Source: Candidatus Poribacteria bacterium (GTDB taxonomy: Bacteria > Poribacteria > WGA-4E > WGA-3G). Taken from it: a DNA stretch of 64,000 bases. The notes under the pieces were generated by a model. That model had not been told where the DNA came from and ran no database searches. It saw nothing but the letters and a program-made list of their open reading frames with translations. The position numbers and the translations under genes are program-made. How positions within the stretch are numbered: the stretch's first letter is position 1; every line of letters begins with the position of its first letter. The stretch spans positions 2,500 to 66,499 of the forward strand of contig PYJC01000170.1 of the NCBI GenBank assembly GCA_003635255.1, in the 5' to 3' direction. This document shows positions 1 to 64,000 of this stretch, piece after piece.

Positions 1-136
1 CGGGGATCGCACATTAGAAAGCCAAGATACCAAGCACGCTAACAGTCTTTTGATTGATGCACTTGACAAACAGATAATTGATGCAATCCAGAAACAGGTG
101 ATCCAAGCATTGATGAAACATATACACGTGTTCTGA
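1..136 (+). CDS. 3' end of an upstream gene (partial, C-terminus ...DALDKQIIDAIQKQVIQALMKHIHVF*)
   Basis: Open frame from the window edge to TGA at 134-136 with coding-like composition; no start codon in the window. Confidence 0.35.
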   Translation, partial: GDRTLESQDTKHANSLLIDALDKQIIDAIQKQVIQALMKHIHVF

Positions 137-144
137 GTTTTTTC

Positions 145-173
145 TTGAAAATATCGAAAAATTGTGATATACT
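145..173 (+). promoter_or_regulatory. Sigma70-type promoter for the BMC operon (TTGAAA-17 nt-TATACT with a TG extended -10)
   Basis: ttgaaa at 145-150, 17-nt spacer, tgatatact at 168-173; AGGAGG RBS before the ATG at 307. Confidence 0.5.
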
Positions 174-306
174 TTAAAAAAAGGCGTGGTGTTTAGCATT
201 TCGCTTGACTTCTCTCTGTTTTTTGTTTTTGCGCGAGGCACCTTTTACCGCACAATTATTTTTAAGTCGAAAACCTACTTTCGTTTAGGAGGCTATTAGA
301 ATTAGT

Positions 307-582
307 ATGACCGGAGATGCATTGGGTTTAGTTGAAACGCGAGGTTTAGTTGGAAGCATTGAAGCCGCTGACACAATGGTGAAAGCGGCGAATGTCCAAC
401 TTCTCGGTTACGAACAAGTTGGTGGGGGTTACGTGACTGTCATGGTTCGTGGTGATGTCGGCGCGGTGAAAGCCGCAACGGATGCCGGTGCTGAAGCAGC
501 CGCACGCGTCGGAGAAGTTGTTTCTGTTCACGTAATTCCGCGTCCACATGCTGAAGTCGAAACTCTCTTAAAGAAAGCGTAA
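307..582 (+). CDS. Bacterial microcompartment shell protein, BMC-H (PduA/EutM/CcmK family, Pfam PF00936)
   Basis: 91 aa; [51 protein letters not shown] is the canonical BMC-domain signature; AGGAGG RBS. Confidence 0.9.
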
Positions 583-655
583 GCTATTCGTAAGTGAATA
601 ACCACACGTTGTCTAAGAACGTTTGGAACATCCTAAGAAAAAAGGCGAACCATAG

Positions 656-1360
656 ATGCCAAACCGTGACCTTGTTGAGTTGATTACCCGCCGTGTTGTG
701 AACAGACTAACGACCAACCAAGCATGTAGCGGATGTGCTTTGAGAAGTTGTGATGCCGGAAACCGCGCATGTGACGTTGTCACACAACAACAACAGATCC
801 CCGTTGGGGTCTCAGCACGGCATGCCCATGTAACGCAGGAACACCTTGAGATTCTTTACGGTGCCGGGCACCAACTCACCGTCTACGCGCCTCTTTATCA
901 ACCGGAAGCATTCGCTGCGAACGAAACACTTACCATCGTCGGAAAACGGATGCGGGCTATTGAAGCCGTTCGCATTCTCGGACCTGTCCGGGATTACTCC
1001 CAAGTCGAAGTGGCACAAACCGAAGCAATTCGGCTCGGGTTAAGTCCTCCGATTCGAGACTCAGGTGATCTTGCTGGTGCGGAACCTATTACCCTCATCG
1101 GGCCCGCAGGAAGCGTCTATTTAGAGGAGGGTGCTATCTGCGCCACACGGCACATCCACATGACACCAAGTGATGCTAAGGCACTCAATATTCGCGAAGA
1201 AGACCTTCTAAAGGTATATTTCCCCGGTGAGCGTGCTTTGACTTTTGAAAATGTTCGTCCGAAAATTGATGAAAGTTACGTGCTTCAGATGCACTTAGAC
1301 ACCGATGATTCCAATGCCGCAGGTTTGAAGGGCGGCGAACCTGTTGAAATTGTGCGTTAG
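656..1360 (+). CDS. pduL: PduL-type phosphate propanoyl/acetyl-transferase (two PF06130 repeats)
   Basis: Two repeats each carrying an RHxH motif (GVSARHAHVTQEHL and ICATRHIHMTPSDA); about 230 aa; the N-terminal DLVELITRRVVNRL resembles an encapsulation-peptide helix. Confidence 0.8.
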   Translation: MPNRDLVELITRRVVNRLTTNQACSGCALRSCDAGNRACDVVTQQQQIPVGVSARHAHVTQEHLEILYGAGHQLTVYAPLYQPEAFAANETLTIVGKRMRAIEAVRILGPVRDYSQVEVAQTEAIRLGLSPPIRDSGDLAGAEPITLIGPAGSVYLEEGAICATRHIHMTPSDAKALNIREEDLLKVYFPGERALTFENVRPKIDESYVLQMHLDTDDSNAAGLKGGEPVEIVR

Positions 1361-1382
1361 GTGTCCTACATTTTGAACCGAC

Positions 1383-2117
1383 ATGAACCAAGAATTGATC
1401 AATCAGATTCGGAAAATCGTGGAGCAGGTCCTGGAGGCACAAGTATCTACCGCGACGCAACTTGTAGACGAAAAACAACTACTTGCTATCTTTGGCGCGA
1501 CGCAACTTGAATTGGACGAACCGCTCCAGCAACTCAGCACCTGTATACAAGACGGATGGAAAATTACAATAATTCTGTCCGATCTCGCAACTAAAACTAT
1601 AAACTTTGAACCGATCTATGCCGCAGTGGGTGAAGAAAACGTCCTGCAGGAGAATGCACTAACCGATATAGCAACTTTTGTGGATACCTATCAACAAATT
1701 GTGCTTCCCGTTTTTTCGCATCCAATGGCTGCAAAACTCGCCTTAAGGCTTGTAGACACGCCGTGTACCTATCTCGTGTTTGAAGCTCTCTCTCAAGGAA
1801 AACAGGTCATAGCGGTCTCTGACGCACTGAATCAAGGCGAAACTACGAAAAAAATTAACAATATTGAAGTCGAATATGTAAACCTTTTGTCTGAACTTGG
1901 CGTTCAATGGGTACCTATGATGCAAATCGCCGAGTTAGTGACGAAGAAAATGAACGACTCGCCCGAGAGTTTAGACAAACCTCTGATTAGCGCAACGACT
2001 ATTTCAAATCTGGAGGCAAACGTACAGGAGTTGGTTCACGTAAAATCAGCGATTATTACACCACTTGCCCGTGAGCACGCCAAAAAGAGAGGTATTAAAC
2101 TGATACCTAAAAGTTAA
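1383..2117 (+). CDS. Hypothetical BMC-associated protein with an N-terminal encapsulation-peptide-like amphipathic helix
   Basis: 244 aa; N-terminus ELINQIRKIVEQVLEAQ matches the pattern of BMC targeting peptides; co-operonic with BMC-H and pduL; no recognisable catalytic motif. Confidence 0.5.
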   Translation: MNQELINQIRKIVEQVLEAQVSTATQLVDEKQLLAIFGATQLELDEPLQQLSTCIQDGWKITIILSDLATKTINFEPIYAAVGEENVLQENALTDIATFVDTYQQIVLPVFSHPMAAKLALRLVDTPCTYLVFEALSQGKQVIAVSDALNQGETTKKINNIEVEYVNLLSELGVQWVPMMQIAELVTKKMNDSPESLDKPLISATTISNLEANVQELVHVKSAIITPLAREHAKKRGIKLIPKS

Positions 2118-2201
2118 GAAGTATTAGAGTTGTCGGTTTTCGTTAGCATTAACAGGAAATCTGCCCATCTTAAAGTTAAAGACGGAGTTGCGATAAGCAC
2201 A

Positions 2202-2355
2202 TCGGAACTATAGGTGAAAAAGATTGGAGTTATCGAAAGTATCAATTAACTTCGATTAATCCTTGACAATTTTTGCAGTCGGAACTATAGGTGAAAAAGA
2301 TTGGAGTTATCGAAAGTATCAATTAACTTCGATTAATCCTTGACAATTTTTGCAG
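2202..2355 (+). repeat. Perfect tandem duplication, 2 x 77 bp, each unit containing a TTGACA -35 box
   Basis: Unit tcggaactataggtgaaaaagattggagttatcgaaagtatcaattaacttcgattaatccttgacaatttttgcag at 2202-2278 and 2279-2355; the second copy is followed by a TATCAT -10 about 17 nt after TTGACA. Confidence 0.9.
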
Positions 2356-2481
2356 AAAATTGTATCATTTCCGTTAAATAAGAAAACTACCTTTAAGATT
2401 CACGAGGCACCGCGCACAACAGGTCTAAAAAACCCGTTGGCAACGCCAAATGAAGGAGATGTACTTAGAAGGAGATTTACC

Positions 2482-4161
2482 ATGAAAACCCGGATTTCGA
2501 TTTTAAGCGTAGTATGCCTCATCAGTTGTTTTGTAATCGCTGGGTTAGCAACCCCCGCGAATGCAGACCACGATTATTACGCAGACCGGCTGAGTCGCGA
2601 GCATCGCGTCGCAAGCGATGTTGATGAATGGATAGAGCGCGGGAACGCAACGATTACCGCCAGTCCCAGATTTGAGGATGGCGTTCGACTCACCGCCTGG
2701 GCAAGTGACACTCAGAACGCAGAAAACTACGAATTCGCAATTGCCAGCGCGGTATATCTTTTTGAAATTCCAGCAGGAACGCAGTATATTGAAGTTTTGG
2801 TGCGATACCGAGGCGAACCCCATCGACTCGAAATCGAAGATTACGATGAACCCATCGCCGGTCGCGCATGGATCCGCAATACTAAACGCGAGACAACACG
2901 TCGCGGCTATTACGACGAAAACGCTAAAGAGACACGTTACGGCGATACCTTTGTCCTCCGAGCAAAAAACCGCTCTGAACACATTAAGATCCCCGCCATC
3001 GGTCACGTCAAGGACGGATGGATGGAGCTGCATATTGTCGCTGAAGGTGGCGAACAGATTGACGTAGAATATCTTGAGGTCTCCACGTATCGTAGACAAC
3101 CGAAAGTTAGAGTGATTCAACGCTACACACCGACTTACCGGTGGCGCCCTTGGCACCGTTATACCTATCTTTACTTTTACGACGGTCCCATCTATTACGC
3201 GACGGACTACGACTACTATCTCCGATGGAGCTACCCCATCTACGATCACCACTATCTCTCAATCCGCTCGTATTACGGTGGGTACCTCGGACGCTACCGT
3301 GCCTACTATCCAAGTTCCTACTATCGCTGCTATTCACCATATTATTATAGCGGTTCAAGAAGTTACTACGGTGGTACGCCAAAAGTTTATCAGCGACGGA
3401 CGCAATTGAACCGGTGGAGTGCTAAGCATGAAACAACGCGCCGACAGTACAGTCGTAGCCGATTATCTGCTAACAATCAAAGCGGCAATCGAACAGCAGT
3501 ACGGAGAAGCGTCCGCACCACACTCGAAAATCATCGAAGACAGACACCTGCAACAACGGATCGGATTGCGCGCCAGTCTATTATCACGCAGAAACAGCGC
3601 GCCCGCGCTTCCACTTCAACGCTCCGCCAAAGCAAGGTAAGACAGAGCACTTACGCCTCCGAGAGCACAAGAAGTACAAGTACACTCAGTAAGCAGCGGC
3701 GTTACCCTGCGACTACAACACAAAGCGCGAACCGCTATAGCAGTTCAACACAGACACGACGGACGACGCCGCTTTATAGAAACTCAGCACAGACACAACG
3801 GACGACGCCGCTTTATAGACGTTCAACCTCTACTTCAAACCGATCGTTCTCGTCAAGCACAAGTAGTACCTCACGCCCGAAGTATAGAACCACTACTTCA
3901 AATTCGAGTTCGTCTCGCTCGCGATCAAGCATAAGCCGTTCATCCACAAGTTCATCGCGTGAGAGGTCAAGCGTGAGTCGTTCAAACTCGAGTTCAAGTT
4001 CGTCTCGTTCACGTACAAGTGTAAGCCGTTCTTCTTCCACAAAAACACGGACGCGTCCGACGACATCAAGCTCGAGTTCATCGCGTAGCAGCTCAAAGAG
4101 CAGCGACGATGACGATGACGATCGAAGCCGAACAACACAACGGACAAAACGGCGGCGTTAA
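2482..4161 (+). CDS. Secreted protein with a Tyr-rich segment and a long Ser/Arg/Thr-rich low-complexity C-terminus ending in D6
   Basis: GAAGGAG RBS 7 nt before the ATG at 2482; signal peptide MKTRISILSVVCLISCFVIAGLATPANA; YY-rich block; internal DNA repeats at 3760-3830 and 3900-4040; ends ...SSDDDDDDRSRTTQRTKRRR. Confidence 0.7.
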   Translation: MKTRISILSVVCLISCFVIAGLATPANADHDYYADRLSREHRVASDVDEWIERGNATITASPRFEDGVRLTAWASDTQNAENYEFAIASAVYLFEIPAGTQYIEVLVRYRGEPHRLEIEDYDEPIAGRAWIRNTKRETTRRGYYDENAKETRYGDTFVLRAKNRSEHIKIPAIGHVKDGWMELHIVAEGGEQIDVEYLEVSTYRRQPKVRVIQRYTPTYRWRPWHRYTYLYFYDGPIYYATDYDYYLRWSYPIYDHHYLSIRSYYGGYLGRYRAYYPSSYYRCYSPYYYSGSRSYYGGTPKVYQRRTQLNRWSAKHETTRRQYSRSRLSANNQSGNRTAVRRSVRTTLENHRRQTPATTDRIARQSIITQKQRARASTSTLRQSKVRQSTYASESTRSTSTLSKQRRYPATTTQSANRYSSSTQTRRTTPLYRNSAQTQRTTPLYRRSTSTSNRSFSSSTSSTSRPKYRTTTSNSSSSRSRSSISRSSTSSSRERSSVSRSNSSSSSSRSRTSVSRSSSTKTRTRPTTSSSSSSRSSSKSSDDDDDDRSRTTQRTKRRR

Positions 4162-4203
4162 TAGGAGTAGTACAATGGGTTTGGCACAACTTTTTTTCGA
4201 TGT

Positions 4204-4785
4204 GTGAAGCCCATATATCAAATGCGATTTTTGCTAATTATCTTATTACTGTTATTCAGCCTCCACGCCAGCTTTGCGCAGGAGGCTGAAAACAGCACAG
4301 AAGCCGAACAGCAAACGACAGAAACGGCGGAACAAGTTAAACTTGTTTCACCAATCGGTGCTATGGTGCGTTCTGCCGTTTTTCCGGGATGGGGACAGTT
4401 TTATAGTCGTAGTTACTTCCGAGGGAGCCTTACTGTCTTGGGAATAGGAGGTTCCGTTATCGGTGCTTTGTTGGCACAACAATCCTTTAGAAACCGGTAC
4501 GATGCTTATGAAGATCTGGTTTGGCAAGGTTTCCATAGTGAAGAAACAGTATTAGAAAGTTACGAGTATGCAAACCAGAGGTATAAACTCAGGACATTTT
4601 TTATGTATACTGGCATCGGTATTTGGCTTTATAGCCTTATCGATTCTTATGTGAGTGCCAACTTTCATAACGCAACTACCCTGATTCAGTCTATTGAACA
4701 GGATGTACAAGATTCCGAAAAATTTGGGATTGAAATGAGTGCAACCCCTTCACGTCTTTATTTTGGTATTGTTAAAACTTTTTGA
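4204..4785 (+). CDS. Exported or membrane protein with a PGWGQFY motif (DUF5683-like, name uncertain)
   Basis: GTG at 4204 or ATG at 4222; hydrophobic N-terminus and a later TM segment; motif VFPGWGQFYSRSY. Confidence 0.45.
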   Translation: MKPIYQMRFLLIILLLLFSLHASFAQEAENSTEAEQQTTETAEQVKLVSPIGAMVRSAVFPGWGQFYSRSYFRGSLTVLGIGGSVIGALLAQQSFRNRYDAYEDLVWQGFHSEETVLESYEYANQRYKLRTFFMYTGIGIWLYSLIDSYVSANFHNATTLIQSIEQDVQDSEKFGIEMSATPSRLYFGIVKTF

Positions 4786-4803
4786 AACGGGAGAGTGTTT
4801 ATT

Positions 4804-5373
4804 ATGTCCAAAACTTTTGCAAAAGTCAGCAGTGTCCTCATCTTACTCATCTTACTAGTAAGTTTTATGGGGTGTGGAGACGCTGATAAAGTCGGAGAAA
4901 TTCCAACTGAAGAACTCCTTCAAATTAGTAACGTCTTAGATCGATGGCGGGAAGGTTATGAAACAGAAGATGTTAACACCTACATTAACACCTTCTGGGA
5001 AGATGGCTTCCTTTATGTTTCGGATATGGGAACAGACGGCGATAAAACAGACGATGTAGAATTTGATGACATTCGGCAGGAACGAGCTGCCGCGACTCGG
5101 GTCTTTGAACGGTTTCAGGATATTGAGATAGAACTCTCTTCTCCGCCGGAAATTCAGATGAATGAAGATGGCACAGAGGCGGAAGTACGGAACCACTATA
5201 GAATCCAGTTTTTTGTATCAGATGGTCAAACGCTTGAAGGTGGATATACCGGGGCATACGCCGAAGGAGATAACCTCTTTATCTTTGAAAAAAGAAACGA
5301 GGAATGGCGCATAGCCGAGTGGCATGACGAAGCCTTTAACGAAGAAGAAATTCGCATTGCCAATAACTTATAG
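4804..5373 (+). CDS. Lipoprotein with an NTF2/SnoaL-like (DUF4440-like) fold
   Basis: Lipobox LVSFMGC; about 190 aa, acidic; the W/F/Y pattern is typical of NTF2-like proteins. Confidence 0.5.
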   Translation: MSKTFAKVSSVLILLILLVSFMGCGDADKVGEIPTEELLQISNVLDRWREGYETEDVNTYINTFWEDGFLYVSDMGTDGDKTDDVEFDDIRQERAAATRVFERFQDIEIELSSPPEIQMNEDGTEAEVRNHYRIQFFVSDGQTLEGGYTGAYAEGDNLFIFEKRNEEWRIAEWHDEAFNEEEIRIANNL

Positions 5374-5433
5374 GTTTAAGAATAAGGAGGGGCAATTTCT
5401 AGCCCAAGGGGCGGGCAGAAATACTGTACATTC

Positions 5434-6849
5434 ATGCCGCAACAGGAGGAACATCTACGTGATTATCTTCAACTCATCCGAAAGCATGACTTTACGATCT
5501 GCCTCAGTGTCCTACTGGTATTAGGAACCGCTCTCATTATCTCGCTCCGTCTACCTAAAACCTATGCCGCTTCAACCTTAATGTTATTCGTCCAACCCAG
5601 TGCTACATCTTCCCTGTCTTCCGCAAGCCTGTTTCAAAATGTCCTCTCTGGTGGTGTTGATCGACGAGAAATGGAAACAATCAGCACCCGATTTTCTACA
5701 GATTCAATGCTAAATATAGCAATCGAGAACCTTGAGGAGAATGGGCATGCAGAAGCAGTGACCCTTTTCCCACCAGTAGGTAAACTCAAACGAATGCTGA
5801 AGGCACAAGTCAACCCAGACTCCGATTATATTCATCTTTCGCTTGCCTTGGCTGAGGCAGAAGGTGGTGAACGGAATGCAGCACTCCTTGTCAACCAACT
5901 CGCAAGCGATATGCAAATGTTGCGACGTAGAGATAAAGAAACGAAACTCAAAAAACGCGTGGAGCTCATCGGAGATAAACAACAACAAGTCATATCGAAA
6001 TTGGAGAAAGAATCAGACGAACTGCTCAAATTCGTTCGCGAAAATGGAAGCCCAGAAACATGGGTGCCTATTCTGACTAATTTGCTCGAACGCCATGCCA
6101 ATGTCCAAGAAAAAATTGCGGTCAATCAACAGCAACTTTATGCAACGCGCGCCTATATTACACATCTACAAGACCAACTAAATCACTTACCTAAACAAGA
6201 ACAATTATCCGAAACCACTTCCCATAACCCCGTCTGGCTTTTTCAGCAGGAAAAACTCTTCAATCTTGAATCGCAGCGCGTCGCGGATAGAAAAAAAGTA
6301 GGTGCGAATCCATCAAAATTAGAAGGTCTCAACGCACAAATTGACGAAATAGAGAAAAAAAACAAGGATACCTCCCCTATAACTACCACCGCCACTGCCG
6401 GCATCTCCGCACATTATACCTATATACAGAATCAGTTAACAACATCTCTCCCCACCCTCTCAAGTTATGAAAATGCCGAAGAACACCTCAAACGGGAACT
6501 TGATAGCATAAAAACCCAACTGGCAAGGCTATTAATAGAGATCCCCGAAAACCATACGATCCTTACACAAATACAAACCAAGATTCAGAAAATGAATCTG
6601 GTCGCTGAAGAAATTGCTAAACGGTCACTTGAAGCAGAAATATTATATGCCGAATCTAAACTGCCAACCTCTCGTAATCAGATAGGTGGTATTGAAGTCA
6701 TCGACCGCGCCGCACCAAAGAAAATTCCTGTCACCCCGCAACTTAAACTTATTTTTCTTATCGCAGGAATCGCTGGTTTAACTTTAGGTGTTACAGCGGC
6801 TTTGTTCATCGAATATTTTAATAGGACTGTTGTGAACTTAAAAAACTGA
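5434..6849 (+). CDS. wzz: Polysaccharide co-polymerase / chain-length determinant (Wzz/GumC family, no kinase domain)
   Basis: N-terminal TM after the RKHDF region, a long coiled-coil periplasmic region and a C-terminal TM LIFLIAGIAGLTLGVTAALFIEYF; PCP topology. Confidence 0.65.
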   Translation: MPQQEEHLRDYLQLIRKHDFTICLSVLLVLGTALIISLRLPKTYAASTLMLFVQPSATSSLSSASLFQNVLSGGVDRREMETISTRFSTDSMLNIAIENLEENGHAEAVTLFPPVGKLKRMLKAQVNPDSDYIHLSLALAEAEGGERNAALLVNQLASDMQMLRRRDKETKLKKRVELIGDKQQQVISKLEKESDELLKFVRENGSPETWVPILTNLLERHANVQEKIAVNQQQLYATRAYITHLQDQLNHLPKQEQLSETTSHNPVWLFQQEKLFNLESQRVADRKKVGANPSKLEGLNAQIDEIEKKNKDTSPITTTATAGISAHYTYIQNQLTTSLPTLSSYENAEEHLKRELDSIKTQLARLLIEIPENHTILTQIQTKIQKMNLVAEEIAKRSLEAEILYAESKLPTSRNQIGGIEVIDRAAPKKIPVTPQLKLIFLIAGIAGLTLGVTAALFIEYFNRTVVNLKN

Positions 6850-6871
6850 ACATCCCATTCGGAAATATTTA

Positions 6872-6900
6872 AAGCCTCGATTTCGGTTCGAGGCTTTATT
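6872..6900 (+). terminator. Rho-independent terminator after wzz
   Basis: aaagcctcg-atttcggtt-cgaggcttt hairpin followed by an AT-rich run. Confidence 0.6.
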
Positions 6901-7328
6901 AATTTGATAACTTTGTAAAAAAAATGTCAATTTTTCTTAAAATGTAGTATAATATATATTACGCCCGTTGGCATTGTGAGGGTTCATAAATTTATAGCAA
7001 GGCTAGTCGATATTCTTGACTGATGCCTAAGAAAAAACTGATTCGTTATGAGTTGCTGCTGTTTTCAGGGAAACAGTAAATGGCACAAACTACCCACATA
7101 TTAAGGATATATCTCTGTTAGTGTTGCCGCCATTAGCACAATATCAGAAAAAATGTATAAGTAGATCATTTCCAGATTGCTACTTATCCTTAAAAAACAA
7201 AACGGGCGAAAAATCGAAAATGAATAGTACTGATATTAAACTTGAATATTAAACTTGAAAATATATTACGTTTGTGGTATGTTTATTTGAAATTCCACTC
7301 CAATGCGTGTGTTTTTTCTGTTAAAAAC

Positions 7329-7357
7329 TTGACAGAAATTCAAATCGGTGCTATTTT
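7329..7357 (+). promoter_or_regulatory. Candidate promoter (TTGACA-17 nt-TATTTT) giving a roughly 340-nt leader for the 7705 gene
   Basis: ttgacagaaattcaaatcggtgctatttt lies in an 850-bp AT-rich noncoding region. Confidence 0.3.
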
Positions 7358-7704
7358 AGATGCTTAAGAACAGTTTTACAGGCATTTTATTTCACATTTA
7401 TTGTAAATTTCTGTAAAACAAACCCTTAATTTGTTGGAAGGAGACTCGCTTTTTATACGCTTCGCGCGATATTCGCAATTTACGGAATATCCGTCCGGTA
7501 GTGACGAAAAGTAAAAAAATTGAACAAGTGTTACTTTATAACTAACGCAATTTTGGCACCTTTCGTTTACACGCAAAGCGGTTTTCATCCATTTCAAGGT
7601 TTTTGTCGGAAACCCAGGTAAGAGCGCGAATGACGAAATATTCGTGTCGCCGCTCGGTTACCTAAACATCCGATTCATTATCTCCAAGGAGGAAAAACAA
7701 AATA

Positions 7705-10700
7705 ATGAACAGGCTAAAACAATCAATTGATGTTTTACTTGTAGCGACCTGTATCCTGAGCGCTTTTGTGCTTTACGGTTGTGGGGCACAAAGCCTTGGT
7801 CCACAAGAACCCCTATTGCCAACGATTGAGGGGAGTTCTAAATTCTCAGCGCGTTTCCAGTTAGAAGAAGAACCCCAATTCTTCTATGACCTGTTTGGAA
7901 AAGAGCTGCTTGAAGGTAACGAGGTCTACAACTATCGCGAGCAGAAAGAGTTTGACCAGAACGGTGAATTGTTTGTTGGTTGGACAGGACAGCTGGATAG
8001 TGAAAGATTCTCGGCACAGCTCGATAGAACGGTCTTAACTGAAGACAGTTACCGTGGAAGATACACCGAATTTGCTATTGGCGACCATTTGCGCTTCAAG
8101 CCATCTACGTTATTCCCGAACCGTTACATCCTCTACAAAACAGAATTTGACGGACTTCGATGGGATATCTCTTTCGCGCAGGAGCGGCACCTTTTCACGC
8201 TTATCAATTCCCGTATTTCAAACCCCGTCCAATTGACAGATGCAGCGGCGAACCTCGCACCAACGCTCGGTCGTCGGAACGGTCTGAATGAGGACGCAGG
8301 CGTACGGCATATTGAAAACGCACGCCTCGTGGGTTTCCGAGCACAAGGGCTTTTAGGCGACATCTTCCGTGTCGGGTTCACTTATGTCAATCTTCATAAA
8401 GAACACCCGGAACGTGTTGAAAACCCACTCATGGGTACCGTAGCAAATACACCACCAGAATCAATCACAGTTGTCTTCCGCGATGATTCGCCCGAAGATA
8501 ATCATGGAACTGTCACCGTATTCTCAGGTTACGACCCGACATTACATGGCGATAATATTCAGGGCGGTGTCGGTGCAGCTTTCAAAACTATGAAAGTTAC
8601 AATTGTCACCCAAGGCTTGGAAGAGTTAACACCTGAAGACATTGAGGAAGGGGTCGAACCTAAGGCACTCCCTTCGGAAACCATAACTGAAACCCTGGAC
8701 GGCAGTAATGTAATCGCGATGCCTGTCGGTGGACTTCCTTCTGATATCCGAGATTCTGAAGATGGAGACGGGTGGAAAATCGTGGACGGCTTCAATAAGA
8801 TGAAAGTTGTTCTCGTTTTTGTGGATCCAGATGGTGCACCTTCTCCCGATGTCGCACAACTCCTTTCAGAAGGGGCATACCAAATTGATGCTGATCCCCG
8901 CACGGTTCAATCCGTCACCTTTGAGATGGTTGTAGCGGGCGATTATAACATTGCTATTATTGGAAACAGCCCTGCAAACAAAGCCGAATCAGACCCGGAA
9001 ATCCAAGAGTGGATTAAAACCGAAGATGGCCACATCCAGATGCCCTACCGTGATATTATTGAAGCACCCGGCAACTATGGGCAATCCTCAGATTACACCA
9101 GCAACCGAGCATCACTCAAAGACAAACCGAGTGAATGGACCGGTGAAGGTAGACCGCGTAAAGTCCGTTATCAATACGGTGCAGCACGCGCAGCACTCCT
9201 CTACGGGCTTGACTTAGAAGGCACTATCGGCAACGTTTTTGTCCGAGCTCACTATTCCATTAACGGTAAATATAAGCAATATCCCACCATTCCCAAAGAG
9301 CAGATTGGATTTAGCCGGCTCAAAACGACCATCCTAAGCGAAGATGGCGAAGAAGAAACCGGTATTTCCATCGACCCCGCAACAGGATTACCCTTAGATG
9401 CAAACGGAGTCCCCACATACTCTGAAACCGAGGGTGAACGATTTGAAGCCATGTTAGGTGGCGACGGAACCGATGAAAGCGGCGACGGAACAATGGGTAG
9501 AGAAACCGCATGGTTCGTCCAACTCAAATCTCGATTCGGGAAACTGTATCTTGAAGGGGTCTATTATCATATCGATCCCGGATACACAACAACCTATCTC
9601 AACTTCGGTTCTAATACTGATAGGGATCAGGAATACTCCTTAGAGCGGACACCCGCATCACAGGCAGAACAAGATCCATGGGATGAAGTCAATTACGCCC
9701 TCATTGAAGATGATGATGATGATGACGACTGGCCCGATGATGACGACTTCGACGGAGTCTTACCACGCGCTGATGACAGAGACCAGAACGGCGTTTTGGA
9801 TTTCCAAGAAGACTTCCTCATCTTTGATGCTGATCCGCCGGTCTTCACCGACCTTGTTGATCTGAACAACAACGGTACAATTGATTCTCTTGAGGACGAT
9901 TTTGAACCGCAGTATGAGTACGGAATAGACAGGGAAGGCTACCACGTTTTCGCCGAATATGACCTCCTTGATAACCTTTCACTTAAAGTCGGATGGCTTA
10001 ATGAAAACGAGGTCTCAAGTCGCCGGAAAAATGATTCCAAATACCTACATGTCACCTATCAGCGTGACATTCCAGACTTTGGAACAGTCCTCTTCCAAAA
10101 CCGATTTGTCCGAGTTCAAGACGATATCCCGGACTATACCATTACATTGCGTGTCGGTGAATTGGAACCCGTCCAAATTTCCGACGAACTTGATTTCTAC
10201 AATGCTCGTGTGAATACCACAACACTTCAGTTCCTTTATACCGCTGTTCCCAACCTCACACTTGAAGCCAAATTCCTCGTTGTACTGCAAAAACAGTTTG
10301 AGCAGGATGAGGAAGGGGCAATCTTCCTTGATGTTGAGGGATCAGGAGACGAAGGCGATCCACTCAACGCCGATCAACGTGTTGACTTTATGGTCCCCGT
10401 TGAACAGGTTCGGGCTGGTGGTGAAAGACGGGAATTCCCGTTCTATCCAGACCACGGGATTAACGCACTGGATCCCGAGGATCCCGGCTTAATCTATGAC
10501 CCCGAAAACTGGAAAAAGCGGCGTTATCCGGAACGCGATATTCGCAACCAGCAGACAATTCTCAAGGCGAGATACGAGATCCCACTCGGTGAACTCCCGT
10601 TCGTTGACAGAATCGGTGAAGATTTAACACTCACACCGATGGCGAAGTACATCTGGGATCGCGCATTTGACCGAGCATCTGAGGAAATTGGCGAAGCACT

Positions 10701-11085
10701 CAACCCACGTCAGTTCGTGCCTACTGATATCGAACCCGTCGAATACTTACGCTTCAATCGTAGAAGTCGTGAAGATGTACTCGGCGTACGGCTTGACTAT
10801 CAGTTCTCGCAAAGGATGAATATTCTTGGCGGTTTCCAATACCGGAAATTCACCAACCGGGATAATAATTTCAAAAATTATTTGACAAACTTCCCGGAAG
10901 ATGAAGATGTACCAGTCCTCTATCGACCGGACTTGAGAACTCGAATCTTTGAAGTTCAAGCGATCAACCGCGGTGAATGGCTTGGGTTCAACATCGTCAT
11001 CCTTGCTGGTTACCGGCGAACCACTATCTTGCTTGATCACACGACGAGTAACACTACCTTCGTGCGAGCAATGATGGGTTTCTAA
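7705..11085 (+). CDS. Large outer-membrane lipoprotein, predicted beta-barrel, with acidic thrombospondin-type-3/EF-hand-like calcium-binding repeats
   Basis: AGGAGG RBS; lipobox LYGC; D-rich blocks DDDDDDDWPDDDDFDG, DDRDQNGVLDF and DLNNNGTIDSLEDD; C-terminal ...VRAMMGF ends in Phe, as in OM beta-barrel signatures. Confidence 0.6.
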   Translation: MNRLKQSIDVLLVATCILSAFVLYGCGAQSLGPQEPLLPTIEGSSKFSARFQLEEEPQFFYDLFGKELLEGNEVYNYREQKEFDQNGELFVGWTGQLDSERFSAQLDRTVLTEDSYRGRYTEFAIGDHLRFKPSTLFPNRYILYKTEFDGLRWDISFAQERHLFTLINSRISNPVQLTDAAANLAPTLGRRNGLNEDAGVRHIENARLVGFRAQGLLGDIFRVGFTYVNLHKEHPERVENPLMGTVANTPPESITVVFRDDSPEDNHGTVTVFSGYDPTLHGDNIQGGVGAAFKTMKVTIVTQGLEELTPEDIEEGVEPKALPSETITETLDGSNVIAMPVGGLPSDIRDSEDGDGWKIVDGFNKMKVVLVFVDPDGAPSPDVAQLLSEGAYQIDADPRTVQSVTFEMVVAGDYNIAIIGNSPANKAESDPEIQEWIKTEDGHIQMPYRDIIEAPGNYGQSSDYTSNRASLKDKPSEWTGEGRPRKVRYQYGAARAALLYGLDLEGTIGNVFVRAHYSINGKYKQYPTIPKEQIGFSRLKTTILSEDGEEETGISIDPATGLPLDANGVPTYSETEGERFEAMLGGDGTDESGDGTMGRETAWFVQLKSRFGKLYLEGVYYHIDPGYTTTYLNFGSNTDRDQEYSLERTPASQAEQDPWDEVNYALIEDDDDDDDWPDDDDFDGVLPRADDRDQNGVLDFQEDFLIFDADPPVFTDLVDLNNNGTIDSLEDDFEPQYEYGIDREGYHVFAEYDLLDNLSLKVGWLNENEVSSRRKNDSKYLHVTYQRDIPDFGTVLFQNRFVRVQDDIPDYTITLRVGELEPVQISDELDFYNARVNTTTLQFLYTAVPNLTLEAKFLVVLQKQFEQDEEGAIFLDVEGSGDEGDPLNADQRVDFMVPVEQVRAGGERREFPFYPDHGINALDPEDPGLIYDPENWKKRRYPERDIRNQQTILKARYEIPLGELPFVDRIGEDLTLTPMAKYIWDRAFDRASEEIGEALNPRQFVPTDIEPVEYLRFNRRSREDVLGVRLDYQFSQRMNILGGFQYRKFTNRDNNFKNYLTNFPEDEDVPVLYRPDLRTRIFEVQAINRGEWLGFNIVILAGYRRTTILLDHTTSNTTFVRAMMGF

Positions 11086-11096
11086 ATGTTTTGTGT

Positions 11097-11129
11097 ATCG
11101 CTGGACACAACCTCGTGTCCAGCGATACC
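11097..11129 (+). terminator. Perfect 13-bp stem-loop immediately after the stop of the 7705 gene
   Basis: tatcgctggacac-aacctc-gtgtccagcgata. Confidence 0.5.
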
Positions 11130-11428
11130 GCGTTCAGTAATATCACCTATAATACCATTTTTTCTAACGCTTGCATAAAGCGCGTAACTTCTTAAGGACT
11201 CAAGTGTTTTTAATAGAAATGGTGTTATAACCCGTAAGGGCGATCTACAGATATAGACTTTAACTCCCAACCAGAAGAACCGTGTAGATGAAACACTCAC
11301 GTGTTAGTAAAATAAAATTAAGGTGTTAAGGTACGGTTTTCGTGCTTTATTTATACAACACTTTATGAGATGACTTGTAGTAACTTGCCAACACAATCGG
11401 CAAGTTAACCTAAGGAGGATCAGAACGA

Positions 11429-12427
11429 ATGATTCGTTTTAGTTTCGTTTTAATGCTAATTGCTTGTGTCGGTATGTCTACTGGCATCGCTTTTGCGCAA
11501 GATGATGCAAGTGGTGGAACCGTCCGAGGCAATATTGTTGACACAACCACAGCACAGAACCCGATTCCAGAGGTTCAGGTCAAGATCGTTGCTACAGGCG
11601 GGGAAGAATATGAGGCAATGACAGATGCCAATGGCGAATATGAAAAAACTGGTGTCCCCGCGGGCCGCTACCTTATCAGTATTTATAGAGAAGGATATGG
11701 CGACCGGCTCGGAAAACCTGTCACAGTCGTTAATGGCGGTGATCACTTCGTACCGCTCAAGATGACCAAAAAGGATAACATTGTTACCTTCTTCCAGAAG
11801 TTTGGATTCGTCTTCTGGCCACTCGCCCTCTGCTCTATCACGGCGTTAACCTTCATTATTGAAAGACTTTTCACCTTTGTCCGGAGTCGTTCCCGAATCG
11901 GAACTGAACAGTTCATCGCCAGTATCGCAGACTCATTGCGAAAAGAGAACATTATGGAAGCCGTCTCGACTTGTGAAGAAGCCGGCGGTCCACTTGCCAA
12001 TGTCCTTAAAGCCGGGTTACTGCGATACAGCCAAGCCCAGATCGAGGAACGCGATATTAGCAAAGAAGAAATTCAGGAAGCCATTGAGGAAGCAAGCCTG
12101 CTTGAAATCCCCGAACTGGAAAGAAATTTGCCGGTTCTCGGTACAGTCGCTGTTGTTTCGCCGCTGTTCGGTTTGCTCGGAACGGTTACAGGTATGATTA
12201 GTGCGTTTACCACAATCGCACTCGAAGGTACCGGTGACCCGCAGCAGCTCGCAGGTGGTATCTCACAGGCACTCCTCACAACTGCTGCTGGCTTGACAGT
12301 TGCTATCCCATGTTTGATTTTCTTCCAACTTTTTGATAGCTGGGTCAACAGACACATGGTTGAAATTTCACAGGTTTCTACCGAAATTGTCAATCAACTG
12401 ATTGTTGGTGAATCTGGCAACGCCTAA
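11429..12427 (+). CDS. exbB: ExbB/TolQ/MotA-family proton channel with an N-terminal signal peptide and a carboxypeptidase-regulatory-like (CarbopepD_reg) domain
   Basis: AGGAGG RBS; MotA_ExbB core ...VLGTVAVVSPLFGLLGTVTGMISAF...AGGISQALLTTAAGLTVAIP; the N-terminal roughly 110 aa beta-sandwich-like segment VRGNIVDTT...GRYLISIYREGYG. Confidence 0.8.
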   Translation: MIRFSFVLMLIACVGMSTGIAFAQDDASGGTVRGNIVDTTTAQNPIPEVQVKIVATGGEEYEAMTDANGEYEKTGVPAGRYLISIYREGYGDRLGKPVTVVNGGDHFVPLKMTKKDNIVTFFQKFGFVFWPLALCSITALTFIIERLFTFVRSRSRIGTEQFIASIADSLRKENIMEAVSTCEEAGGPLANVLKAGLLRYSQAQIEERDISKEEIQEAIEEASLLEIPELERNLPVLGTVAVVSPLFGLLGTVTGMISAFTTIALEGTGDPQQLAGGISQALLTTAAGLTVAIPCLIFFQLFDSWVNRHMVEISQVSTEIVNQLIVGESGNA

Positions 12428-12537
12428 CCTTGGAACAGAACGGCGGGTGATTTACACCCGCCTCTCCAATAGGTTTGTAGGGTGTTAGGTTCTCGAACCG
12501 CAGCCCTGGTCTCATTAACGAGAAAGGAGACTTTGAA

Positions 12538-12987
12538 ATGCAACAAGTCGGTGAAGCCAAATTGAGCCTGCTTGCAACCAAAATCAGGGAACGTAAGCCA
12601 CCAACGCTCAGTATGGCACCTATGATTGATTGTGTATTCCTGCTCCTGATTTTCTTCATGGTGTCAACAACCTTCTCGCCGATTCCCGGACTCCGGGTGC
12701 AGCTTCCCCCACCAGGGAAACCCTCGCCCGACAAACCGAAAGGGTTGACAGTCCGAATCGCGAACCCAGAACCCGGTGAGGATAGAGGCACTATGGTGTT
12801 GAACGATGCCGTTGTCCAGGTTGATGAAATGTTCAACCAGTTTATCAATGCACCGGACGAGGCAACGAACATGCTCATTATCCAATCCGAGCGGGAAGTA
12901 CTCCATGAACAGATCGTGCAGGTGATGGATATCGCAAAACAGGCAGGTATAGATAAAATCGGATTCGCTATCGTCGCAAGAGACTGA
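12538..12987 (+). CDS. exbD: ExbD/TolR biopolymer transport protein (paralog 1)
   Basis: LSMAPMIDCVFLLLIFFMVSTTF TM anchor; ExbD fold; about 150 aa. Confidence 0.85.
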   Translation: MQQVGEAKLSLLATKIRERKPPTLSMAPMIDCVFLLLIFFMVSTTFSPIPGLRVQLPPPGKPSPDKPKGLTVRIANPEPGEDRGTMVLNDAVVQVDEMFNQFINAPDEATNMLIIQSEREVLHEQIVQVMDIAKQAGIDKIGFAIVARD

Positions 12988-13039
12988 CAGTCCCACGCGA
13001 CAGCAGTAGTAATCTAATTTCTATAGAAGGAGAATTCTC

Positions 13040-13462
13040 ATGGCTTTAAACTTGGCTAAACGGCGGAAAAGAGAGGACGAGGACGACATTCCGATGGCAC
13101 CTATGATTGATTGTGTGTTCTTGTTGCTCATCTTCTTCATGGTATCTGCTGTCATGAAGGTTCCTCCGCCTTTTACTGTCACCTTACCCGATTCTGCAAC
13201 GAAGCACGAATTTACGCGAAAGAAATTCAACCTTTTCATTAACAGTGACGGACGTATTTCAATTGATGACCAAGAAATGCTAACACTGGAAGACATGGAA
13301 CTTTTCATCGCAGCACATGAAAACCAGATTACTACCTTGATTATCAAAGCAGACAAACGTGCCAAGCACGGGGATGTCATTGACGTGGTAGAACGAGCGA
13401 AAATGCGTTCCAGTAAAACGGAAGGGCTTGAAATCGCTTTCGCGGTGTCAGAAGAAGACTGA
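13040..13462 (+). CDS. exbD: ExbD/TolR biopolymer transport protein (paralog 2, divergent)
   Basis: PMAPMIDCVFLLLIFFMVSAV anchor; 140 aa. Confidence 0.85.
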   Translation: MALNLAKRRKREDEDDIPMAPMIDCVFLLLIFFMVSAVMKVPPPFTVTLPDSATKHEFTRKKFNLFINSDGRISIDDQEMLTLEDMELFIAAHENQITTLIIKADKRAKHGDVIDVVERAKMRSSKTEGLEIAFAVSEED

Positions 13463-13483
13463 GGAACACAACGGAACTAAAAA

Positions 13484-13510
13484 AGGCAGCATTCGCTGCC
13501 TTTTTTTTTG
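13484..13510 (+). terminator. Rho-independent terminator (aggcagc-attc-gctgcct followed by T9)
   Basis: 7-bp GC stem followed by nine T residues. Confidence 0.75.
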
Positions 13511-13608
13511 TCTCACAGCCAACTGCGAGATTGCTATAAACGAACGTGCGTAACTCCATACACTTTCAGGTGTTTTAAAACCAACAATAAATATGGAGGC
13601 ACATTCGC

Positions 13609-14052
13609 ATGAAACATCTGAAGAGACACAAACCACCTAAACTTAGCATGGCACCTATGATTGATTGCGTATTTCTGCTCCTGATTTTCTTCATGGTGTC
13701 AACAACTTTTGCCCCTATCCAAGGGCTTCGAGTGCAACTTCCTCCACCCCTTTCTCAACCCACGCCCGATGACTCACGCATTGTCATCATGATTGCCAAC
13801 CCTGTACCGGGTGAAACCGAAGGAGTCATCGTTATGCGTGAGGACAGTAGAGAAGAAATTGTGCAAACGGGAGATATGTTTAATTGGCTCATCAAGGCGC
13901 CTGAAGATGCCAAAAGAATGGTAACGATCCGTGCAGGTCGCGAGGTTCTCCATGAACAAATCGTCCATGTCATGGATATCGCCAAACAAGCGGGTATTGA
14001 TAGAATTGGATTCGCCCGCGCTGCTAATGCTACCGTTAGGCTCGATCGTTGA
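13609..14052 (+). CDS. exbD: ExbD/TolR biopolymer transport protein (paralog 3, near-duplicate of paralog 1)
   Basis: Same anchor and C-terminal ...REVLHEQIVHVMDIAKQAGIDRIGFA as paralog 1; own GGAGG RBS. Confidence 0.85.
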   Translation: MKHLKRHKPPKLSMAPMIDCVFLLLIFFMVSTTFAPIQGLRVQLPPPLSQPTPDDSRIVIMIANPVPGETEGVIVMREDSREEIVQTGDMFNWLIKAPEDAKRMVTIRAGREVLHEQIVHVMDIAKQAGIDRIGFARAANATVRLDR

Positions 14053-14128
14053 CAGTAACACGTACTGGATAAGATCGGTTTCACCGGCACCATTTGAAAA
14101 TGAAACCGCAGATGTCAACAAAATAGAA

Positions 14129-14170
14129 ACGCCGTGCTAACTGGATTCTACAGAAGCACGGCGTTGTTTA
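14129..14170. terminator. Bidirectional terminator between exbD3 and gltB
   Basis: acgccgtgct-(16 nt)-agcacggcgt, a 10-bp stem, then TGTTT. Confidence 0.55.
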
Positions 14171-14226
14171 ATAGGTATATTTCAGATTACGTGTAATTTC
14201 TAAAACTGTTCATCAGATCAGGATTT

Positions 14227-17200
14227 CTAACGCTTCTTCCGCTCCCTCCGAGTTGCAGCTCTCCTTTTCAGTTGGACAGGCGCCGGAAGGGGCGGTGGCG
14301 GTGGTGTTACAACCTTCCAAAAGTGCGGCAGGAACGCTTCCCAATTGGTGAGAATATTTTCGGCATGCTGACTCCCAGTATACGCTGCGTGGTTTTGTAT
14401 AAGTGCCATCAGGCTCTTAACATCTGCTTCACTCTTCACCTTTTCTATTTTCACCCAATCCGGATTGAATTTTTGCTCAAACTGCTGTTTCTCGTCCAGA
14501 ACATAGGCGGTCCCACCTGTCATCCCGGCTCCAAAGTTTCTACCCGTTTCACCGATAACCACAACTGTACCTGCGGTCATGTACTCACAGCCATGATCAC
14601 CGACACCCTCAACGATAGCAGTCGCGCCGCTATTTCGGACGCAGAACCGTTCACCAACTCTACCCGCTGCATAGAGGGTCCCGCCCGTTGCTCCATATAA
14701 GACCGTATTTCCAATGATCGCATTCTCACAAGTTTCAAACGATGCAGTTGACGCGGGTTTGATAATAAGTTCCCCGCCTGCCATACCTTTGCCAACATAG
14801 TCATTGGCTTCCCCTGTCAGCACGAATTGTACGCCACTGATACAGAAAGCACCGAAACTCTGTCCGGCACTTCCCTCAAAATTGCACTGAATTGTTCTAT
14901 CAGGTAAACCCGTATCGCCATAACGTCTCGCAATTTCACCAGATAACTTCGCCCCAACTGTCCGGTGCGTGTTCCGAATAGAATAAAAAAGTTGGACCGA
15001 TGTTTTCTGCGAGATTGCTTCCGCTGCATCCTCCAGAATCTGATCATCCAGCGGAATATCCTCCCGGTCATTCCGTTCCTGCAGATGATAGCGAGGTTGC
15101 GTACCGGTTGGATCGGCAGGTGTCAGAATTTCGCTCAAATCAAGTGTTGCAGCTTTTGGATAATCTGCGAGGTCAATCGGTTGCAGCAATTCGGGACGAC
15201 CAATAATATCGTTCAAGCATCTGTGCCCGAGATTCGCGAGAATCGCTCGAACCTCATTTGCGACCCCCAACATGAAGTTAATAACCATCTCAGGAGTCCC
15301 AGGATACTTCGCACGGAGTGCCGGATCCTGCGTGGCGACCCCAACAGGGCAAGTGTTCAGGTGGCATTGGCGCGCCATCACGCATCCGGTTGCTACCATC
15401 GCTATTGTGCCAAAACCGTATTCTTCTGCCCCTAACATAGCAGCGATGACAATATCACGTCCTGAACGCATTCCACCGTCTGCCCGCAACACAACGCGAT
15501 CTCGTAATTCGTTCTCCACGAGCGCACGCTGCGTTTCTGAAAGTCCGAGTTCCCAAGGTGTTCCTGCGTTCTTAATAGAACTCAGCGGTGAGGCACCTGT
15601 ACCCCCCTCATGTCCACTCACTTGGATGACATCGGCGTAGCCCTTTGCCACACCTGATGCAATGGTTCCAACCAAAAATTCAGACACAAGTTTCACAGCA
15701 ACCTTTGCCTGGGGATTCGCCTGCTTCAAATCATAGATGAGCTGTGCCAAGTCCTCAATAGAATAAATGTCGTGGTGCGGTGGCGGTGAAATCAACGGAA
15801 CTCCCGGCACAGAATGTCGGATAGAGGCGATTTCAGCGGTTACTTTGTGCCCCGGAATCTGTCCGCCCTCCCCAGGCTTAGATCCCTGCGCCATTTTGAT
15901 TTCCAATTCCTTCGCCGAAATCAGGTATGTTGGTGTGACACCGAAACGTCCGGATGCCACCTGTTTGATAGCACTCGAAGCAAGATCACCGTTCGGCTGT
16001 TCCTTGAAGCGAGTAGGACTTTCACCACCTTCTCCACTACCGGATTTTGCACCAAGGCGGTTCATCGCGATTGCCAAAGTCTCGTGTGTCTCACGGCTTA
16101 GTGCACCGAAAGACATACTTCCGGTTGTAAAACGCCGAACGATATCCTCCGCGGGTTCTACCGCCTCAATTGGGATAGGCGTGCTTGGCTTGAATGCAAC
16201 CAAATCACGTAAACTCGAAGGTTCACCGCTCTCAACAGCGTCAACATATTCCTCATAATCTTCCGACTTACCTGCCTTGACGAACTTGTGGAGTGATTTA
16301 AACACTGTCGGATTAAAGGCATGGAATTCGCCGTTTCTACGGAATCGGAAGTAGCCTGCTTCTTCAAGCGACGTGTCGTCTTCACTCCCTGAAAACGCTT
16401 TTGTGTGGAAATGCAGCGTCTCAGCAGCGATTTCAGCAAATCCGATACCACTTAATCGTGAAGTGGTCCCTGTAAAACACTTATCAATAACTGTAGCGTT
16501 GATACCGAGTGCCTCAAAAATCTGGGCACCCCGGTAACTTGATACCGTCGAAATCCCCATCTTCGCCATAATCTTCAAAATACCTTTTTCGACGGTTGCC
16601 TTATAGGTTTCGATCGCTTCCGCCGCTGTGAGTCCTGCAAGTTCATCATCCTCAGCGAGCTGAACAATCGTTGAAAGCGCGAGATAAGGATTGACCGCCG
16701 CTGCCCCATAGCCGATCAGGACAGCAAAATGGTGTTCTTCCCTCGCATCCCCGGTTTCAGCGATAAGGCTTACCCGCATCCGCTTTCCTTCTCGAATCAG
16801 GTGGTGATGGACAGCACCCACAGCAAGTGCCATCGGAATCGGTGCAGAATCAGGACTGACATCTTTATCGCTCAGCACGAGAAGCGTGATGCCTGCATCA
16901 ACTGCCTCGGAGGCACGCTGACATAACGCCTCCAGTGCGGTCTCCAAACCTTGTTTACCGGCGGACACTGCGAAACAGACAGAAAGTGTCGCTAGCTGAA
17001 AATCTGGTATATTGAGATCCCGTAATACTTGTAAATCTGCATTTGTTAGGACAGGTGAGGGAATCCGAATGAGTCGAGCGTGCGCTTCAGTTTCTGTGAG
17101 CAAACTATGCCGTCGTCCGAGGTAAGTTGTGAGGGACATCACTAAACGTTCACGGATTGAGTCAATAGGCGGATTTGTTACCTGCGCGAAGCGTTGTTTG

Positions 17201-18729
17201 AAGTAAGTGTAGAGCGATCGCGGGTGCCGAGAAATCACAGCAGGCGGCGTATCATCACCCATTGAACCGACCGCTTCCTTTGCTTCCGTTACCATGGGCT
17301 TGATAAACCGTTCCACATCCTCAGTCATATAGCCGAACGCTTTCTGGTACATCGGCAGCTGCTCAGGAACAGCATCCGTTGTAGCAGAAGCAGCATCTTT
17401 TTCGGTCGGAAGTGTCACGACCCCTTTCTGTACCCATTCGGCGTATGGTTTCTGCGCAGCAACACGATGCTTAATTTCCGAATCCTTCAGTAACTTTCCT
17501 TGTGCTGTATCGACAGCGATCATCTGCCCCGGTCCCAAACGCCCTTTTTCCACAACACAACTGTCGTCAAGTTCAATGATACCGACCTCAGAACCCATGA
17601 CAACGGTTCCATCTTCCGTGACTTTGTAGCGCGCAGGTCTTAAGCCGTTTCTATCCAGACTCGCGCCAACGACAACACCATCCGTAAACGCGACCGCCGC
17701 CGGTCCGTCCCAAGGTTCGCTGACACATGAAAGATACTCGTAACAGGCTTTAAGCACATTCGGCATATCCGGAATCTGTTCATACGCCTCCGGGATCAGG
17801 CACATCATGGCATGTAGGATATCGCGGTCAGAATGTGTTAATAACTCTAACACGTTATCCAAACTCATCGAATCGCTTCCGTGTTCATTGATTATGGGAA
17901 CAAGTTTTCGGATATGTTCGTTCCAGAGAGGTGACTGCAAATCGGCTTCGCGTGCCCGCATCCAATTTCGATTGCCCATTAAGGTGTTGATTTCACCGTT
18001 GTGTGCAAGCGTATGGAAGGGTTGAGCGAGCATCCACGTCGAGGAGGTGTTCGTACTATAACGCTGGTGGAAAACAGCAAGTGCTGCCTCAAAATCTGAA
18101 TCTTTTAAGTCCAGATAAAATTGCGCCAGCTGCGGTGCTACCAGCAACCCTTTGTAGACGACCGTCCGATGTGAAAAGGAGGCAATATGGAATTCATCAA
18201 GCCCCGCCGCTGTGATACGATGTTCTAACGCTTTACATATTAAATACAAACATCTCTCAAAGGCATCGTCTGTTAGTTGCTCCGGTCGCCCGACCAATAC
18301 CTGTTGAATTTCCGGCATTGTCTCTAAAGCTTTGGTCCCAAGCGCAGAAAGATCCAGAGGCACCGAACGCCATCCGAGGAGCGGAACACCGTACTGTTGT
18401 AAAGTCTTCTCAACAAGTGCACGTCCCTGTGCCAATGCCTTTTCGTCGTGTCGCGGGAGAAAAATCATCCCGACACCCATGTCATTTACCGAATCAAGGT
18501 GGACTCCGAGTTTCCCAAGTTCTTTTTGAAATAATTTTTCTGGAATTTGTGTTAAGATACCTGCCCCATCGCCTGTTTTCGCGTCCGCCGCCACCGCGCC
18601 TCGATGCGTTAAATTCGTGACCGCTTGCGTCGCCATTTTGATAATCTCATGGCTCCGACTTCCGAGGCGGTTCGCGACAAAACCTACACCACAGGCATCT
18701 TTTTCATTCACATTGTTGTACATTTGCAA
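14227..18729 (-). CDS. gltB: Glutamate synthase large subunit (GOGAT alpha: GATase-2, central FMN and GXGXG domains)
   Basis: 1500 aa; N-terminal Cys1 amidotransferase CGVGFVANRLGSRSHEI; overall GltB architecture; unusual C-terminal Pro-rich/basic tail; no gltD small-subunit gene adjacent. Confidence 0.92.
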   Translation of the reverse strand: MQMYNNVNEKDACGVGFVANRLGSRSHEIIKMATQAVTNLTHRGAVAADAKTGDGAGILTQIPEKLFQKELGKLGVHLDSVNDMGVGMIFLPRHDEKALAQGRALVEKTLQQYGVPLLGWRSVPLDLSALGTKALETMPEIQQVLVGRPEQLTDDAFERCLYLICKALEHRITAAGLDEFHIASFSHRTVVYKGLLVAPQLAQFYLDLKDSDFEAALAVFHQRYSTNTSSTWMLAQPFHTLAHNGEINTLMGNRNWMRAREADLQSPLWNEHIRKLVPIINEHGSDSMSLDNVLELLTHSDRDILHAMMCLIPEAYEQIPDMPNVLKACYEYLSCVSEPWDGPAAVAFTDGVVVGASLDRNGLRPARYKVTEDGTVVMGSEVGIIELDDSCVVEKGRLGPGQMIAVDTAQGKLLKDSEIKHRVAAQKPYAEWVQKGVVTLPTEKDAASATTDAVPEQLPMYQKAFGYMTEDVERFIKPMVTEAKEAVGSMGDDTPPAVISRHPRSLYTYFKQRFAQVTNPPIDSIRERLVMSLTTYLGRRHSLLTETEAHARLIRIPSPVLTNADLQVLRDLNIPDFQLATLSVCFAVSAGKQGLETALEALCQRASEAVDAGITLLVLSDKDVSPDSAPIPMALAVGAVHHHLIREGKRMRVSLIAETGDAREEHHFAVLIGYGAAAVNPYLALSTIVQLAEDDELAGLTAAEAIETYKATVEKGILKIMAKMGISTVSSYRGAQIFEALGINATVIDKCFTGTTSRLSGIGFAEIAAETLHFHTKAFSGSEDDTSLEEAGYFRFRRNGEFHAFNPTVFKSLHKFVKAGKSEDYEEYVDAVESGEPSSLRDLVAFKPSTPIPIEAVEPAEDIVRRFTTGSMSFGALSRETHETLAIAMNRLGAKSGSGEGGESPTRFKEQPNGDLASSAIKQVASGRFGVTPTYLISAKELEIKMAQGSKPGEGGQIPGHKVTAEIASIRHSVPGVPLISPPPHHDIYSIEDLAQLIYDLKQANPQAKVAVKLVSEFLVGTIASGVAKGYADVIQVSGHEGGTGASPLSSIKNAGTPWELGLSETQRALVENELRDRVVLRADGGMRSGRDIVIAAMLGAEEYGFGTIAMVATGCVMARQCHLNTCPVGVATQDPALRAKYPGTPEMVINFMLGVANEVRAILANLGHRCLNDIIGRPELLQPIDLADYPKAATLDLSEILTPADPTGTQPRYHLQERNDREDIPLDDQILEDAAEAISQKTSVQLFYSIRNTHRTVGAKLSGEIARRYGDTGLPDRTIQCNFEGSAGQSFGAFCISGVQFVLTGEANDYVGKGMAGGELIIKPASTASFETCENAIIGNTVLYGATGGTLYAAGRVGERFCVRNSGATAIVEGVGDHGCEYMTAGTVVVIGETGRNFGAGMTGGTAYVLDEKQQFEQKFNPDWVKIEKVKSEADVKSLMALIQNHAAYTGSQHAENILTNWEAFLPHFWKVVTPPPPPLPAPVQLKRRAATRRERKKR

Positions 18730-19104
18730 ACTATTTCTCCATACATTCTTCTATATTTCTTGTCCATTGGCGTTTTAAATCAAGTTGTTTATGCTTCGCC
18801 TTTTTATATTTAATCCGTGGGACGAGGTTCACGTGCCTTAACCCCACACCTTTTTATTAAGGTTACAAACAGATCGGAAAACGGACTTCGCTTTCAGGGC
18901 TGGGTCGGACGCTGACGACTCGTATCCTGCCGAAAATAGCGCGCCCCAAGGCAAGAGAGAGCCTTTGGAATCAACGGTGATTCGCGACCGGCTTGGTGGG
19001 CTTACGTGCTGCGGTCCGGTTCTTAATTTTTTACAACCAAAACCGCCTGTTAGTTTTAATTATACCTTAATTTAAGCCGAAAGTCAAAAAAAATCCCTCT
19101 CCTC

Positions 19105-20715
19105 TCAATAGCCAACCGCACATCCATCCCGTCTCGGATCCGAACCCGCGACAAGCGTGTCAAAAGCAGGATTGATAAAAATCGCTTGCCCGCCGCCAAA
19201 AAAAGTATCTCCCGGTATGATATGATGCCCCTTCTGTGCTAACGTGGCTTGCACATTCATTGGAATGCCTGCCTCCAGCATAATCCGAGAATCGTCCATC
19301 ACCCGAAACCGAGGCGCATCCAAGGCATTTTGAACATCCATCTTGAAGTCAATGAGATTGCACACAAACTGTAAATGTCCTTGTGTCTGCATCTGCCCGC
19401 CCATGACACCGAAGGTAACCAACGGCACCCCATTTTGGGCAATCATACCCGGGATAATCGTATGTAACGTCCGTTTATGCGGGGCGATACAATTCGCATG
19501 GTTCGGATCCAGCGAAAAACCTGCTCCCCGATTTTGCAACATGATCCCCGTCCCACCAGCAACTAAACCCGATCCAAAACCGGCAAAGAGACTGTTAATA
19601 AAAGAGACAACGTTTCGATCACTATCAACGGTACAAAGGTATACCGTATCACTTCCCATTGACGGAACACCCGCACTCGGTTCCATATTCGCCCGTTCTG
19701 GTGAGATACGTGAACGCTGACTTTCCGTATAGTCGTCAGAGAGCAGTCCCGCTACCGGTACATCTACAAATGCTGGATCTGTTACGTATTTGTAAAGATC
19801 CGCGAATCCCAATTTCATCGCCTCAATTGCATAGTGTAAATGCTCAGGACTGTTATGCTCCATTGCTCCGAGGTCGAATCCCTCAACAATATTGAGTGCG
19901 AGTAGTGCGGCAATACCTTGTCCATTCGGCGGAATTTCATAGACATCATAACCACGGTAATTCGTAGCAATCGGTTCAACCCAATCGGATTTATGGTCAG
20001 CGAAGTCTTGTCGGGTGAACAGTCCGCCATTCTCATCGGAAAATTGAACGATCTTATCAGCGATTTCGCCGTGATAAAAGGCATCACGTCCGCCTTCAGC
20101 AATCAGCCGTAACGTCCGTGCGAAGTTCGGTTGGTGAAAAATCTCACCCGGTTTTGGTGCCTTTCCGTTTCTGAGATAGGTCTTTGCCGTATCAGGATGC
20201 TGCGCTAACATCGCAGCACTGCCTTGCCACGCGAGGCTAATTTGTGGGCTAACCGGAAATCCGTTCTCCGCATAATCAATCGCGGGCTGAAGCACCTCTG
20301 CCAATGACATCGTCCCACATTCATCAAGGAGAGTCGCCCATCCGTCAATTGTACCCGGTACCGTAACAGGATACATACTCCCAAAAGCCGGAATGCTGCG
20401 TAATCCCTGCTTCGTAAAGAATTCCAGTTCTGCGGCGTAAGGTGCCCTACCACTCGCATTTAAGCCACGGATGACACCCTCTTTAGGCTGGTAAACCAGC
20501 ATGAACGCATCGCCACCGATGCCCGTTGACATCGGCTCGACGACATTGAGTATTGCAGCAGTCGCAACCGCCGCATCAACAGCATTTCCACCGTCCTTTA
20601 GAATCTGTAATCCACCCTGCGCAGCAAGCGGTTGACTCGTTGCAACTGCGCCATGTTGACAGATGACAGCAGAGCGTCCAGGTCCAAATTGGTTGGGGTA
20701 GTACCGATCAAACAT
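19105..20715 (-). CDS. ggt: Gamma-glutamyltranspeptidase (Ntn-hydrolase GGT family)
   Basis: 536 aa; GGNAVDAAVATAAILNVVEP and GGDAFMLVY motifs; a catalytic-Thr region; no signal peptide. Confidence 0.85.
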   Translation of the reverse strand: MFDRYYPNQFGPGRSAVICQHGAVATSQPLAAQGGLQILKDGGNAVDAAVATAAILNVVEPMSTGIGGDAFMLVYQPKEGVIRGLNASGRAPYAAELEFFTKQGLRSIPAFGSMYPVTVPGTIDGWATLLDECGTMSLAEVLQPAIDYAENGFPVSPQISLAWQGSAAMLAQHPDTAKTYLRNGKAPKPGEIFHQPNFARTLRLIAEGGRDAFYHGEIADKIVQFSDENGGLFTRQDFADHKSDWVEPIATNYRGYDVYEIPPNGQGIAALLALNIVEGFDLGAMEHNSPEHLHYAIEAMKLGFADLYKYVTDPAFVDVPVAGLLSDDYTESQRSRISPERANMEPSAGVPSMGSDTVYLCTVDSDRNVVSFINSLFAGFGSGLVAGGTGIMLQNRGAGFSLDPNHANCIAPHKRTLHTIIPGMIAQNGVPLVTFGVMGGQMQTQGHLQFVCNLIDFKMDVQNALDAPRFRVMDDSRIMLEAGIPMNVQATLAQKGHHIIPGDTFFGGGQAIFINPAFDTLVAGSDPRRDGCAVGY

Positions 20716-21080
20716 CCACTTTCTCCTACTTACAGACTGCTATCACTATAGCACGCCTCGCCCTTTTTGTCAAATTTAGCATTAATGCAGAGTGTGTAAG
20801 GTTTTGACGCGCGATTATGAAAAGTGCCCCTTGTAGCACAGACTGTATGAAGTTTAAGAAAATATTTCGGTAATTCTATATTTTCCCCAGGTCCGGTAGG
20901 TTCGGTTTCCTAACCGAACCGGACTTCACCAAGAAATTACCGAATTTAAAAATTGATCTTCATTTAGTCTGTGCATAGTATAATCCAAGCTGCAAAATCC
21001 GTGTCATTCCTGAAAACCTGTTATTCAAACAACAATCAACAAAATATTTACACATCCACGGATGCATCACTGATTTTTAT

Positions 21081-21109
21081 TTGAAAATTAGAGAAAGGTC
21101 AGATATAAT
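21081..21109 (+). promoter_or_regulatory. Consensus sigma70 promoter TTGAAA-17 nt-TATAAT upstream of the parA-like gene
   Basis: ttgaaa at 21081-86, 17-nt spacer, tataat at 21104-09. Confidence 0.55.
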
Positions 21110-21213
21110 AGACTAAGAGTAGCCTCCCATTTATTCGGGATGGCACTTCTAAAAGATGAGTGTTCACATCTCGTGTAACAATGATAGGTGGATGACGAAT
21201 TAGAGGACATAAC

Positions 21214-22338
21214 ATGGCCAAACAGATTGCACTTTTCAACCACAAAGGCGGCGTGGGCAAGACAACAATGACCTTCAATCTCGGCTGGATGTTGGCAAAG
21301 AAAGGAAAGAAAGTCATCATCGTTGATTGTGATCCGCAGTGTAACCTCACCGGCATGGTGCTTGGCTTCAAGGATGCTAAACGTTTTGAATCAATGTACA
21401 AGTCAGTTGGTGTAACGAATATTCGCGAGGGTCTCGCGCCTGCTTTTGAATCGCGTCCCGCCCCCATCAAACCAGTGAACTGCGAATCCATCCGCGGACG
21501 TATGGAAATGCCTTCGCTACTGCACTTGTTACCAGGACATATTGGACTCGCCGAATACGAGGTGCCCCTGGGAGTCGCACAAGCACTGTCGGGTTCATTG
21601 GTAACGCTCCAGAATTTGCCCGGGTCCTTGCATAACCTTTTTTCTAAAACTGCTGACAAATACAACGCTGATTTTATTTTAGTAGATATGAGCCCAAGTT
21701 TGGGACCGATTAACCAAAACTTGCTTATGACGAGCGACTACTTCATTGTTCCGATGTTTCCGGACTACTTCTCAGCAATGGCGACGGAGAGTCTTGCCTC
21801 AATTTTACCGAAATGGTCGGGGTGGGCAAAGCAAGCCAAAAAGTCGCCGCTTCTACAAGAGGCTATTTATCCTTTTCCTGATAAGGATCCCAAATTTCTT
21901 GGAACTATAGTTCAGAATTATAGAGTTAGGGACGGAGAACCTGCTAAAGCCTTCGGAGAGTGGATTGAGCAAATAAAAATAGGCGTTGAGGAAAAACTCA
22001 TACCAGTCTTACGCGAAAACGATATGCTGCTTCCAGACGAATCTTATATAAAGACAAGGGCACTTGAATCGCATCAGCATCGATTTAATTTTATTAACCC
22101 AGATTTTGTAAATGACCAACTCATAAGTCAACCTCTTCTCCAAGTATCAGACTTCAATAGTCTGATTGCTCTCTCACAGAAACATAAAGTCCCAGTTTTT
22201 GATTTGACAGACGATCAGATTGGTCAAGCAGGTGTGATACTTGAAAGCACTAAGAGATCCATGGAACGCTTTCGGGACTTATTTTCTGATGGTGCGGAGC
22301 AGATAATTACACTTACCGAGAATGCTGAGTCTTATTGA
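21214..22338 (+). CDS. ParA/MinD-family P-loop ATPase with a roughly 120-aa C-terminal extension
   Basis: Deviant Walker A KGGVGKTT; the IVDCDPQ motif; 374 aa; it sits in a defense-gene context rather than a partition context. Confidence 0.8.
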   Translation: MAKQIALFNHKGGVGKTTMTFNLGWMLAKKGKKVIIVDCDPQCNLTGMVLGFKDAKRFESMYKSVGVTNIREGLAPAFESRPAPIKPVNCESIRGRMEMPSLLHLLPGHIGLAEYEVPLGVAQALSGSLVTLQNLPGSLHNLFSKTADKYNADFILVDMSPSLGPINQNLLMTSDYFIVPMFPDYFSAMATESLASILPKWSGWAKQAKKSPLLQEAIYPFPDKDPKFLGTIVQNYRVRDGEPAKAFGEWIEQIKIGVEEKLIPVLRENDMLLPDESYIKTRALESHQHRFNFINPDFVNDQLISQPLLQVSDFNSLIALSQKHKVPVFDLTDDQIGQAGVILESTKRSMERFRDLFSDGAEQIITLTENAESY

Positions 22339-22422
22339 ACAACTTCGTGAAAACATGGTAGGTGTCCGAATTTGGGCGGATTGCATTAGGCATTTGACCA
22401 ACAGACCACCCCCGCTGTAGAT

Positions 22423-22929
22423 TTGAGTGATCTTCTACGCGTGCAGATTGTCATGATTGTCAGTGCGCTTGACCATTATATCCACGAAATCACGAGAGTC
22501 GGGATGTTAGAAGTCTATGACAGAAAACGTCCACAGACGAATGCCTCCTTGCGTTTCCAAGTAACTATGGAGGCAACAATGACGGGAATTTCCAAACCGA
22601 GTGAAAACGACTGGTTTGACAGAGAAATTCGAGACAAGCATGGATACCAAGCCTTCCAACATCCGGATAACATAGCCAACGCAGTACGGCTTTTCTCATC
22701 CTGTGAATTGTGGAGAGCCGTTGCTTCGGAACTTAATCTAACCGATCAAGACGTAAAAAATCGACTTCGCGCTATAGTTAACCGTCGAAATCAAATTGTT
22801 CATGAAGCCGATTTAGATCCAAGTTATCCAGGGACCGGAAACCGTTGGCCCATTTCTCCTGCGGATGTGACAAGTGCCTCAGATTTCATTCAGGACGTTT
22901 GCGAAGCAATTCACACCGTCGTCAATTAA
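22423..22929 (+). CDS. HEPN-like protein (Rx4H motif), putative abortive-infection RNase
   Basis: C-terminal LRAIVNRRNQIVHEADLD contains R-x4-H; all-helical composition; start is TTG 22423 or ATG 22453. Confidence 0.5.
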   Translation: MSDLLRVQIVMIVSALDHYIHEITRVGMLEVYDRKRPQTNASLRFQVTMEATMTGISKPSENDWFDREIRDKHGYQAFQHPDNIANAVRLFSSCELWRAVASELNLTDQDVKNRLRAIVNRRNQIVHEADLDPSYPGTGNRWPISPADVTSASDFIQDVCEAIHTVVN

Positions 22930-22981
22930 GATAGACTGCTGTTTGATGCCATAGTATTTGCCGTGCATGGAGGTAATTAGG

Positions 22982-23293
22982 ATGGCAAGACAAAGAATCG
23001 TCAAATATCCGCCTAAGCGAGGGAAACTCTCAAAATCAAAAATTGAACGAGCCGTAAAGGAGGTCCTTGAGGCGAGAGGGGTCCCTATAGAGCCTAAACG
23101 TGATACCTACAAATACCATCTGAAGCGCGGTAATAAAGTTATCCGTAGCGGAATCACGAACAACTTAGACCGCCATGAAAAGGAACACCAGCGGAACTAC
23201 GGTAAAGATGTCCATGTTCAACAGGTTGGAAATCGGACAACGCGAGAAGGTGCGAGAGAATGGGAAAAGAAGCAACGGCGTAGCACGTCTTAG
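22982..23293 (+). CDS. Minimal GIY-YIG domain nuclease (about 103 aa)
   Basis: GGAGG RBS 8 nt upstream; YKYHLKRGNKVIRSGITNNLDRHEKEH matches the GIY...YIG..T.NL..R...H pattern. Confidence 0.55.
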   Translation: MARQRIVKYPPKRGKLSKSKIERAVKEVLEARGVPIEPKRDTYKYHLKRGNKVIRSGITNNLDRHEKEHQRNYGKDVHVQQVGNRTTREGAREWEKKQRRSTS

Positions 23294-23385
23294 TTTTTGA
23301 ATCCTTTTGTTGCCTTTTTAGAAAAAGAAAGTGGTATCGACCTATCCATAGATCAATACCCGATAAATGTATTCAACTTTCCCAT

Positions 23386-24537
23386 TCACTCCTCACTTTG
23401 AGACTTCTCTTTTGAACGCTCAGGATCTATTGCATACTCATAAAATCCATAAAGAATAGTGTTACGATAATATCTAAAGAACAAATGGTAAAGATGAACA
23501 AATATAGGACATAAACTCGCACTAACGCAATAGCACACAAATAAGTTGTTCAAATCCAGAGTATCCCCAATAGGAATTCTTGTTGGTATGCCTCCAATAA
23601 TTAGATTGCTGTAACTGGCACTATAGTCAATTTTGAATTCAAGACAAAATCCTGCTATTAAACCAAGCACTACTATAACTATTCCATAAGAAAGTCCTAA
23701 ACGAATTTCTTTCTTCGTCGTATTTTCATTGTTTTTTTTACAGTCTTCTCGATTTTCATTTTTACTTTGTGTCCAAAGTTTTTTTATACGACTCCAAATA
23801 TTTTTTTCAAGCCAAAGAAAAAACTTTCCTACAATAATCAAGCAAGAGCAAAGAAACCCAACAGCAAAAATAGGAACTATGACTACTATCCACATGTTTT
23901 GAAATAATTTCTCAGAAATAACTATTCTCAGAGAAAAGCCAACAGCTGCTAAACAAAAAATGACTGCTAACAACTTGGCAGAATTGTATAGAGACAGGAG
24001 CCGAGAAGCTCTTGGATAGAGATATGGACTGTGCTTCATGAAACTTGTACGACAGAGATGGAAAATTTCCGTATACTTTACATCTGTCTTAACGTCTGCA
24101 GCTTCGCATTGTATCTTTGATACTTTAATGTCAAAGACTTTTCTAATCTGGTATCTCAATTTATGCACAAATTGGTCCGAATACGGATAATAATCTTCAG
24201 GATACGATCTACATTCAAAGTCGAATAACTCCTTTTCAAACACCCCGTGATCTGAATAATATCTTTTGAAAGGATCCCATATAGTTGAAAAAACTCTAAA
24301 CATCCAATTAATAAACCCATGACTCGCGAGACCAACAACATAACAAGCAACCACATAGAAAATTCCTTGGGTTATCGTAGGACGCAGATACTTTGGCAAT
24401 TCGTCATCGGTACTCTTGAGTTGATCTATTAAATCCGTCGGTAATGTCGGATTTATCAGAATAGTTCCGACAATTATTATCATCAAACCGGGTAGACTAT
24501 AACCCAAAAAATCATAAACTCCAAATGAAAATTTCAT
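23386..24537 (-). CDS. Polytopic membrane protein of unknown function, markedly AT-rich
   Basis: GGAGA RBS before the ATG at 24537; at least 8 predicted TM helices; codon usage and GC clearly lower than the flanks; 20 nt downstream of the methyltransferase gene. Confidence 0.6.
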   Translation of the reverse strand: MKFSFGVYDFLGYSLPGLMIIIVGTILINPTLPTDLIDQLKSTDDELPKYLRPTITQGIFYVVACYVVGLASHGFINWMFRVFSTIWDPFKRYYSDHGVFEKELFDFECRSYPEDYYPYSDQFVHKLRYQIRKVFDIKVSKIQCEAADVKTDVKYTEIFHLCRTSFMKHSPYLYPRASRLLSLYNSAKLLAVIFCLAAVGFSLRIVISEKLFQNMWIVVIVPIFAVGFLCSCLIIVGKFFLWLEKNIWSRIKKLWTQSKNENREDCKKNNENTTKKEIRLGLSYGIVIVVLGLIAGFCLEFKIDYSASYSNLIIGGIPTRIPIGDTLDLNNLFVCYCVSASLCPIFVHLYHLFFRYYRNTILYGFYEYAIDPERSKEKSQSEE

Positions 24538-24572
24538 CAAATTTGTCTCCAATAAACGAATTCAACCGTCTC

Positions 24573-27500
24573 CTACACCTCCATGCCCGCATCTTGATAT
24601 GTCTGCTTAATCAATTCAACTTCCGCATCGGTTAAGCCATACAACTGATACACCAATTCGTCTATCTTCTGCTCAATATCACGCACGCCATCGCTTTCCG
24701 GGGCTGCTAATATCTGTTCAACAAGACGCGACAATTCTGCTTTCTGTGCTGCAGTCCGATCCGCTATTGGAACCTTCTCCATGTATTGAGCGAAAAACTG
24801 CAATCTACCACCCTCCCATGGATCATTGAGGTTATAAAATTTGTGTCGCGCATACCAATCAAAGAGTCGACTATTCAATACAGCAAGTAATGAAAGATCA
24901 CGAGTAGGTATGAAGTATACGTTGTTTAACCCAAATGTCCCCGCTGTATCGTAGCAACCATAGAGAGCCTTTGCTGTCTGTGGATAGATAACTTTCGGTT
25001 TTTTAAATTCGGCATAATAGACACACGAACGAAGTTCCCAATAAAACATACCTTGGTCGCCCCGGGCAATCAATTGATCTCGATAACCCTTCAGATGATT
25101 ATAGACCGCTGGATAGGTTTCGGCGAAAATTTGCTCCGCTTCTGAGGTGTTTCTGGCATCCGACCAGGGCCACTCCCTGTTAGCACTGCTTGCAATAACT
25201 ATCAGGTACTCATTTGTCGAATTTGCTTTCCATCTGCGAAGATTTCGCCCTCTCAATACCGGTTTTATAAGTTCACCGCTCCTTGCGTTCTCAGCAATCA
25301 ACTTCTGGCACACAGGCTTATCAATGATAAATGCATCGTTACATCCAGTCTTCACACCCATGTAGAAACCTCCATCTACATATTCCTCCAATGGTGTTCC
25401 GATCTGTTGTAATCTTGCAAGCAGCCTAAGCACCTCTGACGATGTTAATGCCCATCCATCTGGGGACAAGTCGCGAGAGTCCATGGAAAAAGACTTTTCT
25501 CGAAACGCTTCTGAAAGACGAGGAATATCGGCTTTATCACGAAAGGTTGCAGCGAAAAAAGCCTTGTCCGCTGGCGGTGCACTTTCAGCAAGTAGGATAC
25601 AAGTATCCACGTGCGCCTTAAAAACCGGAACGTTCCCAAAATCAAGTAGTCTGTGAAGTTTCACTCTGTTAGTAAAGAAAGATCGGAGTTTCTTGCCGTA
25701 TGCTACCCGTAGGAAATTATTAGAAGAGATGTAACTGAGAACCCCACCTGTCCGAAGCAATTCAGCCCCGCGTTTGTAGAAGTAGACATATAGGTCTGCA
25801 GTACCTGTAAAAACTTCAGGAAATAATTGTTCTAAAACCGGTTTAATTGGAATGATGTTTTCCTGTCGTACATAAGGTGGATTGCCGACAATAATATCAA
25901 ATCCACCCTCTTGGAATACCTCTGAAAACTCAACCTGCCAGACAAACACATCGGCGTTCGCTTGCCATCCCTGAAGGCTTTCCTTGAGTTCAGCGATCAC
26001 CTCCCGGAGTCTCTGTTTCTCTGGGTCAGTATGGGTAACCAAATATTCCGCTTGATGTTCCTGAATCTGTTGAATCAAGTCAGCCTCAAGACCAATCTGT
26101 TCTGGTGCGGGACCAGTCAAACTATCTCCTGCTGCGACTTTGTAGTCCAAATTGGGCAGTGGTTCTGGTGTGTCACCTTCGTAATCGACGGCAAGACTCA
26201 ACCACAAACGGAGCATGGCAATATTAACAGCAAACTCATCCTTGTCCACGCCGTAGAGGTTTTTCTGAATGATGTCAAGTTTACGTTGATAGATTATTGG
26301 AGAATCAATCTGATTGCTTTGAAAAAGTGCTTCTCGCAAGCGGAGCAACTCACCCATCATGCCGAGTAGATAGGCACCACTGCCACAGGCTGGATCACAT
26401 ATTCGCAATGTCTGCAGGACTTGTAACACTCTCTCTGGATTCCGAATTTTGGTTGCATCACCATCATCAATAAATGCTTGAAGGATTTCTGGTGTCTCAT
26501 CGGTTTTATTTTGGAGGCAGATTTTTAGGCTCTCTCGGCACATGAAGGAAACAACTGGGCGCGGTGTGTAGTAGCTGCCGGTGTCGTGTCTACCGGTAAC
26601 GAGTTCCTCAAACACTTTTCCGAGCATCTCTGGATCGACTGCTACCTCAATATCAAGTGGGGTTGATTCGGTCACAGTGAAATTGTATCGTTCAAAGAGT
26701 TCCAAGATCTCGGCAAATTTGTCGTTAGGAATATGGACAGCATTCTGCACATCGTCCTTCTGCATTTCAAAGAGTCCACCGTTGAGAAACGGCACTCCTC
26801 CCCGACGTTCAACGGCTGCAGATGATTCCTCTGGTTGGTCCGCAGCATTACCGAGTCCATGAAAGAATGCCCAATAGAGCCGGTCGTTGAGAAAATTTTC
26901 ATCGGTTCCTGATTCTGTTGCATCGAAGAGGACACGGAGGTAATCGCGATTACCGTTGTAAGTGAGCCATCCTTTTTTCTCAATAAAGCGCAGGAACATC
27001 AGTCGGTTAAAGAGGCGTTGTGTATAGAGTCGGCGCGCTTCTGTCTCATCTTCTGGAATGCCTTTGACTGCTTTTTCAACCTGTGCAAAGACACGTTGGT
27101 AATCAGCAAAGAATTTATCGGTGACCGCCTCTACATCAAATGCTTCTTGCCATGCTTTTAGCCATGCCTTGTCATCTGAAAAGCCATCGCTTGGAAAGGC
27201 GAGTGCGGGTAGGTTATATTCACAGAGCGTACGGATGTGGGTATCGCCCTGTTCCCAAGAGAAGATCGAAAGCACAGCACGTCGCCAGTTTTCGTTGGAC
27301 GCGAAGTGGGCAAAAGCGAAACGTTGAAAGTCGGTTGTGGTACAGATAAAGAGAAGGTGGTCGTGTTTCCAAGTGGGGAGACTTGAATTTCGATCGCGTC
27401 TTTCAACAAGTCCGCGGAGCACACGACGCAGTGCAGTTCGATAGATGTCCTCGCTGTTGAATTGAAGGAAAAAGATACCCCACGGCTGCGTATCCTCAAA

Positions 27501-27728
27501 AATTCCAAGTGTGGGTTGACTGGGAGGGAATGGTGGTAGCTGCCAGTAGTCACCAATCCGATCTTGCGTCAATTCATCAAGATCAAGCTCTTCAGCAGAT
27601 AAAGAATAGGCTACGTCTTCAAATTCAACGTCTTCGGGGATGTGCCAACCGAATTTCTCGCGCAGAAAGTCTAAGAGGGTGTCAAAGTCATGGATGTTGT
27701 GAATATCGTTTGGTGTTATGTGGGGCAT
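24573..27728 (-). CDS. Gamma-class N6-adenine DNA methyltransferase (Eco57I/PglX/type IIG-like) with a roughly 330-aa N-terminal domain and a C-terminal putative target-recognition region
   Basis: Motif I ICDPACGSGAYLLG precedes motif IV IVGNPPYV; 1051 aa. Confidence 0.85.
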   Translation of the reverse strand: MPHITPNDIHNIHDFDTLLDFLREKFGWHIPEDVEFEDVAYSLSAEELDLDELTQDRIGDYWQLPPFPPSQPTLGIFEDTQPWGIFFLQFNSEDIYRTALRRVLRGLVERRDRNSSLPTWKHDHLLFICTTTDFQRFAFAHFASNENWRRAVLSIFSWEQGDTHIRTLCEYNLPALAFPSDGFSDDKAWLKAWQEAFDVEAVTDKFFADYQRVFAQVEKAVKGIPEDETEARRLYTQRLFNRLMFLRFIEKKGWLTYNGNRDYLRVLFDATESGTDENFLNDRLYWAFFHGLGNAADQPEESSAAVERRGGVPFLNGGLFEMQKDDVQNAVHIPNDKFAEILELFERYNFTVTESTPLDIEVAVDPEMLGKVFEELVTGRHDTGSYYTPRPVVSFMCRESLKICLQNKTDETPEILQAFIDDGDATKIRNPERVLQVLQTLRICDPACGSGAYLLGMMGELLRLREALFQSNQIDSPIIYQRKLDIIQKNLYGVDKDEFAVNIAMLRLWLSLAVDYEGDTPEPLPNLDYKVAAGDSLTGPAPEQIGLEADLIQQIQEHQAEYLVTHTDPEKQRLREVIAELKESLQGWQANADVFVWQVEFSEVFQEGGFDIIVGNPPYVRQENIIPIKPVLEQLFPEVFTGTADLYVYFYKRGAELLRTGGVLSYISSNNFLRVAYGKKLRSFFTNRVKLHRLLDFGNVPVFKAHVDTCILLAESAPPADKAFFAATFRDKADIPRLSEAFREKSFSMDSRDLSPDGWALTSSEVLRLLARLQQIGTPLEEYVDGGFYMGVKTGCNDAFIIDKPVCQKLIAENARSGELIKPVLRGRNLRRWKANSTNEYLIVIASSANREWPWSDARNTSEAEQIFAETYPAVYNHLKGYRDQLIARGDQGMFYWELRSCVYYAEFKKPKVIYPQTAKALYGCYDTAGTFGLNNVYFIPTRDLSLLAVLNSRLFDWYARHKFYNLNDPWEGGRLQFFAQYMEKVPIADRTAAQKAELSRLVEQILAAPESDGVRDIEQKIDELVYQLYGLTDAEVELIKQTYQDAGMEV

Positions 27729-27743
27729 TCGGTAGTTTCCAAA

Positions 27744-28148
27744 TCAGGTGGAATGTGATTCAGAGACTGGCTCTGTGCTTGTCTCTAACGGCGCGTTTGA
27801 TGGCGTTAAGTGTTCACTTGCGAGTTCGCTGCTATTCCCCTCTGCTAATAGCGGTTCGATTGAGAGCTGCCATCCAAGTGCCTTGAGAACGGCATTCAGG
27901 GTACCAAGATGCAGTGGGTCTCCGCTGTATAGAAATTCTGAGAGGACTTTCGGGGTGATGCCGGCTTGCTTGGCAATTTTGGAAGTCCCGCCTTGGGCTT
28001 CTACAACATTCCGGATCCCCTTTAGAAAAAAGGGTGTGTCTCCATCAACAAGATATTCTTCCAATGAAACCTGGAGGTAACTCATCGCTTCCTCTCGGTT
28101 AGCGAGTTTTTCAATTAGGAATTCGTGCCATGTTGTTAGTTTTTCCAT
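27744..28148 (-). CDS. higA: HigA-type antitoxin (addiction-module antidote protein with HTH, TIGR02684-like)
   Basis: ...FLKGIRNVVEAQGGTSKIAKQAGITPKVLSEFL HTH; overlaps the higB stop by about 13 nt. Confidence 0.7.
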   Translation of the reverse strand: MEKLTTWHEFLIEKLANREEAMSYLQVSLEEYLVDGDTPFFLKGIRNVVEAQGGTSKIAKQAGITPKVLSEFLYSGDPLHLGTLNAVLKALGWQLSIEPLLAEGNSSELASEHLTPSNAPLETSTEPVSESHST

Positions 28149-28483
28149 CGTTGTGTCTCCTTGTATTGCGACCAATATTCCTTTGCTCGCTGAATGTCCC
28201 TTGCCTGCGACGACTTGTCGCCTGCACAGAGGAGAAGAACAATTGTATTTTCGACTTCAGCAAAATAAATACGATAGCCTGCACCGAAGTGGGAACGTAA
28301 CTCAAATACACCTTCCCCGACAGATTTAGAATCTCCGAAATTGCCATCTTCAAGTCTGTCAAGCCGTTTTTGAATTCTGCTTCGCACGCTTCGATCTTGA
28401 ATTGTGTTATACCACTCGATAAAAGGCATTCTCCCGTTGGGTGTTCGATAAAATTTTAGTTCTCTTGGCTGTGTATAGCGCAT
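28136..28483 (-). CDS. higB: HigB/RelE-like toxin (addiction-module killer protein, TIGR02683-like)
   Basis: About 115 aa; ...MPFIEWYNTIQDRSVRSRIQKRLDRLEDGNFGDSKSVGEGVFELR...YRIYF is typical of this family. Confidence 0.7.
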   Translation of the reverse strand: MRYTQPRELKFYRTPNGRMPFIEWYNTIQDRSVRSRIQKRLDRLEDGNFGDSKSVGEGVFELRSHFGAGYRIYFAEVENTIVLLLCAGDKSSQARDIQRAKEYWSQYKETQRWKN

Positions 28484-28611
28484 TGATAATATCTTGTTCT
28501 TATCCAAGCGATATATTTCTAAAGTATATCACAAGTTCGGCAGAAAATCAAAGGGTGATGTGAGAAAAGTCGGGATTATAAACCCCTCCCACAAGTATTA
28601 GATAGATGGTT

Positions 28612-29181
28612 TCAGGCATCCAACTTGAAATGGACGAGCGAGATATATTCATCAACAATAGGTCGGCTTTTTCTCCCGCTGAAGCATGCAAAGCCGATGC
28701 TTTGGAAGTTGGTGGTTGTGCAGATAAAGAGAAGTTTATCGTGCTGCCAAAAAGGGAGTGAAACACTACGCCCGTGCCTGTCAACAAGCCCTCGCAGAAC
28801 TTGACGCAAGAGTGTCCTGCAGGCATCAAGTTCCACGTTATCATCAAACTGGATAAAGAAGATACCCCACTGTTGTTGGTTCTCCAGTGAATCTAAATCT
28901 AAAAGTTGCAGCTGCTGATAGGTCTGGGTGTTAGCATTGGATTTACGCGTCACCGCAGACAAATCAAATTCAACATCGTAAAGCTGCAGTTGCCGACAAC
29001 TAACAATTCGGGCTTGAGTGTCAGGATTAAGTTCAAGGTCACTTGCAGACCAGTCATAGGTAATTTCTTCAAACTTCAGACCTTCGTCCGGAATGGGCCA
29101 ATTGAGGCTATCCCGCAAAAAGTCAACCAAGGATTCAAAGTTGTGAACCTCCTGAATTTTGGGTGAAAATTCGTTGCGCAT
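28612..29181 (-). CDS. Stand-alone paralog of the methyltransferase N-terminal domain (190 aa)
   Basis: AGGAG RBS; alignable to residues about 10-190 of the 1051-aa methyltransferase (shared blocks include ...VDFLR..., WGIFF(L/I)QF, LLRQVLRGLV.R, HD.LLFICTTT.FQ); located 35 nt after the helicase stop. Confidence 0.65.
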   Translation of the reverse strand: MRNEFSPKIQEVHNFESLVDFLRDSLNWPIPDEGLKFEEITYDWSASDLELNPDTQARIVSCRQLQLYDVEFDLSAVTRKSNANTQTYQQLQLLDLDSLENQQQWGIFFIQFDDNVELDACRTLLRQVLRGLVDRHGRSVSLPFWQHDKLLFICTTTNFQSIGFACFSGRKSRPIVDEYISLVHFKLDA

Positions 29182-29215
29182 TTCGTTGCTATAGTCTCCT
29201 TGTCGGAAATTGATT

Positions 29216-32200
29216 TCAGGAAATCTCCATCCATGCGATGAGTTTAGGTTTAGCCCCCATAGGTGCTTGTATCTGCATGAGATACTTGCGTATGTGGCGT
29301 TCAATTTTTTTGCGCGCATCCACAAGACCACCCGGGCCGTTTTCTGTCCAGCGCGTGGTATTCTCGCCACATCGGATTTCGGGCCAGATATCCTCAACGT
29401 TCCCAATCACTTCATCTACGTCAGCATCATAGAAGTACCATTTAATTTCACCGTTTGGCATCTCGTAACAACAGAAAACTCCCGCGTCTCCGACGCGATC
29501 AAGCGGAATCGGTTCACCATCGCGATTGAGAAATGGTGGTGGCTCGTCGTCTACATCTTTGCCGGAAAAAAGTCGCATTGGGAGGTCAGGAAGCCGCCGC
29601 CACAACTCAGGGCTGGATTCAGAAATACGTTGACGTTCAAGGTTCATCAGTTCCTCAATGCTTTCTCTACCCTCATAATGCTCATTGAAAAGGCGAAGGG
29701 TTTCATCGTCATCATCGGGTGAAACGAACTTCCCTTCAATACCGAGGGTTCGACTAATACGGAGGATTTTACCATCAACGCGTTTTCGGAGTTTGAGGAT
29801 GTCGTCAAGCTCCGCCGGAGGAAGGAAATTCCAGACGTGAACAGTCGGATTTGTGCGATTAAGTTGCACCTCAATTTCTGCGTCAAGTCGTCGGTCTAAT
29901 CTACCAATACGTTGCATGAGACGGACAGGGTTCCAATGCAGGTCGTAATTGACGATGATGGACGCGTCTTGCAAGTTAAGCCCTTCGGCAAGGACATCCG
30001 TTGTGATGAGTGTCTGAACCGGCACAACACTTTCAAGAGACTTTCCGTTATAACATGGTGAAAAGCGTTCAATAATCTCCTCACGGTTTACTTTACGTCG
30101 GCTATCAATTTGTTCTATATCCTTGAAACCTGTCTGCTGCAGCTGGGTGTAGAGATAACGAGCGGTGTCGCAGAATTCCGTAAAAATAAGCAACTTCTCA
30201 TTTGGATGCTTTTTCAATAGGTTTAGCAGCTGCTGGAGTTTGTCATCTTGCTCTGTAGCAGGTTCACTTGCCAACTGGTCAGCATAGAAAAGCCGATAGA
30301 TTCGACTAAGAAGTGCTGTTAAGAAATTCATATCGTCGACAACATCGTCAAACAATCTGTCCACATCATGGTCTTCTGGCACAAAAACGTCTTCGGGTTC
30401 AATGGAAGCGAGGTCGTCCTCTTCTTCAGACGGATTGGATACTATAGCGCGTTGTAGGTTTTCTGAGGCATGTTGTGATGAAACTCCATCCTCTTGCAGT
30501 CGTTCTAAGATGTGCTCCTGCACAACGCGCCACCATCTCCGATTTGTGCCTTCCCACATTTCAAAACGTTCAGGGGCGTGTTTTTTAAGCCAGTCCGCCA
30601 TTTTGAGGAGCAGATTTTCAATAGTTGCTTCAAATGCTCGCCATGAACTTTCTAAGCGTTTGAGCACAAGCGTCCGGATGAGACCTATAACTTGCTTTTC
30701 ACGCTGTTCAATCCGTCTCTCTGGCTTTTTGTGATACTTGACAGTGTTGTAGATTGCCAGATTAAGAAACGGGTTATGTCGGTCGAAGGCAGCTTGCAGT
30801 TCGTCGTAGAGTGTCCGATAGACTCGACGAAGTGAGTAGTCTACGGTTGGTTCAATAACGCGCTCTGGAAAGAGGATATCTGTCCCTGATTTCTGCTCTG
30901 CATCTTTGATGTATTTACGGCTCCTCTGAATCAACACCTGTTTCAGAAGTGGGTCTTGGCGCAAAAAGTCATCTTCTTCAACCTGACCGGCAATCTCGGT
31001 GGTTTCATCCTCAAGCTGTCTTTCCATGTCGCGAAAGTATTTACGGAAATCATGCATACCGATGCTGGAGAAATGCCTTCTATTGCTCTGCGCGAAATAG
31101 TTAATCAGATGATAGATATCGTCCAAGCTGTTATTGATTGGTGTGGCGGTGAGGAGATAGAGTGTTTTGTTCTGTGCGAGTTCCATCAGAAGTCTACCGC
31201 GATTGGAACTCGGGTTCCGAAAATGGTGTGCTTCGTCTATAATAATAACGTCTTTGTGTTCTCGAAAGTATTCAAGATCATCATCGCTGATTCCGCCCCT
31301 GCGGCCAAGGTCAGTATGCAGCTTGATATCGTAGTGTTCGCGGAGCAGTCGGCCGTATTTTGATCGGAGTTGACGGTTCACTTGGCTGTTCCAAACGCTC
31401 TCTGCTATCGATTTAGGCGTAATGAGTAGGACGCGTTTGTTTTCCCTAAGATAGCGTTCAAGCAGCATCAAGCCAATATAGGTTTTACCGCTACCGACAC
31501 CATCGCAGATCAGCGCGCCATTCCATGTATCTGCTATCTGGAGCGCGGCGTGGTAACCATCTTTTTGGTACTGTGAAAGCGTTCCGTAAATTATCGACTC
31601 TTTTTCTTCCCACTCGTCAGCGGGTTTTTCGCGGCCTCTAAAGTAGGTGTGGAGTGATTTTGCGTAAACAGTAAATGGTGGGTACTCCTTAAGGTGCCGT
31701 TGAATCGTGCGAAGCAGTTCCTCCTTTACTTCAGAGGCTTCCTCCCAACGGGCATCGTACCAATCACCAAGTTTTTCAATATGTGTTGCATCCGTGATGA
31801 AGGAATTTAACTCAACGTTTTGGGTGAGGCCTGGGCGGGTGAAGTTGGAACTGCCGACAGTGGCGAAGTCAACCGGACTTGAATTTTGGGCGTGCATCAA
31901 GTTAAGTTTCGCATGAAACTTGGCTTTATCATAAACGCGCACAGCAATTTTCCCACGGCGAATTGCGTCTCGGACAGCGGCAAGCCCCCGGAGGGTGTCG
32001 TCCTGTTCTTTTTCGGATTCAATATTGGTATCAGTGGTTTCTTGTAAGGCTCTGATGAGATGATCTTTTGTGCGCCGTGTGGTCTCGTCACCCATCAGGA
32101 GACGGATGCCATCCAAGTGCTGCCATGTCTCTCCGAGTGATAGAAATGCCCCAATTTCAAACGTGCCGGTTGCTATATCTAAACTGACACTTTTCATGAG

Positions 32201-32266
32201 AAGGCTTTCAAGGACTTTTTGGAGGGTGTTGCCTTCCACATTGTCAATGAGTGTCGGAATCTGCAT
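29216..32266 (-). CDS. Phospholipase-D-family nuclease fused to an SNF2/DEAH superfamily-2 helicase
   Basis: N-terminal HKD motif HAKLNLMH...VGSSNFT; helicase motif I DGVGSGKT, motif II IIIDEAHHFRN, motif VI QRIGRLDRR; 1016 aa. Confidence 0.85.
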   Translation of the reverse strand: MQIPTLIDNVEGNTLQKVLESLLMKSVSLDIATGTFEIGAFLSLGETWQHLDGIRLLMGDETTRRTKDHLIRALQETTDTNIESEKEQDDTLRGLAAVRDAIRRGKIAVRVYDKAKFHAKLNLMHAQNSSPVDFATVGSSNFTRPGLTQNVELNSFITDATHIEKLGDWYDARWEEASEVKEELLRTIQRHLKEYPPFTVYAKSLHTYFRGREKPADEWEEKESIIYGTLSQYQKDGYHAALQIADTWNGALICDGVGSGKTYIGLMLLERYLRENKRVLLITPKSIAESVWNSQVNRQLRSKYGRLLREHYDIKLHTDLGRRGGISDDDLEYFREHKDVIIIDEAHHFRNPSSNRGRLLMELAQNKTLYLLTATPINNSLDDIYHLINYFAQSNRRHFSSIGMHDFRKYFRDMERQLEDETTEIAGQVEEDDFLRQDPLLKQVLIQRSRKYIKDAEQKSGTDILFPERVIEPTVDYSLRRVYRTLYDELQAAFDRHNPFLNLAIYNTVKYHKKPERRIEQREKQVIGLIRTLVLKRLESSWRAFEATIENLLLKMADWLKKHAPERFEMWEGTNRRWWRVVQEHILERLQEDGVSSQHASENLQRAIVSNPSEEEDDLASIEPEDVFVPEDHDVDRLFDDVVDDMNFLTALLSRIYRLFYADQLASEPATEQDDKLQQLLNLLKKHPNEKLLIFTEFCDTARYLYTQLQQTGFKDIEQIDSRRKVNREEIIERFSPCYNGKSLESVVPVQTLITTDVLAEGLNLQDASIIVNYDLHWNPVRLMQRIGRLDRRLDAEIEVQLNRTNPTVHVWNFLPPAELDDILKLRKRVDGKILRISRTLGIEGKFVSPDDDDETLRLFNEHYEGRESIEELMNLERQRISESSPELWRRLPDLPMRLFSGKDVDDEPPPFLNRDGEPIPLDRVGDAGVFCCYEMPNGEIKWYFYDADVDEVIGNVEDIWPEIRCGENTTRWTENGPGGLVDARKKIERHIRKYLMQIQAPMGAKPKLIAWMEIS

Positions 32267-32374
32267 ACTTATCTAAATTTTCTTTCTATAGAGTTTATTT
32301 AAGCATACCATAGTCAAAAGAAATTTTCAATTTTTCCTATAAAAAAGCAGTTTTTAATCTTTTTCGTAATAAAA

Positions 32375-32407
32375 ATGTAAAAATTATGTAAAAATTATGT
32401 AAAAATT
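32375..32407. repeat. 3 x 11-bp perfect direct repeat (atgtaaaaatt) abutting a TTGACA box in the divergent intergenic region
   Basis: Lies between the start of the helicase operon (minus strand) and the STAS gene (plus strand). Confidence 0.8.
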
Positions 32408-32568
32408 TGACATTTGCTATTAACTTTTTCAGTTTCATCCTTATAATTAATGCAGTGGATATTTGCATGTATCATCATGCAAAATCTCATGTCCCATTTA
32501 TGAAGGAAACCGAAGGTATATTTTAAGGTTGACGGCTCCGAAAAAAAATAATAATAAAGGAGAAACCC

Positions 32569-32916
32569 ATGAAAACGATGACGCGTCTGAAAAATGGTAT
32601 TCCGATTTTGGAACCCCACGGTAAAATTGTCGGTCCTGCGGTATCGGAATTGCGAGAGAAACTCGCGTTAGAGTTATTAGACGCTTCCGATACACCCTGC
32701 TTTCTCATCAATTTCGAGCATGTTCACAAGATAGATAGTTCCGCGCTCGGCATGCTGGTAAATGTACATGTTATCGCGGCGCAGATGAATAGTCGTATCG
32801 GTATTATCAATATTGGGCGACACATTAAGAATTTACTCGTCCTAAGTCGGCTTGTGAGTATTTTTGAACATTTCGAGAGCGAGGATGCTGCGGTTTCGGC
32901 ATTCACCAGGGACTGA
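32569..32916 (+). CDS. Anti-sigma-factor antagonist (STAS/SpoIIAA-like), paralog 1
   Basis: 115 aa; conserved DSSALGMLV phospho-Ser region; GGAGA RBS. Confidence 0.8.
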   Translation: MKTMTRLKNGIPILEPHGKIVGPAVSELREKLALELLDASDTPCFLINFEHVHKIDSSALGMLVNVHVIAAQMNSRIGIINIGRHIKNLLVLSRLVSIFEHFESEDAAVSAFTRD

Positions 32917-32942
32917 GGACAGGAAACCGTTTAAATTCGATA

Positions 32943-33023
32943 GTCCGCCACCCCATTTAGAAACACAATGCTCGACGATGTCGGTGAAGACGCGAGCATT
33001 GGAAATGTGTGGGTGTGGCGGAC
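32943..33023 (+). other. Nested inverted repeats (9-bp outer and 9-bp inner stems) forming a candidate structured RNA element after the STAS gene
   Basis: gtccgccac at 32943-51 pairs with gtggcggac at 33015-23; caatgctcg at 32966-74 pairs with cgagcattg at 32993-33001. Confidence 0.35.
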
Positions 33024-33129
33024 AACAACAGGAAATCTGGTTTGAATGATGCCCCATTGTATCAGACAGATTGGCGAGGGTTCTTTATATTAGTTTTATG
33101 TTGACACTATTTCAAAAGGAACCATTACA

Positions 33130-33987
33130 ATGAAAAGCGGAATCTACTTTATGACATTTGCGATAATCATCGGTATTTTCTCACTCAATACGGCACATGC
33201 ATCTATTGTAACAGATGGGCTTGTCAGCTATTGGACCTTTGATAAAGGATACATTATTAAGAAAACAGCAAAAGATGTATGGGGTGACAACGACGGTACA
33301 ATCAGTGGAAATCCTAAAGTTGTTCCCGGTAAGGTAGGAGAGGCACTTGAATTTGACGGTTCTGGCGATCTTGTTAACCTAACCACACTCGGAGATTTTG
33401 GCAGGCAGATTGGGACGGCTTCGTTTGAAGCATGGATCAAAACCAGTAATACGACGCGTTGGATGACGTTAATCAATACGCATGGCGCGGAATGTCCTTA
33501 TTGGGGAATAGAATTCAATGGGAAAAATAAAAAAGATAGATTTGAGATTATCGAGAGAACTCTTTGGTATTACTTTAGCGTTGGCGGTCCAAGATCATGT
33601 GGCACGGTTGGTAGCGGAAGAAGTGTAGGTATTTTTGATGGAGAATGGCATCACATTGTTTATACAAGTGACTATGCGATAGCGGAGGGGGCAGGCGGAA
33701 GTGGCAAAAAAGTCATGTATATAGACGGTGCATCCGGTTATCCGGACAATCATTCATTTAGTGGTAACAGAGCATTTTCGCCATTTACAGCACCTGTAAC
33801 CCTTGGTGCCAGAAAATTTCCCGGGAAATCACAAGGTCACTTCATGGGTATGATTGATGAGGTTCGTCTTTACGCGCGTCCGCTCACAGCAGCTGAGGTA
33901 TATCAGAACTTTGTATCAACCCAACCTTATAACGTTGTGTCGAAAGGAAAGTTGTCTACTGTCTGGGCAACATTGAAGAGAAAATGA
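33130..33987 (+). CDS. Secreted LamG/concanavalin-A-like lectin domain protein (Laminin_G_3-like)
   Basis: Signal peptide; ...LVSYWTFD...GNPKVVPGKVGEALEFDGSGDLVNL...FEAWIKT pattern typical of the LamG jelly-roll. Confidence 0.65.
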   Translation: MKSGIYFMTFAIIIGIFSLNTAHASIVTDGLVSYWTFDKGYIIKKTAKDVWGDNDGTISGNPKVVPGKVGEALEFDGSGDLVNLTTLGDFGRQIGTASFEAWIKTSNTTRWMTLINTHGAECPYWGIEFNGKNKKDRFEIIERTLWYYFSVGGPRSCGTVGSGRSVGIFDGEWHHIVYTSDYAIAEGAGGSGKKVMYIDGASGYPDNHSFSGNRAFSPFTAPVTLGARKFPGKSQGHFMGMIDEVRLYARPLTAAEVYQNFVSTQPYNVVSKGKLSTVWATLKRK

Positions 33988-34349
33988 TAGCGTTCCCTAC
34001 ATCTAAATTGTAGCAATAGTGAGTTTTGAAGGAAAATAGAAAAAATATGGGAGCAAAACGTGTTTTATAAGAATTTTTATTAAATTTATTTGCTTTTTTC
34101 CCTAAAAATACTATATAATAGCAGTTGGATACAGGCTTTATAATTTTATATTTGAAATAATAACAAGAATTGACGATTTATAACCCAAGTTGCGGGTTGT
34201 CCGTCTAAGCGAAACCCAACGTCTCACTTTTATCAAACTCACGTATAATCAAGAACAATAAGCAGATTCTTGGTAACCAGTCCAACAAATGCAAGCTGGC
34301 AACGTAGTATATCGTAAGTCAAGGGCTTGCTTTCATGGAGGACAAATTT

Positions 34350-35000
34350 ATGAAATTGAGATGTCAATTGAAAGGCATAAAATGTCCACATTATAAGCAT
34401 CAGGGGGTTTTCCATCCTGATGACGAAACGGTAAAACGGCTGCTGCCGGATTTGAATTGGTGTGCTGACTGTATGGCGCATGCTACCCCGCAGTACCCTG
34501 ATATTCGGGATGATTTGCTGCAGATTGCCTCCGTTGTACTCGTCGAAAAGGGACCTAAGTTCAATTCGACACATCGGAGTGGCGCGAGTTTTGGCACCTT
34601 CATCCGCCCACAAATCTGTGGAACTTTGAGAAACGCAAAAGAGAAGGAACTCTTACACAACAGGCGTGAACTGCCCCATGCTGATGACGGGTGGGATTCA
34701 TACGGAGATGCGGATGCTGAACCCAATCGGGATGCCGGATGGTGGCACGAGGTTTTAGACTTGCACGCTGAATTTGAGGATAAACTCGTGCGAGACATCA
34801 GTTTTCAAGAGGCCTTACCGGAACTCCTACAAACGTTGACAGCGCGTGAACGCGAGGTTTTCGCTTGCCTTCGTGAGAATCAGCAGAATCACGAAATTGC
34901 TGAGGCGTTGAAACTTTCTGAAGCGCGCGTCAGCCAACTGGTGAAAACGGTAACGCTGAAACTGACACATGCGGGACAAAGGCTCGGTCTATCAGAATAA
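34350..35000 (+). CDS. Sigma-70-family (ECF-like) sigma factor with an N-terminal Cys/His-rich extension
   Basis: GGAGG RBS 8 nt before the ATG at 34350; region 2 DLLQIASVVLVEKGPKFN...FGTFIRPQICGTL; region 4 LTAREREVFACLRENQQNHEIAEALKLSEARVSQL; N-terminal C-x6-C-x-H-x2-H and C-x2-C-x2-H. Confidence 0.65.
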   Translation: MKLRCQLKGIKCPHYKHQGVFHPDDETVKRLLPDLNWCADCMAHATPQYPDIRDDLLQIASVVLVEKGPKFNSTHRSGASFGTFIRPQICGTLRNAKEKELLHNRRELPHADDGWDSYGDADAEPNRDAGWWHEVLDLHAEFEDKLVRDISFQEALPELLQTLTAREREVFACLRENQQNHEIAEALKLSEARVSQLVKTVTLKLTHAGQRLGLSE

Positions 35001-35188
35001 CTATTTTAGGGAGGTCACTTTTGGAGATACCTACACTTCAAACATAGCGGCGATTGTAGATACCGGTAATGATACTGGCCTGCAATCGCCCTTTTATTTT
35101 TTTCTCAACTTGAAACTGAACATTTTGAACTTGACAGTCCTCCACCTTTGTGATAAAATTCTACGCATTCTACAAGACAGGAGTCGTT

Positions 35189-36577
35189 ATGTCTACGTAT
35201 GATGTCGGAATTATCGGTGGGGGACCTGGTGGGTATGTCGCCGCTATTAAAGCGGCACAACTCGGTGGCAGCGTCTGCCTCATAGAAAAAGGTGAGTGGG
35301 GCGGTACCTGCCTGAATCGGGGTTGCATCCCGACGAAAACCCTTTTTGCTGTTGCCAATCTCGCAACGCAGGTTCAAGATGCATCTGACTTCGGTGTGCA
35401 TATCAGCGGTGAAGCAACAATTGACTACCCGCAGGTATTAGCGCACAAAACCTCGGTGATTGAACAGCTCACGGGTGGTATCGCACAACTACTGAAAGCG
35501 AACGGCGTTGATACCCTCAATGGAACAGCAACGCTGACCGATAGAAACACAATTATCGTCAACAAACCTGATGGTACAACCGAGCAGTTGCATGCGGAAA
35601 ATATAATTATCGCCACAGGTTCCGAACCCGCAGAGCCACCTATCTTTGAAATTGATGAGACCCAAGTCTTGACGACAACAGGCATTCTCAACCTCACAGA
35701 GCTCCCCGAAAGCCTGCTGATTGTAGGCGGTGGCGTTTCGGGATGCGAGTTTGCTTCAATCTTCAACGCGCTCGGTTGCCAAGTGACCGTGTTAGAACTC
35801 CTTCCGACAATTTTGGCGACCGAGGATGTCCAAGTCATCCGACACATCCAACTTTTTATGAAGCGAAAGGGGATCACTATCCATACGGGTGCGAAACTCA
35901 CACACGTCAAGAAATCGGATATGGATGTCACGGCAGTGCTTGAATCCGCCGAAGAGATCACAGCAGAAAAAATGCTCGTCTCAATTGGGAGACGTTACAA
36001 CACTGAGAACATAGGATTAGAAAAGATTGGCGTTCGCACAGAGAACGGAAAAATCGTCGTGGATACACGGATGCAAACGAATGTGACCGGTATCTACGCC
36101 GTAGGGGATGTCGCCAGTCGGTATCTATTAGCACACGTCGCATCGGCAGAAGGAAAGGTTGCGGCACAAAACTGTCTCGGTAACCCTATTGAGATGGATT
36201 ACCAAGTCATTCCGTGGTGTGTTTTTACCTTACCCGAAATTGGACATGTCGGCATGACGGAAAAAGAGGCGACAGATGAAGGCTACGAGGTAAAAGTAGG
36301 ACGGTTCCCCTATGCAGCAAACGGGAAGGCGTTGGGACTACGCGAGACGGATGGGTTTGTTAAGACCGTCTCGGATGCCGATAGCGGGGATATTCTTGGT
36401 GTTCATATCGTCGGTGCACAGGCTTCAAACCTTATCCATGAAGCCGCTGTCGGGGTGCGTCTCGGCGCAGCTGCAGTAGATATAGCACACACTGTTCACG
36501 CGCATCCGACGCTTTCAGAAATGGTGATGGAATCCGCAGAAGCAGCGTACGACAGAGCGATTCACAGTCTACACTAA
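35189..36577 (+). CDS. lpd: Dihydrolipoyl dehydrogenase (E3)
   Basis: FAD motif GGGPGGYVAAIKAAQLG; redox disulfide GGTCLNRGCIPTK; C-terminal HAHPTLSE. Confidence 0.92.
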   Translation: MSTYDVGIIGGGPGGYVAAIKAAQLGGSVCLIEKGEWGGTCLNRGCIPTKTLFAVANLATQVQDASDFGVHISGEATIDYPQVLAHKTSVIEQLTGGIAQLLKANGVDTLNGTATLTDRNTIIVNKPDGTTEQLHAENIIIATGSEPAEPPIFEIDETQVLTTTGILNLTELPESLLIVGGGVSGCEFASIFNALGCQVTVLELLPTILATEDVQVIRHIQLFMKRKGITIHTGAKLTHVKKSDMDVTAVLESAEEITAEKMLVSIGRRYNTENIGLEKIGVRTENGKIVVDTRMQTNVTGIYAVGDVASRYLLAHVASAEGKVAAQNCLGNPIEMDYQVIPWCVFTLPEIGHVGMTEKEATDEGYEVKVGRFPYAANGKALGLRETDGFVKTVSDADSGDILGVHIVGAQASNLIHEAAVGVRLGAAAVDIAHTVHAHPTLSEMVMESAEAAYDRAIHSLH

Positions 36578-37479
36578 AAACGGGCAGCTTCCTGAAGTTC
36601 TTGATACCGAGATGAAATCTCGGAAAATGCTACACGCTTTTGCCGCTCGACGCTAAAATCTTCAATGTTAAAAGAGGCGACAACCGCTCCATATACCATA
36701 GCACTGCGTATCGTTGCCTCCGATGTATCCCCAACGGAAGCAAGGTAACCCATCATCCCACCCGCAAAACTATCGCCAGCACCTGTCGGGTCGGTTACTT
36801 GCGTAAGCGGATACGCTGGGGCATTGAAGAAGGACGATTTGGTGATACTTATGGCACCATGCTCCCCTTTTTTGACGATAACCCGCGTTGGACCATAGTG
36901 CAGAATCGTTTCTGCAGCACGCACCAAGTTAGCATCCCCCGTCAGCAGTCGCGCTTCACTATCATTCAAAATAAGAACATCTACACGTGCTAAGAGTGCC
37001 TCTAACGCCTCTCGTTCCTCGTTAATCCAAAAATCCATCGTATCACAGACGATCAGTTTCGGATTTGCCGCCTGTTCAATGATACTCAGCTGCAGCACCG
37101 GCGAGTTATTCGCCAAAAAAAGATAGGGCGCATCTTTGTACGCTTCGGGCAAAACGGGCTGAAAATCTTCAATAACATTCAACTCTGTGAAGAGGGTATC
37201 ACGCACGTTAAAGTCTTCAGTATAACGACCACCCCATCGAAACGATTTACCACCTTCAACCCGCTCTAATCCTTGGAGATCAATGCCCCGCGTTGCGAGG
37301 AAATCCGTGTACACATGCGGAAAATCAGCACCGACAACACCGATGAGCTGAACAGTGTTCCCAAAAAAACTTGCGGCGACAGCAGCATAAACGCCAGAAC
37401 CACCAAGAACATCCTCAACGCGTCTATTTGGTGTTTCTACCGTATCTAAAGTAACCGTTCCAACGACTAAAATTCCCAT
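36574..37479 (-). CDS. PfkB-family carbohydrate/nucleoside kinase (possibly adenosine kinase)
   Basis: DPTGAGDSFAGG anion-hole motif; ribokinase-like; sits downstream of ahcY in the methyl-cycle cluster. Confidence 0.75.
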   Translation of the reverse strand: MGILVVGTVTLDTVETPNRRVEDVLGGSGVYAAVAASFFGNTVQLIGVVGADFPHVYTDFLATRGIDLQGLERVEGGKSFRWGGRYTEDFNVRDTLFTELNVIEDFQPVLPEAYKDAPYLFLANNSPVLQLSIIEQAANPKLIVCDTMDFWINEEREALEALLARVDVLILNDSEARLLTGDANLVRAAETILHYGPTRVIVKKGEHGAISITKSSFFNAPAYPLTQVTDPTGAGDSFAGGMMGYLASVGDTSEATIRSAMVYGAVVASFNIEDFSVERQKRVAFSEISSRYQELQEAARF

Positions 37480-37531
37480 ACACTAAAACCTATCTTCCAA
37501 ATACATTGTGTACACCCAATTCCGTTTAGGA

Positions 37532-37762
37532 TTAAAAAGGGCCAGGTCTATTTTTATTTTCGCGGAACGCGCGGATAACCCGCCGCAGTCGGCGAATAAA
37601 AATCACACTGAGTACGATAACTAATGGATACTGCAAGAAACTCAGCACTCTTACCATCGGCGGCGGGAATTGTATTGCCTGAGAAGATGCTGCCCAGATC
37701 AGTAACAATAACACCGCCGACAGGAGTATTATCATACCTTCCAAAATTTCTGATTTCTTCAT
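37532..37762 (-). CDS. Small 2-TM membrane protein (hypothetical)
   Basis: GAGGGG RBS; two hydrophobic helices; lies between ahcY and the kinase gene. Confidence 0.35.
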   Translation of the reverse strand: MKKSEILEGMIILLSAVLLLLIWAASSQAIQFPPPMVRVLSFLQYPLVIVLSVIFIRRLRRVIRAFRENKNRPGPF

Positions 37763-37904
37763 AAGCACCCCTCACAAAGCGAAATGCTAAGCCTTCTAAA
37801 AAACTAACGAGGTTTAAAACCTCGTTAGCAAAACCAATAGTTGAACCGATAAAGGTAGAGGCACGTCACGACAATATATGAATTGTGCCAACGGAGAAGC
37901 AACA

Positions 37905-39167
37905 CTAAGTTCCCATCTCCCACGAGTTGAGATATTTCTCTTGCTCCGCGGTGAGTATGTCAATTTCAACGCCAAACGCTTCCAACTTCAACTGTGCCAC
38001 AGTCTCATCAATGGATTTAGGAACATCATACACCCGATTCTCAAGCTGATCACCGTTTTTAGCGATGTATTCAAGAGAGAGTGCTTGGTTGGCAAAACTC
38101 ATATCCATAACACTCGCCGGATGTCCTTCCGCAGCAGCAAGGTTCACCAACCGACCTTCACCGACAAGGTAGAGTTTCCTACCATCTTCAAGGGTATATA
38201 CGTCTACATAGGGACGGGCATTTCCCGTATCAACACTCAATTCCTCAAGCGCAGGAATGTCGATCTCGACATTGAAATGACCAGAATTCGCAATAATCGC
38301 GCCATCTTTCATCGCTTCAAAATGTTCCTTACGCAAGACATGAATATCCCCGGTGAGTGTAACAATCAGATCCGCTTCCTGAACCGCTTTCTGCATCGGC
38401 ATGACTCGGAAACCATCCATTACTGCTTCCAGCGCTCTCAAAGCGGTAACCTCGGTTACGATGACGTTCGCGCCTAAACCGCGTGCGCGACTTGCGACAC
38501 CTCTGCCGCACCATCCATAACCCGCCACAACAACCGTCGCGCCAGCAATCAATAGGTTCGTCGCCCTGATAATACCGTCCAGTGTGCTTTGCCCAGTGCC
38601 GTATCTATTATCAAAAAAATGCTTTGTCTGTGCGTCGTTCACAGCGATAATCGGGTATTTCAGCACGCCTTCATTTGCCATACTTTTGAGTCTGATCACC
38701 CCTGTTGTTGTCTCTTCCGTTCCCGCAACGACCTGCTCGACTAAGGCAGGATTTGTCTCTTCAGAATGAAGTCTCGAAACGAGATCAGCACCGTCATCCA
38801 TAGTGATAGTCGGTTGTAAATCAAGCGTTGCATCAATGTGTTTGTAATAGGTTTCTGTATCTTCCCCGTTAATAGCAAAAACACCGATCTCCTCGTCAAC
38901 GACAAGGGATGCGGCGACATCGTCCTGTGTACTGAGCGGGTTTGACGCACAGACAACGGCTTCCGCACCACCGGCTTTCAGCGTCTTCATCAAGTTTGCT
39001 GTTTCAGTTGTGACGTGTAGACACGCAGCCACCCTTAATCCTTCTAAAGGACGCTCATTTTGGAATCGCTCACGGATGGAATCTAAAACAGGCATGAATC
39101 GATTTGCCCAATCAATACGTTGTTTACCATCCGAGGCAAGCGCTGTTGTTTTTATATCGTAGTTCAT
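37905..39167 (-). CDS. ahcY: Adenosylhomocysteinase
   Basis: 420 aa; NAD-binding GYGWCGRG motif; full-length SAHH architecture. Confidence 0.92.
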
Positions 39168-39208
39168 TTATTTCCTTTTGTGTGCCGGTATTTTTGAATA
39201 GATCCATT

Positions 39209-40339
39209 CTACCGGAGTTTTTCGACGTAATCGGTCTCTTCCCAAGTAAACCCAGGTTCCTCGCGCCCAAAATGCCCATACGCAGCAGTATTCTGATAGA
39301 TAGGTTGACGTAATTTCAGGCGTTCAATGATACCAACTGGCGTTAAATCGAAGTGCGTGTTGATAAGTTTCGTGAGTGCTTCTTCATCACCAGTGCCAAA
39401 CGTATCTACCATAACAGAAATAGGTTCACTTCTACCAATCGCATAAGAGATTTGAATTTCACACCGCTCTGCAAGCCCAGCGGCAACAAGATTTTTGGCG
39501 ACATGACGCGCAGCATAAGTTGCACTCCGGTCCACTTTAGTCGGGTCTTTTCCTGAGAGCGCGCCACCGCCGTGTCGTCCCATACCTCCGTATGTATCAA
39601 CAATAATTTTCCGACCCGTTAATCCAGCATCCCCTTGCGGGCCCCCAGTAACAAAACGTCCCGTCGGATTGATATGATATTTAATGTCCGGACTTTGGAG
39701 ATTTTCAGGGATGATCTCTTTGATGACCCCTTCAATAATTGCTTCTCGCAATTCAGTATCCGCAACATCAGGATCGTGTTGTGAAGAGATAACAACTGTG
39801 GTCACCGCTTTAGGTGTGTTGTCAACATATTCAACGGTCACCTGAGATTTTCCATCGGGTCGGATAAACGGGAGGGTACCATCTTTACGTACTTTAGCCA
39901 ACTGCCGTGTCAATTGATGGGCAAGGGTAATCGGCATTGGCATCAATTCTGGGGTTTCGGTGCACGCATATCCAAACATTAACCCTTGATCTCCAGCACC
40001 CCCGGGGTTTACACCCATTGCAATATCGGGAGACTGCTTATCAATGATACTCAATACGGCACTTCGCTCGGCATCAAAACCGTATTCAATATCGGTGTAA
40101 CCGATATCGGTAAGCACTCTTCGGGCAATCTGTTGCGCATCATAGTTCGCCGTAGTAGTGATCTCACCCGTAATAACAGCAAGTCCAGTTGTAACCAAGG
40201 TTTCACAGGCAACTCTACCCATCGGGTCTGTTGTGAATATGGTATCAAGGACCGCATCCGAGATTTGGTCCGCAATCTTGTCCGGATGTCCTTCAGTGAC
40301 AGATTCGGACGTAAACAGAAAATTCTTGCTCAATTCCAC
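39209..40339 (-). CDS. metK: S-adenosylmethionine synthetase
   Basis: [16 protein letters not shown] and [16 protein letters not shown] motifs. Confidence 0.95.
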
Positions 40340-40493
40340 CTCTCCTACTCTACGTATCTACTTCCACCCTGTTTTCGGACAGCGTCTCAGTGGCTTTTCA
40401 AGGCTTTGCCCACGAGACAATGGGTGGGTACATGTACCCACCCGTACAGTTGCAATAACAAAAGCATGATTCTGAGATCAAGAAGTGAAAATG

Positions 40494-42854
40494 CTAATTT
40501 TTCGAGTCTTCCGCGTTCTCAGGATTTTCCGAACTTTCGGAATTATCAGCATCTTCGACGCTCTCAGCACTTTCAGCACTCTCAACGTCTTCAACGCTCT
40601 CAGCATCTTCAACAACCTCGACACTTTCAACACTTTCAGCATCTTCAACAACCTCGACGCTTTCAACGCTCTCAGCACTTTCAACGTTCTCGGCGTTTGA
40701 CTTACCCATCTCCTCTTTGAGCAAGGCACCCAACGTAGTGACCGTCTCTTCCGGCTGCAACTGGCGTCGCGGTTCCCGTTCTCGCCGTGAGCGAGATGGA
40801 CGTTCAGGACGCGCTTTGGACGGCTTTTCTTCTTCTTCAGGTGCGGCGGCGCGTTCTTGCTCGGCAAGAAGAGCCTTTAAACTCAGCCCGATACGCCGAT
40901 CTTTCGGCGATAGGTTGATCACTTTTAAGTCCAACTCGTCACCCACGGAGACGATCTCCTCCGGCTTTTCAATTCGCCGGTCAGCAAGTTCAGAGATGTG
41001 AATTAAGCCCTCAATACCTTCTTCAAGTTTAGTGAACGCCCCAAAACTTGTGAGATTGACCACTGTACCACGCACGACAGAACCGACCTTATACTTCTCG
41101 GGTACTTCTGCCCACGGATCAGGCTGGGTCTGTTTGAGCCCTAATGAGACCCGACGTTCAGCCGCGTCAATCTGTAGAACGACTACCTCAATTTCGCTGC
41201 CTTCCTTAAGGGCATCGTTGGCAGCTGCGCCGCGTTTCGTCCACGAGAGGTCAGAAGTATGAATTAACCCATCAATTCCCGGCTCAATTTCAACAAACGC
41301 ACCAAAACTGGTCAAGTTGCGGATACGCCCCGTGATCTTGCTACCGACAGGTGATCTTTGTTCTAAGAGTTCCCAAGGATTCTGCTGTAGCTGCTTGAGT
41401 CCAAGTGAAATGCGCTTGTCTTCCCTTGAGATTTCAAGCACAACCGCTTCAATCTCATCACCTTTATTAACGATGCGTGAAGGGGCGACATTGCGACGTG
41501 TCCACGCCATTTCAGAGACATGAATCAGACCTTCAACGCCTTCTTCCAACTGTAAAAACGCACCGTAGTTCACAATGTTGACAACAACCCCACGAACCGT
41601 AGAACCAACTGGATATTTATCCTCAATGTTCGCCCATGGATCGGGAGTCATCTGTTTCAAACCCAACGAAATTTTCTCGTTTTCTTGACCGATACCAATA
41701 ACCTGGACTTCAATCTCATTACCGACTGAGACAACTTCGGATGGATGATGGATACGCTTCCATGCCATATCCGTTTTATGGAGTAAACCATCAACACCGC
41801 CAAGATCAACAAACGCACCAAAAGCGGTAATATTCTTCACCACACCTGTGACATGTTGACCGACTTCAAGTGTGTTGAGAATTTCTGATCGTTTTTGGAC
41901 AAGTTCAGCTTCCAACCAAGCACGACGAGATAAAACGATGTTATGCCGCCGCTTACTTAGGCTGATAACTTTCATATCAAGCGTCTGTCCTACATACTGC
42001 TCAAGGTTCTGGATAGGACGCAACTCAACTTGTGAAGCCGGTAAAAAGCCTCGCAGGGACCCGACGCTTACCCGTAGCCCCCCCTTAATCCGTTCAGTAA
42101 TACGACCTTGCACAGGCGTACCAGCCTCATGCGCAGTCGCTATCTCGTCCCAAATGAGGGTCTGATCGGCTATCTTCTTCGAAAGGACTATCTGTCCTTC
42201 GGAGTCCTCACGCCGCACGATATAGACATCAATTTCATCGCTAACCTGTACAGCGGGCAAGCCGTCTTGCCCAGGTTCAAATTCGGAGGCAGGGATATAA
42301 CCTTCCGACTTAAAGCCGATATCAATCATCACCTCATCACGATTGACATCTACGACAACTCCTTTGACAATCTCTCCGTCTGTAAATGCCTTTATTGAAT
42401 TATCATACGCTTCCTCAAGAGATTCCGGACTCATTGCCTCCGATGGTTCTTCTGTCGCAGCAGTTTCTTCAGGTGCCACCTCATCAGTAGGCACCGCCGC
42501 CTCCTCAGCCTCAGCAACAACTTCTGTCATCTCCTCAGGCGCGGTCTCATCGGTAAGTGCTACCGCTTCCTCTTCGGAATCAGCCTCGTTAGCAGCCGTT
42601 TCTACTGTCTCTTCCGGATTCGTCTCATCAACTTGTTCAGGATCCGTATCGCCAGTAGGCACTTCCTCTTCACTACTCGTGACTTCTTCTTGCTCCTCAA
42701 CATCTGCGTCTGTTGCTGAAGCTGCTTCCGCAGCTTCTGGAGCCTCTGTTTCGCTCACTACTTCCTGATTCACCTCAGCCGATCCCTCAGCTGTGTGTTT
42801 TTCTTCTTCCACATCAACGGTGGACGCATTCATATTTGCCTGTTCGTTGTTCAT
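40494..42854 (-). CDS. rpsA: 30S ribosomal protein S1 with long acidic N- and C-terminal low-complexity extensions
   Basis: Six S1 domains; 786 aa; the C-terminal VE(D/S)AESVE repeats are encoded by tandem DNA repeats at 40500-40700. Confidence 0.85.
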   Translation of the reverse strand: MNNEQANMNASTVDVEEEKHTAEGSAEVNQEVVSETEAPEAAEAASATDADVEEQEEVTSSEEEVPTGDTDPEQVDETNPEETVETAANEADSEEEAVALTDETAPEEMTEVVAEAEEAAVPTDEVAPEETAATEEPSEAMSPESLEEAYDNSIKAFTDGEIVKGVVVDVNRDEVMIDIGFKSEGYIPASEFEPGQDGLPAVQVSDEIDVYIVRREDSEGQIVLSKKIADQTLIWDEIATAHEAGTPVQGRITERIKGGLRVSVGSLRGFLPASQVELRPIQNLEQYVGQTLDMKVISLSKRRHNIVLSRRAWLEAELVQKRSEILNTLEVGQHVTGVVKNITAFGAFVDLGGVDGLLHKTDMAWKRIHHPSEVVSVGNEIEVQVIGIGQENEKISLGLKQMTPDPWANIEDKYPVGSTVRGVVVNIVNYGAFLQLEEGVEGLIHVSEMAWTRRNVAPSRIVNKGDEIEAVVLEISREDKRISLGLKQLQQNPWELLEQRSPVGSKITGRIRNLTSFGAFVEIEPGIDGLIHTSDLSWTKRGAAANDALKEGSEIEVVVLQIDAAERRVSLGLKQTQPDPWAEVPEKYKVGSVVRGTVVNLTSFGAFTKLEEGIEGLIHISELADRRIEKPEEIVSVGDELDLKVINLSPKDRRIGLSLKALLAEQERAAAPEEEEKPSKARPERPSRSRREREPRRQLQPEETVTTLGALLKEEMGKSNAENVESAESVESVEVVEDAESVESVEVVEDAESVEDVESAESAESVEDADNSESSENPENAEDSKN

Positions 42855-43155
42855 TAAGATACCTGGTCCATTTAAAAACGCGTAACCGCGTTAATCCGCC
42901 AGTTCCTCCTTATATTCAAAGTGCTTTGAACACTTTCAAATCGGTTACGCAATAGTATATCACAAATGCACAAGAAAAGCAACAAGAATTTTTCTATCCG
43001 TATGATTTAACTTTTGGATAGACTTCCCATCGTTCAAAATTTCCTTAACCAGCCCTGCATCGAAGAATTTTCGTTTGACTTTTTTATCTATCTGAGATAA
43101 AATTAAAAAGGTTCCCAGTACCGTAACTAACTTCAATCTATAAGAGGTAATTCCT

Positions 43156-43500
43156 ATGGATTCGACAAAATTAATGAAGCTCCGAGAAGAGTCTGGAATC
43201 AAAATCCTTGAGATAAAAACAGACTTGAGTAGTTACGCAGCATCTGATTTACGGAAGGTACTTGAAGATCTCTTAGCAGAGAAAGTCGAGAGAGTTGTGG
43301 TCAACCTCAGTCAGGTGAGTCATATCAACAGTACGGCTGTTGGTGCCCTTGTAGGTGTTGCAAAACGACTTCGCCAAAGCGGTGGTGACCTTAAAATTTG
43401 CGCGCTTGAGGACAACCTGACGCGCACTTTTAATCTGATCGGCGCTTCCAGTGTCGTCGAAATTTATGAGTCAGAAAACAGTGCCCTTGCCGCATTTTAA
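43156..43500 (+). CDS. Anti-sigma-factor antagonist (STAS), paralog 2 (RsbV-like)
   Basis: ...VSHINSTAVGALVG... phospho-Ser region; directly upstream of the RsbW-like kinase. Confidence 0.8.
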   Translation: MDSTKLMKLREESGIKILEIKTDLSSYAASDLRKVLEDLLAEKVERVVVNLSQVSHINSTAVGALVGVAKRLRQSGGDLKICALEDNLTRTFNLIGASSVVEIYESENSALAAF

Positions 43501-43517
43501 AATCAAGCAAATTTTAC

Positions 43518-43973
43518 ATGGAAAACTCAGACATCAAACTTAAAATTCCGAGTGCCAACTTCTATATAGAACCTACTCGGGCATTTATTGGAAACCTCGC
43601 ACAAAGCCTCGGATTCTCCAGAAAACGTGTGGCAGACATCCAACTGGTGCTTGATGAAATCTGCAGCAACGCAGTACACCACGGCTCGGTTGACGCTACG
43701 GTCGGCGTTAAATTACGAATCAGGATTGATACTAATTCGCTTGAAATTTTAGTGAGGGATACCGGCTCAAGGCATACAGGGGAAAAAAACTGGTTAACGC
43801 ATGAAAGACTCTCAGAAATTGAAGCAAATCGTTCCCCATGCAGTGAGAGCGGACACGGTATTTTCATCGCAAAATCGCTCGCGGATACTTATGAGATGCA
43901 ACCCAACGCGGCAGGTGGAACAGATGTTCGAGTCGTTTTTGGACGCCTAAAACCCAGCGATCTTAAACTTTAG
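43518..43973 (+). CDS. Anti-sigma factor serine kinase (RsbW/SpoIIAB-like, HATPase_c_2)
   Basis: N-box LVLDEICSNAVHHG; G-box GHGIFIAKSLAD; 151 aa. Confidence 0.75.
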   Translation: MENSDIKLKIPSANFYIEPTRAFIGNLAQSLGFSRKRVADIQLVLDEICSNAVHHGSVDATVGVKLRIRIDTNSLEILVRDTGSRHTGEKNWLTHERLSEIEANRSPCSESGHGIFIAKSLADTYEMQPNAAGGTDVRVVFGRLKPSDLKL

Positions 43974-45157
43974 CCTTCCACAACCTCAATAGCAATGAGT
44001 GTCAGATCGTCTTCTTTAGGGCAGGTATCCGTGAAAACATCAATAGCTTCTGAGATGTTAGCAATAAGTTTCGCAGCAGGCTGCCTCGTGCAAGCGCACA
44101 CTAATTTTTCGAGCCGTTCCACTGTAAACTCCTCACCTTGCGGGTTTTTCGCTTCATAAACACCATCTGTATAGAGAAACACCCTACTGGATCGGTCAAA
44201 CGGATAGCGCATAGTTTCATAAACCGATTCCTGCCAAATTCCCAACCCATTTCCCGTATTTTTATCGCCAATGGTCTGATATGTCTGTTGGTCCTCATGA
44301 TACAAAAGCGGGAATGAGTGCCCCGCATTCGCGCAAACGAGTTCCCCTTTGTTCAGATTAATGATACCGCAGAAGGCTGTTGCAAACATAAACAGCCGTG
44401 AACTAATCAAATCGTTGAAACGCGTATTTAATATTTCAAGAAGGGCCCCTGGATTATCCTCTATCTGTTGCTGGAATTCCGCCAAAATCGTTTTGATGAA
44501 AACCGTTACGAAAGCCGCTGAAACACCGTGTCCCATAACATCAGAAATAAAAACGCCGAGTCGGTTCGGCGCAATTTCCCAGATATCAAAAAAATCTCCA
44601 CCAACCGCCATTTCAGGACAGCAGCGGGAAGCAATGCGAAATCCCGATAACTCCTGCACCCCATCCTGAGGAATCAGTATTTCCTGAATGCTCCGTGCCA
44701 TTTGGAGTTCTTCTTCCAAGCGGGCATTATGTTTCGCAAGCGTGTCTTGGTACTGTTTAATGCGCAAAAGGGATCGGACCCGTGCCAGGACTTCCAAACT
44801 ATCAAAAGGCTTCTCAATAAAATCGTCCGCACCTGCCTCAATAGACTTAATCCGATTTTCGCGTGTGTCGCGCAGTGCCGTTATCATTACAATCGGAATA
44901 AATTCAGTCGCTTCATTTGTTCGAATGCGTTTGACGACTTCAAAACCGTCCATCTTCGGCATGTTGATATCCAATAAAATGAGATCTGGCATCTCTTTTT
45001 CTACAACATCAAGTGCCTCAAGGCCATCTGCAGCTGTGTAGACCGTGTATCCTCGCGCATTTAACTGAATTTGGAGAATTTTGACATTTCGCGGTTCATC
45101 ATCAACAACAAGGATTTTCGCCATTTCTTGCTGTTCAGAAGTCATTTCATCGTTCAT
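43970..45157 (-). CDS. Response-regulator receiver fused to a PP2C/SpoIIE phosphatase (RsbY/RsbU-like)
   Basis: REC ILVVDDEP...DLILLDINMPKMDG...; PP2C GGDFFDIW...LYTDGV. Confidence 0.8.
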   Translation of the reverse strand: MNDEMTSEQQEMAKILVVDDEPRNVKILQIQLNARGYTVYTAADGLEALDVVEKEMPDLILLDINMPKMDGFEVVKRIRTNEATEFIPIVMITALRDTRENRIKSIEAGADDFIEKPFDSLEVLARVRSLLRIKQYQDTLAKHNARLEEELQMARSIQEILIPQDGVQELSGFRIASRCCPEMAVGGDFFDIWEIAPNRLGVFISDVMGHGVSAAFVTVFIKTILAEFQQQIEDNPGALLEILNTRFNDLISSRLFMFATAFCGIINLNKGELVCANAGHSFPLLYHEDQQTYQTIGDKNTGNGLGIWQESVYETMRYPFDRSSRVFLYTDGVYEAKNPQGEEFTVERLEKLVCACTRQPAAKLIANISEAIDVFTDTCPKEDDLTLIAIEVVEG

Positions 45158-45573
45158 GTTTCCGTCCTACTGAGATGGGTTTCTACACGCTCAACCAGTA
45201 TGTTGATGTCAATTGGCTTACTGAGATAATCATCGCAGCCCGCTTTGAGGATCCGTTCCCTGTCGCCAGACATCGCTGCAGCGGTCAGCGCGATAATTGG
45301 TATATCCACCCACGCCAGATTCGCTTTGATCCGCCTTGTTAAATCCTCGCCGCTTTGTCCGGGTAAGGCAATATCCATAAGAATTAACTGTGGCATTGTA
45401 TCTTCCAAACTGGCGAGTGCCTCCGCAGCATCAGTCGCTTCCACAACTGTATAGCCTTTTGATTGTAGGACAATCCGCACAACTTTTCGGTTCAACTCTT
45501 GGTCTTCAATTACCAAGATCCGCTTTGGTGTTTCTACCTGTTCTTCGGATGGAGGTGGTTTTTCAGTTTTCAC
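45154..45573 (-). CDS. Stand-alone CheY-like response-regulator receiver
   Basis: ILVIEDQELN...LILMDIALPGQSG...KPI. Confidence 0.8.
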   Translation of the reverse strand: MKTEKPPPSEEQVETPKRILVIEDQELNRKVVRIVLQSKGYTVVEATDAAEALASLEDTMPQLILMDIALPGQSGEDLTRRIKANLAWVDIPIIALTAAAMSGDRERILKAGCDDYLSKPIDINILVERVETHLSRTET

Positions 45574-45632
45574 AGGTTGCCCTCGTTCAAAATAGCAGTG
45601 GCACAGTGCTAAACCGCTATGCCCCAGCCGCT

Positions 45633-47981
45633 CTACGCTGCTTTATCAGATCCAGTATCATCAATGTTACGCTTCAATTGTTGTAGAGGGATTCTCAAAG
45701 TAAAATTGCTTCCTTTTCCCTCTCGGCTTTCGACGCTAATTTCACCGCCATGCAACATGATGAGTCTGTGTGTTAATGCCAAACCGAGCCCAGTTCCCCC
45801 ATAACGTCGGGATTTCGACGTATCAATCTGTGTAAACGGCGCAAAAAGTTTCGCCTGATCCGCATCGGAAATGCCTATGCCTGTATCAATAACCTCGGCG
45901 CGAAGTTCCGTATCGCTGATTTCCAGATGCGTCGCAACCTTACCACCTTCTGGGGTAAACTTTACCGCATTGGACAATAAATTGTAGAAGACTTGCTTAA
46001 ATTTAACACGGTCGGCTTCAATCACGCAATTCCGGTTGTAGTCCAAGGTGAGCTCCAAATCCTTTTTTACGGCGAGCGCAGTAATAATCGCGTTCACTTC
46101 CTCGACAGCCTCCACAACGGAGAATTCCTCCAATTGTAGCACCATTTTTCCCGCTTCAATCTTTGAAAGGTCAAGAATATCGTTAATCATCTCAAGAAGA
46201 TGTTGACCACTAATATGGATGTCGCTGACACACTCTCGCTGCTCAGCATTGATTTCTCCAACAAGCTCATCTCGTAGGATTTCGGCGAACCCGATGATCG
46301 CATTCAAAGGTGTGCGCAGTTCATGACTCATATTCGCAAGGAAATCGCTTTTCGCACGACTCGCGTATTCAGCCGTCTCCTTCGCTTGCTGCATCGCTTT
46401 TTGCGTTTTTATCCGTTCTGTAATATTCAGTGCCATACTAATGCCAAGCTGTCTCTTATCCGGAAGTGTCCCAAGCAACGACGAACTAAACTCCCAAACC
46501 TGCCTTTCACCGGACTGGGTAATAATTACATACTCACCCTCCGCTACACGCTCCGTGGAACGGTACAACTGGGCAAGATGTGCTTTGACTTCCTCAGCTT
46601 CTTGGCTATGCGCTTGCGCCAGCCATTTTGAGATTGTCGGTATATCTTCGAGTGTGTAGCCTGTTAATTCTGTCCATGCCCGACTAATTTGCAGGACTTC
46701 ACCATCTTCAGCATGAATCATGATAGGCAGTGGCGCGTTCAGGACCGCGCGACGGAAACGTTCTTCACTATGTTGTAACTCAACTTCCGCTTGCTTTCGG
46801 TCCGTGATATTCGTTGATGCCATCACGAACCCAATGAGCTCACCGTCCTGTTGAATAGGACCGATACAGGAGGCATACCAATATCCACTTATCAGTCCCT
46901 GAACTTCATAGGTAGCTGGTTCACCAGTTTCAATTACCTTTGCGCAGGCTTCCTTGATGCGTTGGTGATGTTCTTCAGGCAGAAAATCAAAAACGCTTTT
47001 TCCAACGAGATCTTCAGGTTTTAATTCGAGGGTAGGGGGCAGTCGGTTGACAAATTGAAGGCGATAATCCAGATCGAGCGTTGAGATAATATCAGGTACG
47101 CTTTCAACAAGGGAACGCCAATTCGCCTCGGAATCCCGAACTGCTTGTTGCGCACGATAGTACTCGGTGATGTCCCTTGAAACGCCGCACGTGCCAATAA
47201 TACGACCCTCTCTATCGCGAATTGGCACTTTCGTTGTTGACACCCACGTATCTTGTTCATCGGGCCACGTCTCTTTCTCCTGTATCCCTTCAATCGGTTT
47301 CCCAGATGCGATAAGGTTTTGTTCGTCCTGGTACGCCTGTTGCGCATGCTCACGCGTAAAGAAATCAAAATCTGTTTTTTGAACTGCGTCCGCCGGATTT
47401 TTTAATCCGAACCGGGCTGCTAAAGAACGGTTGATTCGGATGAATCGACTCTCTGTGTCTTTAAAATAAATATGGTCCGGGGTGTTTTCCATTAGGGTAT
47501 GTAACAAATCCGCCTCTTGAACATGTTTCGCTGCCAACTGTTGGAAACGAGCTTCACTCTCTTTCAACTTTGCTTCCAACCGCCTTTGTCGACTAATATC
47601 CGTTGCAACGACGTAACAAAACTGTTTTTGAGGTGCCTTTGTGGCGCGCCATCTTAACCACTTGTAAGATTCATTCTTGCACTGAAAGCGGTTTTCAAAG
47701 GTAACACTATCGCGTTCACCCGTTTCGACCCCCTCAATTTTGGCACGCGCATCCTGTCTGTCTTCTGGATGTATAAACGCATACCACGGCTGATTTTGGA
47801 GTTCCAACTCGGTGAATCCGACGGTATCTTCCCACGCGGCATTGAGAGGGACGAAGCCACCGTCACAACTGATACACCCAAACATATCTGTGGAAATCTC
47901 CAGAAAACAGTGAGAATCAATGGACGCCTCTGATAATATGTGCTTGTGAGTTGTGTCCTTAAGCGTCATGTCTGCCTCCAC
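45633..47981 (-). CDS. Cytoplasmic multi-PAS sensor histidine kinase (RsbK-like, no receiver domain)
   Basis: About 4-5 PAS repeats; HisKA MSHELRTPLNAIIGFAE; HATPase GGTGLGLAL. Confidence 0.85.
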   Translation of the reverse strand: MEADMTLKDTTHKHILSEASIDSHCFLEISTDMFGCISCDGGFVPLNAAWEDTVGFTELELQNQPWYAFIHPEDRQDARAKIEGVETGERDSVTFENRFQCKNESYKWLRWRATKAPQKQFCYVVATDISRQRRLEAKLKESEARFQQLAAKHVQEADLLHTLMENTPDHIYFKDTESRFIRINRSLAARFGLKNPADAVQKTDFDFFTREHAQQAYQDEQNLIASGKPIEGIQEKETWPDEQDTWVSTTKVPIRDREGRIIGTCGVSRDITEYYRAQQAVRDSEANWRSLVESVPDIISTLDLDYRLQFVNRLPPTLELKPEDLVGKSVFDFLPEEHHQRIKEACAKVIETGEPATYEVQGLISGYWYASCIGPIQQDGELIGFVMASTNITDRKQAEVELQHSEERFRRAVLNAPLPIMIHAEDGEVLQISRAWTELTGYTLEDIPTISKWLAQAHSQEAEEVKAHLAQLYRSTERVAEGEYVIITQSGERQVWEFSSSLLGTLPDKRQLGISMALNITERIKTQKAMQQAKETAEYASRAKSDFLANMSHELRTPLNAIIGFAEILRDELVGEINAEQRECVSDIHISGQHLLEMINDILDLSKIEAGKMVLQLEEFSVVEAVEEVNAIITALAVKKDLELTLDYNRNCVIEADRVKFKQVFYNLLSNAVKFTPEGGKVATHLEISDTELRAEVIDTGIGISDADQAKLFAPFTQIDTSKSRRYGGTGLGLALTHRLIMLHGGEISVESREGKGSNFTLRIPLQQLKRNIDDTGSDKAA

Positions 47982-48020
47982 AAAGGACGAGGTAGGCGTA
48001 TTTTGCGACTTGCACGTGAT

Positions 48021-48782
48021 TTAACTTGTTACCAAAACTGCACGGTTCGCGAGTTTGACAACGGTCTGTGTCGTACTTTGAAAAACAAGTTCGTACAACC
48101 TACCGTGATGGCTTGCACTTAACGCGATGAGATCGCAATCATTTTCCTCGGCGTTTTCCAAAATATTCGCTACCGTAAAACCCCGAGCGGTAAGGAAATC
48201 GGTTTGAACGTCATAGTATTTCAAATAGGCTTCCATCTGCTGCTTAATCTGTGTCGCTTCTGGCTGTGTACTTGAGAGGGCAAGTCCAAGGATACCCGCC
48301 TTGGTCAATTCTCCAATCTCCGCGACAAGCCCCAAAGCATGGTCAGAATAGGTATCTCCGTGATGGACAGCGAGAATTTTACGCAAAAGTGTACACTGTT
48401 CATGCACTACGATGATGGGTCTTGTGATATGCTGTAGAACATCGTCAATTTGGTTCTGAATAAGTTTGAGTCGACGTTTTCTGACATCTTCTGGAAGTCC
48501 AACAACAACAAGGTCAGCGGAATGCGCCTGTTCACAAATCATCTGCCGTGGGTTGCCCGCAATCGCCTCAACGTGGTAATCAAGAAAATCATAGAGCGAG
48601 CATTCCGCTTCCGTTCGACGGATAACAGTCGCTGCAACATCAGCATTTCCCCCATGGCTGCTGTCTTGAAAGAAAACGCACGATAGATGTGTACCTAAAA
48701 GCACTGCCAATTGACCAGCGTACTCAAAGGCATTTTTTTCGTAATCCGTATCGCCAATGGCAACGAGGATATTTTTAATCAT
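48021..48782 (-). CDS. Tandem universal stress protein (UspA x2)
   Basis: AAGGGG RBS; two Usp domains (ILVAIGD... and ILAVHHGD...). Confidence 0.75.
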   Translation of the reverse strand: MIKNILVAIGDTDYEKNAFEYAGQLAVLLGTHLSCVFFQDSSHGGNADVAATVIRRTEAECSLYDFLDYHVEAIAGNPRQMICEQAHSADLVVVGLPEDVRKRRLKLIQNQIDDVLQHITRPIIVVHEQCTLLRKILAVHHGDTYSDHALGLVAEIGELTKAGILGLALSSTQPEATQIKQQMEAYLKYYDVQTDFLTARGFTVANILENAEENDCDLIALSASHHGRLYELVFQSTTQTVVKLANRAVLVTS

Positions 48783-48881
48783 GAGACATCCCCTTATAGG
48801 TGCGAGGTAACCACACAATGCTGACAGGCTATCCACATCCCTTTAACACAAGGCACCTCGCGAACACGCTACAATCATAAA

Positions 48882-49232
48882 CTATGGATGGCGCAGCAAG
48901 GCGACAACAGCATCATCTTCGCTCTCAAAACTTTTGAAGACGGTGATTAATCGCGCCATGACAATCAAGTTTTTGACATGTTTGTTCACATTAATCACCG
49001 CAATCTTCCCTCCATGCGGATGAATCTCGGAATAAACTTTCATGAGTGCGCCGAGCCCAGAACTATCCATTCCGGTTACCCCTTTAAAGTCAAACACCAG
49101 TCTCGGTGGCGAGGTAAGCATCGCAAGCGTCTCCTCCACGGTTTTCGAGACTTCTTCAATACCCGGGGAGATAATCCTACCGCTCAGCCTAAAAATAACG
49201 ACCCCTTCTCTCTCAGACACGGTGATTGCCAT
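48882..49232 (-). CDS. Anti-sigma-factor antagonist (STAS), paralog 3
   Basis: ...GMDSSGLGALMKV...; 116 aa. Confidence 0.8.
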   Translation of the reverse strand: MAITVSEREGVVIFRLSGRIISPGIEEVSKTVEETLAMLTSPPRLVFDFKGVTGMDSSGLGALMKVYSEIHPHGGKIAVINVNKHVKNLIVMARLITVFKSFESEDDAVVALLRHP

Positions 49233-49365
49233 AATGCATGTACTGTTCCTAAAAACCTATGCTTTTCGGTACATATCTATGGAAAGCAATAGACTTTTAG
49301 AGGGATCCTACCCCCTGTTACGAACACCGTCGTGTTCTAAGCCTGCCTACATCCAACTCAACCTG

Positions 49366-50592
49366 CTACGTCGCAGAAGATGTAAACGACTTACTTGCAC
49401 CAGGGTCCACGGTGCAAGGACGAACCGTCAAAGCACGCGCGACATTCTTAATGAATATCCCACGTGCGCCGTTCAAATCCCTATCCATACGATGACCTTC
49501 CGATGACTTGATAACCTTTGAACCCCCAAGGTTTGTGATAAGTTCGCCAGTCCAAGACACTGTTTTGGAAGTATACGCTTCACACACATCTATCACTTCA
49601 ACACCATATTCTTTCGCTTTCTGTTTCAAGAAAACTTTGAAACGATAATGTGAAAGGGTCAGCATCTGTCTAACAGATTTCTTTCGCAACTTCCGGGCAC
49701 CTCGCTTTGTCATCCGCTTCGTCTGAAAAGTTGGAAGCAGGATGATGTCAAAGTTTGTAACAAGAAAGTGTGCGACCTTCTTGTGAAGTTCATCGATAAG
49801 ATTACGGATTTTTACCTTTATTCTATTCGCGGCTTTACGCAAAACACGCCGTAGCGGGCGTTTCTCTTGCGTCGCACGCGATAAGAGATTATCGCAGTGT
49901 TGACAAAGCCTTTGAATGCGGTTGATACACTGCATACCTAACCAACCGAAGCAATCTTCACAGAAAAACGTCATAAAATCACGAACACCGGGGTCAAGTG
50001 CTACTATTCTAACGCTTGGTTCTCGCGTCTTTTTCTTCTCAACATACGGAACACAGAGAAAATAGCGTCCGTTTTCAAATACGAGTTGAGAATCCTTGAC
50101 CTCTGCATCTGTATCACGTTCTGAAACCTTACCTTTTCCTTGAGGTTTCGCTGGTAAAGGTTCTGACAGTTTCATCTCGCCTAAGAATCGGGTATAGAAC
50201 CCATTTTCTTTCAGAGAGTCCGCACGCAGATAAAGCGTCTGTTTGCGTTTTCTTGACCGAAACGAAACCTTTTGAAACTCACCCGTTTCTTTACATTTGA
50301 CTTTAGCACTTTTGACCGCCTGACACGCATCCATCACCGCTCCCACTTTTATCTGGCGTGGCGTTTCCGCGTGCCAGCCAGGGAGTTCGTCAAACACAAG
50401 GGGCACAAGCTTCTTGAAACTTCTTGGTGTGTCTTTTCGATCCAATAAACTCACTGAAGCGTTATACACATACCTTGAAGTCCCAAACCATTTACGAAGA
50501 ATCGCCTTCTGTTCCACTGTCGGAAAGATTTCTATCTTCTTTGATTTGGTCACGGTATCGCCGGAGTCCGGACATTCTACAGGAAAAGACAT
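49366..50592 (-). CDS. tnpB: TnpB-like (OrfB) RuvC-fold protein of the IS607 element
   Basis: IEIFPTVEQKAILRKWFGTSRYVYN N-terminus; RuvC-I ALDPGVRDF; RuvC-III MDRDLNGARGIF; the usual C-terminal CxxC...CxxC and the RuvC-II Glu are not evident (noted in findings). Confidence 0.7.
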   Translation of the reverse strand: MSFPVECPDSGDTVTKSKKIEIFPTVEQKAILRKWFGTSRYVYNASVSLLDRKDTPRSFKKLVPLVFDELPGWHAETPRQIKVGAVMDACQAVKSAKVKCKETGEFQKVSFRSRKRKQTLYLRADSLKENGFYTRFLGEMKLSEPLPAKPQGKGKVSERDTDAEVKDSQLVFENGRYFLCVPYVEKKKTREPSVRIVALDPGVRDFMTFFCEDCFGWLGMQCINRIQRLCQHCDNLLSRATQEKRPLRRVLRKAANRIKVKIRNLIDELHKKVAHFLVTNFDIILLPTFQTKRMTKRGARKLRKKSVRQMLTLSHYRFKVFLKQKAKEYGVEVIDVCEAYTSKTVSWTGELITNLGGSKVIKSSEGHRMDRDLNGARGIFIKNVARALTVRPCTVDPGASKSFTSSAT

Positions 50593-51100
50593 GCAGAATT
50601 GCGAGGAGATCGGCAGTAAGTTCTTCCTCTGGGGAACCGAAAACAGTTTCGTCGAGAACCACGACTTCTCCACCGTTTTGTTCGACCAAGAACTGTATGA
50701 CTTCGCCGCCGAATCGGGCGAGTCGATCCCGATGGGCAACAACAAGGCGGAGTTTATCACCTCGCAAGATGCGTTCCAGTAAGGTTCTAAGCCCTTTTCG
50801 TTTGAAGTTGATACCGCTACCGAAGTCTTTGATGATTTCTGCTTCCGGGTAGTGTTTTTGCAAGTGTGCCACTTGGGACGCAAGATCGTCTGATTGTCCT
50901 TTTCCACTAACCCTGCAATATCCAATGGTAGTAATATCTGTTCGGGTTTGTGCATCTATAAAACTTTGGACATCATATCTACGATGTCCGCCTCCTGTTC
51001 TTATGCAGGTGATTGCTCCGGCACGTTCCATCCGACGCAGATGGTCTACTGTTATTCCGAGCGTCTGCGCTGCTTCTCGTGGGGATTTATAGTTTTTCAT
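50492..51100 (-). CDS. tnpA: IS607-family TnpA serine recombinase with an N-terminal MerR-like HTH
   Basis: HTH PREAAQTLGITVDHLRRMERAG; catalytic Ser region GYCRVSGKGQSDDL; 202 aa. Confidence 0.8.
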   Translation of the reverse strand: MKNYKSPREAAQTLGITVDHLRRMERAGAITCIRTGGGHRRYDVQSFIDAQTRTDITTIGYCRVSGKGQSDDLASQVAHLQKHYPEAEIIKDFGSGINFKRKGLRTLLERILRGDKLRLVVAHRDRLARFGGEVIQFLVEQNGGEVVVLDETVFGSPEEELTADLLAILHVFSCRMSGLRRYRDQIKEDRNLSDSGTEGDSS

Positions 51101-51233
51101 ACCCTAATTATACCACATAAAAACAGATTTATCAAGTTTTATCTATATTTATCAAGTTTTAGAAGTGTTTAGGAACTGCTCCTCAATACTACAGTCGGCT
51201 TCGATCATAGGCGCGTTCTCTTAATTTTGCTGA

Positions 51234-51581
51234 TCAACTCTCATTTGATAACCCAGAAACCGCCTCGTCCTCGTTTTCAAAATGCTCAAAAATACTGACG
51301 AGCCGGCTCCGGACAATCAGATTTTTGATGTTTTTTCCAACATGGATGACACCGATACGACCGTTCTTACGCGTCGCAGCGACATGCGCACCCATCAGGG
51401 TCCCAAGACCAGAACTGTCCATCATCGTGACACGCTCGAAATTGATGAGGATACGCGGCGCATCAGAAGCATCAATCTGAGACGTGATAACGTCTCGTAA
51501 CTCTGATACGGAAGACCCCATTATTTTCCCATTCGGTTCCAAAATCGCAACGCCATCTTTTTGGCGAATCGTAGTTGCCAT
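51234..51581 (-). CDS. Anti-sigma-factor antagonist (STAS), paralog 4 (closest to paralog 1)
   Basis: AAGGAGA RBS; MATTIRQKDGVAILEPNGKIMGSSVSELR...DSSGLGTLMG. Confidence 0.8.
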   Translation of the reverse strand: MATTIRQKDGVAILEPNGKIMGSSVSELRDVITSQIDASDAPRILINFERVTMMDSSGLGTLMGAHVAATRKNGRIGVIHVGKNIKNLIVRSRLVSIFEHFENEDEAVSGLSNES

Positions 51582-52014
51582 GAATTTTCTCCTTACTTTA
51601 TTGTTAGAAAATTGAGTATACCAATCCACTCTCCTAATTTTATACTATTTTCAAACTATTTGTCAACCTGCAATTTTTAAGTGAGTGCAATATTTCGGTA
51701 ACTGGTTGTCAGAACCGGGATTTTCAGCCGGATGTCAAGCAGAAAGAATTGAAACGTGTATGTAGTTAAAACATTGCGGTAGGACAGTAGAAAGTGGTTT
51801 AATATTCGTTAAGTATCCTCATGAAAAACGGCACTTTATCGATAAAAATGGGCTTCGAGGTATGATTCCCGTTTATGTCTTATCAATCTGGGTTGGCATT
51901 TGCTTTACCGGATGTAGTATAATCGTACTGAGAGTGAAACTTGTCGGATTAGTTAATTTCTCATAGATTTTCGTTCAACTCACCTTGATACTAATTAGAA
52001 CAGGAAGGTAGGCA

Positions 52015-54291
52015 ATGTTTTCAGGAGTCATAACAGAAATTTACAAAAAAGTTTGTGAATCAACTGAGAAAAAACACTACGAGTTAAAAGCAGACATCGG
52101 AAATGCTTCTCACGAGTACAATAAGAACTACAGAGAGCGTCATGGACAGGTCAAAGTCTTCTGTGTAGGGATGCGGAAACCTATACCGCTTGACGATGTT
52201 TATGTTGGAGTTCAGTTTTTAGATGAGCACACGGCATCACGATATAGGTCGCCTGAAGAAGTTGAGCAAGAGTTCCGAGACAGAAGTTGGTGGCATTTCG
52301 CTTTAACTTCGGATGAACGCCAAGATGGAAAACAAGTTGCCAATGACGAACAGTATCTAATGTTGCTCGGTGGGCCTGGTGTTGGAAAATCAACTTTTCT
52401 CCGAAAAGTCGGACTTGAATCCTTAAAAGGAAAAGATGGGAGTTTTGCACACGAATGCATCCCGGTCTTCCTTGAACTAAAGCGATTCACGGAAGAGCAA
52501 ATTGATATTGAAGTCCTGATTACCCAGGAGTTTGAGACATGTGGTTACCCTTATCCCGATCATCTGGCGAACGCTGCGTTGAAATCCGGTAAACTCTTAA
52601 TACTCTTTGATGGGCTTGACGAAGTGCCAACGGCGAATGTTGACAACGTTATTCGTAAAATTGGAGATTTCGTCGATCAGTATAGCCAAAACCGCTTTAT
52701 TGCTTCATGCCGTACAGCAATATATAGAGGAGGGTTCACACGGTTTACAGAGGTAGAGATGGCAGACTTTGATGATTCACAGATTGAGACATATATCAAA
52801 AATTGGTTTGATTCAACCCCTCATCAATATCGGTATCAACTTGACAAGGAAATGAAAACTGCCGAACAGTGCTGGAAGGCATTGAACACAATAGGACATC
52901 ACGCGACAAAAGAGTTGGCACGTAATCCGTTATTGCTCACGCTTCTGTGTATGGTTTACGACAACTCACAAAACTTCCCGCAAAATCGGGCGGATCTCTA
53001 CGAAAAGGCACTCAGCATATTTATCGAGGAATGGGCGGCTGAAAAGCGAATCCGTCGAGAAGAATCAATCAGTCAGTATCTGGACATTGCGGCTGAAAAG
53101 CGAATGCTTTCTGAAATTGCGGCGAAAAATTTTGAAGTAGACCGTCTTTTTTTCGGTGAAGGCGAAATCCTTGCACAGATTCGAGAATTCGGTAAAGGGA
53201 ATGCCAATACACCCCCAACGTTTAATGCCTCTAAAATCTTGGAGACAATCCTTGTTGATCAAGGACTTTTTGTCGAGAGAGTCAGAGGTTCTTACTCTTT
53301 CTCTCATTTGACGTTTCAGGAGTATTTAACGGCGAATTATATTGTGAGGGATACGCGATCTATTAGAGGATTGGTAAAGAAGCATTTACATAATGAACAG
53401 TGGAGAGAAGTCTTTTTGCTGACATCCGGTCTGATGCATGAGGCAGACGATTTGCTTGTGGCGATGGAAGCGGAAGCCGCTAAATCCATAAATACCGATG
53501 ATAAAATCAAATTGTTGTTGCGCTGGGCAGAACGGATCACAGACACCACAGACAACCAACATAGTGGACTCGACCAGCGCGCCTTTGCAATCAATCAATA
53601 TCTTGTTCTGAACCAACTGAATAAGTTCCATGAAAAGGTTAAGTATAAAACTGAACAATCTCAAGACTCTGATCTTGGCGAAGTCTCTTACAACTTCCAT
53701 GGAAACCTCAACTACCTCTCCTCTGACTTCTATATCTATGACATCTACGGAGACATCAGTTCCTCCGTTGACATTTACAAGGACCTCCTCCACTACCGAG
53801 ACCTTTACCCTGACCTTTACCTCTATTGCAACCAAGCCCATTCCTTTGATGCCGTTCTACTTTCCTATTATGATTTTTACCATTACTTGGATGTGGCTTT
53901 CCACTCCTCTAACTTCTCTAAATTTGGAGAAAAGTTCGACAGGGAATTGAGCAAACGGATAAAAGTTGTCAGATATATAAAGGAAACAAAAATTTTTGAA
54001 GGCGTAGATTTACAGCGGATGGTTCAACGGTTTAATGAAGAGCAGGAATTCATCAAAGCAGCAGGTGAAAGGAAATCTGTTAAACCGCCAGCGGAGTCTA
54101 TTCACGACACATGGCTTTCTGTTTTGGGTATTACCAACGACATGCTCATAATTTCAGACGAGGAGTTGGAGAGTTGTCTTCGGTATCTCCGCGCAGTAAA
54201 ACTCATCGTTGCGTGTAAAGAAGCAGCTGGGCGTGTTTCACCTAAAGTATGGCAGAAAATTGAGGAGAAACTTCTGGTTTCAAGGACATAA
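52015..54291 (+). CDS. NACHT-family STAND NTPase (bacterial NACHT, likely antiviral) with a C-terminal D-x-Y-rich repeat region
   Basis: Walker A LLGGPGVGKST; Walker B LLILFDGLDEV; the C-terminal IYDIYGDISSSVDIYKDLLHYRDLYPDLYLY region. Confidence 0.75.
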   Translation: MFSGVITEIYKKVCESTEKKHYELKADIGNASHEYNKNYRERHGQVKVFCVGMRKPIPLDDVYVGVQFLDEHTASRYRSPEEVEQEFRDRSWWHFALTSDERQDGKQVANDEQYLMLLGGPGVGKSTFLRKVGLESLKGKDGSFAHECIPVFLELKRFTEEQIDIEVLITQEFETCGYPYPDHLANAALKSGKLLILFDGLDEVPTANVDNVIRKIGDFVDQYSQNRFIASCRTAIYRGGFTRFTEVEMADFDDSQIETYIKNWFDSTPHQYRYQLDKEMKTAEQCWKALNTIGHHATKELARNPLLLTLLCMVYDNSQNFPQNRADLYEKALSIFIEEWAAEKRIRREESISQYLDIAAEKRMLSEIAAKNFEVDRLFFGEGEILAQIREFGKGNANTPPTFNASKILETILVDQGLFVERVRGSYSFSHLTFQEYLTANYIVRDTRSIRGLVKKHLHNEQWREVFLLTSGLMHEADDLLVAMEAEAAKSINTDDKIKLLLRWAERITDTTDNQHSGLDQRAFAINQYLVLNQLNKFHEKVKYKTEQSQDSDLGEVSYNFHGNLNYLSSDFYIYDIYGDISSSVDIYKDLLHYRDLYPDLYLYCNQAHSFDAVLLSYYDFYHYLDVAFHSSNFSKFGEKFDRELSKRIKVVRYIKETKIFEGVDLQRMVQRFNEEQEFIKAAGERKSVKPPAESIHDTWLSVLGITNDMLIISDEELESCLRYLRAVKLIVACKEAAGRVSPKVWQKIEEKLLVSRT

Positions 54292-54321
54292 AGAACACGC
54301 GAAGTTCTCACATCCGAAATA

Positions 54322-55713
54322 TCAAGGCACCCACAAAACAGATTCCAACCAACCAATAGCCGTCTGTTCGTCTTGTTCAATGGCGATTTCGACTGCCCGC
54401 TTTGCACATTCCAAAAGGTCTTTAGCGTGCTTGCGTAAGTTAAAGGATTCGACGACTTTTTGTCGGATTTCATACTGCTTATCGGTTGTGATGAATGGGA
54501 TAACGATTCTACTGAATTCCTCCCTATTGATTGCTGTAAGGATTGTTCCGCTACACCCTTTCTTGAGTTGTAACTGACCTACGCTACTTTTCAAAAACAC
54601 CAATAAAGTTTCCGAATTAAGTACATCCGAATGGATAGCATGGAATCCAGTTGAACATAGGGCATTATCATATTCCTCTGTTACCAAGGCTATACTTTCC
54701 AGTGAACCTTCAACAGATGAAGCAATAACATCTCCTGTGTTCACCTTACATCGCGCTCTACTTGGCAAGTCTTGTCCTTGTGCTACCATACAATCCTTTA
54801 TTTCTCCACTGCTCCCAATATCGGCAAGTTCAATATACTTGTATTCCGTTTCAGGTTTAGGTTTGAAATTGCTATCTTTTAAATGGACTTGATTCGCAAC
54901 CGTGCCCCAACCCCCCGGATAACTTTTAATGGCACTGATAATATCATCGTATCTTGGCTGGAAGTAATCTGCGTCAATGCGCTCTGCGCGTTGCATGCTT
55001 GCATAATCCGTGGCAAAGGCTAATCTGTGCTTCGGTTGCCAATCGGCGAGTCCGAGTTCGCTAAGGAGAAGGGTTTGGGTTTCGGCATACCGCGTCTTTG
55101 ATAATTCCATTAGTTCTTTTGATCGGAGATAGGCTTTCTCTATCTTCGTTTGAAGGTCTTCCCAACTCGGTACAGGAATTTGATACAAAAAAGCCGGAGC
55201 AATATGAGGTTGTGCACTACCATATTTTCCTCTCTCTACTAATGCCTCACCATACTTAGTATTAAGGAAAATAGTGAGAAAGAAAGGGTTTAAGTTTCGG
55301 CTCCGGATAATAAGGGTATCGGACATTGATATAGCAGGATTATTTTCAAGATAGATTGCACATTGACCTACATTTGCGCCGGATCGCATTATCAGAATAT
55401 CTTTGTAATGTATCGTGTTTTCCTTCAAACGTTCTGCGTCTTCTTCCGATATATAGACCGGATTCGCTGTCAGATCAATGGAGAGCGGACGCACATTTTG
55501 CCCTCTTAATAACAGTACGCCATTCTCCACATAATTTCGCTTGATCTCTTTAGGGTGTCTGATGTTGACCTGAAAATCAATGAGTTTGCGCGAACCAATT
55601 GCTTCAAGTCGGCGTCGAATCGCTAAATAATCAGGTCGAAAAAACTCCGCATCAAACCGCAGAGAATGGGAGGCATCCACTATAGATTGGTAATCAACGG
55701 TAGAATACTGCAT
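54322..55713 (-). CDS. hsdS: Type I restriction-modification specificity subunit (two target-recognition domains)
   Basis: 463 aa; duplicated TRD/conserved-repeat architecture; start overlaps the stop of the upstream gene. Confidence 0.75.
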   Translation of the reverse strand: MQYSTVDYQSIVDASHSLRFDAEFFRPDYLAIRRRLEAIGSRKLIDFQVNIRHPKEIKRNYVENGVLLLRGQNVRPLSIDLTANPVYISEEDAERLKENTIHYKDILIMRSGANVGQCAIYLENNPAISMSDTLIIRSRNLNPFFLTIFLNTKYGEALVERGKYGSAQPHIAPAFLYQIPVPSWEDLQTKIEKAYLRSKELMELSKTRYAETQTLLLSELGLADWQPKHRLAFATDYASMQRAERIDADYFQPRYDDIISAIKSYPGGWGTVANQVHLKDSNFKPKPETEYKYIELADIGSSGEIKDCMVAQGQDLPSRARCKVNTGDVIASSVEGSLESIALVTEEYDNALCSTGFHAIHSDVLNSETLLVFLKSSVGQLQLKKGCSGTILTAINREEFSRIVIPFITTDKQYEIRQKVVESFNLRKHAKDLLECAKRAVEIAIEQDEQTAIGWLESVLWVP

Positions 55714-56375
55714 TATTGTGTTTTACCATCCCGTTTTTCTATTTTTTCTTTATCTTTTTCAGGAAGATTATCGTAGTGTTCTTGAATTTGGTTAGGTTGT
55801 GTAATCAAGACAATAGTAATCATATTGATTAGGGTAAAAAGTGCTTGAACATCGGTAGTATCGTCAAATATGATCTCACCAGGGTGGACAGCATGATTGC
55901 CTGTCACTCGAACAATATCAAGTGCTTGCTGAATTTGCTGACTAATACCTTCTTTTACAAGATTCTTTATATTGGTATTGAGATCCCCGGTCCTACCGCA
56001 ATGTTCAAGAAGCATCTCTATAGCTAATCTCAACAAAGCACAAGCGGCACGCGGAGATTGCTCCGCTATAGTATCGGCTTCGTCATAAACTTGTTTTATA
56101 TCCTCCGGTAAATCACTATTGGCTGGCGGAGCTGTGCGCGGGGCAGGATAGATAATATTTTCAGCCAGCCAAAATGTTTTCTCCTTACAGTGTAAACAAA
56201 TAGAGATTTCTACTTCTCCTTGCTCAAGAGAAATTGGACCATCTGGTGTATACGTCCTTTCTGTATCACTTTTATTATATTCGGATATGTGATTCCAACT
56301 TTGATGGGCATAAACATCGCAATACGGACAATTAAATGTACCACTTCTATGTTTAGGTGGGTAATATTTGGACAT
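55713..56375 (-). CDS. DUF4145-like protein embedded between hsdM and hsdS
   Basis: 220 aa; N-terminal C-x2-C...C-x2-C; a typical genomic position for DUF4145. Confidence 0.5.
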   Translation of the reverse strand: MSKYYPPKHRSGTFNCPYCDVYAHQSWNHISEYNKSDTERTYTPDGPISLEQGEVEISICLHCKEKTFWLAENIIYPAPRTAPPANSDLPEDIKQVYDEADTIAEQSPRAACALLRLAIEMLLEHCGRTGDLNTNIKNLVKEGISQQIQQALDIVRVTGNHAVHPGEIIFDDTTDVQALFTLINMITIVLITQPNQIQEHYDNLPEKDKEKIEKRDGKTQ

Positions 56376-56378
56376 GTT

Positions 56379-58460
56379 TTATCTCCAAAAACTTAAGTTT
56401 TCACTTTTTGCCCATTCAATAAAGGCTTCCGCAATCCCGTCAGGGAGCTCCTCATTGTGGTTATGTAGATCGTGATCAACAATCAGGTGCCCGTTTTTGT
56501 CCAGTTTGTGCTGCCCATCACTATTTTCAAGAAAAATATAATCGCCAGAACTATCCTTACCACCCTTCTCACTCACTGCCAAAAAGACGGAGTAGTTGTC
56601 AACTTTTCGACAGAGGGGCCCCACGCTTGGATCATCGTTCCATTTTTGCACAAACAGAACGCTCGTTTTCGTGCCGGTATGCGGTTTGAAGGTATTCCCG
56701 TGCAAACTGACGATAGCCAAAATACGGGCACGTTCCGCGATAAATTCACGGACGTATTGGTCAGATGTGTTGTTAAATCTGCCTTGCGGTAGCACAATCG
56801 CCATGCGCCCCCCGGGTTTGAGGAAATCAAGATTGCGTTCAATGAACAGAATATCGCGCCCGACTTTGGTGTGTGCTTTGCCGTTCTGCTTAAAGGTGAG
56901 ATTGTATTGATGGAGGATACGGCTCTCCTTGATGTCCCCGGCAAAAGGTGGATTCGCCATCAGAATATCAAAACCGAATGATTTGTTCTCGTTTTGTTCC
57001 ATCCTTAACGCTTTAAGGCGATCAAAACCGTCGCCATAAGTGCGTACCCATCTGTTATTTCTCTCTGTACTGTCTTCCCACCGCTCATAGTCCAGTGTGT
57101 TGAGGTGCAAGACATTCGTTTCACCGTCTCCTGCGATCAGATTGAGGGTTCTCGCTACCCGAACGGTCTTTTCGTCGAAATCGATTCCAAACACCTTGAG
57201 GACGTGTTCTTTGTCTTCTGCTGGGATTGCCGCATTCGTGAAAAGTGTCCCTGTCAGTTTGAAAATGGTATGCACCGGAAAGCCGCAGCTCCCCGCGGCG
57301 GTGTCAATCATATATTCCCCTGGCTGCGGATTGAGCATCTTGACACACATATCTATGACGTGGCGTGGTGTGAAGTATTGCCCCTTTTCGCCTTTCGCAG
57401 ATTTGCTCACCAGATATTCAAATGCTTCATCAACAACTTGTAAATTGGAGTTGAACAACTTTATATCCTGCAAACTTGAAACGCAGACTGCGAGGTGGCT
57501 GTCAGAGAGTTCAAACGTTGAATGTTCCGGAAAAACGTCTCTCCACTGGTCTCTTGCCTCGTCAAACAGTCGCTGAATTTTAGTTTTGAGTTCGGTATCG
57601 GTTTGACCCGTGTTTCTAAATGCCATGACTCGAAATCCATCATCCGAAATATCTTCCGCTCTCAGTCGAATAATATCATAATCCGATTCATAGGTTACGC
57701 CGGTTCTGTGTTCCTTGTGGGTATTTTGTGTCTGACGAACAAAATAATCAATAATTCCTTTGTCTTTATAACTGAGTGCTTCATCATAGAGTTTAGTAAA
57801 GATGAGTTTGAAGACTTCTTCAAAGACATCTACGCCTGCATTAGCGAGTACCTCATCCTCTAATTCCAAAATAATGTCTTTTAAGGATTTCCGTTCTGTA
57901 ACGAGTTTGTCCTTAAGTATGAGGTCCTTAAGGGTAAAACGTTCGCTGAGGATATCCGCCAAAGTCTGATCAGCGTTAGGAATATCGGTAATATCTTCAA
58001 AGTAGTTCGGATCTCTCCGGTGGTAGTGCGAAATCTGTTGTCCGTTTGTCCATACAGCAATGGGCGCGCCAGTGGCGTTGCAGTAGGAACGGAGTTGTGC
58101 CTTGCCATCTTGGAGTTTCGGCTTTTTGACTTCAACGATAATATAGGGGGTATCGGCTCTGTCTTTGTCAAGGATAACAATGTCAGCGCGTTTCTTTTCC
58201 CTACCAAAGTTGACGAGGTGTTCAAACCGGACACGTTCTCGCGGATAGTGGTATCGCTTCAGGAGCCGTGCAGCGTAAAGTTGACGGATGAGTTCTTCGG
58301 GTTTTAGCTGGACTGGTTTTTTGCGGATCGCGCAGTAGGTGAAGGGTTTTTCGGTGCCTTCTATCTTTTGGCGTAGGTCTTGGATTTCGGATTCGTCGAA
58401 CAGGTCGAGGTGGTAGTTGCTGTCTCTGAGTATCGTTTGGATGATGTCCGGTTGGGTCAT
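56379..58460 (-). CDS. hsdM: Type I restriction-modification N6-adenine DNA methyltransferase subunit
   Basis: Motif I IDTAAGSCGF and motif IV ILMANPPFAG; GGAG RBS before the ATG at 58460. Confidence 0.85.
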   Translation of the reverse strand: MTQPDIIQTILRDSNYHLDLFDESEIQDLRQKIEGTEKPFTYCAIRKKPVQLKPEELIRQLYAARLLKRYHYPRERVRFEHLVNFGREKKRADIVILDKDRADTPYIIVEVKKPKLQDGKAQLRSYCNATGAPIAVWTNGQQISHYHRRDPNYFEDITDIPNADQTLADILSERFTLKDLILKDKLVTERKSLKDIILELEDEVLANAGVDVFEEVFKLIFTKLYDEALSYKDKGIIDYFVRQTQNTHKEHRTGVTYESDYDIIRLRAEDISDDGFRVMAFRNTGQTDTELKTKIQRLFDEARDQWRDVFPEHSTFELSDSHLAVCVSSLQDIKLFNSNLQVVDEAFEYLVSKSAKGEKGQYFTPRHVIDMCVKMLNPQPGEYMIDTAAGSCGFPVHTIFKLTGTLFTNAAIPAEDKEHVLKVFGIDFDEKTVRVARTLNLIAGDGETNVLHLNTLDYERWEDSTERNNRWVRTYGDGFDRLKALRMEQNENKSFGFDILMANPPFAGDIKESRILHQYNLTFKQNGKAHTKVGRDILFIERNLDFLKPGGRMAIVLPQGRFNNTSDQYVREFIAERARILAIVSLHGNTFKPHTGTKTSVLFVQKWNDDPSVGPLCRKVDNYSVFLAVSEKGGKDSSGDYIFLENSDGQHKLDKNGHLIVDHDLHNHNEELPDGIAEAFIEWAKSENLSFWR

Positions 58461-58640
58461 AGGTTTCTCCATTGTGTTTTTTGGATGGAATTTTACCATG
58501 AAGTAGAGAAGTTGTCAAAGAAAATTTTAATGAAATAAGTTTGATTTCTACTTGCTTATATGTCATACTATAATTAATCTTTGTTATAAGATTTCAACAC
58601 GTCGTGAGAAGTGATCCTTCCGCGGATAGGAGGTAATATT

Positions 58641-59585
58641 ATGCCTGCCAAAAGACACCATTTTTTACCACAATTCTACTTACGCGGTTTCTTAAAACAC
58701 AATAGAAATCAACTGACTGTAATTAAAATGGACAACGGAGATTTTTTTAAAACCGACACCAAAAACGTAGGACTTGAAACAGATTGGAATCGAGTGGGTG
58801 ACGACAGATCTTCCACAGAAGAGCATTTTGCAAAAATAGACGGTCAAACTTCGCGACTATTGAGCAAAATAGATCATGATGAAACACTGCCAACAGATGT
58901 AGATGATATATCTTTGCTATTCTATTTTATTGCAAGATTATCTGTTCATAATCCTTCTCTAAGAGATCGTCTGCGAAAAGATAGGATAAACCATTTAAAA
59001 CATGTCGGCAGATGGCAAACTTCAAGCCCCGGTATTTATTATGAGGCTAACAAGGATAAAGATATAGATAAATTGGCACCATACGAACGCGTGAAAAAAG
59101 CGGTAGAGAATTTAGTAGATGGCAAATATAAAATTAGTTTTGGACACGGTTATTTTCTTCAGCATGAAACCAAATTTATAGAACAAGATCTAATTCCTAT
59201 ATTTTGTGACTTACACTGGTCGCTTTTAATAGCGAAAGATCCGACAGAAAGTTTTGTATGCTCAGATCATCCTGTTTTCATGAATACAGGGCTTACTGAA
59301 CTCTCTGGAGAAACAGAATTAATTCCCAGCGTAGCATTTTCACTACCTTTGAACCGACGGATATGCTTGTATGCTCATAGTATCGGTTTTTTGCCCGAAA
59401 TCTACTATATTTCTAAAGAAAATTGGATGGGTAATTCAATGTTAAGTGTCCCTCATCTTAATAGCAGAACAATATATAGGGCAAAACGCCATGTATATGC
59501 TGGAGACTTAAATTGGGAAATTGCAACGGCGAGCGGAGAAAAGAGAAATGCTAATTCTCTGATTGGTAAAAGATTAAGGATATAG
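58641..59585 (+). CDS. DUF4238 protein (defense-island-associated, Abi-like)
   Basis: AGGAGG RBS; hallmark N-terminal HHFLPQFYLRGF. Confidence 0.65.
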   Translation: MPAKRHHFLPQFYLRGFLKHNRNQLTVIKMDNGDFFKTDTKNVGLETDWNRVGDDRSSTEEHFAKIDGQTSRLLSKIDHDETLPTDVDDISLLFYFIARLSVHNPSLRDRLRKDRINHLKHVGRWQTSSPGIYYEANKDKDIDKLAPYERVKKAVENLVDGKYKISFGHGYFLQHETKFIEQDLIPIFCDLHWSLLIAKDPTESFVCSDHPVFMNTGLTELSGETELIPSVAFSLPLNRRICLYAHSIGFLPEIYYISKENWMGNSMLSVPHLNSRTIYRAKRHVYAGDLNWEIATASGEKRNANSLIGKRLRI

Positions 59586-59940
59586 TAGATACTTGGTATA
59601 AACAGTATCACTTTGAAGACAATTCTTTGAAAAACTTAGCACTTGATACAGTTCGCTCTTAGGTTGCTATGAAAGTGTGTACGGCACGCGGTGCATGCCT
59701 ACTACTTTTGATTTAGTTCCGGTTTGCTATGTTTGATATGCGTTGGGATTTCTTTTTGACTTGACCGGTGAGGGTTTTGGCGGTGGTTGTGAGCTGCTTT
59801 ACGTCTTCAGCGGTGATTTCAATTCCCGAAAAGTTTCCTTTCAAAAAATGGCTCTGCCTGACAATCAGATTTCGCTTGTCTTAATTCCGAAAAATCGCTA
59901 TAATTTCTGCTAAATTCTCCATTAGACGGAAAGGAATCCA

Positions 59941-60696
59941 ATGTCTAACGAATACCGCTCCGTGCGAATTAAGGACCTGCCCGAAAATGAACGCCCGCGG
60001 GAAAGGCTTCATAAACACGGGCCAGAGATTCTCAAGGACTCAGAATTATTAGCGATCATTCTCAAGAGTGGTTTCAAAGGAACAACTGCCATTCAACTCG
60101 GTGAACAGATCCTGATAGCACTTGAAGGCGATCTCAAACGGATGGCTGATTACAAATCCAAGCAATTTGAAAAGATCAAAGGTGTCGGCGAAGCGAAAGC
60201 CGCACAGATCGTCGCAGCGTTTGAACTCGGAAAACGACTGGCACGGTTCCACGCCGACCGAGATAAGATTACCTCACCCAGCGATGTCGCCGACTTGATG
60301 ATGTCCAAAATGCGTTATCTACATAAAGAAATCGTTTGCGTCCTATGCCTCGACACCAAGGGCGGGGTCACAACCAAGGGCCTCGGCGGAGACGCTGAAG
60401 CTTTGGAGGCACTAACTTGGGGAAAAAGGTTAGGAGAAGAAACCGTCTTTGAAGGCACACTCAACGCCAGCGTCTTCCACCCACGCGAAATTTTTCGATT
60501 CGCCATCGAAGAATCCGCAAATTCAATCGTCCTTGTTCACAACCATCCATCCGGCGATCCACAGCCGAGTCAGGAAGACATTCGCGCAACAAAACAATTG
60601 ATTGAGGCTGGAAACCAAATCGGGATTAAAGTATTGGATCACATCGTCATCGGTGACGGAATCTTCGTCAGTCTAAAGGAAGAGGGATTCATTTGA
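59941..60696 (+). CDS. radC: RadC-like JAB/MPN domain protein (UPF0758)
   Basis: HhH N-terminus; JAMM motif HNHPSGDPQPSQED. Confidence 0.85.
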   Translation: MSNEYRSVRIKDLPENERPRERLHKHGPEILKDSELLAIILKSGFKGTTAIQLGEQILIALEGDLKRMADYKSKQFEKIKGVGEAKAAQIVAAFELGKRLARFHADRDKITSPSDVADLMMSKMRYLHKEIVCVLCLDTKGGVTTKGLGGDAEALEALTWGKRLGEETVFEGTLNASVFHPREIFRFAIEESANSIVLVHNHPSGDPQPSQEDIRATKQLIEAGNQIGIKVLDHIVIGDGIFVSLKEEGFI

Positions 60697-61441
60697 AGGG
60701 TTCCTTTGCACCACGTTGCCGAAGTACCTCATATAGCAGGACACCCGCCGCAACTGAAACGTTGAGCGACTCAATGTTTCCTAACATCGGCAGATGCACG
60801 AGATAGTCACATTTTTCTTTCACGAGCCGTCGGATGCCTTCCCCTTCGCTCCCTAATACGAGACACAACGGAATGTTAAAATCCGCATCGGTGTACAGAC
60901 ACGGGGCATCTCCAGTAGTACCAGCGACCCAGATACCAGCCTTTTTAAGAGCGTCTATGGTCCGAGCAAGGTTCGTGACTTTAACGATAGGAATATAGGC
61001 AGATGCACCCGCTGACGCTTTATGAACAGCAGTAGTAATCCCGACAGCACTGTTCTTTGGAATGATAACAGCATCGGCGTTCGCAGCATCAGCAGTCCGG
61101 AGAATTGCCCCAAGATTTCTGGGGTCCTGAACACCATCTAACATGATTAACAGTGCGTTGTGTTCACTACACTGTATTTTCGCGAGTATTGACGACAGGT
61201 CCGTATAATGCGGAGACCTGATAACGGCAATAACACCTTGGTGTGGAACGGAGGGTTCAAGTCTATCTAATTCGCGGCGTGTGCAGTGTTTTATAGGGAT
61301 GCCTGCCCGTTCTCCCATAGTGATAATTTCGCGGATACGCGAGTGTGTACTCCCTTCAGCGATACAGATATTTTCTACATCCTGAGACGCACGCCGTAGC
61401 CGTTCTATCACTGGATTCCTGCCAACGATGTATTCAGACAT
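60689..61441 (-). CDS. rlmB: SpoU/TrmH-family RNA 2'-O-methyltransferase (RlmB-like)
   Basis: SPOUT motifs ...LDGVQDPRNLGAILRTA... and LVLGSEGEGI... Confidence 0.8.
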   Translation of the reverse strand: MSEYIVGRNPVIERLRRASQDVENICIAEGSTHSRIREIITMGERAGIPIKHCTRRELDRLEPSVPHQGVIAVIRSPHYTDLSSILAKIQCSEHNALLIMLDGVQDPRNLGAILRTADAANADAVIIPKNSAVGITTAVHKASAGASAYIPIVKVTNLARTIDALKKAGIWVAGTTGDAPCLYTDADFNIPLCLVLGSEGEGIRRLVKEKCDYLVHLPMLGNIESLNVSVAAGVLLYEVLRQRGAKEPFK

Positions 61442-61484
61442 GTTAAATATAATAGGGCGGATAAAGATATCCCCCCTTTTAAAG

Positions 61485-61724
61485 TTAACCACCACGGACG
61501 AATTTAATATCAGGTCCACGCGGCGTGATCTTGATGTCCTCATCCGCCTCTTGGCATTGGACACAAGTGATGTCGCCAACGTTTGCGGTTTCCATCCGCG
61601 GCGCGAGTTTGCCTAATTTAAATACAAATCCCAAAATGTCATCTGCCGGGATTTTCCTATCACACGCGCCGCAAGGGACCGCTTCCCCCGACTTGACTTT
61701 CGCTAATAGTTCTGAAGCCTTCAT
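61485..61724 (-). CDS. Small zinc-ribbon protein (hypothetical)
   Basis: 79 aa; CGAC...(about 40 aa)...CVQC; GGAAGGGG RBS. Confidence 0.35.
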   Translation of the reverse strand: MKASELLAKVKSGEAVPCGACDRKIPADDILGFVFKLGKLAPRMETANVGDITCVQCQEADEDIKITPRGPDIKFVRGG

Positions 61725-61760
61725 AATCAGTCCCCTTCCGTTTCAAAGTAACTGAATTGT

Positions 61761-63626
61761 CTATAGGAAGTAACGTTCCTTCTGCTTATCCAATTCGTAT
61801 TCCTTGTACGCCTCTTGTGCGGAGTCCACTTCAGAGACTTCGGCGATAGGCACATCCCACCAAGATTCGTAGCGCGGAACCCCTTCGTAGTAGTCTACAT
61901 CAATCTTTACAACGGTTGTGTGTTCCGCTTCGCGTGCCTCATGCAAGGCAGCTTTCAGACTTTGCAACGTTGTCGCTTCAATCACTTTAGCACCGAGACT
62001 CGCGGCATTCGCTGCAAGATCCACCGGTAAAAAATCGCCTGAGAGTTCGCCGGTTTCTTCTTCACGGTAGCGGAAACGGGTAGCAAACCCTTGTGCACCC
62101 GTTGCTCGCGATAACCCACCGATGCTACTATGCCCCTCATTATTGACAAGTACAATAATCAGTTTATAGCCTTCCTGGATCGATGTAATAATTTCCTGCG
62201 CTAACATCAGATATGAACCGTCACCTACCATAACATAGACATCACGACTCGGATCTGCCATTTTGATGCCTAACCCACCGGCGATTTCATATCCCATACA
62301 GGAGTAGCCGTATTCTAAGTGGTACTGCTTCGGATTACGCGTTCGCCATAACTTATGCAGATCACCCGGCATGCTGCCCGCGGCACAAACCATAACATCT
62401 TCAGGACGTGAGAATTCATTAACCACGCCGATAACTTCGCTCTGACTCGGCAAAGGACTATGACCGAGGTGGTAAAGTCGATCTACTTCTTCCTCCCATT
62501 CATTACGATATTTCTCAATCTGCGCAGCATAAGATGCATCAACGCGATAGTCGCCTACGGCGGTAGCAAGTTCCGCAAGCGTGACACGTGCGTCTGCAAC
62601 GAGCGGTAGCGCAGCGTGTTTATAAGCATCGAATTCAGCGACATTGATATTGATAAAACGGACATCAGGATTCTGGAAAGCAGTTTTGGAAGCAGTCGTG
62701 AAATCACTCAAGCGCGTCCCAATAGCAATAACCAAATCCGCCTCCCGCGCCGTTATATTCGCCCCGGGTGTACCGGTCGCGCCTATCGCGCCAAGATTCT
62801 GCGGATGATTATAGGGTAGCGACCCTTTACCGGCGAAAGTTTCACCGACAGGAATACCCGTCTGCTCCACAAATTCAGCGAGTTGCGCTGTGGCTTCGCT
62901 ATAGATAACACCACCACCGGCGATAATTAATGGGCTTTTGCTCTCACGAATCCATGCCGTCGCCCGATTCAACAGACCTGCGTCTGCACGAGGACGCGAT
63001 ATAGTATAGACCCGTTTCTCAAAAAGCTGTGAGGGATAATCATACGCCTCGGCTTGAACATCTTGAGGGAGTGCTAAAGTTACGGCACCCGTTTCCGCCT
63101 GAGATGTCAGCACCCGCATCGCCTCCGGCAACGCTGTGATGATCTGTTCTGGACGGTTAATGCGGTCCCAGTAGCGTGAAATCGGCTTGAAGCAATCGTT
63201 CACCGAATAATCTTGTGAATTCGGGGACTCCAGCTGCTGCAAAACCGGAGCGACTAAACGGGTCGAAAAGATGTCACCCGGTAGCAAGAGAACAGGTAAT
63301 CGATTAATTGTCGCGCCCGCTGCACCGGTAATCATGTTCGTCGCCCCTGGTCCGATAGAGGTCGTGCAAGCAAAGACACGCAAACGATTATTCATCTTCG
63401 CAAATGCAGCGGCAGTATGCACCATCGACTGTTCATTCCGGGTCTGATAGAAGCGAAAGGTATCAGAATACTGGTGCAACGCTTGCCCAATCCCGGCAAC
63501 ATTGCCATGACCAAAGATGCCGAACATCCCAGCGAAAAATTGAATCTCGTTCCCGTCTCTTTCAACGTATTGTTGTCGAAGAAATTGAACGATGGCTTGT
63601 CCCATCGTAAGTTTTTGTGTTTGCAT
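61761..63626 (-). CDS. iolD: Thiamine-diphosphate enzyme, 3D-(3,5/4)-trihydroxycyclohexane-1,2-dione hydrolase
   Basis: GGAGG RBS; N-terminus MGQAIVQFLRQQYVERDGNEIQFFAGMFGIFGHGNVAGIGQAL is IolD-like; TPP-binding GDGS region. Confidence 0.7.
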   Translation of the reverse strand: MQTQKLTMGQAIVQFLRQQYVERDGNEIQFFAGMFGIFGHGNVAGIGQALHQYSDTFRFYQTRNEQSMVHTAAAFAKMNNRLRVFACTTSIGPGATNMITGAAGATINRLPVLLLPGDIFSTRLVAPVLQQLESPNSQDYSVNDCFKPISRYWDRINRPEQIITALPEAMRVLTSQAETGAVTLALPQDVQAEAYDYPSQLFEKRVYTISRPRADAGLLNRATAWIRESKSPLIIAGGGVIYSEATAQLAEFVEQTGIPVGETFAGKGSLPYNHPQNLGAIGATGTPGANITAREADLVIAIGTRLSDFTTASKTAFQNPDVRFININVAEFDAYKHAALPLVADARVTLAELATAVGDYRVDASYAAQIEKYRNEWEEEVDRLYHLGHSPLPSQSEVIGVVNEFSRPEDVMVCAAGSMPGDLHKLWRTRNPKQYHLEYGYSCMGYEIAGGLGIKMADPSRDVYVMVGDGSYLMLAQEIITSIQEGYKLIIVLVNNEGHSSIGGLSRATGAQGFATRFRYREEETGELSGDFLPVDLAANAASLGAKVIEATTLQSLKAALHEAREAEHTTVVKIDVDYYEGVPRYESWWDVPIAEVSEVDSAQEAYKEYELDKQKERYFL

Positions 63627-63684
63627 AAAAATTAACCTCCAGGTCCCGTAGGTTCGATATCCCAAGAACAACGGATAATCGCGT

Positions 63685-64000
63685 TTACCAGCCGCCGCGT
63701 TCAGCGACAAATTCATCAACTTCGGGCATTGTTGGCATAAAGTTCGCACAACCGTGCCGTGTTACAACAATGGCACCCGTTGCATTGCCAAGACGTGCAG
63801 ATTTTTCCCAACCCCAACCGCTGAGATTACCGTAAATAAAACCACTCGCGAATGCATCTCCAGCACCGAGAGTATTGTAGACTTCAACGGGAAAAGGTGC
63901 TGCATGAATGACCTCATCACTCGCCAGATGGATGTCTGCCCCTTCAATGCCACGTTTCACTATTAATGCCGCTGGACCAGCACTTAAAAGCGTTTGAATA
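63685..64000 (-). CDS. iolC: PfkB-family sugar kinase, C-terminal part (5-dehydro-2-deoxygluconokinase-like); gene continues beyond the window
   Basis: GAGDAFASGF anion-hole motif; frame is open to the window edge. Confidence 0.6.
   Translation of the reverse strand, partial: IQTLLSAGPAALIVKRGIEGADIHLASDEVIHAAPFPVEVYNTLGAGDAFASGFIYGNLSGWGWEKSARLGNATGAIVVTRHGCANFMPTMPEVDEFVAERGGW

Follow-up and report, generated by a model that had tools for sequence, protein, structure and literature searches.

A conserved gene pair of Poribacteria encoding a PLD-Snf2 helicase and an N-domain methyltransferase looks like a split relative of ATP-driven Type ISP and MANTIS systems

The window, i.e. the whole stretch of 64,000 nucleotides that was analysed, comes from a sponge-symbiont Poribacteria genome and carries a block of six minus-strand genes (Table 1). 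All six genes that the original prediction had placed in this block were found there, full length and with their catalytic motifs preserved. The block is located within a low-GC islet, beside genes for a ParA-like ATPase and a RiboL-PSP-type HEPN protein. Intergenic gaps are small throughout, and its flanks carry promoter-like and terminator-like sites, with a terminator-like hairpin at 23360-23333 at the membrane-gene end. A second RM-like cluster is located elsewhere in the window.

Table 1. Features of the block (window positions; residues refer to the encoded protein)
Feature	Position	Strand	Evidence
Putative R subunit: PLD(HKD) nuclease - Snf2-type ATPase - family-specific C-terminal domain, 1016 aa	29216..32266	-	Pfam and PADLOC matches
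PLD/HKD nuclease domain, residues 63-174 (H118, K120, GSSN138-141)	31745..32080	-	PLDc_2 8.2e-10, RE_NgoFVII 1.8e-4 (weak), alignment
Snf2-family SF2 ATPase/translocase core, residues ~230-795	29882..31579	-	SNF2-rel_dom, ResIII, Helicase_C
Helicase C-terminal domain, residues ~850-1016; candidate docking surface	29219..29719	-	Single-sequence probe
Standalone paralogue of the methyltransferase N-domain, 189 aa	28612..29181	-	43% identity, SD + ATG
HigB-like RelE/ParE-family toxin, HI1419/Gp49 type; variable insert	28136..28483	-	TIGR02683 1.1e-35, Gp49 5.7e-6
HI1420-type antitoxin; variable insert	27744..28148	-	PF21716 1.3e-7, 31.9 bits vs cutoff 27
Putative M/S subunit: N-domain - helical spacer - gamma N6-adenine methyltransferase - TaqI_C-type TRD, 1051 aa	24573..27728	-	Eco57I 7.5e-42, TaqI_C 1.5e-9
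Family-defining N-terminal domain, residues 1-185	27174..27728	-	No Pfam/NCBIfam/PADLOC model
Helical spacer, residues ~190-430; like MmeI spacer, HsdM N-terminus, PglX	26439..27161	-	
Target-recognition domain (TRD), residues ~720-1051	24576..25568	-	TaqI_C at 822-967
Membrane protein, 388 aa, six TM-like segments; accessory	23386..24552	-	No Pfam/PADLOC/NCBIfam match

The 1016-aa protein (100% match to Candidatus Poribacteria protein C6499_20765; 74-96% identity across many Poribacteria genomes) is, as predicted, a fusion of a PLD nuclease with an Snf2 helicase: Pfam places PLDc_2 at residues 63-174, SNF2-rel_dom at 233-428 and Helicase_C at 676-792. Its motifs are intact (H118-x-K120...GSSN141, Walker A GSGKT, DEAH and motif VI). 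ATPase motifs I, II, III and VI are invariant in the family alignment, and PLD catalytic residues are kept in six of the seven aligned helicases, the exception being P0119 (Lys120 replaced by Asn). Sequence matches of the ATPase core in the PDB are RapA, Sulfolobus Rad54 and other Snf2 enzymes. Since each chain carries a single HKD copy, a dimer would be needed to form the active site, a requirement established for Nuc, BfiI, SauUSI and MtsD (bioRxiv 10.64898/2026.09.23.753747). Furthermore, a probe made of a single C-terminal domain sequence matches every complete family member inspected; this domain, conserved in every helicase with an N-domain partner, is undetectable in three PLD-Snf2 outgroup helicases that are paired with methyltransferases devoid of the N-domain.

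The assignment of the 1051-aa protein to gamma-class N6-adenine methyltransferases also holds: in addition to its Eco57I match, it carries DPACGSG at 445 and NPPY at 616, and the class is gamma because motif I is followed by motif IV and then by the TRD. Its ~185-aa N-domain corresponds to no family model in Pfam, NCBIfam or PADLOC. The positions conserved in the N-domain hold hydrophobic residues, Arg, Gln, Thr and Asn, and an alignment of 35 sequences contains no conserved acidic or Lys residue and no acidic/Lys triad. The TRD is the most divergent part among Poribacteria (mean pairwise identity 63%, minimum 47%, versus 76-80% elsewhere), and its divergence is weakly correlated with that of the helicase (rho 0.33). 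That the TRD evolves fastest is expected if specificity diversifies.

The other genes of the block were also correctly recognised. The small protein described as a 190-aa N-domain copy is 43% identical to methyltransferase residues 9-147 (E 5e-34). The listed ORF spans 28612-29406, but the real start is the ATG at 29181, preceded by an AAGGAG Shine-Dalgarno sequence, which refines the length to 189 aa. Of ~47 Poribacteria-type loci, 17 have this gene directly 3' of the one for the helicase; although a variable accessory, it is under purifying selection (pairwise dN/dS 0.06-0.46, mostly 0.12-0.25). The predicted HigB-HigA pair has the organisation of a type II toxin-antitoxin system, with a RelE/ParE-fold toxin gene whose stop is overlapped by 13 nt by the start of the antidote gene. 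Both proteins exceed family cutoffs (TIGR02683, 121.9 bits vs 62.85, for the toxin), the antitoxin scoring below the cutoff of the TIGR02684 antidote model (22.9 vs 53.7). HigB has its own promoter-like site at 28551-28523, and HigBA separates the two core genes in only some loci. The predicted membrane protein, a 388-aa ORF with six TM-like segments, has no match in Pfam, PADLOC or NCBIfam, and a homologue directly 3' of the methyltransferase gene is present only in L008 and L025.

The gene content of the single operon that had been proposed is therefore right, but a fixed six-gene operon is not what the related loci display: they have a conserved two-gene core with variable inserts. HigBA, the standalone N-domain gene and the membrane protein gene are variable, lineage-specific accessories and do not belong to the core. 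Moreover, the stretch that separates the N-domain gene from HigB in the window contains both a terminator-like site and a distinct promoter-like site, so the core genes may belong to different transcripts. This terminator-like site 3' of the N-domain gene, as well as the truncated, split or duplicated methyltransferase genes of many Poribacteria loci (L004, L005, L006, L011, L022, L033, L046), would fit a module that is silenced or in decay, broken up when HigBA and the N-domain gene were inserted and kept only by toxin-antitoxin addiction. Such decay is very unlikely in this genome, considering its six full-length ORFs with intact motifs, the strong conservation of the helicase across Poribacteria, the purifying selection on the N-domain gene and the recurrence of the N-domain and HigBA layout in L008 (and of the N-domain gene with HigA alone in L003).

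About 100 related loci were examined in Poribacteria, in other bacteria (including Desulfonema, Blastocatellia, Clostridia and Verrucomicrobia) and in Methanosarcinales; viral contigs yielded no relatives. A methyltransferase with the same N-domain is almost always encoded 3' of the helicase gene. Where the helicase gene is complete and sufficient downstream DNA is available (~40 loci from genomes and ~30 from metagenomes), all loci but L055, L057 and L082 (the helicase gene of L082 being itself truncated) have a same-strand downstream N-domain ORF, which is mostly a large methyltransferase ORF. Reciprocally, for each of the three N-domain proteins checked in other phyla, a PLD-Snf2 gene lies upstream. 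Apart from the pair, no gene family is found repeatedly: none occurs in more than 3 of the 60 non-Poribacteria loci, so neither DrmA/B nor BrxC/PglZ nor DUF499/DUF3780 accompanies the pair. The two-component system that had been proposed is thus borne out as regards co-occurrence, the large genes being a co-conserved, self-contained pair across phyla. The N-terminal module remains constant while the methylase/TRD type alternates between Eco57I+TaqI_C and Type_ISP_C. In L100, one continuous ORF runs from the PLD domain straight into the N-domain and methylase; the same junction apparently exists in L099 as two overlapping ORFs. In P0294, an in-frame fusion links the C-terminal domain of the helicase with the N-domain, and in L132, the N-domain and spacer are a separate, translationally coupled polypeptide.

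These data bear on the possibility that the two genes are independent neighbours, i.e. a modification-dependent (Type IV) PLD-helicase restriction enzyme like SauUSI next to a Type IIG-like methyltransferase that is an orphan or sufficient in itself. The architecture of PLD plus SF2 helicase is common to SauUSI and MtsD, and SauUSI alone acts on modified DNA (bioRxiv 10.64898/2026.09.23.753747; PMC12707154). Clustering of defence genes also occurs without functional linkage. Furthermore, L029 encodes only the helicase and the small N-domain protein, the methyltransferase being truly absent from the 10 kb downstream, and the helicase can therefore outlive the methyltransferase (L024 has the same two genes but only ~660 nt of downstream sequence and is uninformative on this point). 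Nevertheless, independence is unlikely: whether one starts from the helicase or from the N-domain protein, the other gene is almost invariably adjacent on the same strand across phyla, gene fusions link the two proteins, and no modified-base reader such as SRA/DUF3427 is recognisable in the helicase by Pfam scan. In addition, a Type IV enzyme next to a host-modifying methylase would require non-overlapping specificities.

Most partners outside Poribacteria carry a Type_ISP_C specificity domain (E 1e-46 to 1e-98), and in the one partner tested (L035), homology to DrdV, LlaBIII and LlaGI begins at the methylase domain and takes in the TRD; the window's own methyltransferase has an Eco57I methyltransferase and a TaqI_C TRD, not Type_ISP_C. 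A split relative of Type ISP that is powered by PLD/Snf2 is therefore the most apt description of the pair. Its placement outside types I, III and ISP stands, but these partners show that it is not unrelated to Type ISP, IIG and IIL. As in Type ISP enzymes (LlaGI, LlaBIII), a nuclease, an SF2 dsDNA translocase, a gamma N6-adenine methyltransferase and a C-terminal TRD are combined. By analogy, an asymmetric site, one-strand methylation and translocation-coupled cleavage might be expected. However, Type ISP enzymes are single polypeptides, whereas the window and nearly all relatives have two genes, single-ORF junctions between parts of the two proteins being rare (L100, P0294 and possibly L099). 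Type ISP nucleases are N-terminal and of the Mrr-type PD-(D/E)XK family, whereas the nuclease here is PLD/HKD; the motor is of the Snf2 family with a distinct C-terminal domain, and a unique N-domain and helical spacer take the place of the covalent coupler. Type III was rejected, the methyltransferase being gamma and not a beta-class Mod and the nuclease an N-terminal PLD and not the C-terminal PD-(D/E)XK of Res. Type I was also rejected: the locus contains no HsdS or HsdR, and the TRD lies within the methyltransferase chain.

Type IIG/IIL enzymes (MmeI, DrdV, BpuSI, Eco57I) cut with their own N-terminal PD-(D/E)XK and do not need ATP; here, such an active domain was not found in the methyltransferase chain, and a separate, predicted ATP-driven PLD nuclease is encoded alongside. 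The pair could still be a strict Type IIG/IIL enzyme if its N-domain were a divergent PD-(D/E)XK nuclease, with the PLD-Snf2 protein serving as a remodeller or as an auxiliary or backup effector. We consider this improbable given that PADLOC REase_MTase_IIG models cover only residues ~430-1043 and leave the N-terminus uncovered, that the N-domain lacks conserved catalytic residues and that those of the PLD are kept in nearly all aligned helicases. Moreover, L100 and L099 retain the PLD and lose the helicase, and not the reverse.

The pair belongs to none of DISARM, BREX, MANTIS, Type I, Type III and Type ISP. It shares with class 1 DISARM (DrmA, DrmB, DrmC, DrmD, DrmMI) the association of an Snf2-type helicase, a PLD nuclease and an N6-adenine methyltransferase. 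It differs by the absence of core DrmA/DrmB and by the union of PLD and Snf2 in one protein. As had been proposed, it is not DISARM: DrmA and DrmB (DUF1998) are absent from the flanks and related loci, and scores with DrmD and DrmMI models are far below cutoff or inferior to those of other models. For instance, the helicase reaches 128 bits with NCBIfam DrmD NF038317 (cutoff 610), and its partial DrmD match in PADLOC (5e-30) compares with 1.3e-71 for C3a139 'HKD+Snf2'. The exclusion of BREX is likewise sustained by PglX scores (64-76 bits vs cutoffs of 400-500) and by the lack of PglZ/BrxC in the flanks. DISARM had been taken as the nearest likeness, but the closest characterised system is MANTIS / Gao_RL / BR type 2, which combines a PLD-helicase effector and an N6-methyltransferase (PMC12839542; bioRxiv 10.64898/2026.09.23.753747). 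As in the MANTIS (MtsA-D) effector, an N-terminal HKD/PLD is fused to an SF2 helicase-like ATPase; in MANTIS too, an N6-adenine methyltransferase supplies target recognition (PMC12839542; bioRxiv 10.64898/2026.09.23.753747). By contrast, the DUF499 AAA+ ATPase (MtsA) and the DUF3780 protein (MtsB) are absent from the window flanks and related loci, the small N-domain protein having no DUF3780 match even at E <= 1. The helicase scores 110 bits with the NCBIfam PLD anti-phage model (cutoff 1100) and 2e-14 with PADLOC PLD_Helicase, and the methyltransferase is of Eco57I/ISP lineage with its own N-domain. The CglI and NgoAVII ATP-dependent enzymes and SauUSI also have a PLD nuclease driven by an SF2 helicase-like motor, and the helicase PLD weakly matches the RE_NgoFVII PLD domain in Pfam. 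Hence, the pair has the appearance not of a DISARM fragment but of a split and uncharacterised relative of two ATP-driven systems, Type ISP and MANTIS. Such pairing was noted in passing earlier (PMC9881135; cluster C3a139 'HKD+Snf2' in PMC6546367); in the literature searched, a system made of a PLD-Snf2 protein and an N-domain methyltransferase is neither named nor tested.

The MANTIS methyltransferase is inactive without MtsA and MtsB (bioRxiv 10.64898/2026.09.23.753747), and there are secondary PADLOC matches to BrxHI/II, HmaA, DrmD and PglX. The pair might thus be only the visible part of a BREX- or MANTIS-like system with further unlinked components, such as a DUF499/BrxC-type ATPase encoded elsewhere. 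This has little probability: the Pfam scan of the window detected no DrmA, DrmB, BrxC, PglZ, DUF499 or DUF3780 within ~10 kb either side, the 60 diverse loci share no recurrent third family, and NCBIfam scores for those families are all far below cutoff. Furthermore, characterised members of the Eco57I/Type ISP lineage, to which the methyltransferase belongs, are autonomous.

From the gene pairing and motifs observed, we infer, with a probability of about 60%, that the two proteins are the subunits of an ATP-dependent restriction-modification system: site recognition would fall to the methylase-TRD subunit, which would recruit a PLD nuclease able to translocate along DNA. Precedents exist in Type ISP (PMC3874165) and in MtsC/MtsD of MANTIS (bioRxiv 10.64898/2026.09.23.753747). 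The 1051-aa Type IIG/IIL/ISP-like subunit would recognise a short, probably asymmetric site via its own TRD and methylate host copies. The N-domain and helical spacer, which occupy the position of the Type IIG/IIL nuclease or of the Type ISP junction to the motor, may dock the second subunit, probably onto its family-specific C-terminal domain; co-occurrence, the three outgroup loci and a few fusions point to this role. In MANTIS, MtsA and MtsB are needed for both methylation and restriction, and MtsD binding to MtsA-C is undetectable by analytical SEC (bioRxiv 10.64898/2026.09.23.753747); it is therefore possible for a PLD-helicase effector to act without direct recruitment by its methyltransferase, which counts against direct docking. 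The 1016-aa subunit would be the restriction arm, its Snf2-type dsDNA translocase using ATP to travel from unmodified sites. Its single-HKD PLD would have to join another copy to complete an active site, so that cleavage would occur once two loaded motors had met or dimerised. As in Type ISP, Type III and MANTIS, inverted site pairs would be the preferred substrates. Besides these two subunits, the standalone N-domain paralogue may modulate docking as a decoy or second adaptor.

The six consecutive minus-strand ORFs of the original prediction are present in the window as described (see table). The first encodes the PLD(HKD)-Snf2 protein (hereafter the helicase), which matches PLDc_2 (residues 63-174), SNF2-rel_dom (233-428) and Helicase_C (676-792) in Pfam and is 100% identical to a Candidatus Poribacteria protein. 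The small ORF that follows, the standalone N-domain gene, has its refined start at ATG 29181, 34 nt past the helicase stop and with AAGGAG ahead of it; its product is 43% identical to methyltransferase residues 9-147 (E 5e-34). Of the two toxin-antitoxin (TA) genes, the first specifies a HigB-like toxin of the RelE/ParE family (HI1419/Gp49 type) and the second an antidote of the HI1420 type; their refined starts are at 28483 and 28148, and they overlap by 13 nt. According to Pfam, the methyltransferase belongs to the Eco57I family of N6-adenine enzymes, and its specificity domain is TaqI_C; the protein has the gamma arrangement, with motif I (DPACGSG) at 445, NPPY at 616 and the target-recognition domain (TRD) after both. 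The last product carries six transmembrane-like segments and matches no family in Pfam, PADLOC or NCBIfam. Consensus scans, whose hits are pattern matches only, located promoter-like and terminator-like sites, and the HigBA pair's own promoter-like site might also drive the methyltransferase gene. In an AT-rich stretch upstream of the helicase gene, an 11-nt unit is repeated three times in tandem (GTAAAAATTAT), and these repeats overlap promoter-like matches.

Coordinates of the features in the window and in related loci from genomes and metagenomes (L-numbers)
Feature	Location	Positions	Remark
Six-gene block	window	23386-32266	minus strand
Tandem 11-nt units in AT-rich stretch	window	32366-32407	upstream of helicase gene
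Promoter-like site	window	32330-32302	upstream of helicase gene; consensus scan
Helicase gene	window	29216-32266	minus strand; 1016 aa
Standalone N-domain gene	window	28612-29181	minus strand; 189 aa
Terminator-like hairpin	window	28586-28572	after N-domain gene; consensus scan
Promoter-like site	window	28551-28523	before HigB; consensus scan
HigBA in slot	window	27744-28483	
HigBA in slot	L001, L004, L008		
Methyltransferase gene	window	24573-27728	minus strand; 1051 aa
Terminator-like hairpin	window	23360-23333	after membrane gene; consensus scan
ParA-like ATPase, HEPN and 111-aa ORFs	window	21214-23293	plus strand
TnpB/Cas12f1-like protein	window	49366-50955	second cluster
NACHT NTPase	window	52015-54291	second cluster
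Two further genes after 706-aa protein	window	54322-56375	minus strand; second cluster
706-aa HSDR_N_2 + N6_Mtase/Eco57I protein	window	56379-58499	second cluster
AF2212-like + PIN in slot	L130	6230-6955	
PF00004 AAA+ ATPase	L030	13298-16974	
PF00004 AAA+ ATPase	L130	10488-13956	
PF00004 AAA+ ATPase	L079	3730-4959	
Phosphoribosyltransferase + DprA pair	L029	13737-15655	
Tandem PLD-Snf2 paralogues	L061	1038-4484; 4840-8094	
PLD to N-domain + methylase	L100	1-2511	one continuous ORF
PLD to N-domain + methylase (apparent)	L099	7965-12010	two overlapping ORFs
Outgroup pair	L146	1955-10285	Microcystis plasmid p1
Outgroup pair	L049	3952-11312	Nostoc plasmid
Outgroup pair	L145	4580-10169	Haloferax pHV4

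The locus is a real, widespread two-gene restriction-modification (RM)-like module; the original observation is confirmed and its interpretation partly supported. Scanning one genome per species with the helicase alignment gave 48 loci, about 40 of them in Poribacteria and the others in Desulfonema magnum, Planctomycetota, Methanosarcinales (two loci), Clostridia, Acetatifactor and Verrucomicrobia; about 50 more true relatives (36-61% identity) came from metagenomes. IMG/VR contained no true relatives, and a phage origin was therefore rejected. Downstream partners were searched by tblastn and with home-made profiles, with consistent results: complete helicase genes with downstream sequence are followed by a same-strand ORF that starts with the N-domain (about 185 aa) and is large in most loci (about 1000-1600 aa). 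This does not hold for L055 and L057, which have only 2.3 kb and 1 kb of downstream sequence, or for L082, whose helicase gene is truncated. L024 has the small N-domain gene only, but its sequence stops about 660 nt past the helicase. L029 has lost the full methyltransferase and kept the small N-domain gene alone; a phosphoribosyltransferase and DprA pair lies there after the helicase and N-domain genes. Reciprocally, a PLD-Snf2 gene lies upstream in all three N-domain proteins from other phyla that were traced to contigs, both genes being degraded in one of these. When all neighbours in 60 non-Poribacteria loci were clustered, every further family was confined to three loci at most. Since no third family recurs and the window flanks carry housekeeping genes plus one small module, the core consists of two genes.

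The genes located between or after the core pair are variable and include HigBA or HigA alone, a VapBC-like pair, the standalone N-domain gene, AAA+ ATPases with or without S8 peptidase, C5 methyltransferases, a DUF1016/YhcG nuclease and a Schlafen AlbA_2 protein. The slot between the two core genes harbors unrelated TA pairs in different phyla. Furthermore, three loci, from Desulfonema, from Blastocatellia and from a metagenome, share a classical AAA+ ATPase (PF00004) within the module or next to it, two of them with an S8 subtilase. One locus (L061) carries tandem PLD-Snf2 paralogues upstream of a single partner of 1603 aa with an extra C-terminal GmrSD_N domain.

Most partners outside Poribacteria are organized as N-domain, helical spacer, N6_Mtase and Type_ISP_C (Pfam E 1e-46 to 1e-98), and some have extra C-terminal fusions to GmrSD_N or AlbA_2. 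The Methanosarcinales partner aligns with DrdV (6e-41), LlaBIII (1e-35) and LlaGI (3e-29); the aligned part begins with the methylase domain and reaches the TRD, and the first 320 residues or so of the partner lie outside. These alignments show homology of the partner with Type ISP/IIL methylase-TRD modules. Partners from Poribacteria, Blastocatellia and a few metagenome loci have an Eco57I + TaqI_C catalytic/TRD part instead. Since two catalytic/TRD types are found behind a common N-terminal module, this module has been kept and the methylase/TRD cassette exchanged.

Among the 26 complete Poribacteria pairs, the TRD is the most divergent part of the methyltransferase (mean 63% identity), and its divergence correlates weakly with that of the helicase (rho 0.33, against 0.63-0.68 for the N-domain, spacer and catalytic domain). 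This fits with specificity switching in an RM system. As these three parts track the helicase about equally, the mirror-tree analysis gives no sign of a co-evolution specific to the N-domain; it shows co-inheritance with TRD swapping. In many Poribacteria loci (L005, L006, L015, L033, L004, L011, L022 and L046), the methyltransferase gene is split, truncated or duplicated and additional C-terminal TRD fragments lie on the same strand, which suggests that the specificity end often recombines or decays. Programmed inversions have been described next to such gene pairs (PMC9881135). The window contains neither significant inverted repeats nor additional TRD copies, and a phase-variable shufflon was therefore rejected.

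The N-domain is present in 504 cluster representatives (exhaustive phmmer, clusters at 50% identity), 252 of them at E <= 1e-10, and is N-terminal in the top matches listed, except for a fusion protein, P0294. It has no match in NCBIfam, PADLOC or Pfam (for the latter even at E <= 1), and its assignment to DUF3780 or another known family was rejected on this basis. Modelled alone (pLDDT 87), it has no convincing solved counterpart and nothing significant by Foldseek. Its weak matches, among them RecB nuclease, DrdV, YraN, BpuSI, ACE1, HsdR and Hjc, hint at a degenerate restriction-endonuclease-like fold at the position of the Type IIG/IIL nuclease. The nearly invariant positions are hydrophobic residues, Arg101, Arg105, Gln63, Arg166, Thr167 and Asn172. 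Since they include no acidic/lysine triad, catalysis by the N-domain is unlikely.

In 17 Poribacteria-type loci, the standalone N-domain gene comes immediately after that of the helicase. One could view it as a dead fragment, but its frames are intact, its start codon and Shine-Dalgarno sequence are conserved and its pairwise dN/dS is 0.06-0.46 (mostly 0.12-0.25, with dS up to about 2). On these sequence criteria, it is a real gene and no debris.

Some proteins link the two partners directly, such fusions being rare. The PLD region is fused to the N-domain and methylase in L100, and apparently also in L099, the helicase being absent from both, and P0294 joins the helicase end, including its C-terminal domain (residues 850-1016 in the window helicase), to the N-domain. 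At one locus (L132), the N-domain and spacer are separate from the methylase and TRD, with a 4-nt overlap. Moreover, distant PLD-Snf2 helicases (26-27% identity) from a Microcystis plasmid, a Nostoc plasmid and Haloferax pHV4 adjoin Eco57I-type methyltransferases (about 1100 aa in Microcystis and Haloferax, 747 aa in Nostoc) in the reverse order, methylase then helicase. Other defense genes lie between them (in Microcystis, a nucleotidyltransferase and SLATT). A resemblance by eye between the N-domain and the methyltransferase N-termini of Microcystis and Haloferax was discarded for want of statistical support. Neither the N-domain nor a counterpart of helicase residues 850-1016 is detectable in the three outgroup loci; hence these are the two family-specific modules. 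With few outgroups, we infer that they are the obvious candidates for mutual contact.

Membership in known systems was assessed by NCBIfam, PADLOC and Pfam searches that covered the operon as well as its flanks, and by the neighbour clustering in 60 loci. The locus lacks what defines DISARM, BREX, MANTIS/BR type 2, Type I and Type III. The module is not a categorically new system. In contrast to Type ISP enzymes, the locus does not encode a single Mrr-bearing polypeptide and, unlike Type IIG/IIL enzymes, its methyltransferase has no active nuclease of its own. Its closest functional analogue would be a two-chain version of a Type ISP enzyme in which the nuclease and the motor have been replaced. 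The effector type is common to the locus and MANTIS, which was experimentally shown to need two additional proteins (bioRxiv 10.64898/2026.09.23.753747). The best PADLOC model for the window helicase is C3a139 'HKD+Snf2', a cluster found near type III CRISPR loci (PMC6546367). In the literature searched, the helicase-methyltransferase pairing is mentioned only in passing (PMC9881135 and, as C3a139, PMC6546367), and the two-gene module is apparently uncharacterised.

All functional statements on the module are predictions. The motifs of the PLD, Snf2 and methyltransferase parts are all preserved. Enzymes of the Type ISP/IIL methylase-TRD lineage have asymmetric recognition sites, of which they methylate one strand; single-HKD nucleases such as BfiI, SauUSI and MtsD work as dimers, and Snf2 ATPases move along dsDNA. 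At unmodified sites, the methylase-TRD subunit would use its N-terminal module to recruit the motor nuclease. ATP-driven translocation would come next, and DNA would be cut once two PLD domains have paired. Tentatively, with about three chances in ten, the N-domain may be an undescribed docking module that plugs interchangeable methyltransferase-TRD cassettes (Eco57I/TaqI_C or Type ISP-type) into one PLD-Snf2 motor via the helicase C-terminal domain, the standalone Poribacteria copy being a dedicated regulatory subunit. The simplest idea for this copy is a decoy, or a second adaptor for the motor nuclease that could gate its dimerisation. If the docking reading is true, the locus is a minimal two-to-three-protein answer to the recruitment problem, for which MANTIS uses two extra proteins.

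If the proposed reading as a two-subunit RM system is right, the module is a compact and widespread RM architecture of bacteria and archaea that joins three usually separate fields: Type IIG/IIL single-chain enzymes, Type ISP motors and the PLD-helicase effectors of MANTIS/BREX-related systems. Two proteins appear to suffice, and this could provide a tractable model of the handover of an unmodified site from methyltransferase-TRD to translocating PLD nuclease, which to our knowledge has not yet been reconstituted for MANTIS. The same reading would give an annotation rule for pairs now called 'helicase-related protein' and 'N-6 DNA methylase' or 'hypothetical protein'. It would also extend the view of defense in sponge symbionts, in which the module is frequent and has a diversifying specificity domain.

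The block is flanked in the window by housekeeping genes and by a small module directly beside the operon, which encodes an AAA_31 ParA-like ATPase (374 aa), a RiboL-PSP-type HEPN protein (168 aa, PF18735 2.4e-12) and a 111-aa ORF and may be a separate small abortive-infection or defense-type module. A second defense-like cluster occupies positions 49366-58499.

Follow-up and report, generated by a model that had tools for sequence, protein, structure and literature searches.

The closest known relatives of the locus considered here are the Type-2 BREX-related (BR) or MANTIS systems, formerly Gao_RL (Rakesh & Krishnan, NAR 2026, PMC12839542; Shaw et al., bioRxiv 10.64898/2026.09.23.753747). 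In these systems the effector combines an N-terminal HKD/PLD nuclease with a Swi2/Snf2 (RapA-like) helicase and is accompanied by an N6-adenine methyltransferase, which marks self DNA, and by a small protein (DUF3780/MtsB) that has no enzymatic role and no known fold, while accessory genes gather in the helicase-methyltransferase region. Methylation by MANTIS needs a small non-enzymatic dimer, with MtsB as co-regulator (10.64898/2026.09.23.753747). A locus with the same traits lies in the window, the 64,000-nucleotide stretch of Candidatus Poribacteria DNA that was analysed as a whole, but it departs from this scheme in several respects. The DUF499/MtsA AAA+ ATPase is missing from the window locus, from its neighbours and from the gene tables of the related loci L001-L007. 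The small open reading frame (small ORF) between helicase and methyltransferase is a paralog of the N-terminal domain (N-domain) of the methyltransferase itself, and no Pfam match to DUF3780 was obtained among 52 members of its family at E<=1. Finally, the methyltransferase is a gamma-class, MmeI/PglX-like enzyme, whereas MtsC of MANTIS belongs to group alpha (10.64898/2026.09.23.753747).

Other systems share single parts of this arrangement. Type IIG and IIL enzymes (MmeI, BpuSI, DrdV) have the same succession of helical domain, gamma-class methyltransferase and target-recognition domain, and the window methyltransferase matches the PADLOC model REase_MTase_IIG (8e-110) and, by Foldseek, MmeI (5hr4, 6e-22) as well as BpuSI and DrdV. 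By contrast, its N-domain has neither a PD-(D/E)XK signature nor Foldseek likeness to their nuclease domains, the predicted nuclease is provided in trans on a motor protein, and a free copy of the N-domain exists. The locus resembles Type III and Type ISP systems in that an SF2 motor-nuclease is coupled to a site-specific, probably monomeric/asymmetric methyltransferase that bears a target-recognition domain. In Type ISP enzymes a dedicated coupler domain lies between motor and methyltransferase. However, the motor in the window is a Swi2/Snf2 protein with an N-terminal PLD nuclease, not a Rad25/Res-like one with PD-ExK, the methyltransferase is of the gamma class, the activities are split over two polypeptides, and a second, free copy of the putative coupler exists. 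Over its whole chain the methyltransferase is similar in structure to BrxX of BREX (9ewz, E=5e-23 over 1017 columns, Foldseek), and some methyltransferases with this N-domain carry DUF7008 and match PglX models. The N-terminus of BrxX is a helical bundle (PMC12839542), whereas the window N-domain is alpha/beta; moreover, the locus has no PglZ, BrxC, BrxA, BrxB or BrxL gene, and PglX models reach 64-76 bits on it against cut-offs of 400-900. As for DISARM class 1, the DrmA helicase and DrmB (DUF1998) are absent from the locus, and the matches to DrmD and DrmMI are partial and far under the curated cut-off (128 vs 610 bits).

The locus encodes an ATP-dependent, restriction-modification-like system, the widespread core of which consists of the helicase-nuclease and the methyltransferase (Table 1). 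The closest solved relative of the former is RapA, and it matches PADLOC C3a139 'HKD+Snf2' (1e-71), a model that derives from a list of genes adjoining type III CRISPR loci (PMC6546367). The methyltransferase has Pfam matches to Eco57I, MmeI_Mtase and TaqI_C, an NPPY motif in which N616-P617-P618 are invariant and Y619 nearly so, and a confident AF2 model (pLDDT 86), for which Foldseek also returns CamA (1e-31). PADLOC Type IIG models match it only from about residue 190 onward. A profile search with the preceding N-domain yielded 643 clusters (50% identity), mostly comprising residues 1-150 of methyltransferases of 900-1500 aa. When the metagenome loci were scanned with a 10-sequence alignment (A4), a full helicase was found directly upstream of the N-domain methyltransferase in 46 of the 49 diverse loci that were informative, that is, had at least 3.3 kb upstream (94%). 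The same order, with the helicase immediately upstream, is seen in the window and in all intact Poribacteria loci, and L049 is a full-length two-gene ortholog. In P0142 the methyltransferase core is a different one (Type_ISP_C and GmrSD), yet the same helicase precedes it. The acidic N-domain of ~180 aa accompanies this helicase family throughout and takes the position of the Type IIG nuclease domain. A literature search found no paper on a two-gene helicase and methyltransferase system of this kind or on its N-domain.

Table 1. Features of the helicase-methyltransferase locus in window coordinates, in the direction of transcription.
Feature	Position	Strand	Basis or remark
HKD/PLD nuclease and Swi2/Snf2 helicase, 1016 aa, predicted restriction effector	29216..32266	-	Pfam PLDc_2, SNF2-rel_dom, Helicase_C
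664-nt cassette: ribosome-binding site, small ORF, terminator-like hairpin	28552..29215	-	blastn of the window vs L038/L037
AGGAG ribosome-binding site of the small ORF	29196..29200	-	14 nt ahead of the start codon; read from the sequence itself
Small ORF ('SM')	28612..29181	-	189 aa + stop; stand-alone paralog of the methyltransferase N-domain
Terminator-like hairpin with T-rich tail	28572..28586	-	26 nt past the small-ORF stop; consensus scan
Promoter-like site TTGATT-17-TATACT with TG	28523..28551	-	precedes the toxin-antitoxin and methyltransferase genes
RelE/ParE-type toxin (upstrm_HI1419 / Gp49)	28136..28507	-	NCBIfam TIGR02683 1e-35; Pfam Gp49
Antitoxin (dnstrm_HI1420)	27744..28175	-	Pfam PF21716 1e-7; partner of the toxin
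N6-adenine DNA methyltransferase, 1051 aa	24573..27728	-	N-domain, helical domain, gamma-class Eco57I/MmeI-type methyltransferase, TaqI_C-type target-recognition domain
Alpha/beta N-domain of the methyltransferase, residues 1 to ~180	27189..27728	-	alignments; paralog of the small ORF
388-aa ORF, function unassigned	23386..24552	-	directly after the methyltransferase; may be a variable accessory gene

An earlier, sequence-only reading of the window had described the small ORF as a duplicate of the methyltransferase N-terminus that is alignable block by block but has diverged at the DNA level, and the comparison bears this out. The two proteins are 43% identical over 164 columns (BLASTP, E=1e-34; residues 9-172 of the small ORF vs 9-147 of the methyltransferase), all three blocks singled out in that reading are present (WGIFF.QF, L.R.VLRGLV.R and HD.LLFICTTT.FQ), and at the DNA level only patches of ~70% identity remain, of 124 nt and 76 nt, indicating that the duplication is old. 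Searching the whole window by tblastn with either protein retrieves its paralog alone (E=1e-28 and 4e-33), the next matches having E>0.03. The C-terminal tail of the small ORF, IVDEYISLVHFKLDA, aligns to residues ~166-182 of the methyltransferase, in which the helical domain begins at 186; as judged from this alignment, the small ORF is a complete N-domain that ends at the boundary between N-domain and helical domain. Forty conserved positions have the same residue in the two paralog families, and only nine conserved positions differ between them. A recent duplication in situ was rejected, given the patchy DNA identity, the saturated synonymous sites and the single origin of the small ORFs. 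The ribosome-binding site claimed in the earlier reading stands, while the spacer of 35 nt has to be corrected to 34 nt, since the helicase stop TGA occupies 29218-29216 and the ATG of the small ORF 29181-29179. This ATG is backed by the conserved N-termini of the orthologs. The ORF list also contains an entry of 264 aa starting from TTG, which is the same frame extended into the 3' end of the helicase gene. The methyltransferase gene begins 883 nt downstream of the small ORF, beyond the toxin-antitoxin pair and on the same strand as the helicase. The small-ORF protein is acidic, with a pI of 4.8 and a net charge of -10.

Homologs of the small ORF form 106 clusters of 145-250 aa with 88% to 42% identity, and all genome matches of the stand-alone family are to Candidatus Poribacteria; the window copy is 88% identical to P0001 and 93% to the copy in locus L008. 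In a joint NJ tree the small ORFs, including that of the window, constitute one group apart from all methyltransferase N-domains. They share a 3-aa insertion ('VEL') and a C-terminal tail, RPIVD.Y...FKLD, both of which are found in the window copy. The stand-alone N-domain family therefore arose once, and it has been lost repeatedly. The order helicase, small ORF, methyltransferase, in which the small ORF always comes right behind the helicase, was seen in five of five contexts looked up directly and in 19 species-representative Poribacteria loci, and in L133 the small ORF is present even beside a helicase that is only 63% identical. Among all genome matches the small ORF was never found away from the helicase locus or its remains. 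In three loci it is intact despite damage to its partners: in L010 the helicase and most of the methyltransferase are deleted, leaving a 5' stump and the toxin-antitoxin pair, in L012 the helicase has an internal deletion, and in L024 the methyltransferase is gone save for a 5' stump. Intactness after partner loss could reflect a partner-independent role or merely recent decay. An unrelated locus (L089) carries a truncated N-domain fragment beside YhcG cargo, 37% identical to the adjoining methyltransferase. Most plausibly, the small ORF began as the 5' part of a methyltransferase gene that was replaced; a new methyltransferase or a cargo cassette would have entered by recombination right upstream of the methyltransferase gene and left the old 5' part stranded.

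The cassette is present in the window and in L008, whereas the close relatives L037 and L038 have 11 nt in its place; homology of the window with these two runs to the helicase stop (29216) and restarts at 28551 (blastn), which defines a clean indel. Terminator-like sites are not more numerous than expected by chance, so that only the position of the one following the small ORF is suggestive, and the promoter-like element behind it is conserved in L035, L037 and L038. The toxin lies as cargo between small ORF and methyltransferase and is absent in L008; its antitoxin scores 22.9 bits with NCBIfam TIGR02684, under the cutoff of 53.7 bits. In each of the ten cargo-bearing loci the cargo follows the small ORF and never separates it from the helicase. 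The gap between small ORF and methyltransferase often holds cargo of 0.6-4.2 kb that brings a promoter along, while in many loci it measures 10-14 nt. The junction just upstream of the methyltransferase is a cargo hotspot, and the small ORF is, from its placement, probably co-transcribed with the helicase.

The small ORF resembles its neighbours in the strength of selection. For unsaturated pairs its omega is 0.06-0.31, similar to that of the helicase (0.09-0.15) and of the methyltransferase N-domain (0.07-0.27), and it is 0.12 between the window and L008, the closest ortholog, with 15.3 non-synonymous vs 28.7 synonymous differences. None of the carrier loci has a disrupted frame. The mean pairwise distance is 0.39 vs 0.20 and 0.23 for the neighbours, such that the small ORF evolves ~1.7-1.9 times faster. 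Within given genome pairs its synonymous divergence is far below the value for the adjacent helicase (0.29 vs 0.73 and 0.12 vs 0.71), which suggests that small-ORF alleles have been exchanged between loci. By its substitution pattern, the small ORF is under purifying selection and is maintained, rather than being a decaying remnant; an omega near 1, a frame break, an arbitrary truncation point and a lack of conservation in orthologous loci, as expected for a pseudogene, were all looked for and none applies. The small ORF is conserved in 19 of 33 helicase-linked species-representative loci and absent from 14, among them close relatives of the window locus, with at least three losses nested inside carrier clades. 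The sequence-only reading had proposed that either orthologous loci without the small ORF or a pseudogene-like substitution pattern would point to a non-functional remnant. Such loci exist, but the pattern is not pseudogene-like, so that the small ORF is dispensable and accessory, and its absence from loci is no sign of non-function.

AF2 predicts the small-ORF protein as an alpha/beta sheet domain (pLDDT 76, pTM 0.74), confident save for a variable loop at residues ~66-105, which is longer by as many as 55 residues in the 243-aa forms. No known family was found in Pfam (the ORF and 52 family members), NCBIfam or PADLOC, and no known fold in the PDB (sequence profile and Foldseek) or BFVD (Foldseek), so that no biochemistry can be borrowed from known families. 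Foldseek of the N-domain gave nothing at E<0.1 with a library that included MmeI, BpuSI and DrdV. The predicted alpha-beta-beta-beta-alpha-beta order resembles a PD-(D/E)XK nuclease, but a degenerate version of this fold is not supported, as conserved catalytic acidic/lysine residues are missing. A phage-encoded mimic was dismissed for want of a match in the viral BFVD library, and a DNA-binding regulator or restriction-modification C protein because the protein is acidic, has an alpha/beta sheet fold and contains no helix-turn-helix in Pfam.

With moderate confidence, we propose that the small ORF has been retained as a free docking domain, an accessory that modulates how the methyltransferase is linked to the nuclease. 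The N-domain of the methyltransferase would be the module that couples it to the helicase-nuclease, and a free copy that is translated from the helicase mRNA and retains the conserved residues of the domain would bind the same partner surface. The partner would most likely be the helicase-nuclease, which is probably dimeric, as are other single-HKD nucleases. If it occupies or caps a docking site, the free N-domain may tune the recruitment or activation of the nuclease by the DNA-bound methyltransferase; if we were to guess at the direction, it most likely damps or gates restriction and so guards against self-cleavage, acting as a modulator and not as an essential subunit. The small ORF thus probably tunes the joint working of the two enzymes. 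The proposal of the sequence-only reading that it is a retained adaptor, decoy or assembly factor fits all findings, including the probable co-transcription with the helicase, the 40 shared residues and the travelling of the N-domain with the helicase. The narrower view that the free N-domain is a built-in competitor, which occupies on the HKD-SNF2 helicase-nuclease the very site of the methyltransferase and serves as a restriction alleviation/anti-autoimmunity factor or as a decoy for phage inhibitors of this interface, is tentative and on balance doubtful. No residue of the helicase or of the methyltransferase N-domain separates the loci with the small ORF from those without it, so that there is no co-adaptation signal for a binding site; a single weak helicase position, P612, emerged, and it does not discriminate either. 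The distance correlations are similar, with r=0.65 for small ORF and helicase, 0.47 for small ORF and methyltransferase N-domain, and 0.66 for helicase and methyltransferase N-domain, and thus do not tell the candidate partners apart. Subfunctionalisation was rejected, because conservation of the methyltransferase N-domain is the same whether or not a locus has the small ORF.

It is unlikely that the small ORF instead acts on the methyltransferase, forming a homotypic heterodimer with its N-domain and controlling methylation or oligomerisation. Paralogs often retain homotypic interfaces, and the Type IIL/IIG enzymes MmeI and DrdV, structures of which are among the Foldseek matches, cut only once the N-terminal domains of different molecules associate; MtsB of MANTIS would be a further analogy, and in many loci the small ORF lies next to the methyltransferase gene, separated by the short gap given above. 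However, the small ORF is tied to the helicase and is often divided from the methyltransferase by promoter-bearing cargo, the equal conservation of the N-domain and the lack of a discriminating residue argue against this contact, and the strict co-occurrence of N-domain and helicase is better explained by a heterotypic one. Quite improbable is a decoy or guard, in which the free N-domain absorbs or senses phage anti-restriction proteins aimed at the N-domain or the coupling interface. The evolution of the small ORF, faster than that of both partners, its hypervariable loop, its synonymous divergence well under that of the helicase and its patchy presence would agree with such a role, whereas the overall omega is well under 1, BFVD gives no structural match to viral proteins, and there is no known phage partner.

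Very unlikely, too, is a function outside the restriction system, be it another role or hitch-hiking with the addictive toxin-antitoxin module. The intact small ORFs of the three partner-damaged loci speak for it, but many carriers are without the toxin-antitoxin pair (L003, L007, L013-L015, L017-L020, L025), and the confinement of the small ORF to the helicase locus or its remains contradicts an independent role. The slimmest chance is given to a non-functional remnant, in which a methyltransferase gene was displaced and its decaying 5' end has stayed open by chance. Such debris is known at the junction, in the form of the L089 fragment and the 5' stumps of L010 and L024, and both the missing orthologs and the accelerated evolution could be read in this way. 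Against it stand the low omega, frames that are intact down to 42% identity, a conserved length throughout the clusters, the ribosome-binding site, the end at the domain boundary and the retained family-wide residues. The diverged remnant of a second methyltransferase gene envisaged in the sequence-only reading is hence not supported for the present-day, single-origin family, while it survives as the most plausible origin.

The stand-alone N-domain gene is kept as an optional third part of a restriction-like system in sponge-symbiont bacteria, and, with the probable origin given above, it would show how debris of methyltransferase replacement at a cargo hotspot becomes a maintained accessory protein. 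The unannotated domain, without a match in Pfam, NCBIfam, PADLOC or the PDB, now marks a widespread two-gene system of HKD-SNF2 helicase-nuclease and MmeI/PglX-like methyltransferase, and this system, with an effector of the MANTIS/Type-2 BR type but no AAA+ ATPase, provides a simpler setting for the hand-over of an unmethylated target from methyltransferase to motor-nuclease. If the free N-domain were indeed a competitor or decoy, it would represent a principle of self-regulation not described for restriction-modification-like systems, and as a competitor it would mean that the N-domain is what recruits the motor in a widespread two-gene helicase-methyltransferase defence family. Close Poribacteria loci that differ by the clean presence or absence of the small ORF alone constitute a natural experiment. 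At the far end of the locus, the ORF that follows the methyltransferase has no match in Pfam, PADLOC or NCBIfam, and homologs of 35-36% identity occupy the same position in L009 and L033.

The small ORF is a paralog of the methyltransferase N-domain: in BLASTP the two proteins share 43% identity over 164 columns (E=1e-34), with residues 9-172 of the small protein pairing with methyltransferase residues 9-147, while DNA similarity is limited to patches of ~70% identity. No third sequence resembling either was found within the window. The C-terminal tail of the small protein (IVDEYISLVHFKLDA) pairs with methyltransferase residues ~166-182, just before the helical domain that starts at residue 186 of the AF2 model, indicating that the small protein represents the whole N-domain and ends at the domain boundary. 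It differs from the methyltransferase copy by a variable loop (residues ~66-105), a 3-residue insertion and an internal deletion of ~18 residues, and the AF2 model of the small protein (pLDDT 76, pTM 0.74) is confident except for the variable loop. The sequence-only reading had described the paralogy, the RBS and the DNA divergence correctly, but its spacer was one base off, since 34 nt separate the helicase stop codon from the small ORF start. The genome is that of a Candidatus Poribacteria, and in NCBI a Poribacteria protein matches the methyltransferase with 100% identity.

Features of the helicase-methyltransferase locus in the window
Feature	Position	Strand	Remark
Helicase, HKD/PLD + Swi2/Snf2, 1016 aa	32266-29216	-	First of five genes in order
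Small ORF, 189 aa	29181-28612	-	Second gene
AGGAG RBS of small ORF	14 nt before ATG	-	From sequence
Terminator-like hairpin	28586-28572	-	Within the 664-nt segment carrying the small ORF
Promoter-like element	28551-28523	-	After the hairpin; part of the shared toxin-antitoxin + methyltransferase segment
Junction cargo	27744-28551	-	Insertion hotspot
RelE/ParE-type toxin	28507-28136	-	Third gene
Antitoxin of RelE/ParE-type toxin	28175-27744	-	Fourth gene
N6-adenine methyltransferase, Eco57I/MmeI-type, TaqI_C target-recognition domain, 1051 aa	27728-24573	-	Fifth gene

Homology searches returned 106 clusters of stand-alone homologs (145-250 aa, commonest 188-189 aa, identity 88% to 42%), and in all five diverse members looked up a helicase of ~1010 aa is followed 30-500 nt on by the small ORF and then by a methyltransferase of ~1050 aa, all on one strand. 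Another small ORF of the same type sits after a helicase just 63% identical to that of the window. A scan of one genome per species gave 41 loci (39 labelled Poribacteria, two uncultured bacterium); eight are orphan or degraded methyltransferase copies, and the orthologous loci sought by the earlier reading gave a divided answer, the small ORF being conserved in 19 but lacking in 14 that retain helicase and methyltransferase. The small ORFs fall into a single group of the joint tree, apart from all methyltransferase N-domains, including those of loci without the ORF, and they have the 3-residue insertion and the C-terminal tail in common, so that the duplication happened once. The dN/dS of orthologous small ORFs (Nei-Gojobori) lies in the purifying range, at 0.06-0.31 for unsaturated pairs and 0.12 between the window and its closest relative, L008 (15.3 non-synonymous versus 28.7 synonymous differences), a substitution pattern unlike that of a relic and in the same range as that of the neighbours (helicase 0.09-0.15, methyltransferase N-domain 0.07-0.27). 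The frame is intact in every locus bearing the small ORF. The number of clusters, the dN/dS values, the intact frames and the end at the domain boundary speak against the proposal that the ORF is at present a diverged remnant of a second methyltransferase gene; judged by these features, it is a conserved gene and not a relic.

The small ORF has nevertheless been lost repeatedly. In the helicase tree, loci without it are nested at least three times within carrier clades (L035 and L038 beside the window and L008, L033 beside L009, and L036 beside L002), in addition to a basal clade that lacks it. The locus L038 is 88% identical to the window in the helicase and 93% in the methyltransferase N-domain, and DNA homology extends up to exactly the helicase stop codon (window 29216) and picks up again at 28551; between these points the window has 664 nt, holding the RBS, the small ORF and the terminator-like hairpin, versus 11 nt in L038. 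L008 has kept the small ORF, but the toxin gene is absent. In several close genome pairs the synonymous divergence of the small ORF is well under that of the adjacent helicase (0.29 vs 0.73, 0.12 vs 0.71, 0.13 vs 0.78), and the loci are thus mosaics in which the ORF segment has been exchanged. Residues separating loci with and without the small ORF were sought in the helicase and the methyltransferase N-domain, and none were found; conservation of the N-domain is equal in both groups. By these comparisons, the small ORF is a dispensable, cassette-like gene whose product is an add-on, not a substitute for the fused domain. L010 (9566-11854) shares its chromosomal neighbourhood with L001, but it has lost the helicase by deletion and retains only the first 266 nt of the methyltransferase; the small ORF and the toxin-antitoxin pair are intact there, and the ORF segment is 90% DNA-identical to L001. 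Similar cases are L012, with an internal deletion in the helicase, and L024, with no methyltransferase.

A profile of the N-domain searched against 1.84 billion representative proteins matched 643 clusters (310 with E<1e-10), mostly at residues 1-150, in proteins 900-1500 aa long. The latter are methyltransferases of the Eco57I type; some have DUF7008 and PglX model matches, and in one a Type ISP target-recognition domain is combined with GmrSD. The first ~185 methyltransferase residues are not spanned by any Pfam, NCBIfam or PADLOC model, no relative of the N-domain was detectable in the PDB or a viral structure library, and the domain, which is acidic (pI about 4.6-4.8), shows no nuclease signature residues. 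The full methyltransferase model (AF2, pLDDT 86) resembles CamA and M.BseCI (1e-31), BrxX (5e-23) and MmeI (6e-22), pointing to an architecture of N-domain, helical domain, gamma-class methyltransferase and target-recognition domain.

A scan of metagenomes, seeded with a diverse set of N-domains, yielded 80 loci. A complete PLD + SNF2 helicase lies directly upstream on the same strand in 46 of the 49 loci with 3.3 kb or more upstream, and a helicase C-terminus in 61 of the 69 with 600 nt or more. In L049 the two genes are orthologous over their full length (helicase 42% identical end to end, first 400 methyltransferase residues 54%), and P0142, an N-domain protein with a different methyltransferase core, has a helicase of the same family ahead of it, with the match reaching the helicase C-terminus. 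The core system thus consists of two genes, helicase and N-domain methyltransferase, and is widespread. Within the methyltransferase, it is the N-domain that is constant with this helicase, and from this association we infer that it is the coupling module, in putative contact with the helicase. L052 (1276-8087) has a different elaboration of the same helicase-coupled module, a protein of 1555 aa in which the N-domain occurs together with an N6 methyltransferase, a target-recognition domain of the Type ISP kind and, at the C-terminus, a GmrSD nuclease domain; the same helicase family comes before it and an AAA_15/AAA_21 ATPase gene after it.

At 40 positions the small ORF and N-domain families are both conserved and carry the same residue, which, together with production from the helicase transcript, suggests that the free domain should bind the partner of the fused one. 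We favour the helicase-nuclease as this partner. The single-HKD nucleases MtsD, SauUSI and BfiI work as dimers (10.64898/2026.09.23.753747). A free docking domain might either cap one of the sites in a helicase dimer or compete with the methyltransferase for it; either would set the threshold for nuclease recruitment. We lean towards a damping or gating role, since the system persists where the gene has been lost. A rival explanation is that the small protein pairs with the methyltransferase N-domain and controls methylation. It might also be a decoy for phage inhibitors, in line with the faster evolution of the small ORF, the hypervariable loop and the exchange of its alleles between loci, or have a role unrelated to the restriction system, as the ORF outlives its partners in the degraded L010, L012 and L024.

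The effector matches in kind that of Type-2 BREX-related systems and MANTIS (PMC12839542; 10.64898/2026.09.23.753747), but the DUF499 ATPase (MtsA) and DUF3780 protein (MtsB) are missing here and the methyltransferase belongs to another class. This enzyme is an architectural relative of Type IIG/IIL enzymes or PglX without a nuclease domain, the N-domain occupying the nuclease position of Type IIG enzymes. DISARM, BREX, Type III and Type ISP each do not match the locus in defining components. Literature searches found no paper on the two-gene system, its N-domain or the free paralog. The chief value of the finding lies in a candidate regulator that is naturally present in some loci and cleanly absent from others, a testable contrast, and also in the delimitation of a widespread uncharacterised domain.

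The helicase-methyltransferase junction is a cargo hotspot family-wide (beyond the window in L009, L010, L035, L037, L038, L006, L018, L048 and L027, and in the metagenome loci L062, L063, L065, L073, L080, L089, L090 and L125). Toxin-antitoxin cargo includes HigB/HigA-like, VapBC, MazEF (MazF) and a 112-aa + zinc-ribbon pair, among others; further cargo comprises YhcG/DUF1016 nucleases (four loci), Fic, IS605 TnpB and an IS200-like gene. In small-ORF loci the cargo is always past the small ORF, never between it and the helicase. A conserved promoter-like element (TTGAyTTT ... GATATACT) precedes the cargo in the window, L035, L037 and L038. In other loci the same HigBA-like pair also follows the methyltransferase or precedes the helicase. 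L089 holds a genuine remnant, an N-domain fragment cut mid-domain, 37% identical to the adjoining methyltransferase and located beside a YhcG insertion. In the simplest history, replacement of an ancestral methyltransferase or insertion of cargo would have left the old 5' end on the helicase operon, and this fragment, a complete domain by chance or through trimming, would then have been kept by selection.

Beside the defence locus in the window, no integrase or obvious island boundary was seen, and the flanks (14227-22338) hold ordinary housekeeping genes (glutamate synthase large subunit, gamma-glutamyltranspeptidase, ParA-like ATPase); an IS1595 transposase sits a short way upstream of the L001 helicase. 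A 388-aa ORF (window 23386-24552, minus strand) begins 20 nt past the methyltransferase stop and has no match in Pfam, PADLOC or NCBIfam. Homologs of 35-36% identity hold the same position in L009 and L033, and other loci have different genes there; it may be a variable auxiliary component. One genome, the Poribacteria MAG isolate 1eb63393 (OZ219750/OZ219753), contains eight N-domain methyltransferase copies (L039-L046, ~9957-13211 in each), of which only L041 has the upstream helicase. Their 88-92% DNA identity is confined to the gene itself, and a split at one common point divides every copy into two ORFs, one of 292 aa (N-domain and start of the helical region) and one of ~775 aa. Near 12551-12762 each copy has a variable patch of its own. 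The set resembles a multi-copy methyltransferase family that is naturally split and may vary in specificity. At L023 (11490-20492) and L085 (7078-7329) a second N-domain methyltransferase gene lies downstream of the first, in tandem or nearby, consistent with turnover of methyltransferase alleles at these loci.

Follow-up and report, generated by a model that had tools for sequence, protein, structure and literature searches.

The locus studied here raises the question of what kind of TnpB an IS607-family element carries when neither its zinc finger nor its RuvC-II motif looks canonical. A sequence-only reading of the 64000 nt stretch of Candidatus Poribacteria DNA that we analysed (the window) had placed such an element at 49240–51180, between two tandem STAS paralogues, and had offered three possibilities for its TnpB, i.e. 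a protein with a rearranged zinc finger, a Fanzor-like protein or a nuclease-attenuated derivative. It proposed alignment to TnpB and Fanzor profiles with mapping of the catalytic residues, structure prediction and comparison with empty sites in relatives, and allowed that a Glu and Cys pairs mis-registered by eye would make the protein a canonical TnpB. All of the features described below lie on the minus strand.

The comparison with relatives defined both ends, at 49243 and 51178, giving a complete element of 1936 bp if the AG core dinucleotide is counted once. Homology across 20+ Poribacteria copies breaks immediately after ...TTTTTAGGAACAG at the right end and immediately before CAGTTCCTAAAC at the left end, and eight near-identical (97–98%) metagenome contigs, L057–L064, pin down these ends through their empty sites, which read TTTAGGAG joined directly to TACATGCATTATG (TTTAGGAG then TACATG). 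Twenty-three contigs were read; the insertion is missing in all eight of those listed, and these encode an identical STAS protein. L058 and the window are 97–98% identical at the DNA level, and joining the window flanks restores the empty site of these contigs to within one SNP, i.e. the insertion was precise and without target-site duplication, with AG at each junction. In the empty-site alleles the two STAS genes stand 65 nt apart, which bears out the placement of the element between tandem paralogues. The right terminal inverted repeat core, TTTAGGAAC (49245–49253), is followed by AG at 49244–49243 and its reverse complement, GTTCCTAAA (51168–51176), forms the left core, which is kept in related copies; at the right end AACAG is invariant and TA(A/G)GAACAG is found in every long-variant copy. 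A single Poribacteria genome may hold as many as four diverged copies, each at its own site; being both multicopy and polymorphic, the element is therefore mobile. The window element is an intact, recently inserted IS607 insertion sequence of a clade common to Candidatus Poribacteria and marine cyanobacteria, and its closest loci are in Candidatus Poribacteria MAGs. The window also encodes a PAS histidine kinase, Usp, RadC and restriction–modification genes, a bacterial context.

Downstream of the element lies a STAS-domain gene of the anti-sigma-factor antagonist family (48882–49232; PF01740, E 6e-17) and upstream its paralogue (51234–51629; PF01740, E 2.2e-14), the two being 39% identical. 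The left flank, GAGGAG (51179–51184), is the insertion target and the Shine–Dalgarno sequence of the downstream STAS gene, and comparison with the empty site reveals that the element has cut this gene off from it. The left flanks of related copies end in AG in 19 of 19 cases and in GGAG in 17 of 19, with A at positions -5 and -6 in 16–17 of the 19, and a start codon is found 4–12 nt beyond the right end in 29 of 30 copies. The element family targets the gap between the Shine–Dalgarno sequence AAGGAG and the start codon, co-oriented with the host gene. Such a ribosome-binding-site/start-codon niche, always in the same orientation as the gene, is unusual for a transposon. The choice of target predicts an AAGGAG-type TAM; GAGGAG of the left flank is the probable TAM of the window copy, and its terminal AG is probably the crossover dinucleotide.

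The first gene of the element, tnpA (50492–51100), encodes a small serine recombinase of 202 aa, as first read, scoring 159.7 bits against the IS607 transposase model NF033518 (cut-off 110). An N-terminal MerR-type HTH (residues 7–48; PF00376 at residues 7–42) precedes a resolvase catalytic domain (PF00239, residues 59–180). A putative sigma-70-like promoter (51107–51135), in which 17 nt separate TTGATA from a TATAAT with an extended TG, matches the consensus at 11 of 12 positions and would drive the element, to judge from this match. Its -10 hexamer ends only 6 nt ahead of the tnpA ATG, and the tnpA mRNA may therefore be leaderless.

The second gene, tnpB (49366–50955), confirms the TnpB ORF of the sequence-only reading, ends at 49366 and encodes a protein that scores 118.8 bits against NF040570 (guided_TnpB; cut-off 100), contains PF12323 and PF07282, and has the WED–REC–RuvC–TNB fold, with Foldseek matches of its AF2 (AlphaFold 2) model to TnpB, Cas12f and Fanzor2 structures. 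The best solved relative both in sequence and in fold is the mimivirus Fanzor2, PDB 9B0L (phmmer E 1.1e-23, profile E 1.5e-68, Foldseek E 6.8e-25), and the suggestion that the protein is Fanzor-like is upheld by this and by its DPG and alternative-Glu fingerprint. RuvC-I (ALDPGVRDF), RuvC-III (MDRDLNGARG) and the quoted stretches IILLPTFQTKRM and YTSKTVSWTGELITNLGGSKVIKSSEGH are all present in the sequence. In HMMER alignments DPGVRDF stands opposite DPGLRDF of the mimivirus protein ApmFz2, which contains its D324, so that D321 (49993–49995) is the RuvC-I Asp, and D493 (49477–49479) stands opposite ApmFz2 D501 as the RuvC-III Asp. At the canonical RuvC-II Glu position there is a Pro, P408 (49732–49734), in a family-conserved LLPxFET motif with Pro in at least 90% of sequences. 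Within this stretch, LLPTFETKQM, a position that is Glu in most relatives is Gln in the window copy; the residue there varies, being Asn in ApmFz2. The Glu is instead supplied by E459 (49579–49581), six residues ahead of the former zinc finger, which aligns with ApmFz2 E467, a residue known to be catalytic (PMC10530073, PMC11832414). D321, E459 and D493 are invariant in our alignment of 55 diverse sequences (A1). The impression of a non-canonical RuvC-II was thus correct as to Pro408 but not as a novelty, as such a RuvC-II is already published for the TnpB2, pro-Fanzor and Fanzor lineage (PMC10530073, PMC10711439, PMC10691335), with Pro or Gly in place of the canonical Glu described for Fanzor/TnpB2 proteins (PMC10530073), and the Glu is relocated, not missing. 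The combination of DPG and alternative Glu, which defines Fanzors and pro-Fanzors (Yoon et al. 2023, PMC10711439), is found here as ALDPGVRDF and E459-AYTSKT-V466, in an IS607 element with an adjoining TnpA serine recombinase, and both features recur in almost every one of the ~130 full-length sequences that were aligned out of the best 150 representatives. On this fingerprint, the window TnpB belongs to the bacterial lineage ancestral to the eukaryotic Fanzor nucleases.

The second anomaly, replacement of the C-terminal CxxC...CxxC, proved to be real and conserved. PF07282 covers residues 436–500 over the full length of the profile, and within it the part of the TNB domain that once formed the zinc finger (residues 466–486; 49498–49560) carries V466, T469, K483 and E486 at the Cys positions, aligned opposite CSNC...CESC of 9B0L, with a conserved VSWTGE. 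The refuting possibility raised at the outset is accordingly half borne out, in that the Glu was found elsewhere, whereas the Cys pairs are indeed missing. The C4 zinc finger expected between RuvC-II and RuvC-III is Cys-less in 120/120 close homologues, and the cyanobacterial loci (42–56% identity) likewise have no zinc-finger Cys and share the motif EAYTSKTVSWTGE; among 97 full-length representatives of 50% clusters, CxxC...CxxC is missing in 61. As this state is conserved in 120 close homologues and in cyanobacterial relatives, the loss is not decay and, on this pattern of conservation, is under selection. The AF2 pLDDT is 87–91 across the segment, and TnpB would be independent of zinc.

Relocation of the zinc finger to the Cys cluster that follows RuvC-I (C332, C335, C343, C351 and C354; 49894–49962) is hardly credible as an explanation of this loss. 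The window copy does have a CxxC at a predicted β-hairpin and another on the next helix, in the arrangement C-x2-C-x7-C-x7-C-x2-C, not C-x2-C-x6-C-x8-C-x2-C as first spelled out, but Cys is kept at the five positions in 0, 38, 98, 111 and 87 respectively of 111 close homologues. The first Cys is therefore unique to the window copy (Ser in 85 of the 111), and beyond the close family, in zinc-finger-less relatives at 35–70% identity, only the fourth (C351) is conserved. In addition, three of the five Cys residues lie on one predicted helix (343–363), which is not zinc-knuckle geometry. The cluster is not a conserved metal site, and the notion of a rearranged zinc finger is not supported.

The 3' end of the element encodes a structured RNA, close to where an ωRNA had been predicted (~49240–49400). 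The scaffold (49243–49471) is ~190–230 nt long, has a covariation-backed core at 49243–49425 and overlaps the final ~60–105 nt of tnpB; a long-range helix between GUUC (49425–49422) and GAAC (49248–49245) closes it just 5' of the guide. RNAalifold analysis of 20 copies gave 76 pairs (98.9% paired), 19 of which show compensatory changes; none of 500 shuffles matched this, and slid controls yielded at most five covarying pairs. The helices upstream of 49425 are uncertain because they are almost invariant and lie inside coding sequence. The ωRNA has no match among the Rfam families. In all copies conservation ends at 49243 and divergence begins right after it, such that the flank TACATGCATTATGGCAATCA (49223–49242), which in the window spans the STAS ATG (49232–49230) and is different in each copy, would encode the guide, with a length taken by analogy from other TnpB and Fanzor systems. 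The same flank sequence is also found 3' of TAGGAG in empty sites.

These data bear on the proposal that TnpB is nuclease-dead or attenuated and has been co-opted, in the manner of TldR, for RNA-guided DNA binding or regulation, with the missing zinc finger and canonical Glu as marks of inactivation. The four lost Cys residues, the Pro at the canonical Glu site and the position of the element directly upstream of a regulatory STAS gene would all fit such a role. However, nuclease attenuation is not supported because the D321–E459–D493 triad, the counterpart of D324, E467 and D501, is intact and invariant, and ApmFz2 and TvTnpB, which share this arrangement, are catalytically active (PMC10530073). 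Furthermore, the gene resides in a complete mobile element with tnpA, which is multicopy, has varied flanks and is polymorphic between near-identical strains, and the guide is whatever happens to adjoin each copy. We consider this proposal quite unlikely. Identity with TldR itself (RuvC residues lost, immobile, with a fixed host-promoter guide) was rejected, the triad being intact, the element mobile with tnpA and the guide copy-specific.

The overlap between tnpA and tnpB had been estimated at ~100 nt on the basis of a start at Met122. The conserved start is instead the ATG at 50955, which makes TnpB a protein of 529 aa, compared with ~408 in the first reading, and the overlap 464 nt (50492–50955). 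In this dual-coding stretch, tnpA codons 49–202, shifted to the +1 frame, specify TnpB residues 1–154, so that the N-terminal domain of TnpB lies over the recombinase catalytic domain and the stretch takes up approximately three-quarters of tnpA. No Shine–Dalgarno-like motif was found ahead of this ATG and the start is therefore assigned from conservation only: the Met is present in all of the Poribacteria copies and at an equivalent place in cyanobacteria, and from this TnpB would be translated from 50955.

An obvious alternative is a short TnpB of 408 aa beginning at Met122 (50592), with the frame upstream of it an untranslated by-product of a conserved tnpA. RefSeq gives homologues of 402 aa (Trichormus) and 391 aa (Nostoc), many database entries have 382–396 aa, and residues 1–56 are predicted to be disordered, all of which, like the missing Shine–Dalgarno-like motif, would be expected of a short protein. 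The frame itself argues otherwise, as a +1 overlap of 460–650 nt is open in 38 of 49 loci, including cyanobacterial ones down to 42% identity, whereas synonymous shuffling of tnpA introduces 5–12 stops into this frame (probability of a stop-free frame ≤0.0025 at each locus, with 0.001 in the window; the loci were pre-selected for an open frame, such that the per-locus values are valid but not independent among close copies) and the alternative +2 frame contains 5–17 stops. Third-position divergence of tnpA falls from 0.52 outside the overlap to 0.33 inside it, and the N-terminal extension can be aligned in 57 distant representatives, with W60 and W99 invariant or nearly so in the 55 diverse sequences. 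On a Trichormus plasmid the long tnpB ORF is intact though tnpA has decayed, and solo giant-virus Fanzor2 genes retain a region equivalent to this domain, which in ApmFz2 is part of the solved protein (PMC11832414). Together with the conserved Met, these observations make the short protein improbable, and the current annotation of relatives drops ~90–150 N-terminal residues.

A TnpA–TnpB fusion generated by programmed +1/-2 ribosomal frameshifting would also account for frames that overlap by 464–650 nt, for cyanobacterial tnpB frames that open only ~30–90 nt past the tnpA start and for a start codon with no Shine–Dalgarno-like motif. We regard it as very unlikely, since a stop codon lies directly 5' of ATG 50955 in the window, Met is conserved there and at the cyanobacterial equivalent, the viral Fanzor2 proteins and the Trichormus copy have their own start Met and no MerR HTH, and the sole database ‘fusion’ (P0093) is an internal deletion.

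The preferred reading, a 529 aa TnpB with its own start, leaves an N-terminal domain for which we sought a counterpart. In the AF2 model, residues 1–56 are disordered and are followed by a small structured domain that includes W60 and W99, predicted with moderate confidence (above ~78 only at residues 61–70 and 101–110, and below 50 at 1–56, 76–92 and 121–131). A motif within it, S98-W99-F100 (50656–50664), whose W99 never varies among the 55 diverse sequences and whose S98 and F100 are kept in 90% or more of them, is the proposed counterpart of S83-W84-Y85 in the RuvC-R subdomain of ApmFz2. A full-length profile puts SWF opposite ApmFz2 residues 82–85, a full-length MAFFT alignment places SWF and the upstream Trp in the same columns as in viral Fanzor2, and the domain resembles that of Fanzor2 in position and length, with 458 of 466 columns aligned by Foldseek between the full-length model and 9B0L. 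Taken by itself, the region gives a weak signal: its profile found no PDB match at E≤10, and hhalign against viral N-terminal domains confined its alignment to 18 columns about the SWF motif (P = 0.007; probability 5.5%). The extra domain probably corresponds to the N-terminal RuvC-R/thumb domain of Fanzor2, an equation that is the weakest link in our argument.

We put forward tentatively, and with slightly more doubt than conviction, the broader idea that the N-terminal domain said to be unique to Fanzor2 (RuvC-R plus thumb) had its origin not in eukaryotes or their viruses but in bacteria, where it would have been overprinted, in the +1 frame, on the catalytic half of an IS607 transposase gene. 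In this scenario, a large clade of such long TnpBs, many of them zinc-free and Shine–Dalgarno-targeting, would exist in cyanobacteria and sponge-associated Poribacteria, largely overlooked because annotation clips the N-terminus and pro-Fanzor motif searches demanded the zinc finger. The alignments suggest that the structured Fanzor2 N-terminal domain is already found in bacteria, where its 464 nt are an unusually long example of one DNA stretch that encodes two proteins.

Taken together, the evidence makes it highly probable that the locus is an intact, recent IS607 element consisting of a promoter, tnpA, a zinc-finger-less TnpB of the pro-Fanzor lineage and an ωRNA. By analogy with the biochemistry of IS607 TnpA and TnpB (bioRxiv 10.1101/2023.11.20.567912, PMC10711439), the serine recombinase would move the element in double-stranded form, both excising and integrating it by crossover at AG, and would insert it at the Shine–Dalgarno sequence AAGGAG a few bases 5' of the host start codon and in the orientation of the host gene. 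The 529 aa TnpB would be translated from 50955 within tnpA, its first 154 codons in the +1 frame, and would cleave DNA through the rearranged D321–E459–D493 triad, with Pro408 at the canonical Glu site and a TNB domain that is predicted in the model to hold its fold without the four zinc-binding Cys residues. The ωRNA (from ~49471/49425 to 49243) would run through the right end, with the flank TACATGCATTATGG... as guide, and the TnpB–ωRNA complex may then, like the TnpBs of IS605 and IS607 elements, recognize the TAM (...GGAG) and target in the empty or excised site and cut it, which by the same analogy would help the element to persist and to spread. The lack of a zinc finger in a large, conserved and mobile TnpB clade, for which it would be dispensable, bears on the role of the finger and on the engineering of compact editors.

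Among known systems, the canonical IS200/IS605 protein ISDra2 TnpB (8H1J, 8EXA) shares the WED–REC–RuvC–TNB fold (Foldseek E 1e-15 to 2e-13, TM 0.72–0.75 target-normalized) and an ωRNA at the 3' end, but has the canonical RuvC-II Glu, a C4 zinc finger, no N-terminal domain, a Y1 transposase and a TTGAT TAM. Branch-wide loss of the C4 finger has been described in TnpB branches such as RIIIr-4 and is read by the authors as compatible with activity (Altae-Tran et al. 2023, PMC10691335), although RIIIr-4 has a RuvC-III Asp-to-His change and a link to RHH/MazE, whereas the window protein has a canonical RuvC-III and a rearranged RuvC-II. ISXfa1 (PMC10711439) and the Clostridium botulinum IStron (bioRxiv 10.1101/2023.11.20.567912) resemble the window element in that their TnpA is a serine recombinase that begins with an HTH, insertion is precise and leaves no target-site duplication, the core dinucleotide of one junction recurs at the other, the ωRNA spans the right end and the TAM equals the transposase target (the window TAM being putative); they differ in a TnpB of ~400 aa and a TGGG/GG target, compared with the 464 nt of dual coding within tnpA in the window family.

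ApmFz2 (L79 of Acanthamoeba polyphaga mimivirus; 9B0L, PMC11832414), at ~22% identity, has the corresponding triad (D324/E467/D501 against D321/E459/D493), an N-terminal extension of 132 residues before the first core helix (136 in the window protein) with a disordered start, and an SW(F/Y) motif, which in ApmFz2 touches the ωRNA pseudoknot. It differs in binding one zinc through CSNC...CESC, in its nuclear localization signal, in Gly at the canonical Glu site, in a GGG TAM and in being viral, whereas the context of the window is bacterial and not that of the eukaryotic or giant-virus genomes expected for a Fanzor2. The homologues examined, those of mamavirus (93% identical) and Megavirus, stand alone in their genomes, with no tnpA called beside them, and the bacterial domain has an extra ~23 residues between the two conserved Trp residues relative to Fanzor2.

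The pro-Fanzor/TnpB2 proteins (PMC10711439; Jiang et al. 2023, PMC10530073) have the same DPG, Glu six residues before the zinc-finger position and Pro at the canonical site, as well as an IS607 serine recombinase, cyanobacterial relatives and a 3' guide RNA reading past the right end. The published accounts that we consulted make no mention of the N-terminal domain or the tnpA overlap. Pro-Fanzors have CxxC...CxxC and the window protein does not; the published search pattern (PMC10711439) demanded both Cys pairs and would therefore miss its clade. Pro-Fanzor IS607 elements use a GG core and a (T)GGG target, compared with the AG core and AAGGAG target found here. Finally, pro-Fanzors have been described as mostly or exclusively cyanobacterial, whereas the host here is a Candidatus Poribacteria bacterium. 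The finding sets a bacterial element near the root of the eukaryotic Fanzor nucleases and widens the pro-Fanzor lineage from cyanobacteria to sponge symbionts, which bears on how the transfer to eukaryotes may have come about.

The IS607-family element lies on the minus strand of window positions 49243-51178 and contains two overlapping ORFs. Of these, tnpA (50492-51100, minus strand) encodes a 202-aa IS607 serine recombinase (NCBIfam NF033518, 159.7 bits with a cut-off of 110) whose MerR HTH and resolvase domain span residues 7-42 and 59-180, respectively, and tnpB, which ends at 49366 on the same strand, is recognized by NF040570 (118.8 bits; cut-off 100) and by the Pfam models HTH_OrfB_IS605 and Cas12f1-like_TNB. 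All of the peptide strings quoted in a sequence-only reading of this DNA were found in the window translation. The genes on either side of the element both encode STAS-domain proteins, with a mutual identity of 39%. Alignment of more than 20 Candidatus Poribacteria copies located the ends, since similarity stops at the right after ...ATAGGTTTTTAGGAACAG (last base 49243) and starts at the left at CAGTTCCTAAAC (first base 51178), and a 9-bp inverted repeat (GTTCCTAAA / TTTAGGAAC) is present at the two ends. No further copy of the element was found within the window.

Two right-end architectures occur in the element family. In the short variant, known from other Poribacteria copies (loci L016, L018-L021, L028, L029 and L043), the right end, ...CAGGTTCAAAGGAACAG, lies 60-86 nt past the tnpB stop, whereas in the long variant it lies 115-187 nt past the stop (123 nt in the window) and approx. 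110 nt of extra stems stand between a degenerate CAGGTTCAAAGGAACAG-type motif and the true end. At the other end of the element, a putative near-consensus promoter (51107-51135, minus strand; TTGATA-17 nt-TATAAT with an extended TG) stops 6 nt short of the tnpA ATG at 51100, so that the tnpA mRNA would be leaderless and tnpB would be read from an internal ATG 145 nt downstream. A terminator-like scan also flagged a 9-bp hairpin, GGACATCGT...ATGATGTCC, followed by a T-rich run (50968-50989, minus strand), which lies inside tnpA, 13 nt upstream of the tnpB start, and which might control the translation or transcription of tnpB.

An exact search with the downstream STAS protein gave at least eight matching metagenome contigs (L057-L064), in all eight of which the spacer between the two STAS genes measures 65 nt, lacks the insertion and reads ...GTAGTATTTAGGAG TACATGCATT ATG. 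When the window flanks are joined, this spacer is restored exactly, bar one SNP, indicating a precise insertion with no target-site duplication and a single AG common to both junctions. The DNA of one of these contigs, L058, is 97-98% identical to that of the window, and an insertion that is polymorphic among such near-identical strains must be recent. The left flanks of other copies end in GGAG in 17 of 19 cases and in AG in all 19, with A at -5 and -6, and in 29/30 right flanks an ORF of 60 codons or more starts 4-12 nt downstream. Such counts of loci exceed the true number of independent events, as L030/L014 and L017/L042 are orthologous insertions with identical or near-identical flanks in different Poribacteria assemblies. 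The background frequency of GGAG in these loci is 0.0029 per position. Together, the GGAG flanks and the nearby start codons indicate that members of the family insert in the orientation of the host gene, downstream of its Shine-Dalgarno sequence AAGGAG and ahead of its start codon. Because the TAM coincides with the transposase target in IS607 systems (bioRxiv 10.1101/2023.11.20.567912; PMC10711439), the TAM of this TnpB is predicted to end in GGAG.

The right end itself (49243-49256, TTTTTAGGAACAG) is similar to the target that it replaced (TTTAGGAG in the empty site of L057-L064). After insertion, an AGGA motif precedes the STAS ATG by 14 nt in the window, and in other copies its distance from the ATG is 9-14 nt; this right-end AGGA may partly substitute for the displaced Shine-Dalgarno sequence. 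The comparison with L058 also revealed that window positions 51,700-59,860 (approx. 8.2 kb) are absent from this otherwise syntenic contig, the site there being between RadC and the upstream STAS gene. This stretch encodes a NACHT/NCH2 STAND NTPase (52015-54291, plus strand), a 463-aa protein with no Pfam match (54322-55713, minus), a DUF4145 protein (55713-56375, minus), a protein with HSDR_N and N6_Mtase domains (56379-58499, minus) and a DUF4238 protein (58611-59585, plus), and looks like a strain-specific defence island. A third STAS-like sequence, with 69% DNA identity to the upstream STAS paralogue of L058, lies approx. 19 kb away at 32557-32897 on the opposite strand.

The ωRNA was examined in an alignment of the last 280 nt of 20 copies with the long right-end variant, for which RNAalifold returned 76 pairs, with 98.9% of cells forming standard pairs and with compensatory changes in 19 pairs (95 cells). 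These values were equalled in 0 of 500 column shuffles, and structures slid by 1-3 columns gave five compensatory pairs at most. Covariation supports a core at 49425-49243 (minus strand), closed by a long-range GUUC/GAAC helix (49425-49422 with 49248-49245) 2 nt before the right end. This helix encloses one invariant stem and four covarying ones (49418-49394, 49391-49340, 49337-49322, and 49300-49293 with 49256-49249). The helices predicted on the 5' side of 49425, as far as 49471 or 49517, fall within coding sequence and show hardly any variation, so the ωRNA may begin at 49425 or further upstream. The guide flank is TACATGCATTATGGCAATCA and spans the STAS start codon. An Rfam scan of 48800-51700 at E≤1 gave two chance matches (an miRNA and a snoRNA) and no ωRNA family.

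The start of tnpB had been taken as Met122 in the sequence-only reading, but the evidence favours the longest ORF, which starts at 50955 and encodes 529 aa. An N-terminal extension of 120-260 residues is present in 57 distant representatives and aligns at PYWN, LWLPT.TD and SWFST, with W99 invariant and W60 at least 90% conserved in 55 sequences. The tnpB frame remains open for 460-650 nt inside tnpA in 38 of the 49 loci with both genes, cyanobacteria included, and is always in +1. Synonymous-codon shuffles of each tnpA yielded 5-12 stops in the tnpB frame, with P(no stop)≤0.0025 (0.001 for the window). The loci tested had been selected for an open frame and include closely related copies, which do not count as independent, but the test is passed separately by several lineages at 42-69% identity. 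The actual +2 frame of tnpA contains 5-17 stops, and divergence at third positions of tnpA is lower in the overlap (0.33) than outside it (0.52). All Poribacteria copies keep the Met at 50955, which has an equivalent in cyanobacteria. On a Trichormus variabilis plasmid (NZ_CP047243.1; L065), tnpA has decayed to a 95-aa remnant, and the 553-aa tnpB frame and its N-terminal motifs are intact; the TnpB homologue encoded there retains its zinc finger. RefSeq gives 402 aa for this homologue and 391 aa for that of Nostoc PCC 7120 pCC7120alpha (L066). We infer that the 529-aa form is real and is translated from 50955, and the frame that is open into tnpA, together with its conserved start, means that 50492-50955 (464 nt) would code both for the recombinase catalytic domain and for TnpB residues 1-154. 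A 491-aa Candidatus Poribacteria ‘hypothetical protein’ in NCBI (P0093) carries resolvase and TNB domains and joins TnpA at approx. residue 131 to TnpB at approx. residue 174; it was considered as evidence of frameshifting and set aside, as this ‘fusion’ reflects an internal deletion.

The best solved relative of TnpB is the mimivirus Fanzor2 ApmFz2 (PDB 9B0L), with a phmmer E-value of 1.1e-23, a profile E-value of 1.5e-68 and a Foldseek E-value of 6.8e-25 over 458 of 466 aligned columns. In these alignments D321 of DPGVRDF lies opposite D324 of DPGLRDF, E459 opposite E467 and D493 opposite D501, and D324/E467/D501 is the ApmFz2 catalytic triad (PMC11832414), in which E467A abolishes activity (PMC10530073). 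Pro408 occupies the canonical TnpB Glu site, so the RuvC-II region is indeed non-canonical, as had been noticed from the sequence. It is not novel, since it is already published that Pro or Gly can take the place of this Glu while a Glu approx. 45-50 residues further on, six before the zinc finger, compensates; combined with DPG, the relocated Glu marks Fanzors and the bacterial relatives in IS607 elements, named pro-Fanzor or TnpB2 (PMC10530073, PMC10711439 and PMC10691335). DPG, LLPxFET, the alternative Glu and the RuvC-III Asp are common to nearly all of approx. 130 full-length representatives drawn from the best 150 (35-63% identity), confirming a known arrangement with the triad intact. 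The Glu of LLPTFETKQM was rejected as the shifted catalytic residue, as this site varies (E/Q/D/K/A/N/S) and is Asn in ApmFz2; the window reads PTFQTKRM, with Gln where most relatives have Glu.

The absence of the zinc-finger cysteines was borne out, V466, T469, K483 and E486 lying opposite the CSNC...CESC cysteines of ApmFz2. The Cys-less segment ...EAYTSKTVSWTGE...KSSEGH... is present in 120/120 closest homologues (70-91% identity) and in copies from Okeania, Dapis, Xenococcaceae, Hyellaceae and Prochloraceae (42-56% identity). CxxC...CxxC is missing from 61 of the 97 full-length representatives of 50% clusters that have the alternative-Glu motif; the first Cys pair is usually replaced by xSW(T/S), and some intermediates retain one Cys. 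As this state is conserved, the Pfam TNB model is matched over its full length and AF2 is confident across the former zinc-finger segment (pLDDT 87-91), it does not represent decay, and the TNB fold would be kept without zinc, probably around the conserved Trp468. A rearranged zinc finger had been suggested from the cysteines that follow RuvC-I, but C332, C335, C343, C351 and C354 are Cys in 0, 38, 98, 111 and 87 of 111 close homologues, respectively, and the fourth, C351, is the sole one to persist in distant relatives, so this cluster is not a replacement site. That ‘some large TnpB branches’ have lost the zinc finger has been noted (PMC10691335), and the published pro-Fanzor pattern search demanded both Cys pairs (PMC10711439) and would therefore have missed a zinc-free clade. 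This clade is not the closest to Fanzor2, as zinc-finger-bearing representatives match ApmFz2 better (1e-39 compared with approx. 1e-30).

The N-terminal domain of ApmFz2 (residues 53-130; RuvC-R, thumb), which follows a disordered segment (1-53), has been described as absent in other TnpB structures (PMC11832414). The window TnpB has 136 residues before the core compared with 132 in ApmFz2, and its AF2 model is disordered over residues 1-56, after which, with moderate confidence, residues 62-70 are modelled as a helix and 90-93 and 101-106 as strands. The full-length profile alignment reaches this region and pairs KSWFST with N82-S83-W84-Y85 of ApmFz2, of which N82 and S83 touch the ωRNA pseudoknot (PMC11832414), and in another full-length alignment, which includes 11 giant-virus Fanzor2 sequences, both conserved Trp residues fall in common columns; the bacterial proteins have an extra segment of approx. 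23 residues between them. The viral copies looked up are solo genes that retain the region. A profile of the N-terminal domain alone gave no match to 9B0L in the PDB at E≤10, and hhalign of the bacterial and viral domain profiles aligned just 18 columns at SWF (P=0.007); homology is consequently rated as probable, and the bacterial domain is quite likely to be the equivalent of the Fanzor2 N-terminal domain. The literature examined makes no mention of this domain in bacterial relatives and contains no description of tnpA/tnpB overprinting or of a pro-Fanzor N-terminal domain, which does not by itself prove that none exists.

The evidence supports a standard IS607/OMEGA cycle, within which the activities, TAM, translation start and zinc independence are deduced. 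TnpA would shift the element by AG-core recombination at AAGGAG sites, and TnpB with its ωRNA would cut those empty or excised sites that have a flanking GGAG and a match to the guide, favouring retention of the element. Set against known systems, the element type itself is an ordinary one, and the relocated Glu and, in general terms, the existence of zinc-finger-less TnpB branches are already known. Apparently new, or undescribed in the literature examined, are how large the zinc-free DPG/alternative-Glu clade is and that its hosts comprise both Poribacteria and cyanobacteria, the use of an AG core, insertion between Shine-Dalgarno sequence and start codon, the long and conserved overprinting through which tnpA also encodes the N-terminal domain of TnpB, and the likely identity of that domain with the N-terminal domain of Fanzor2.
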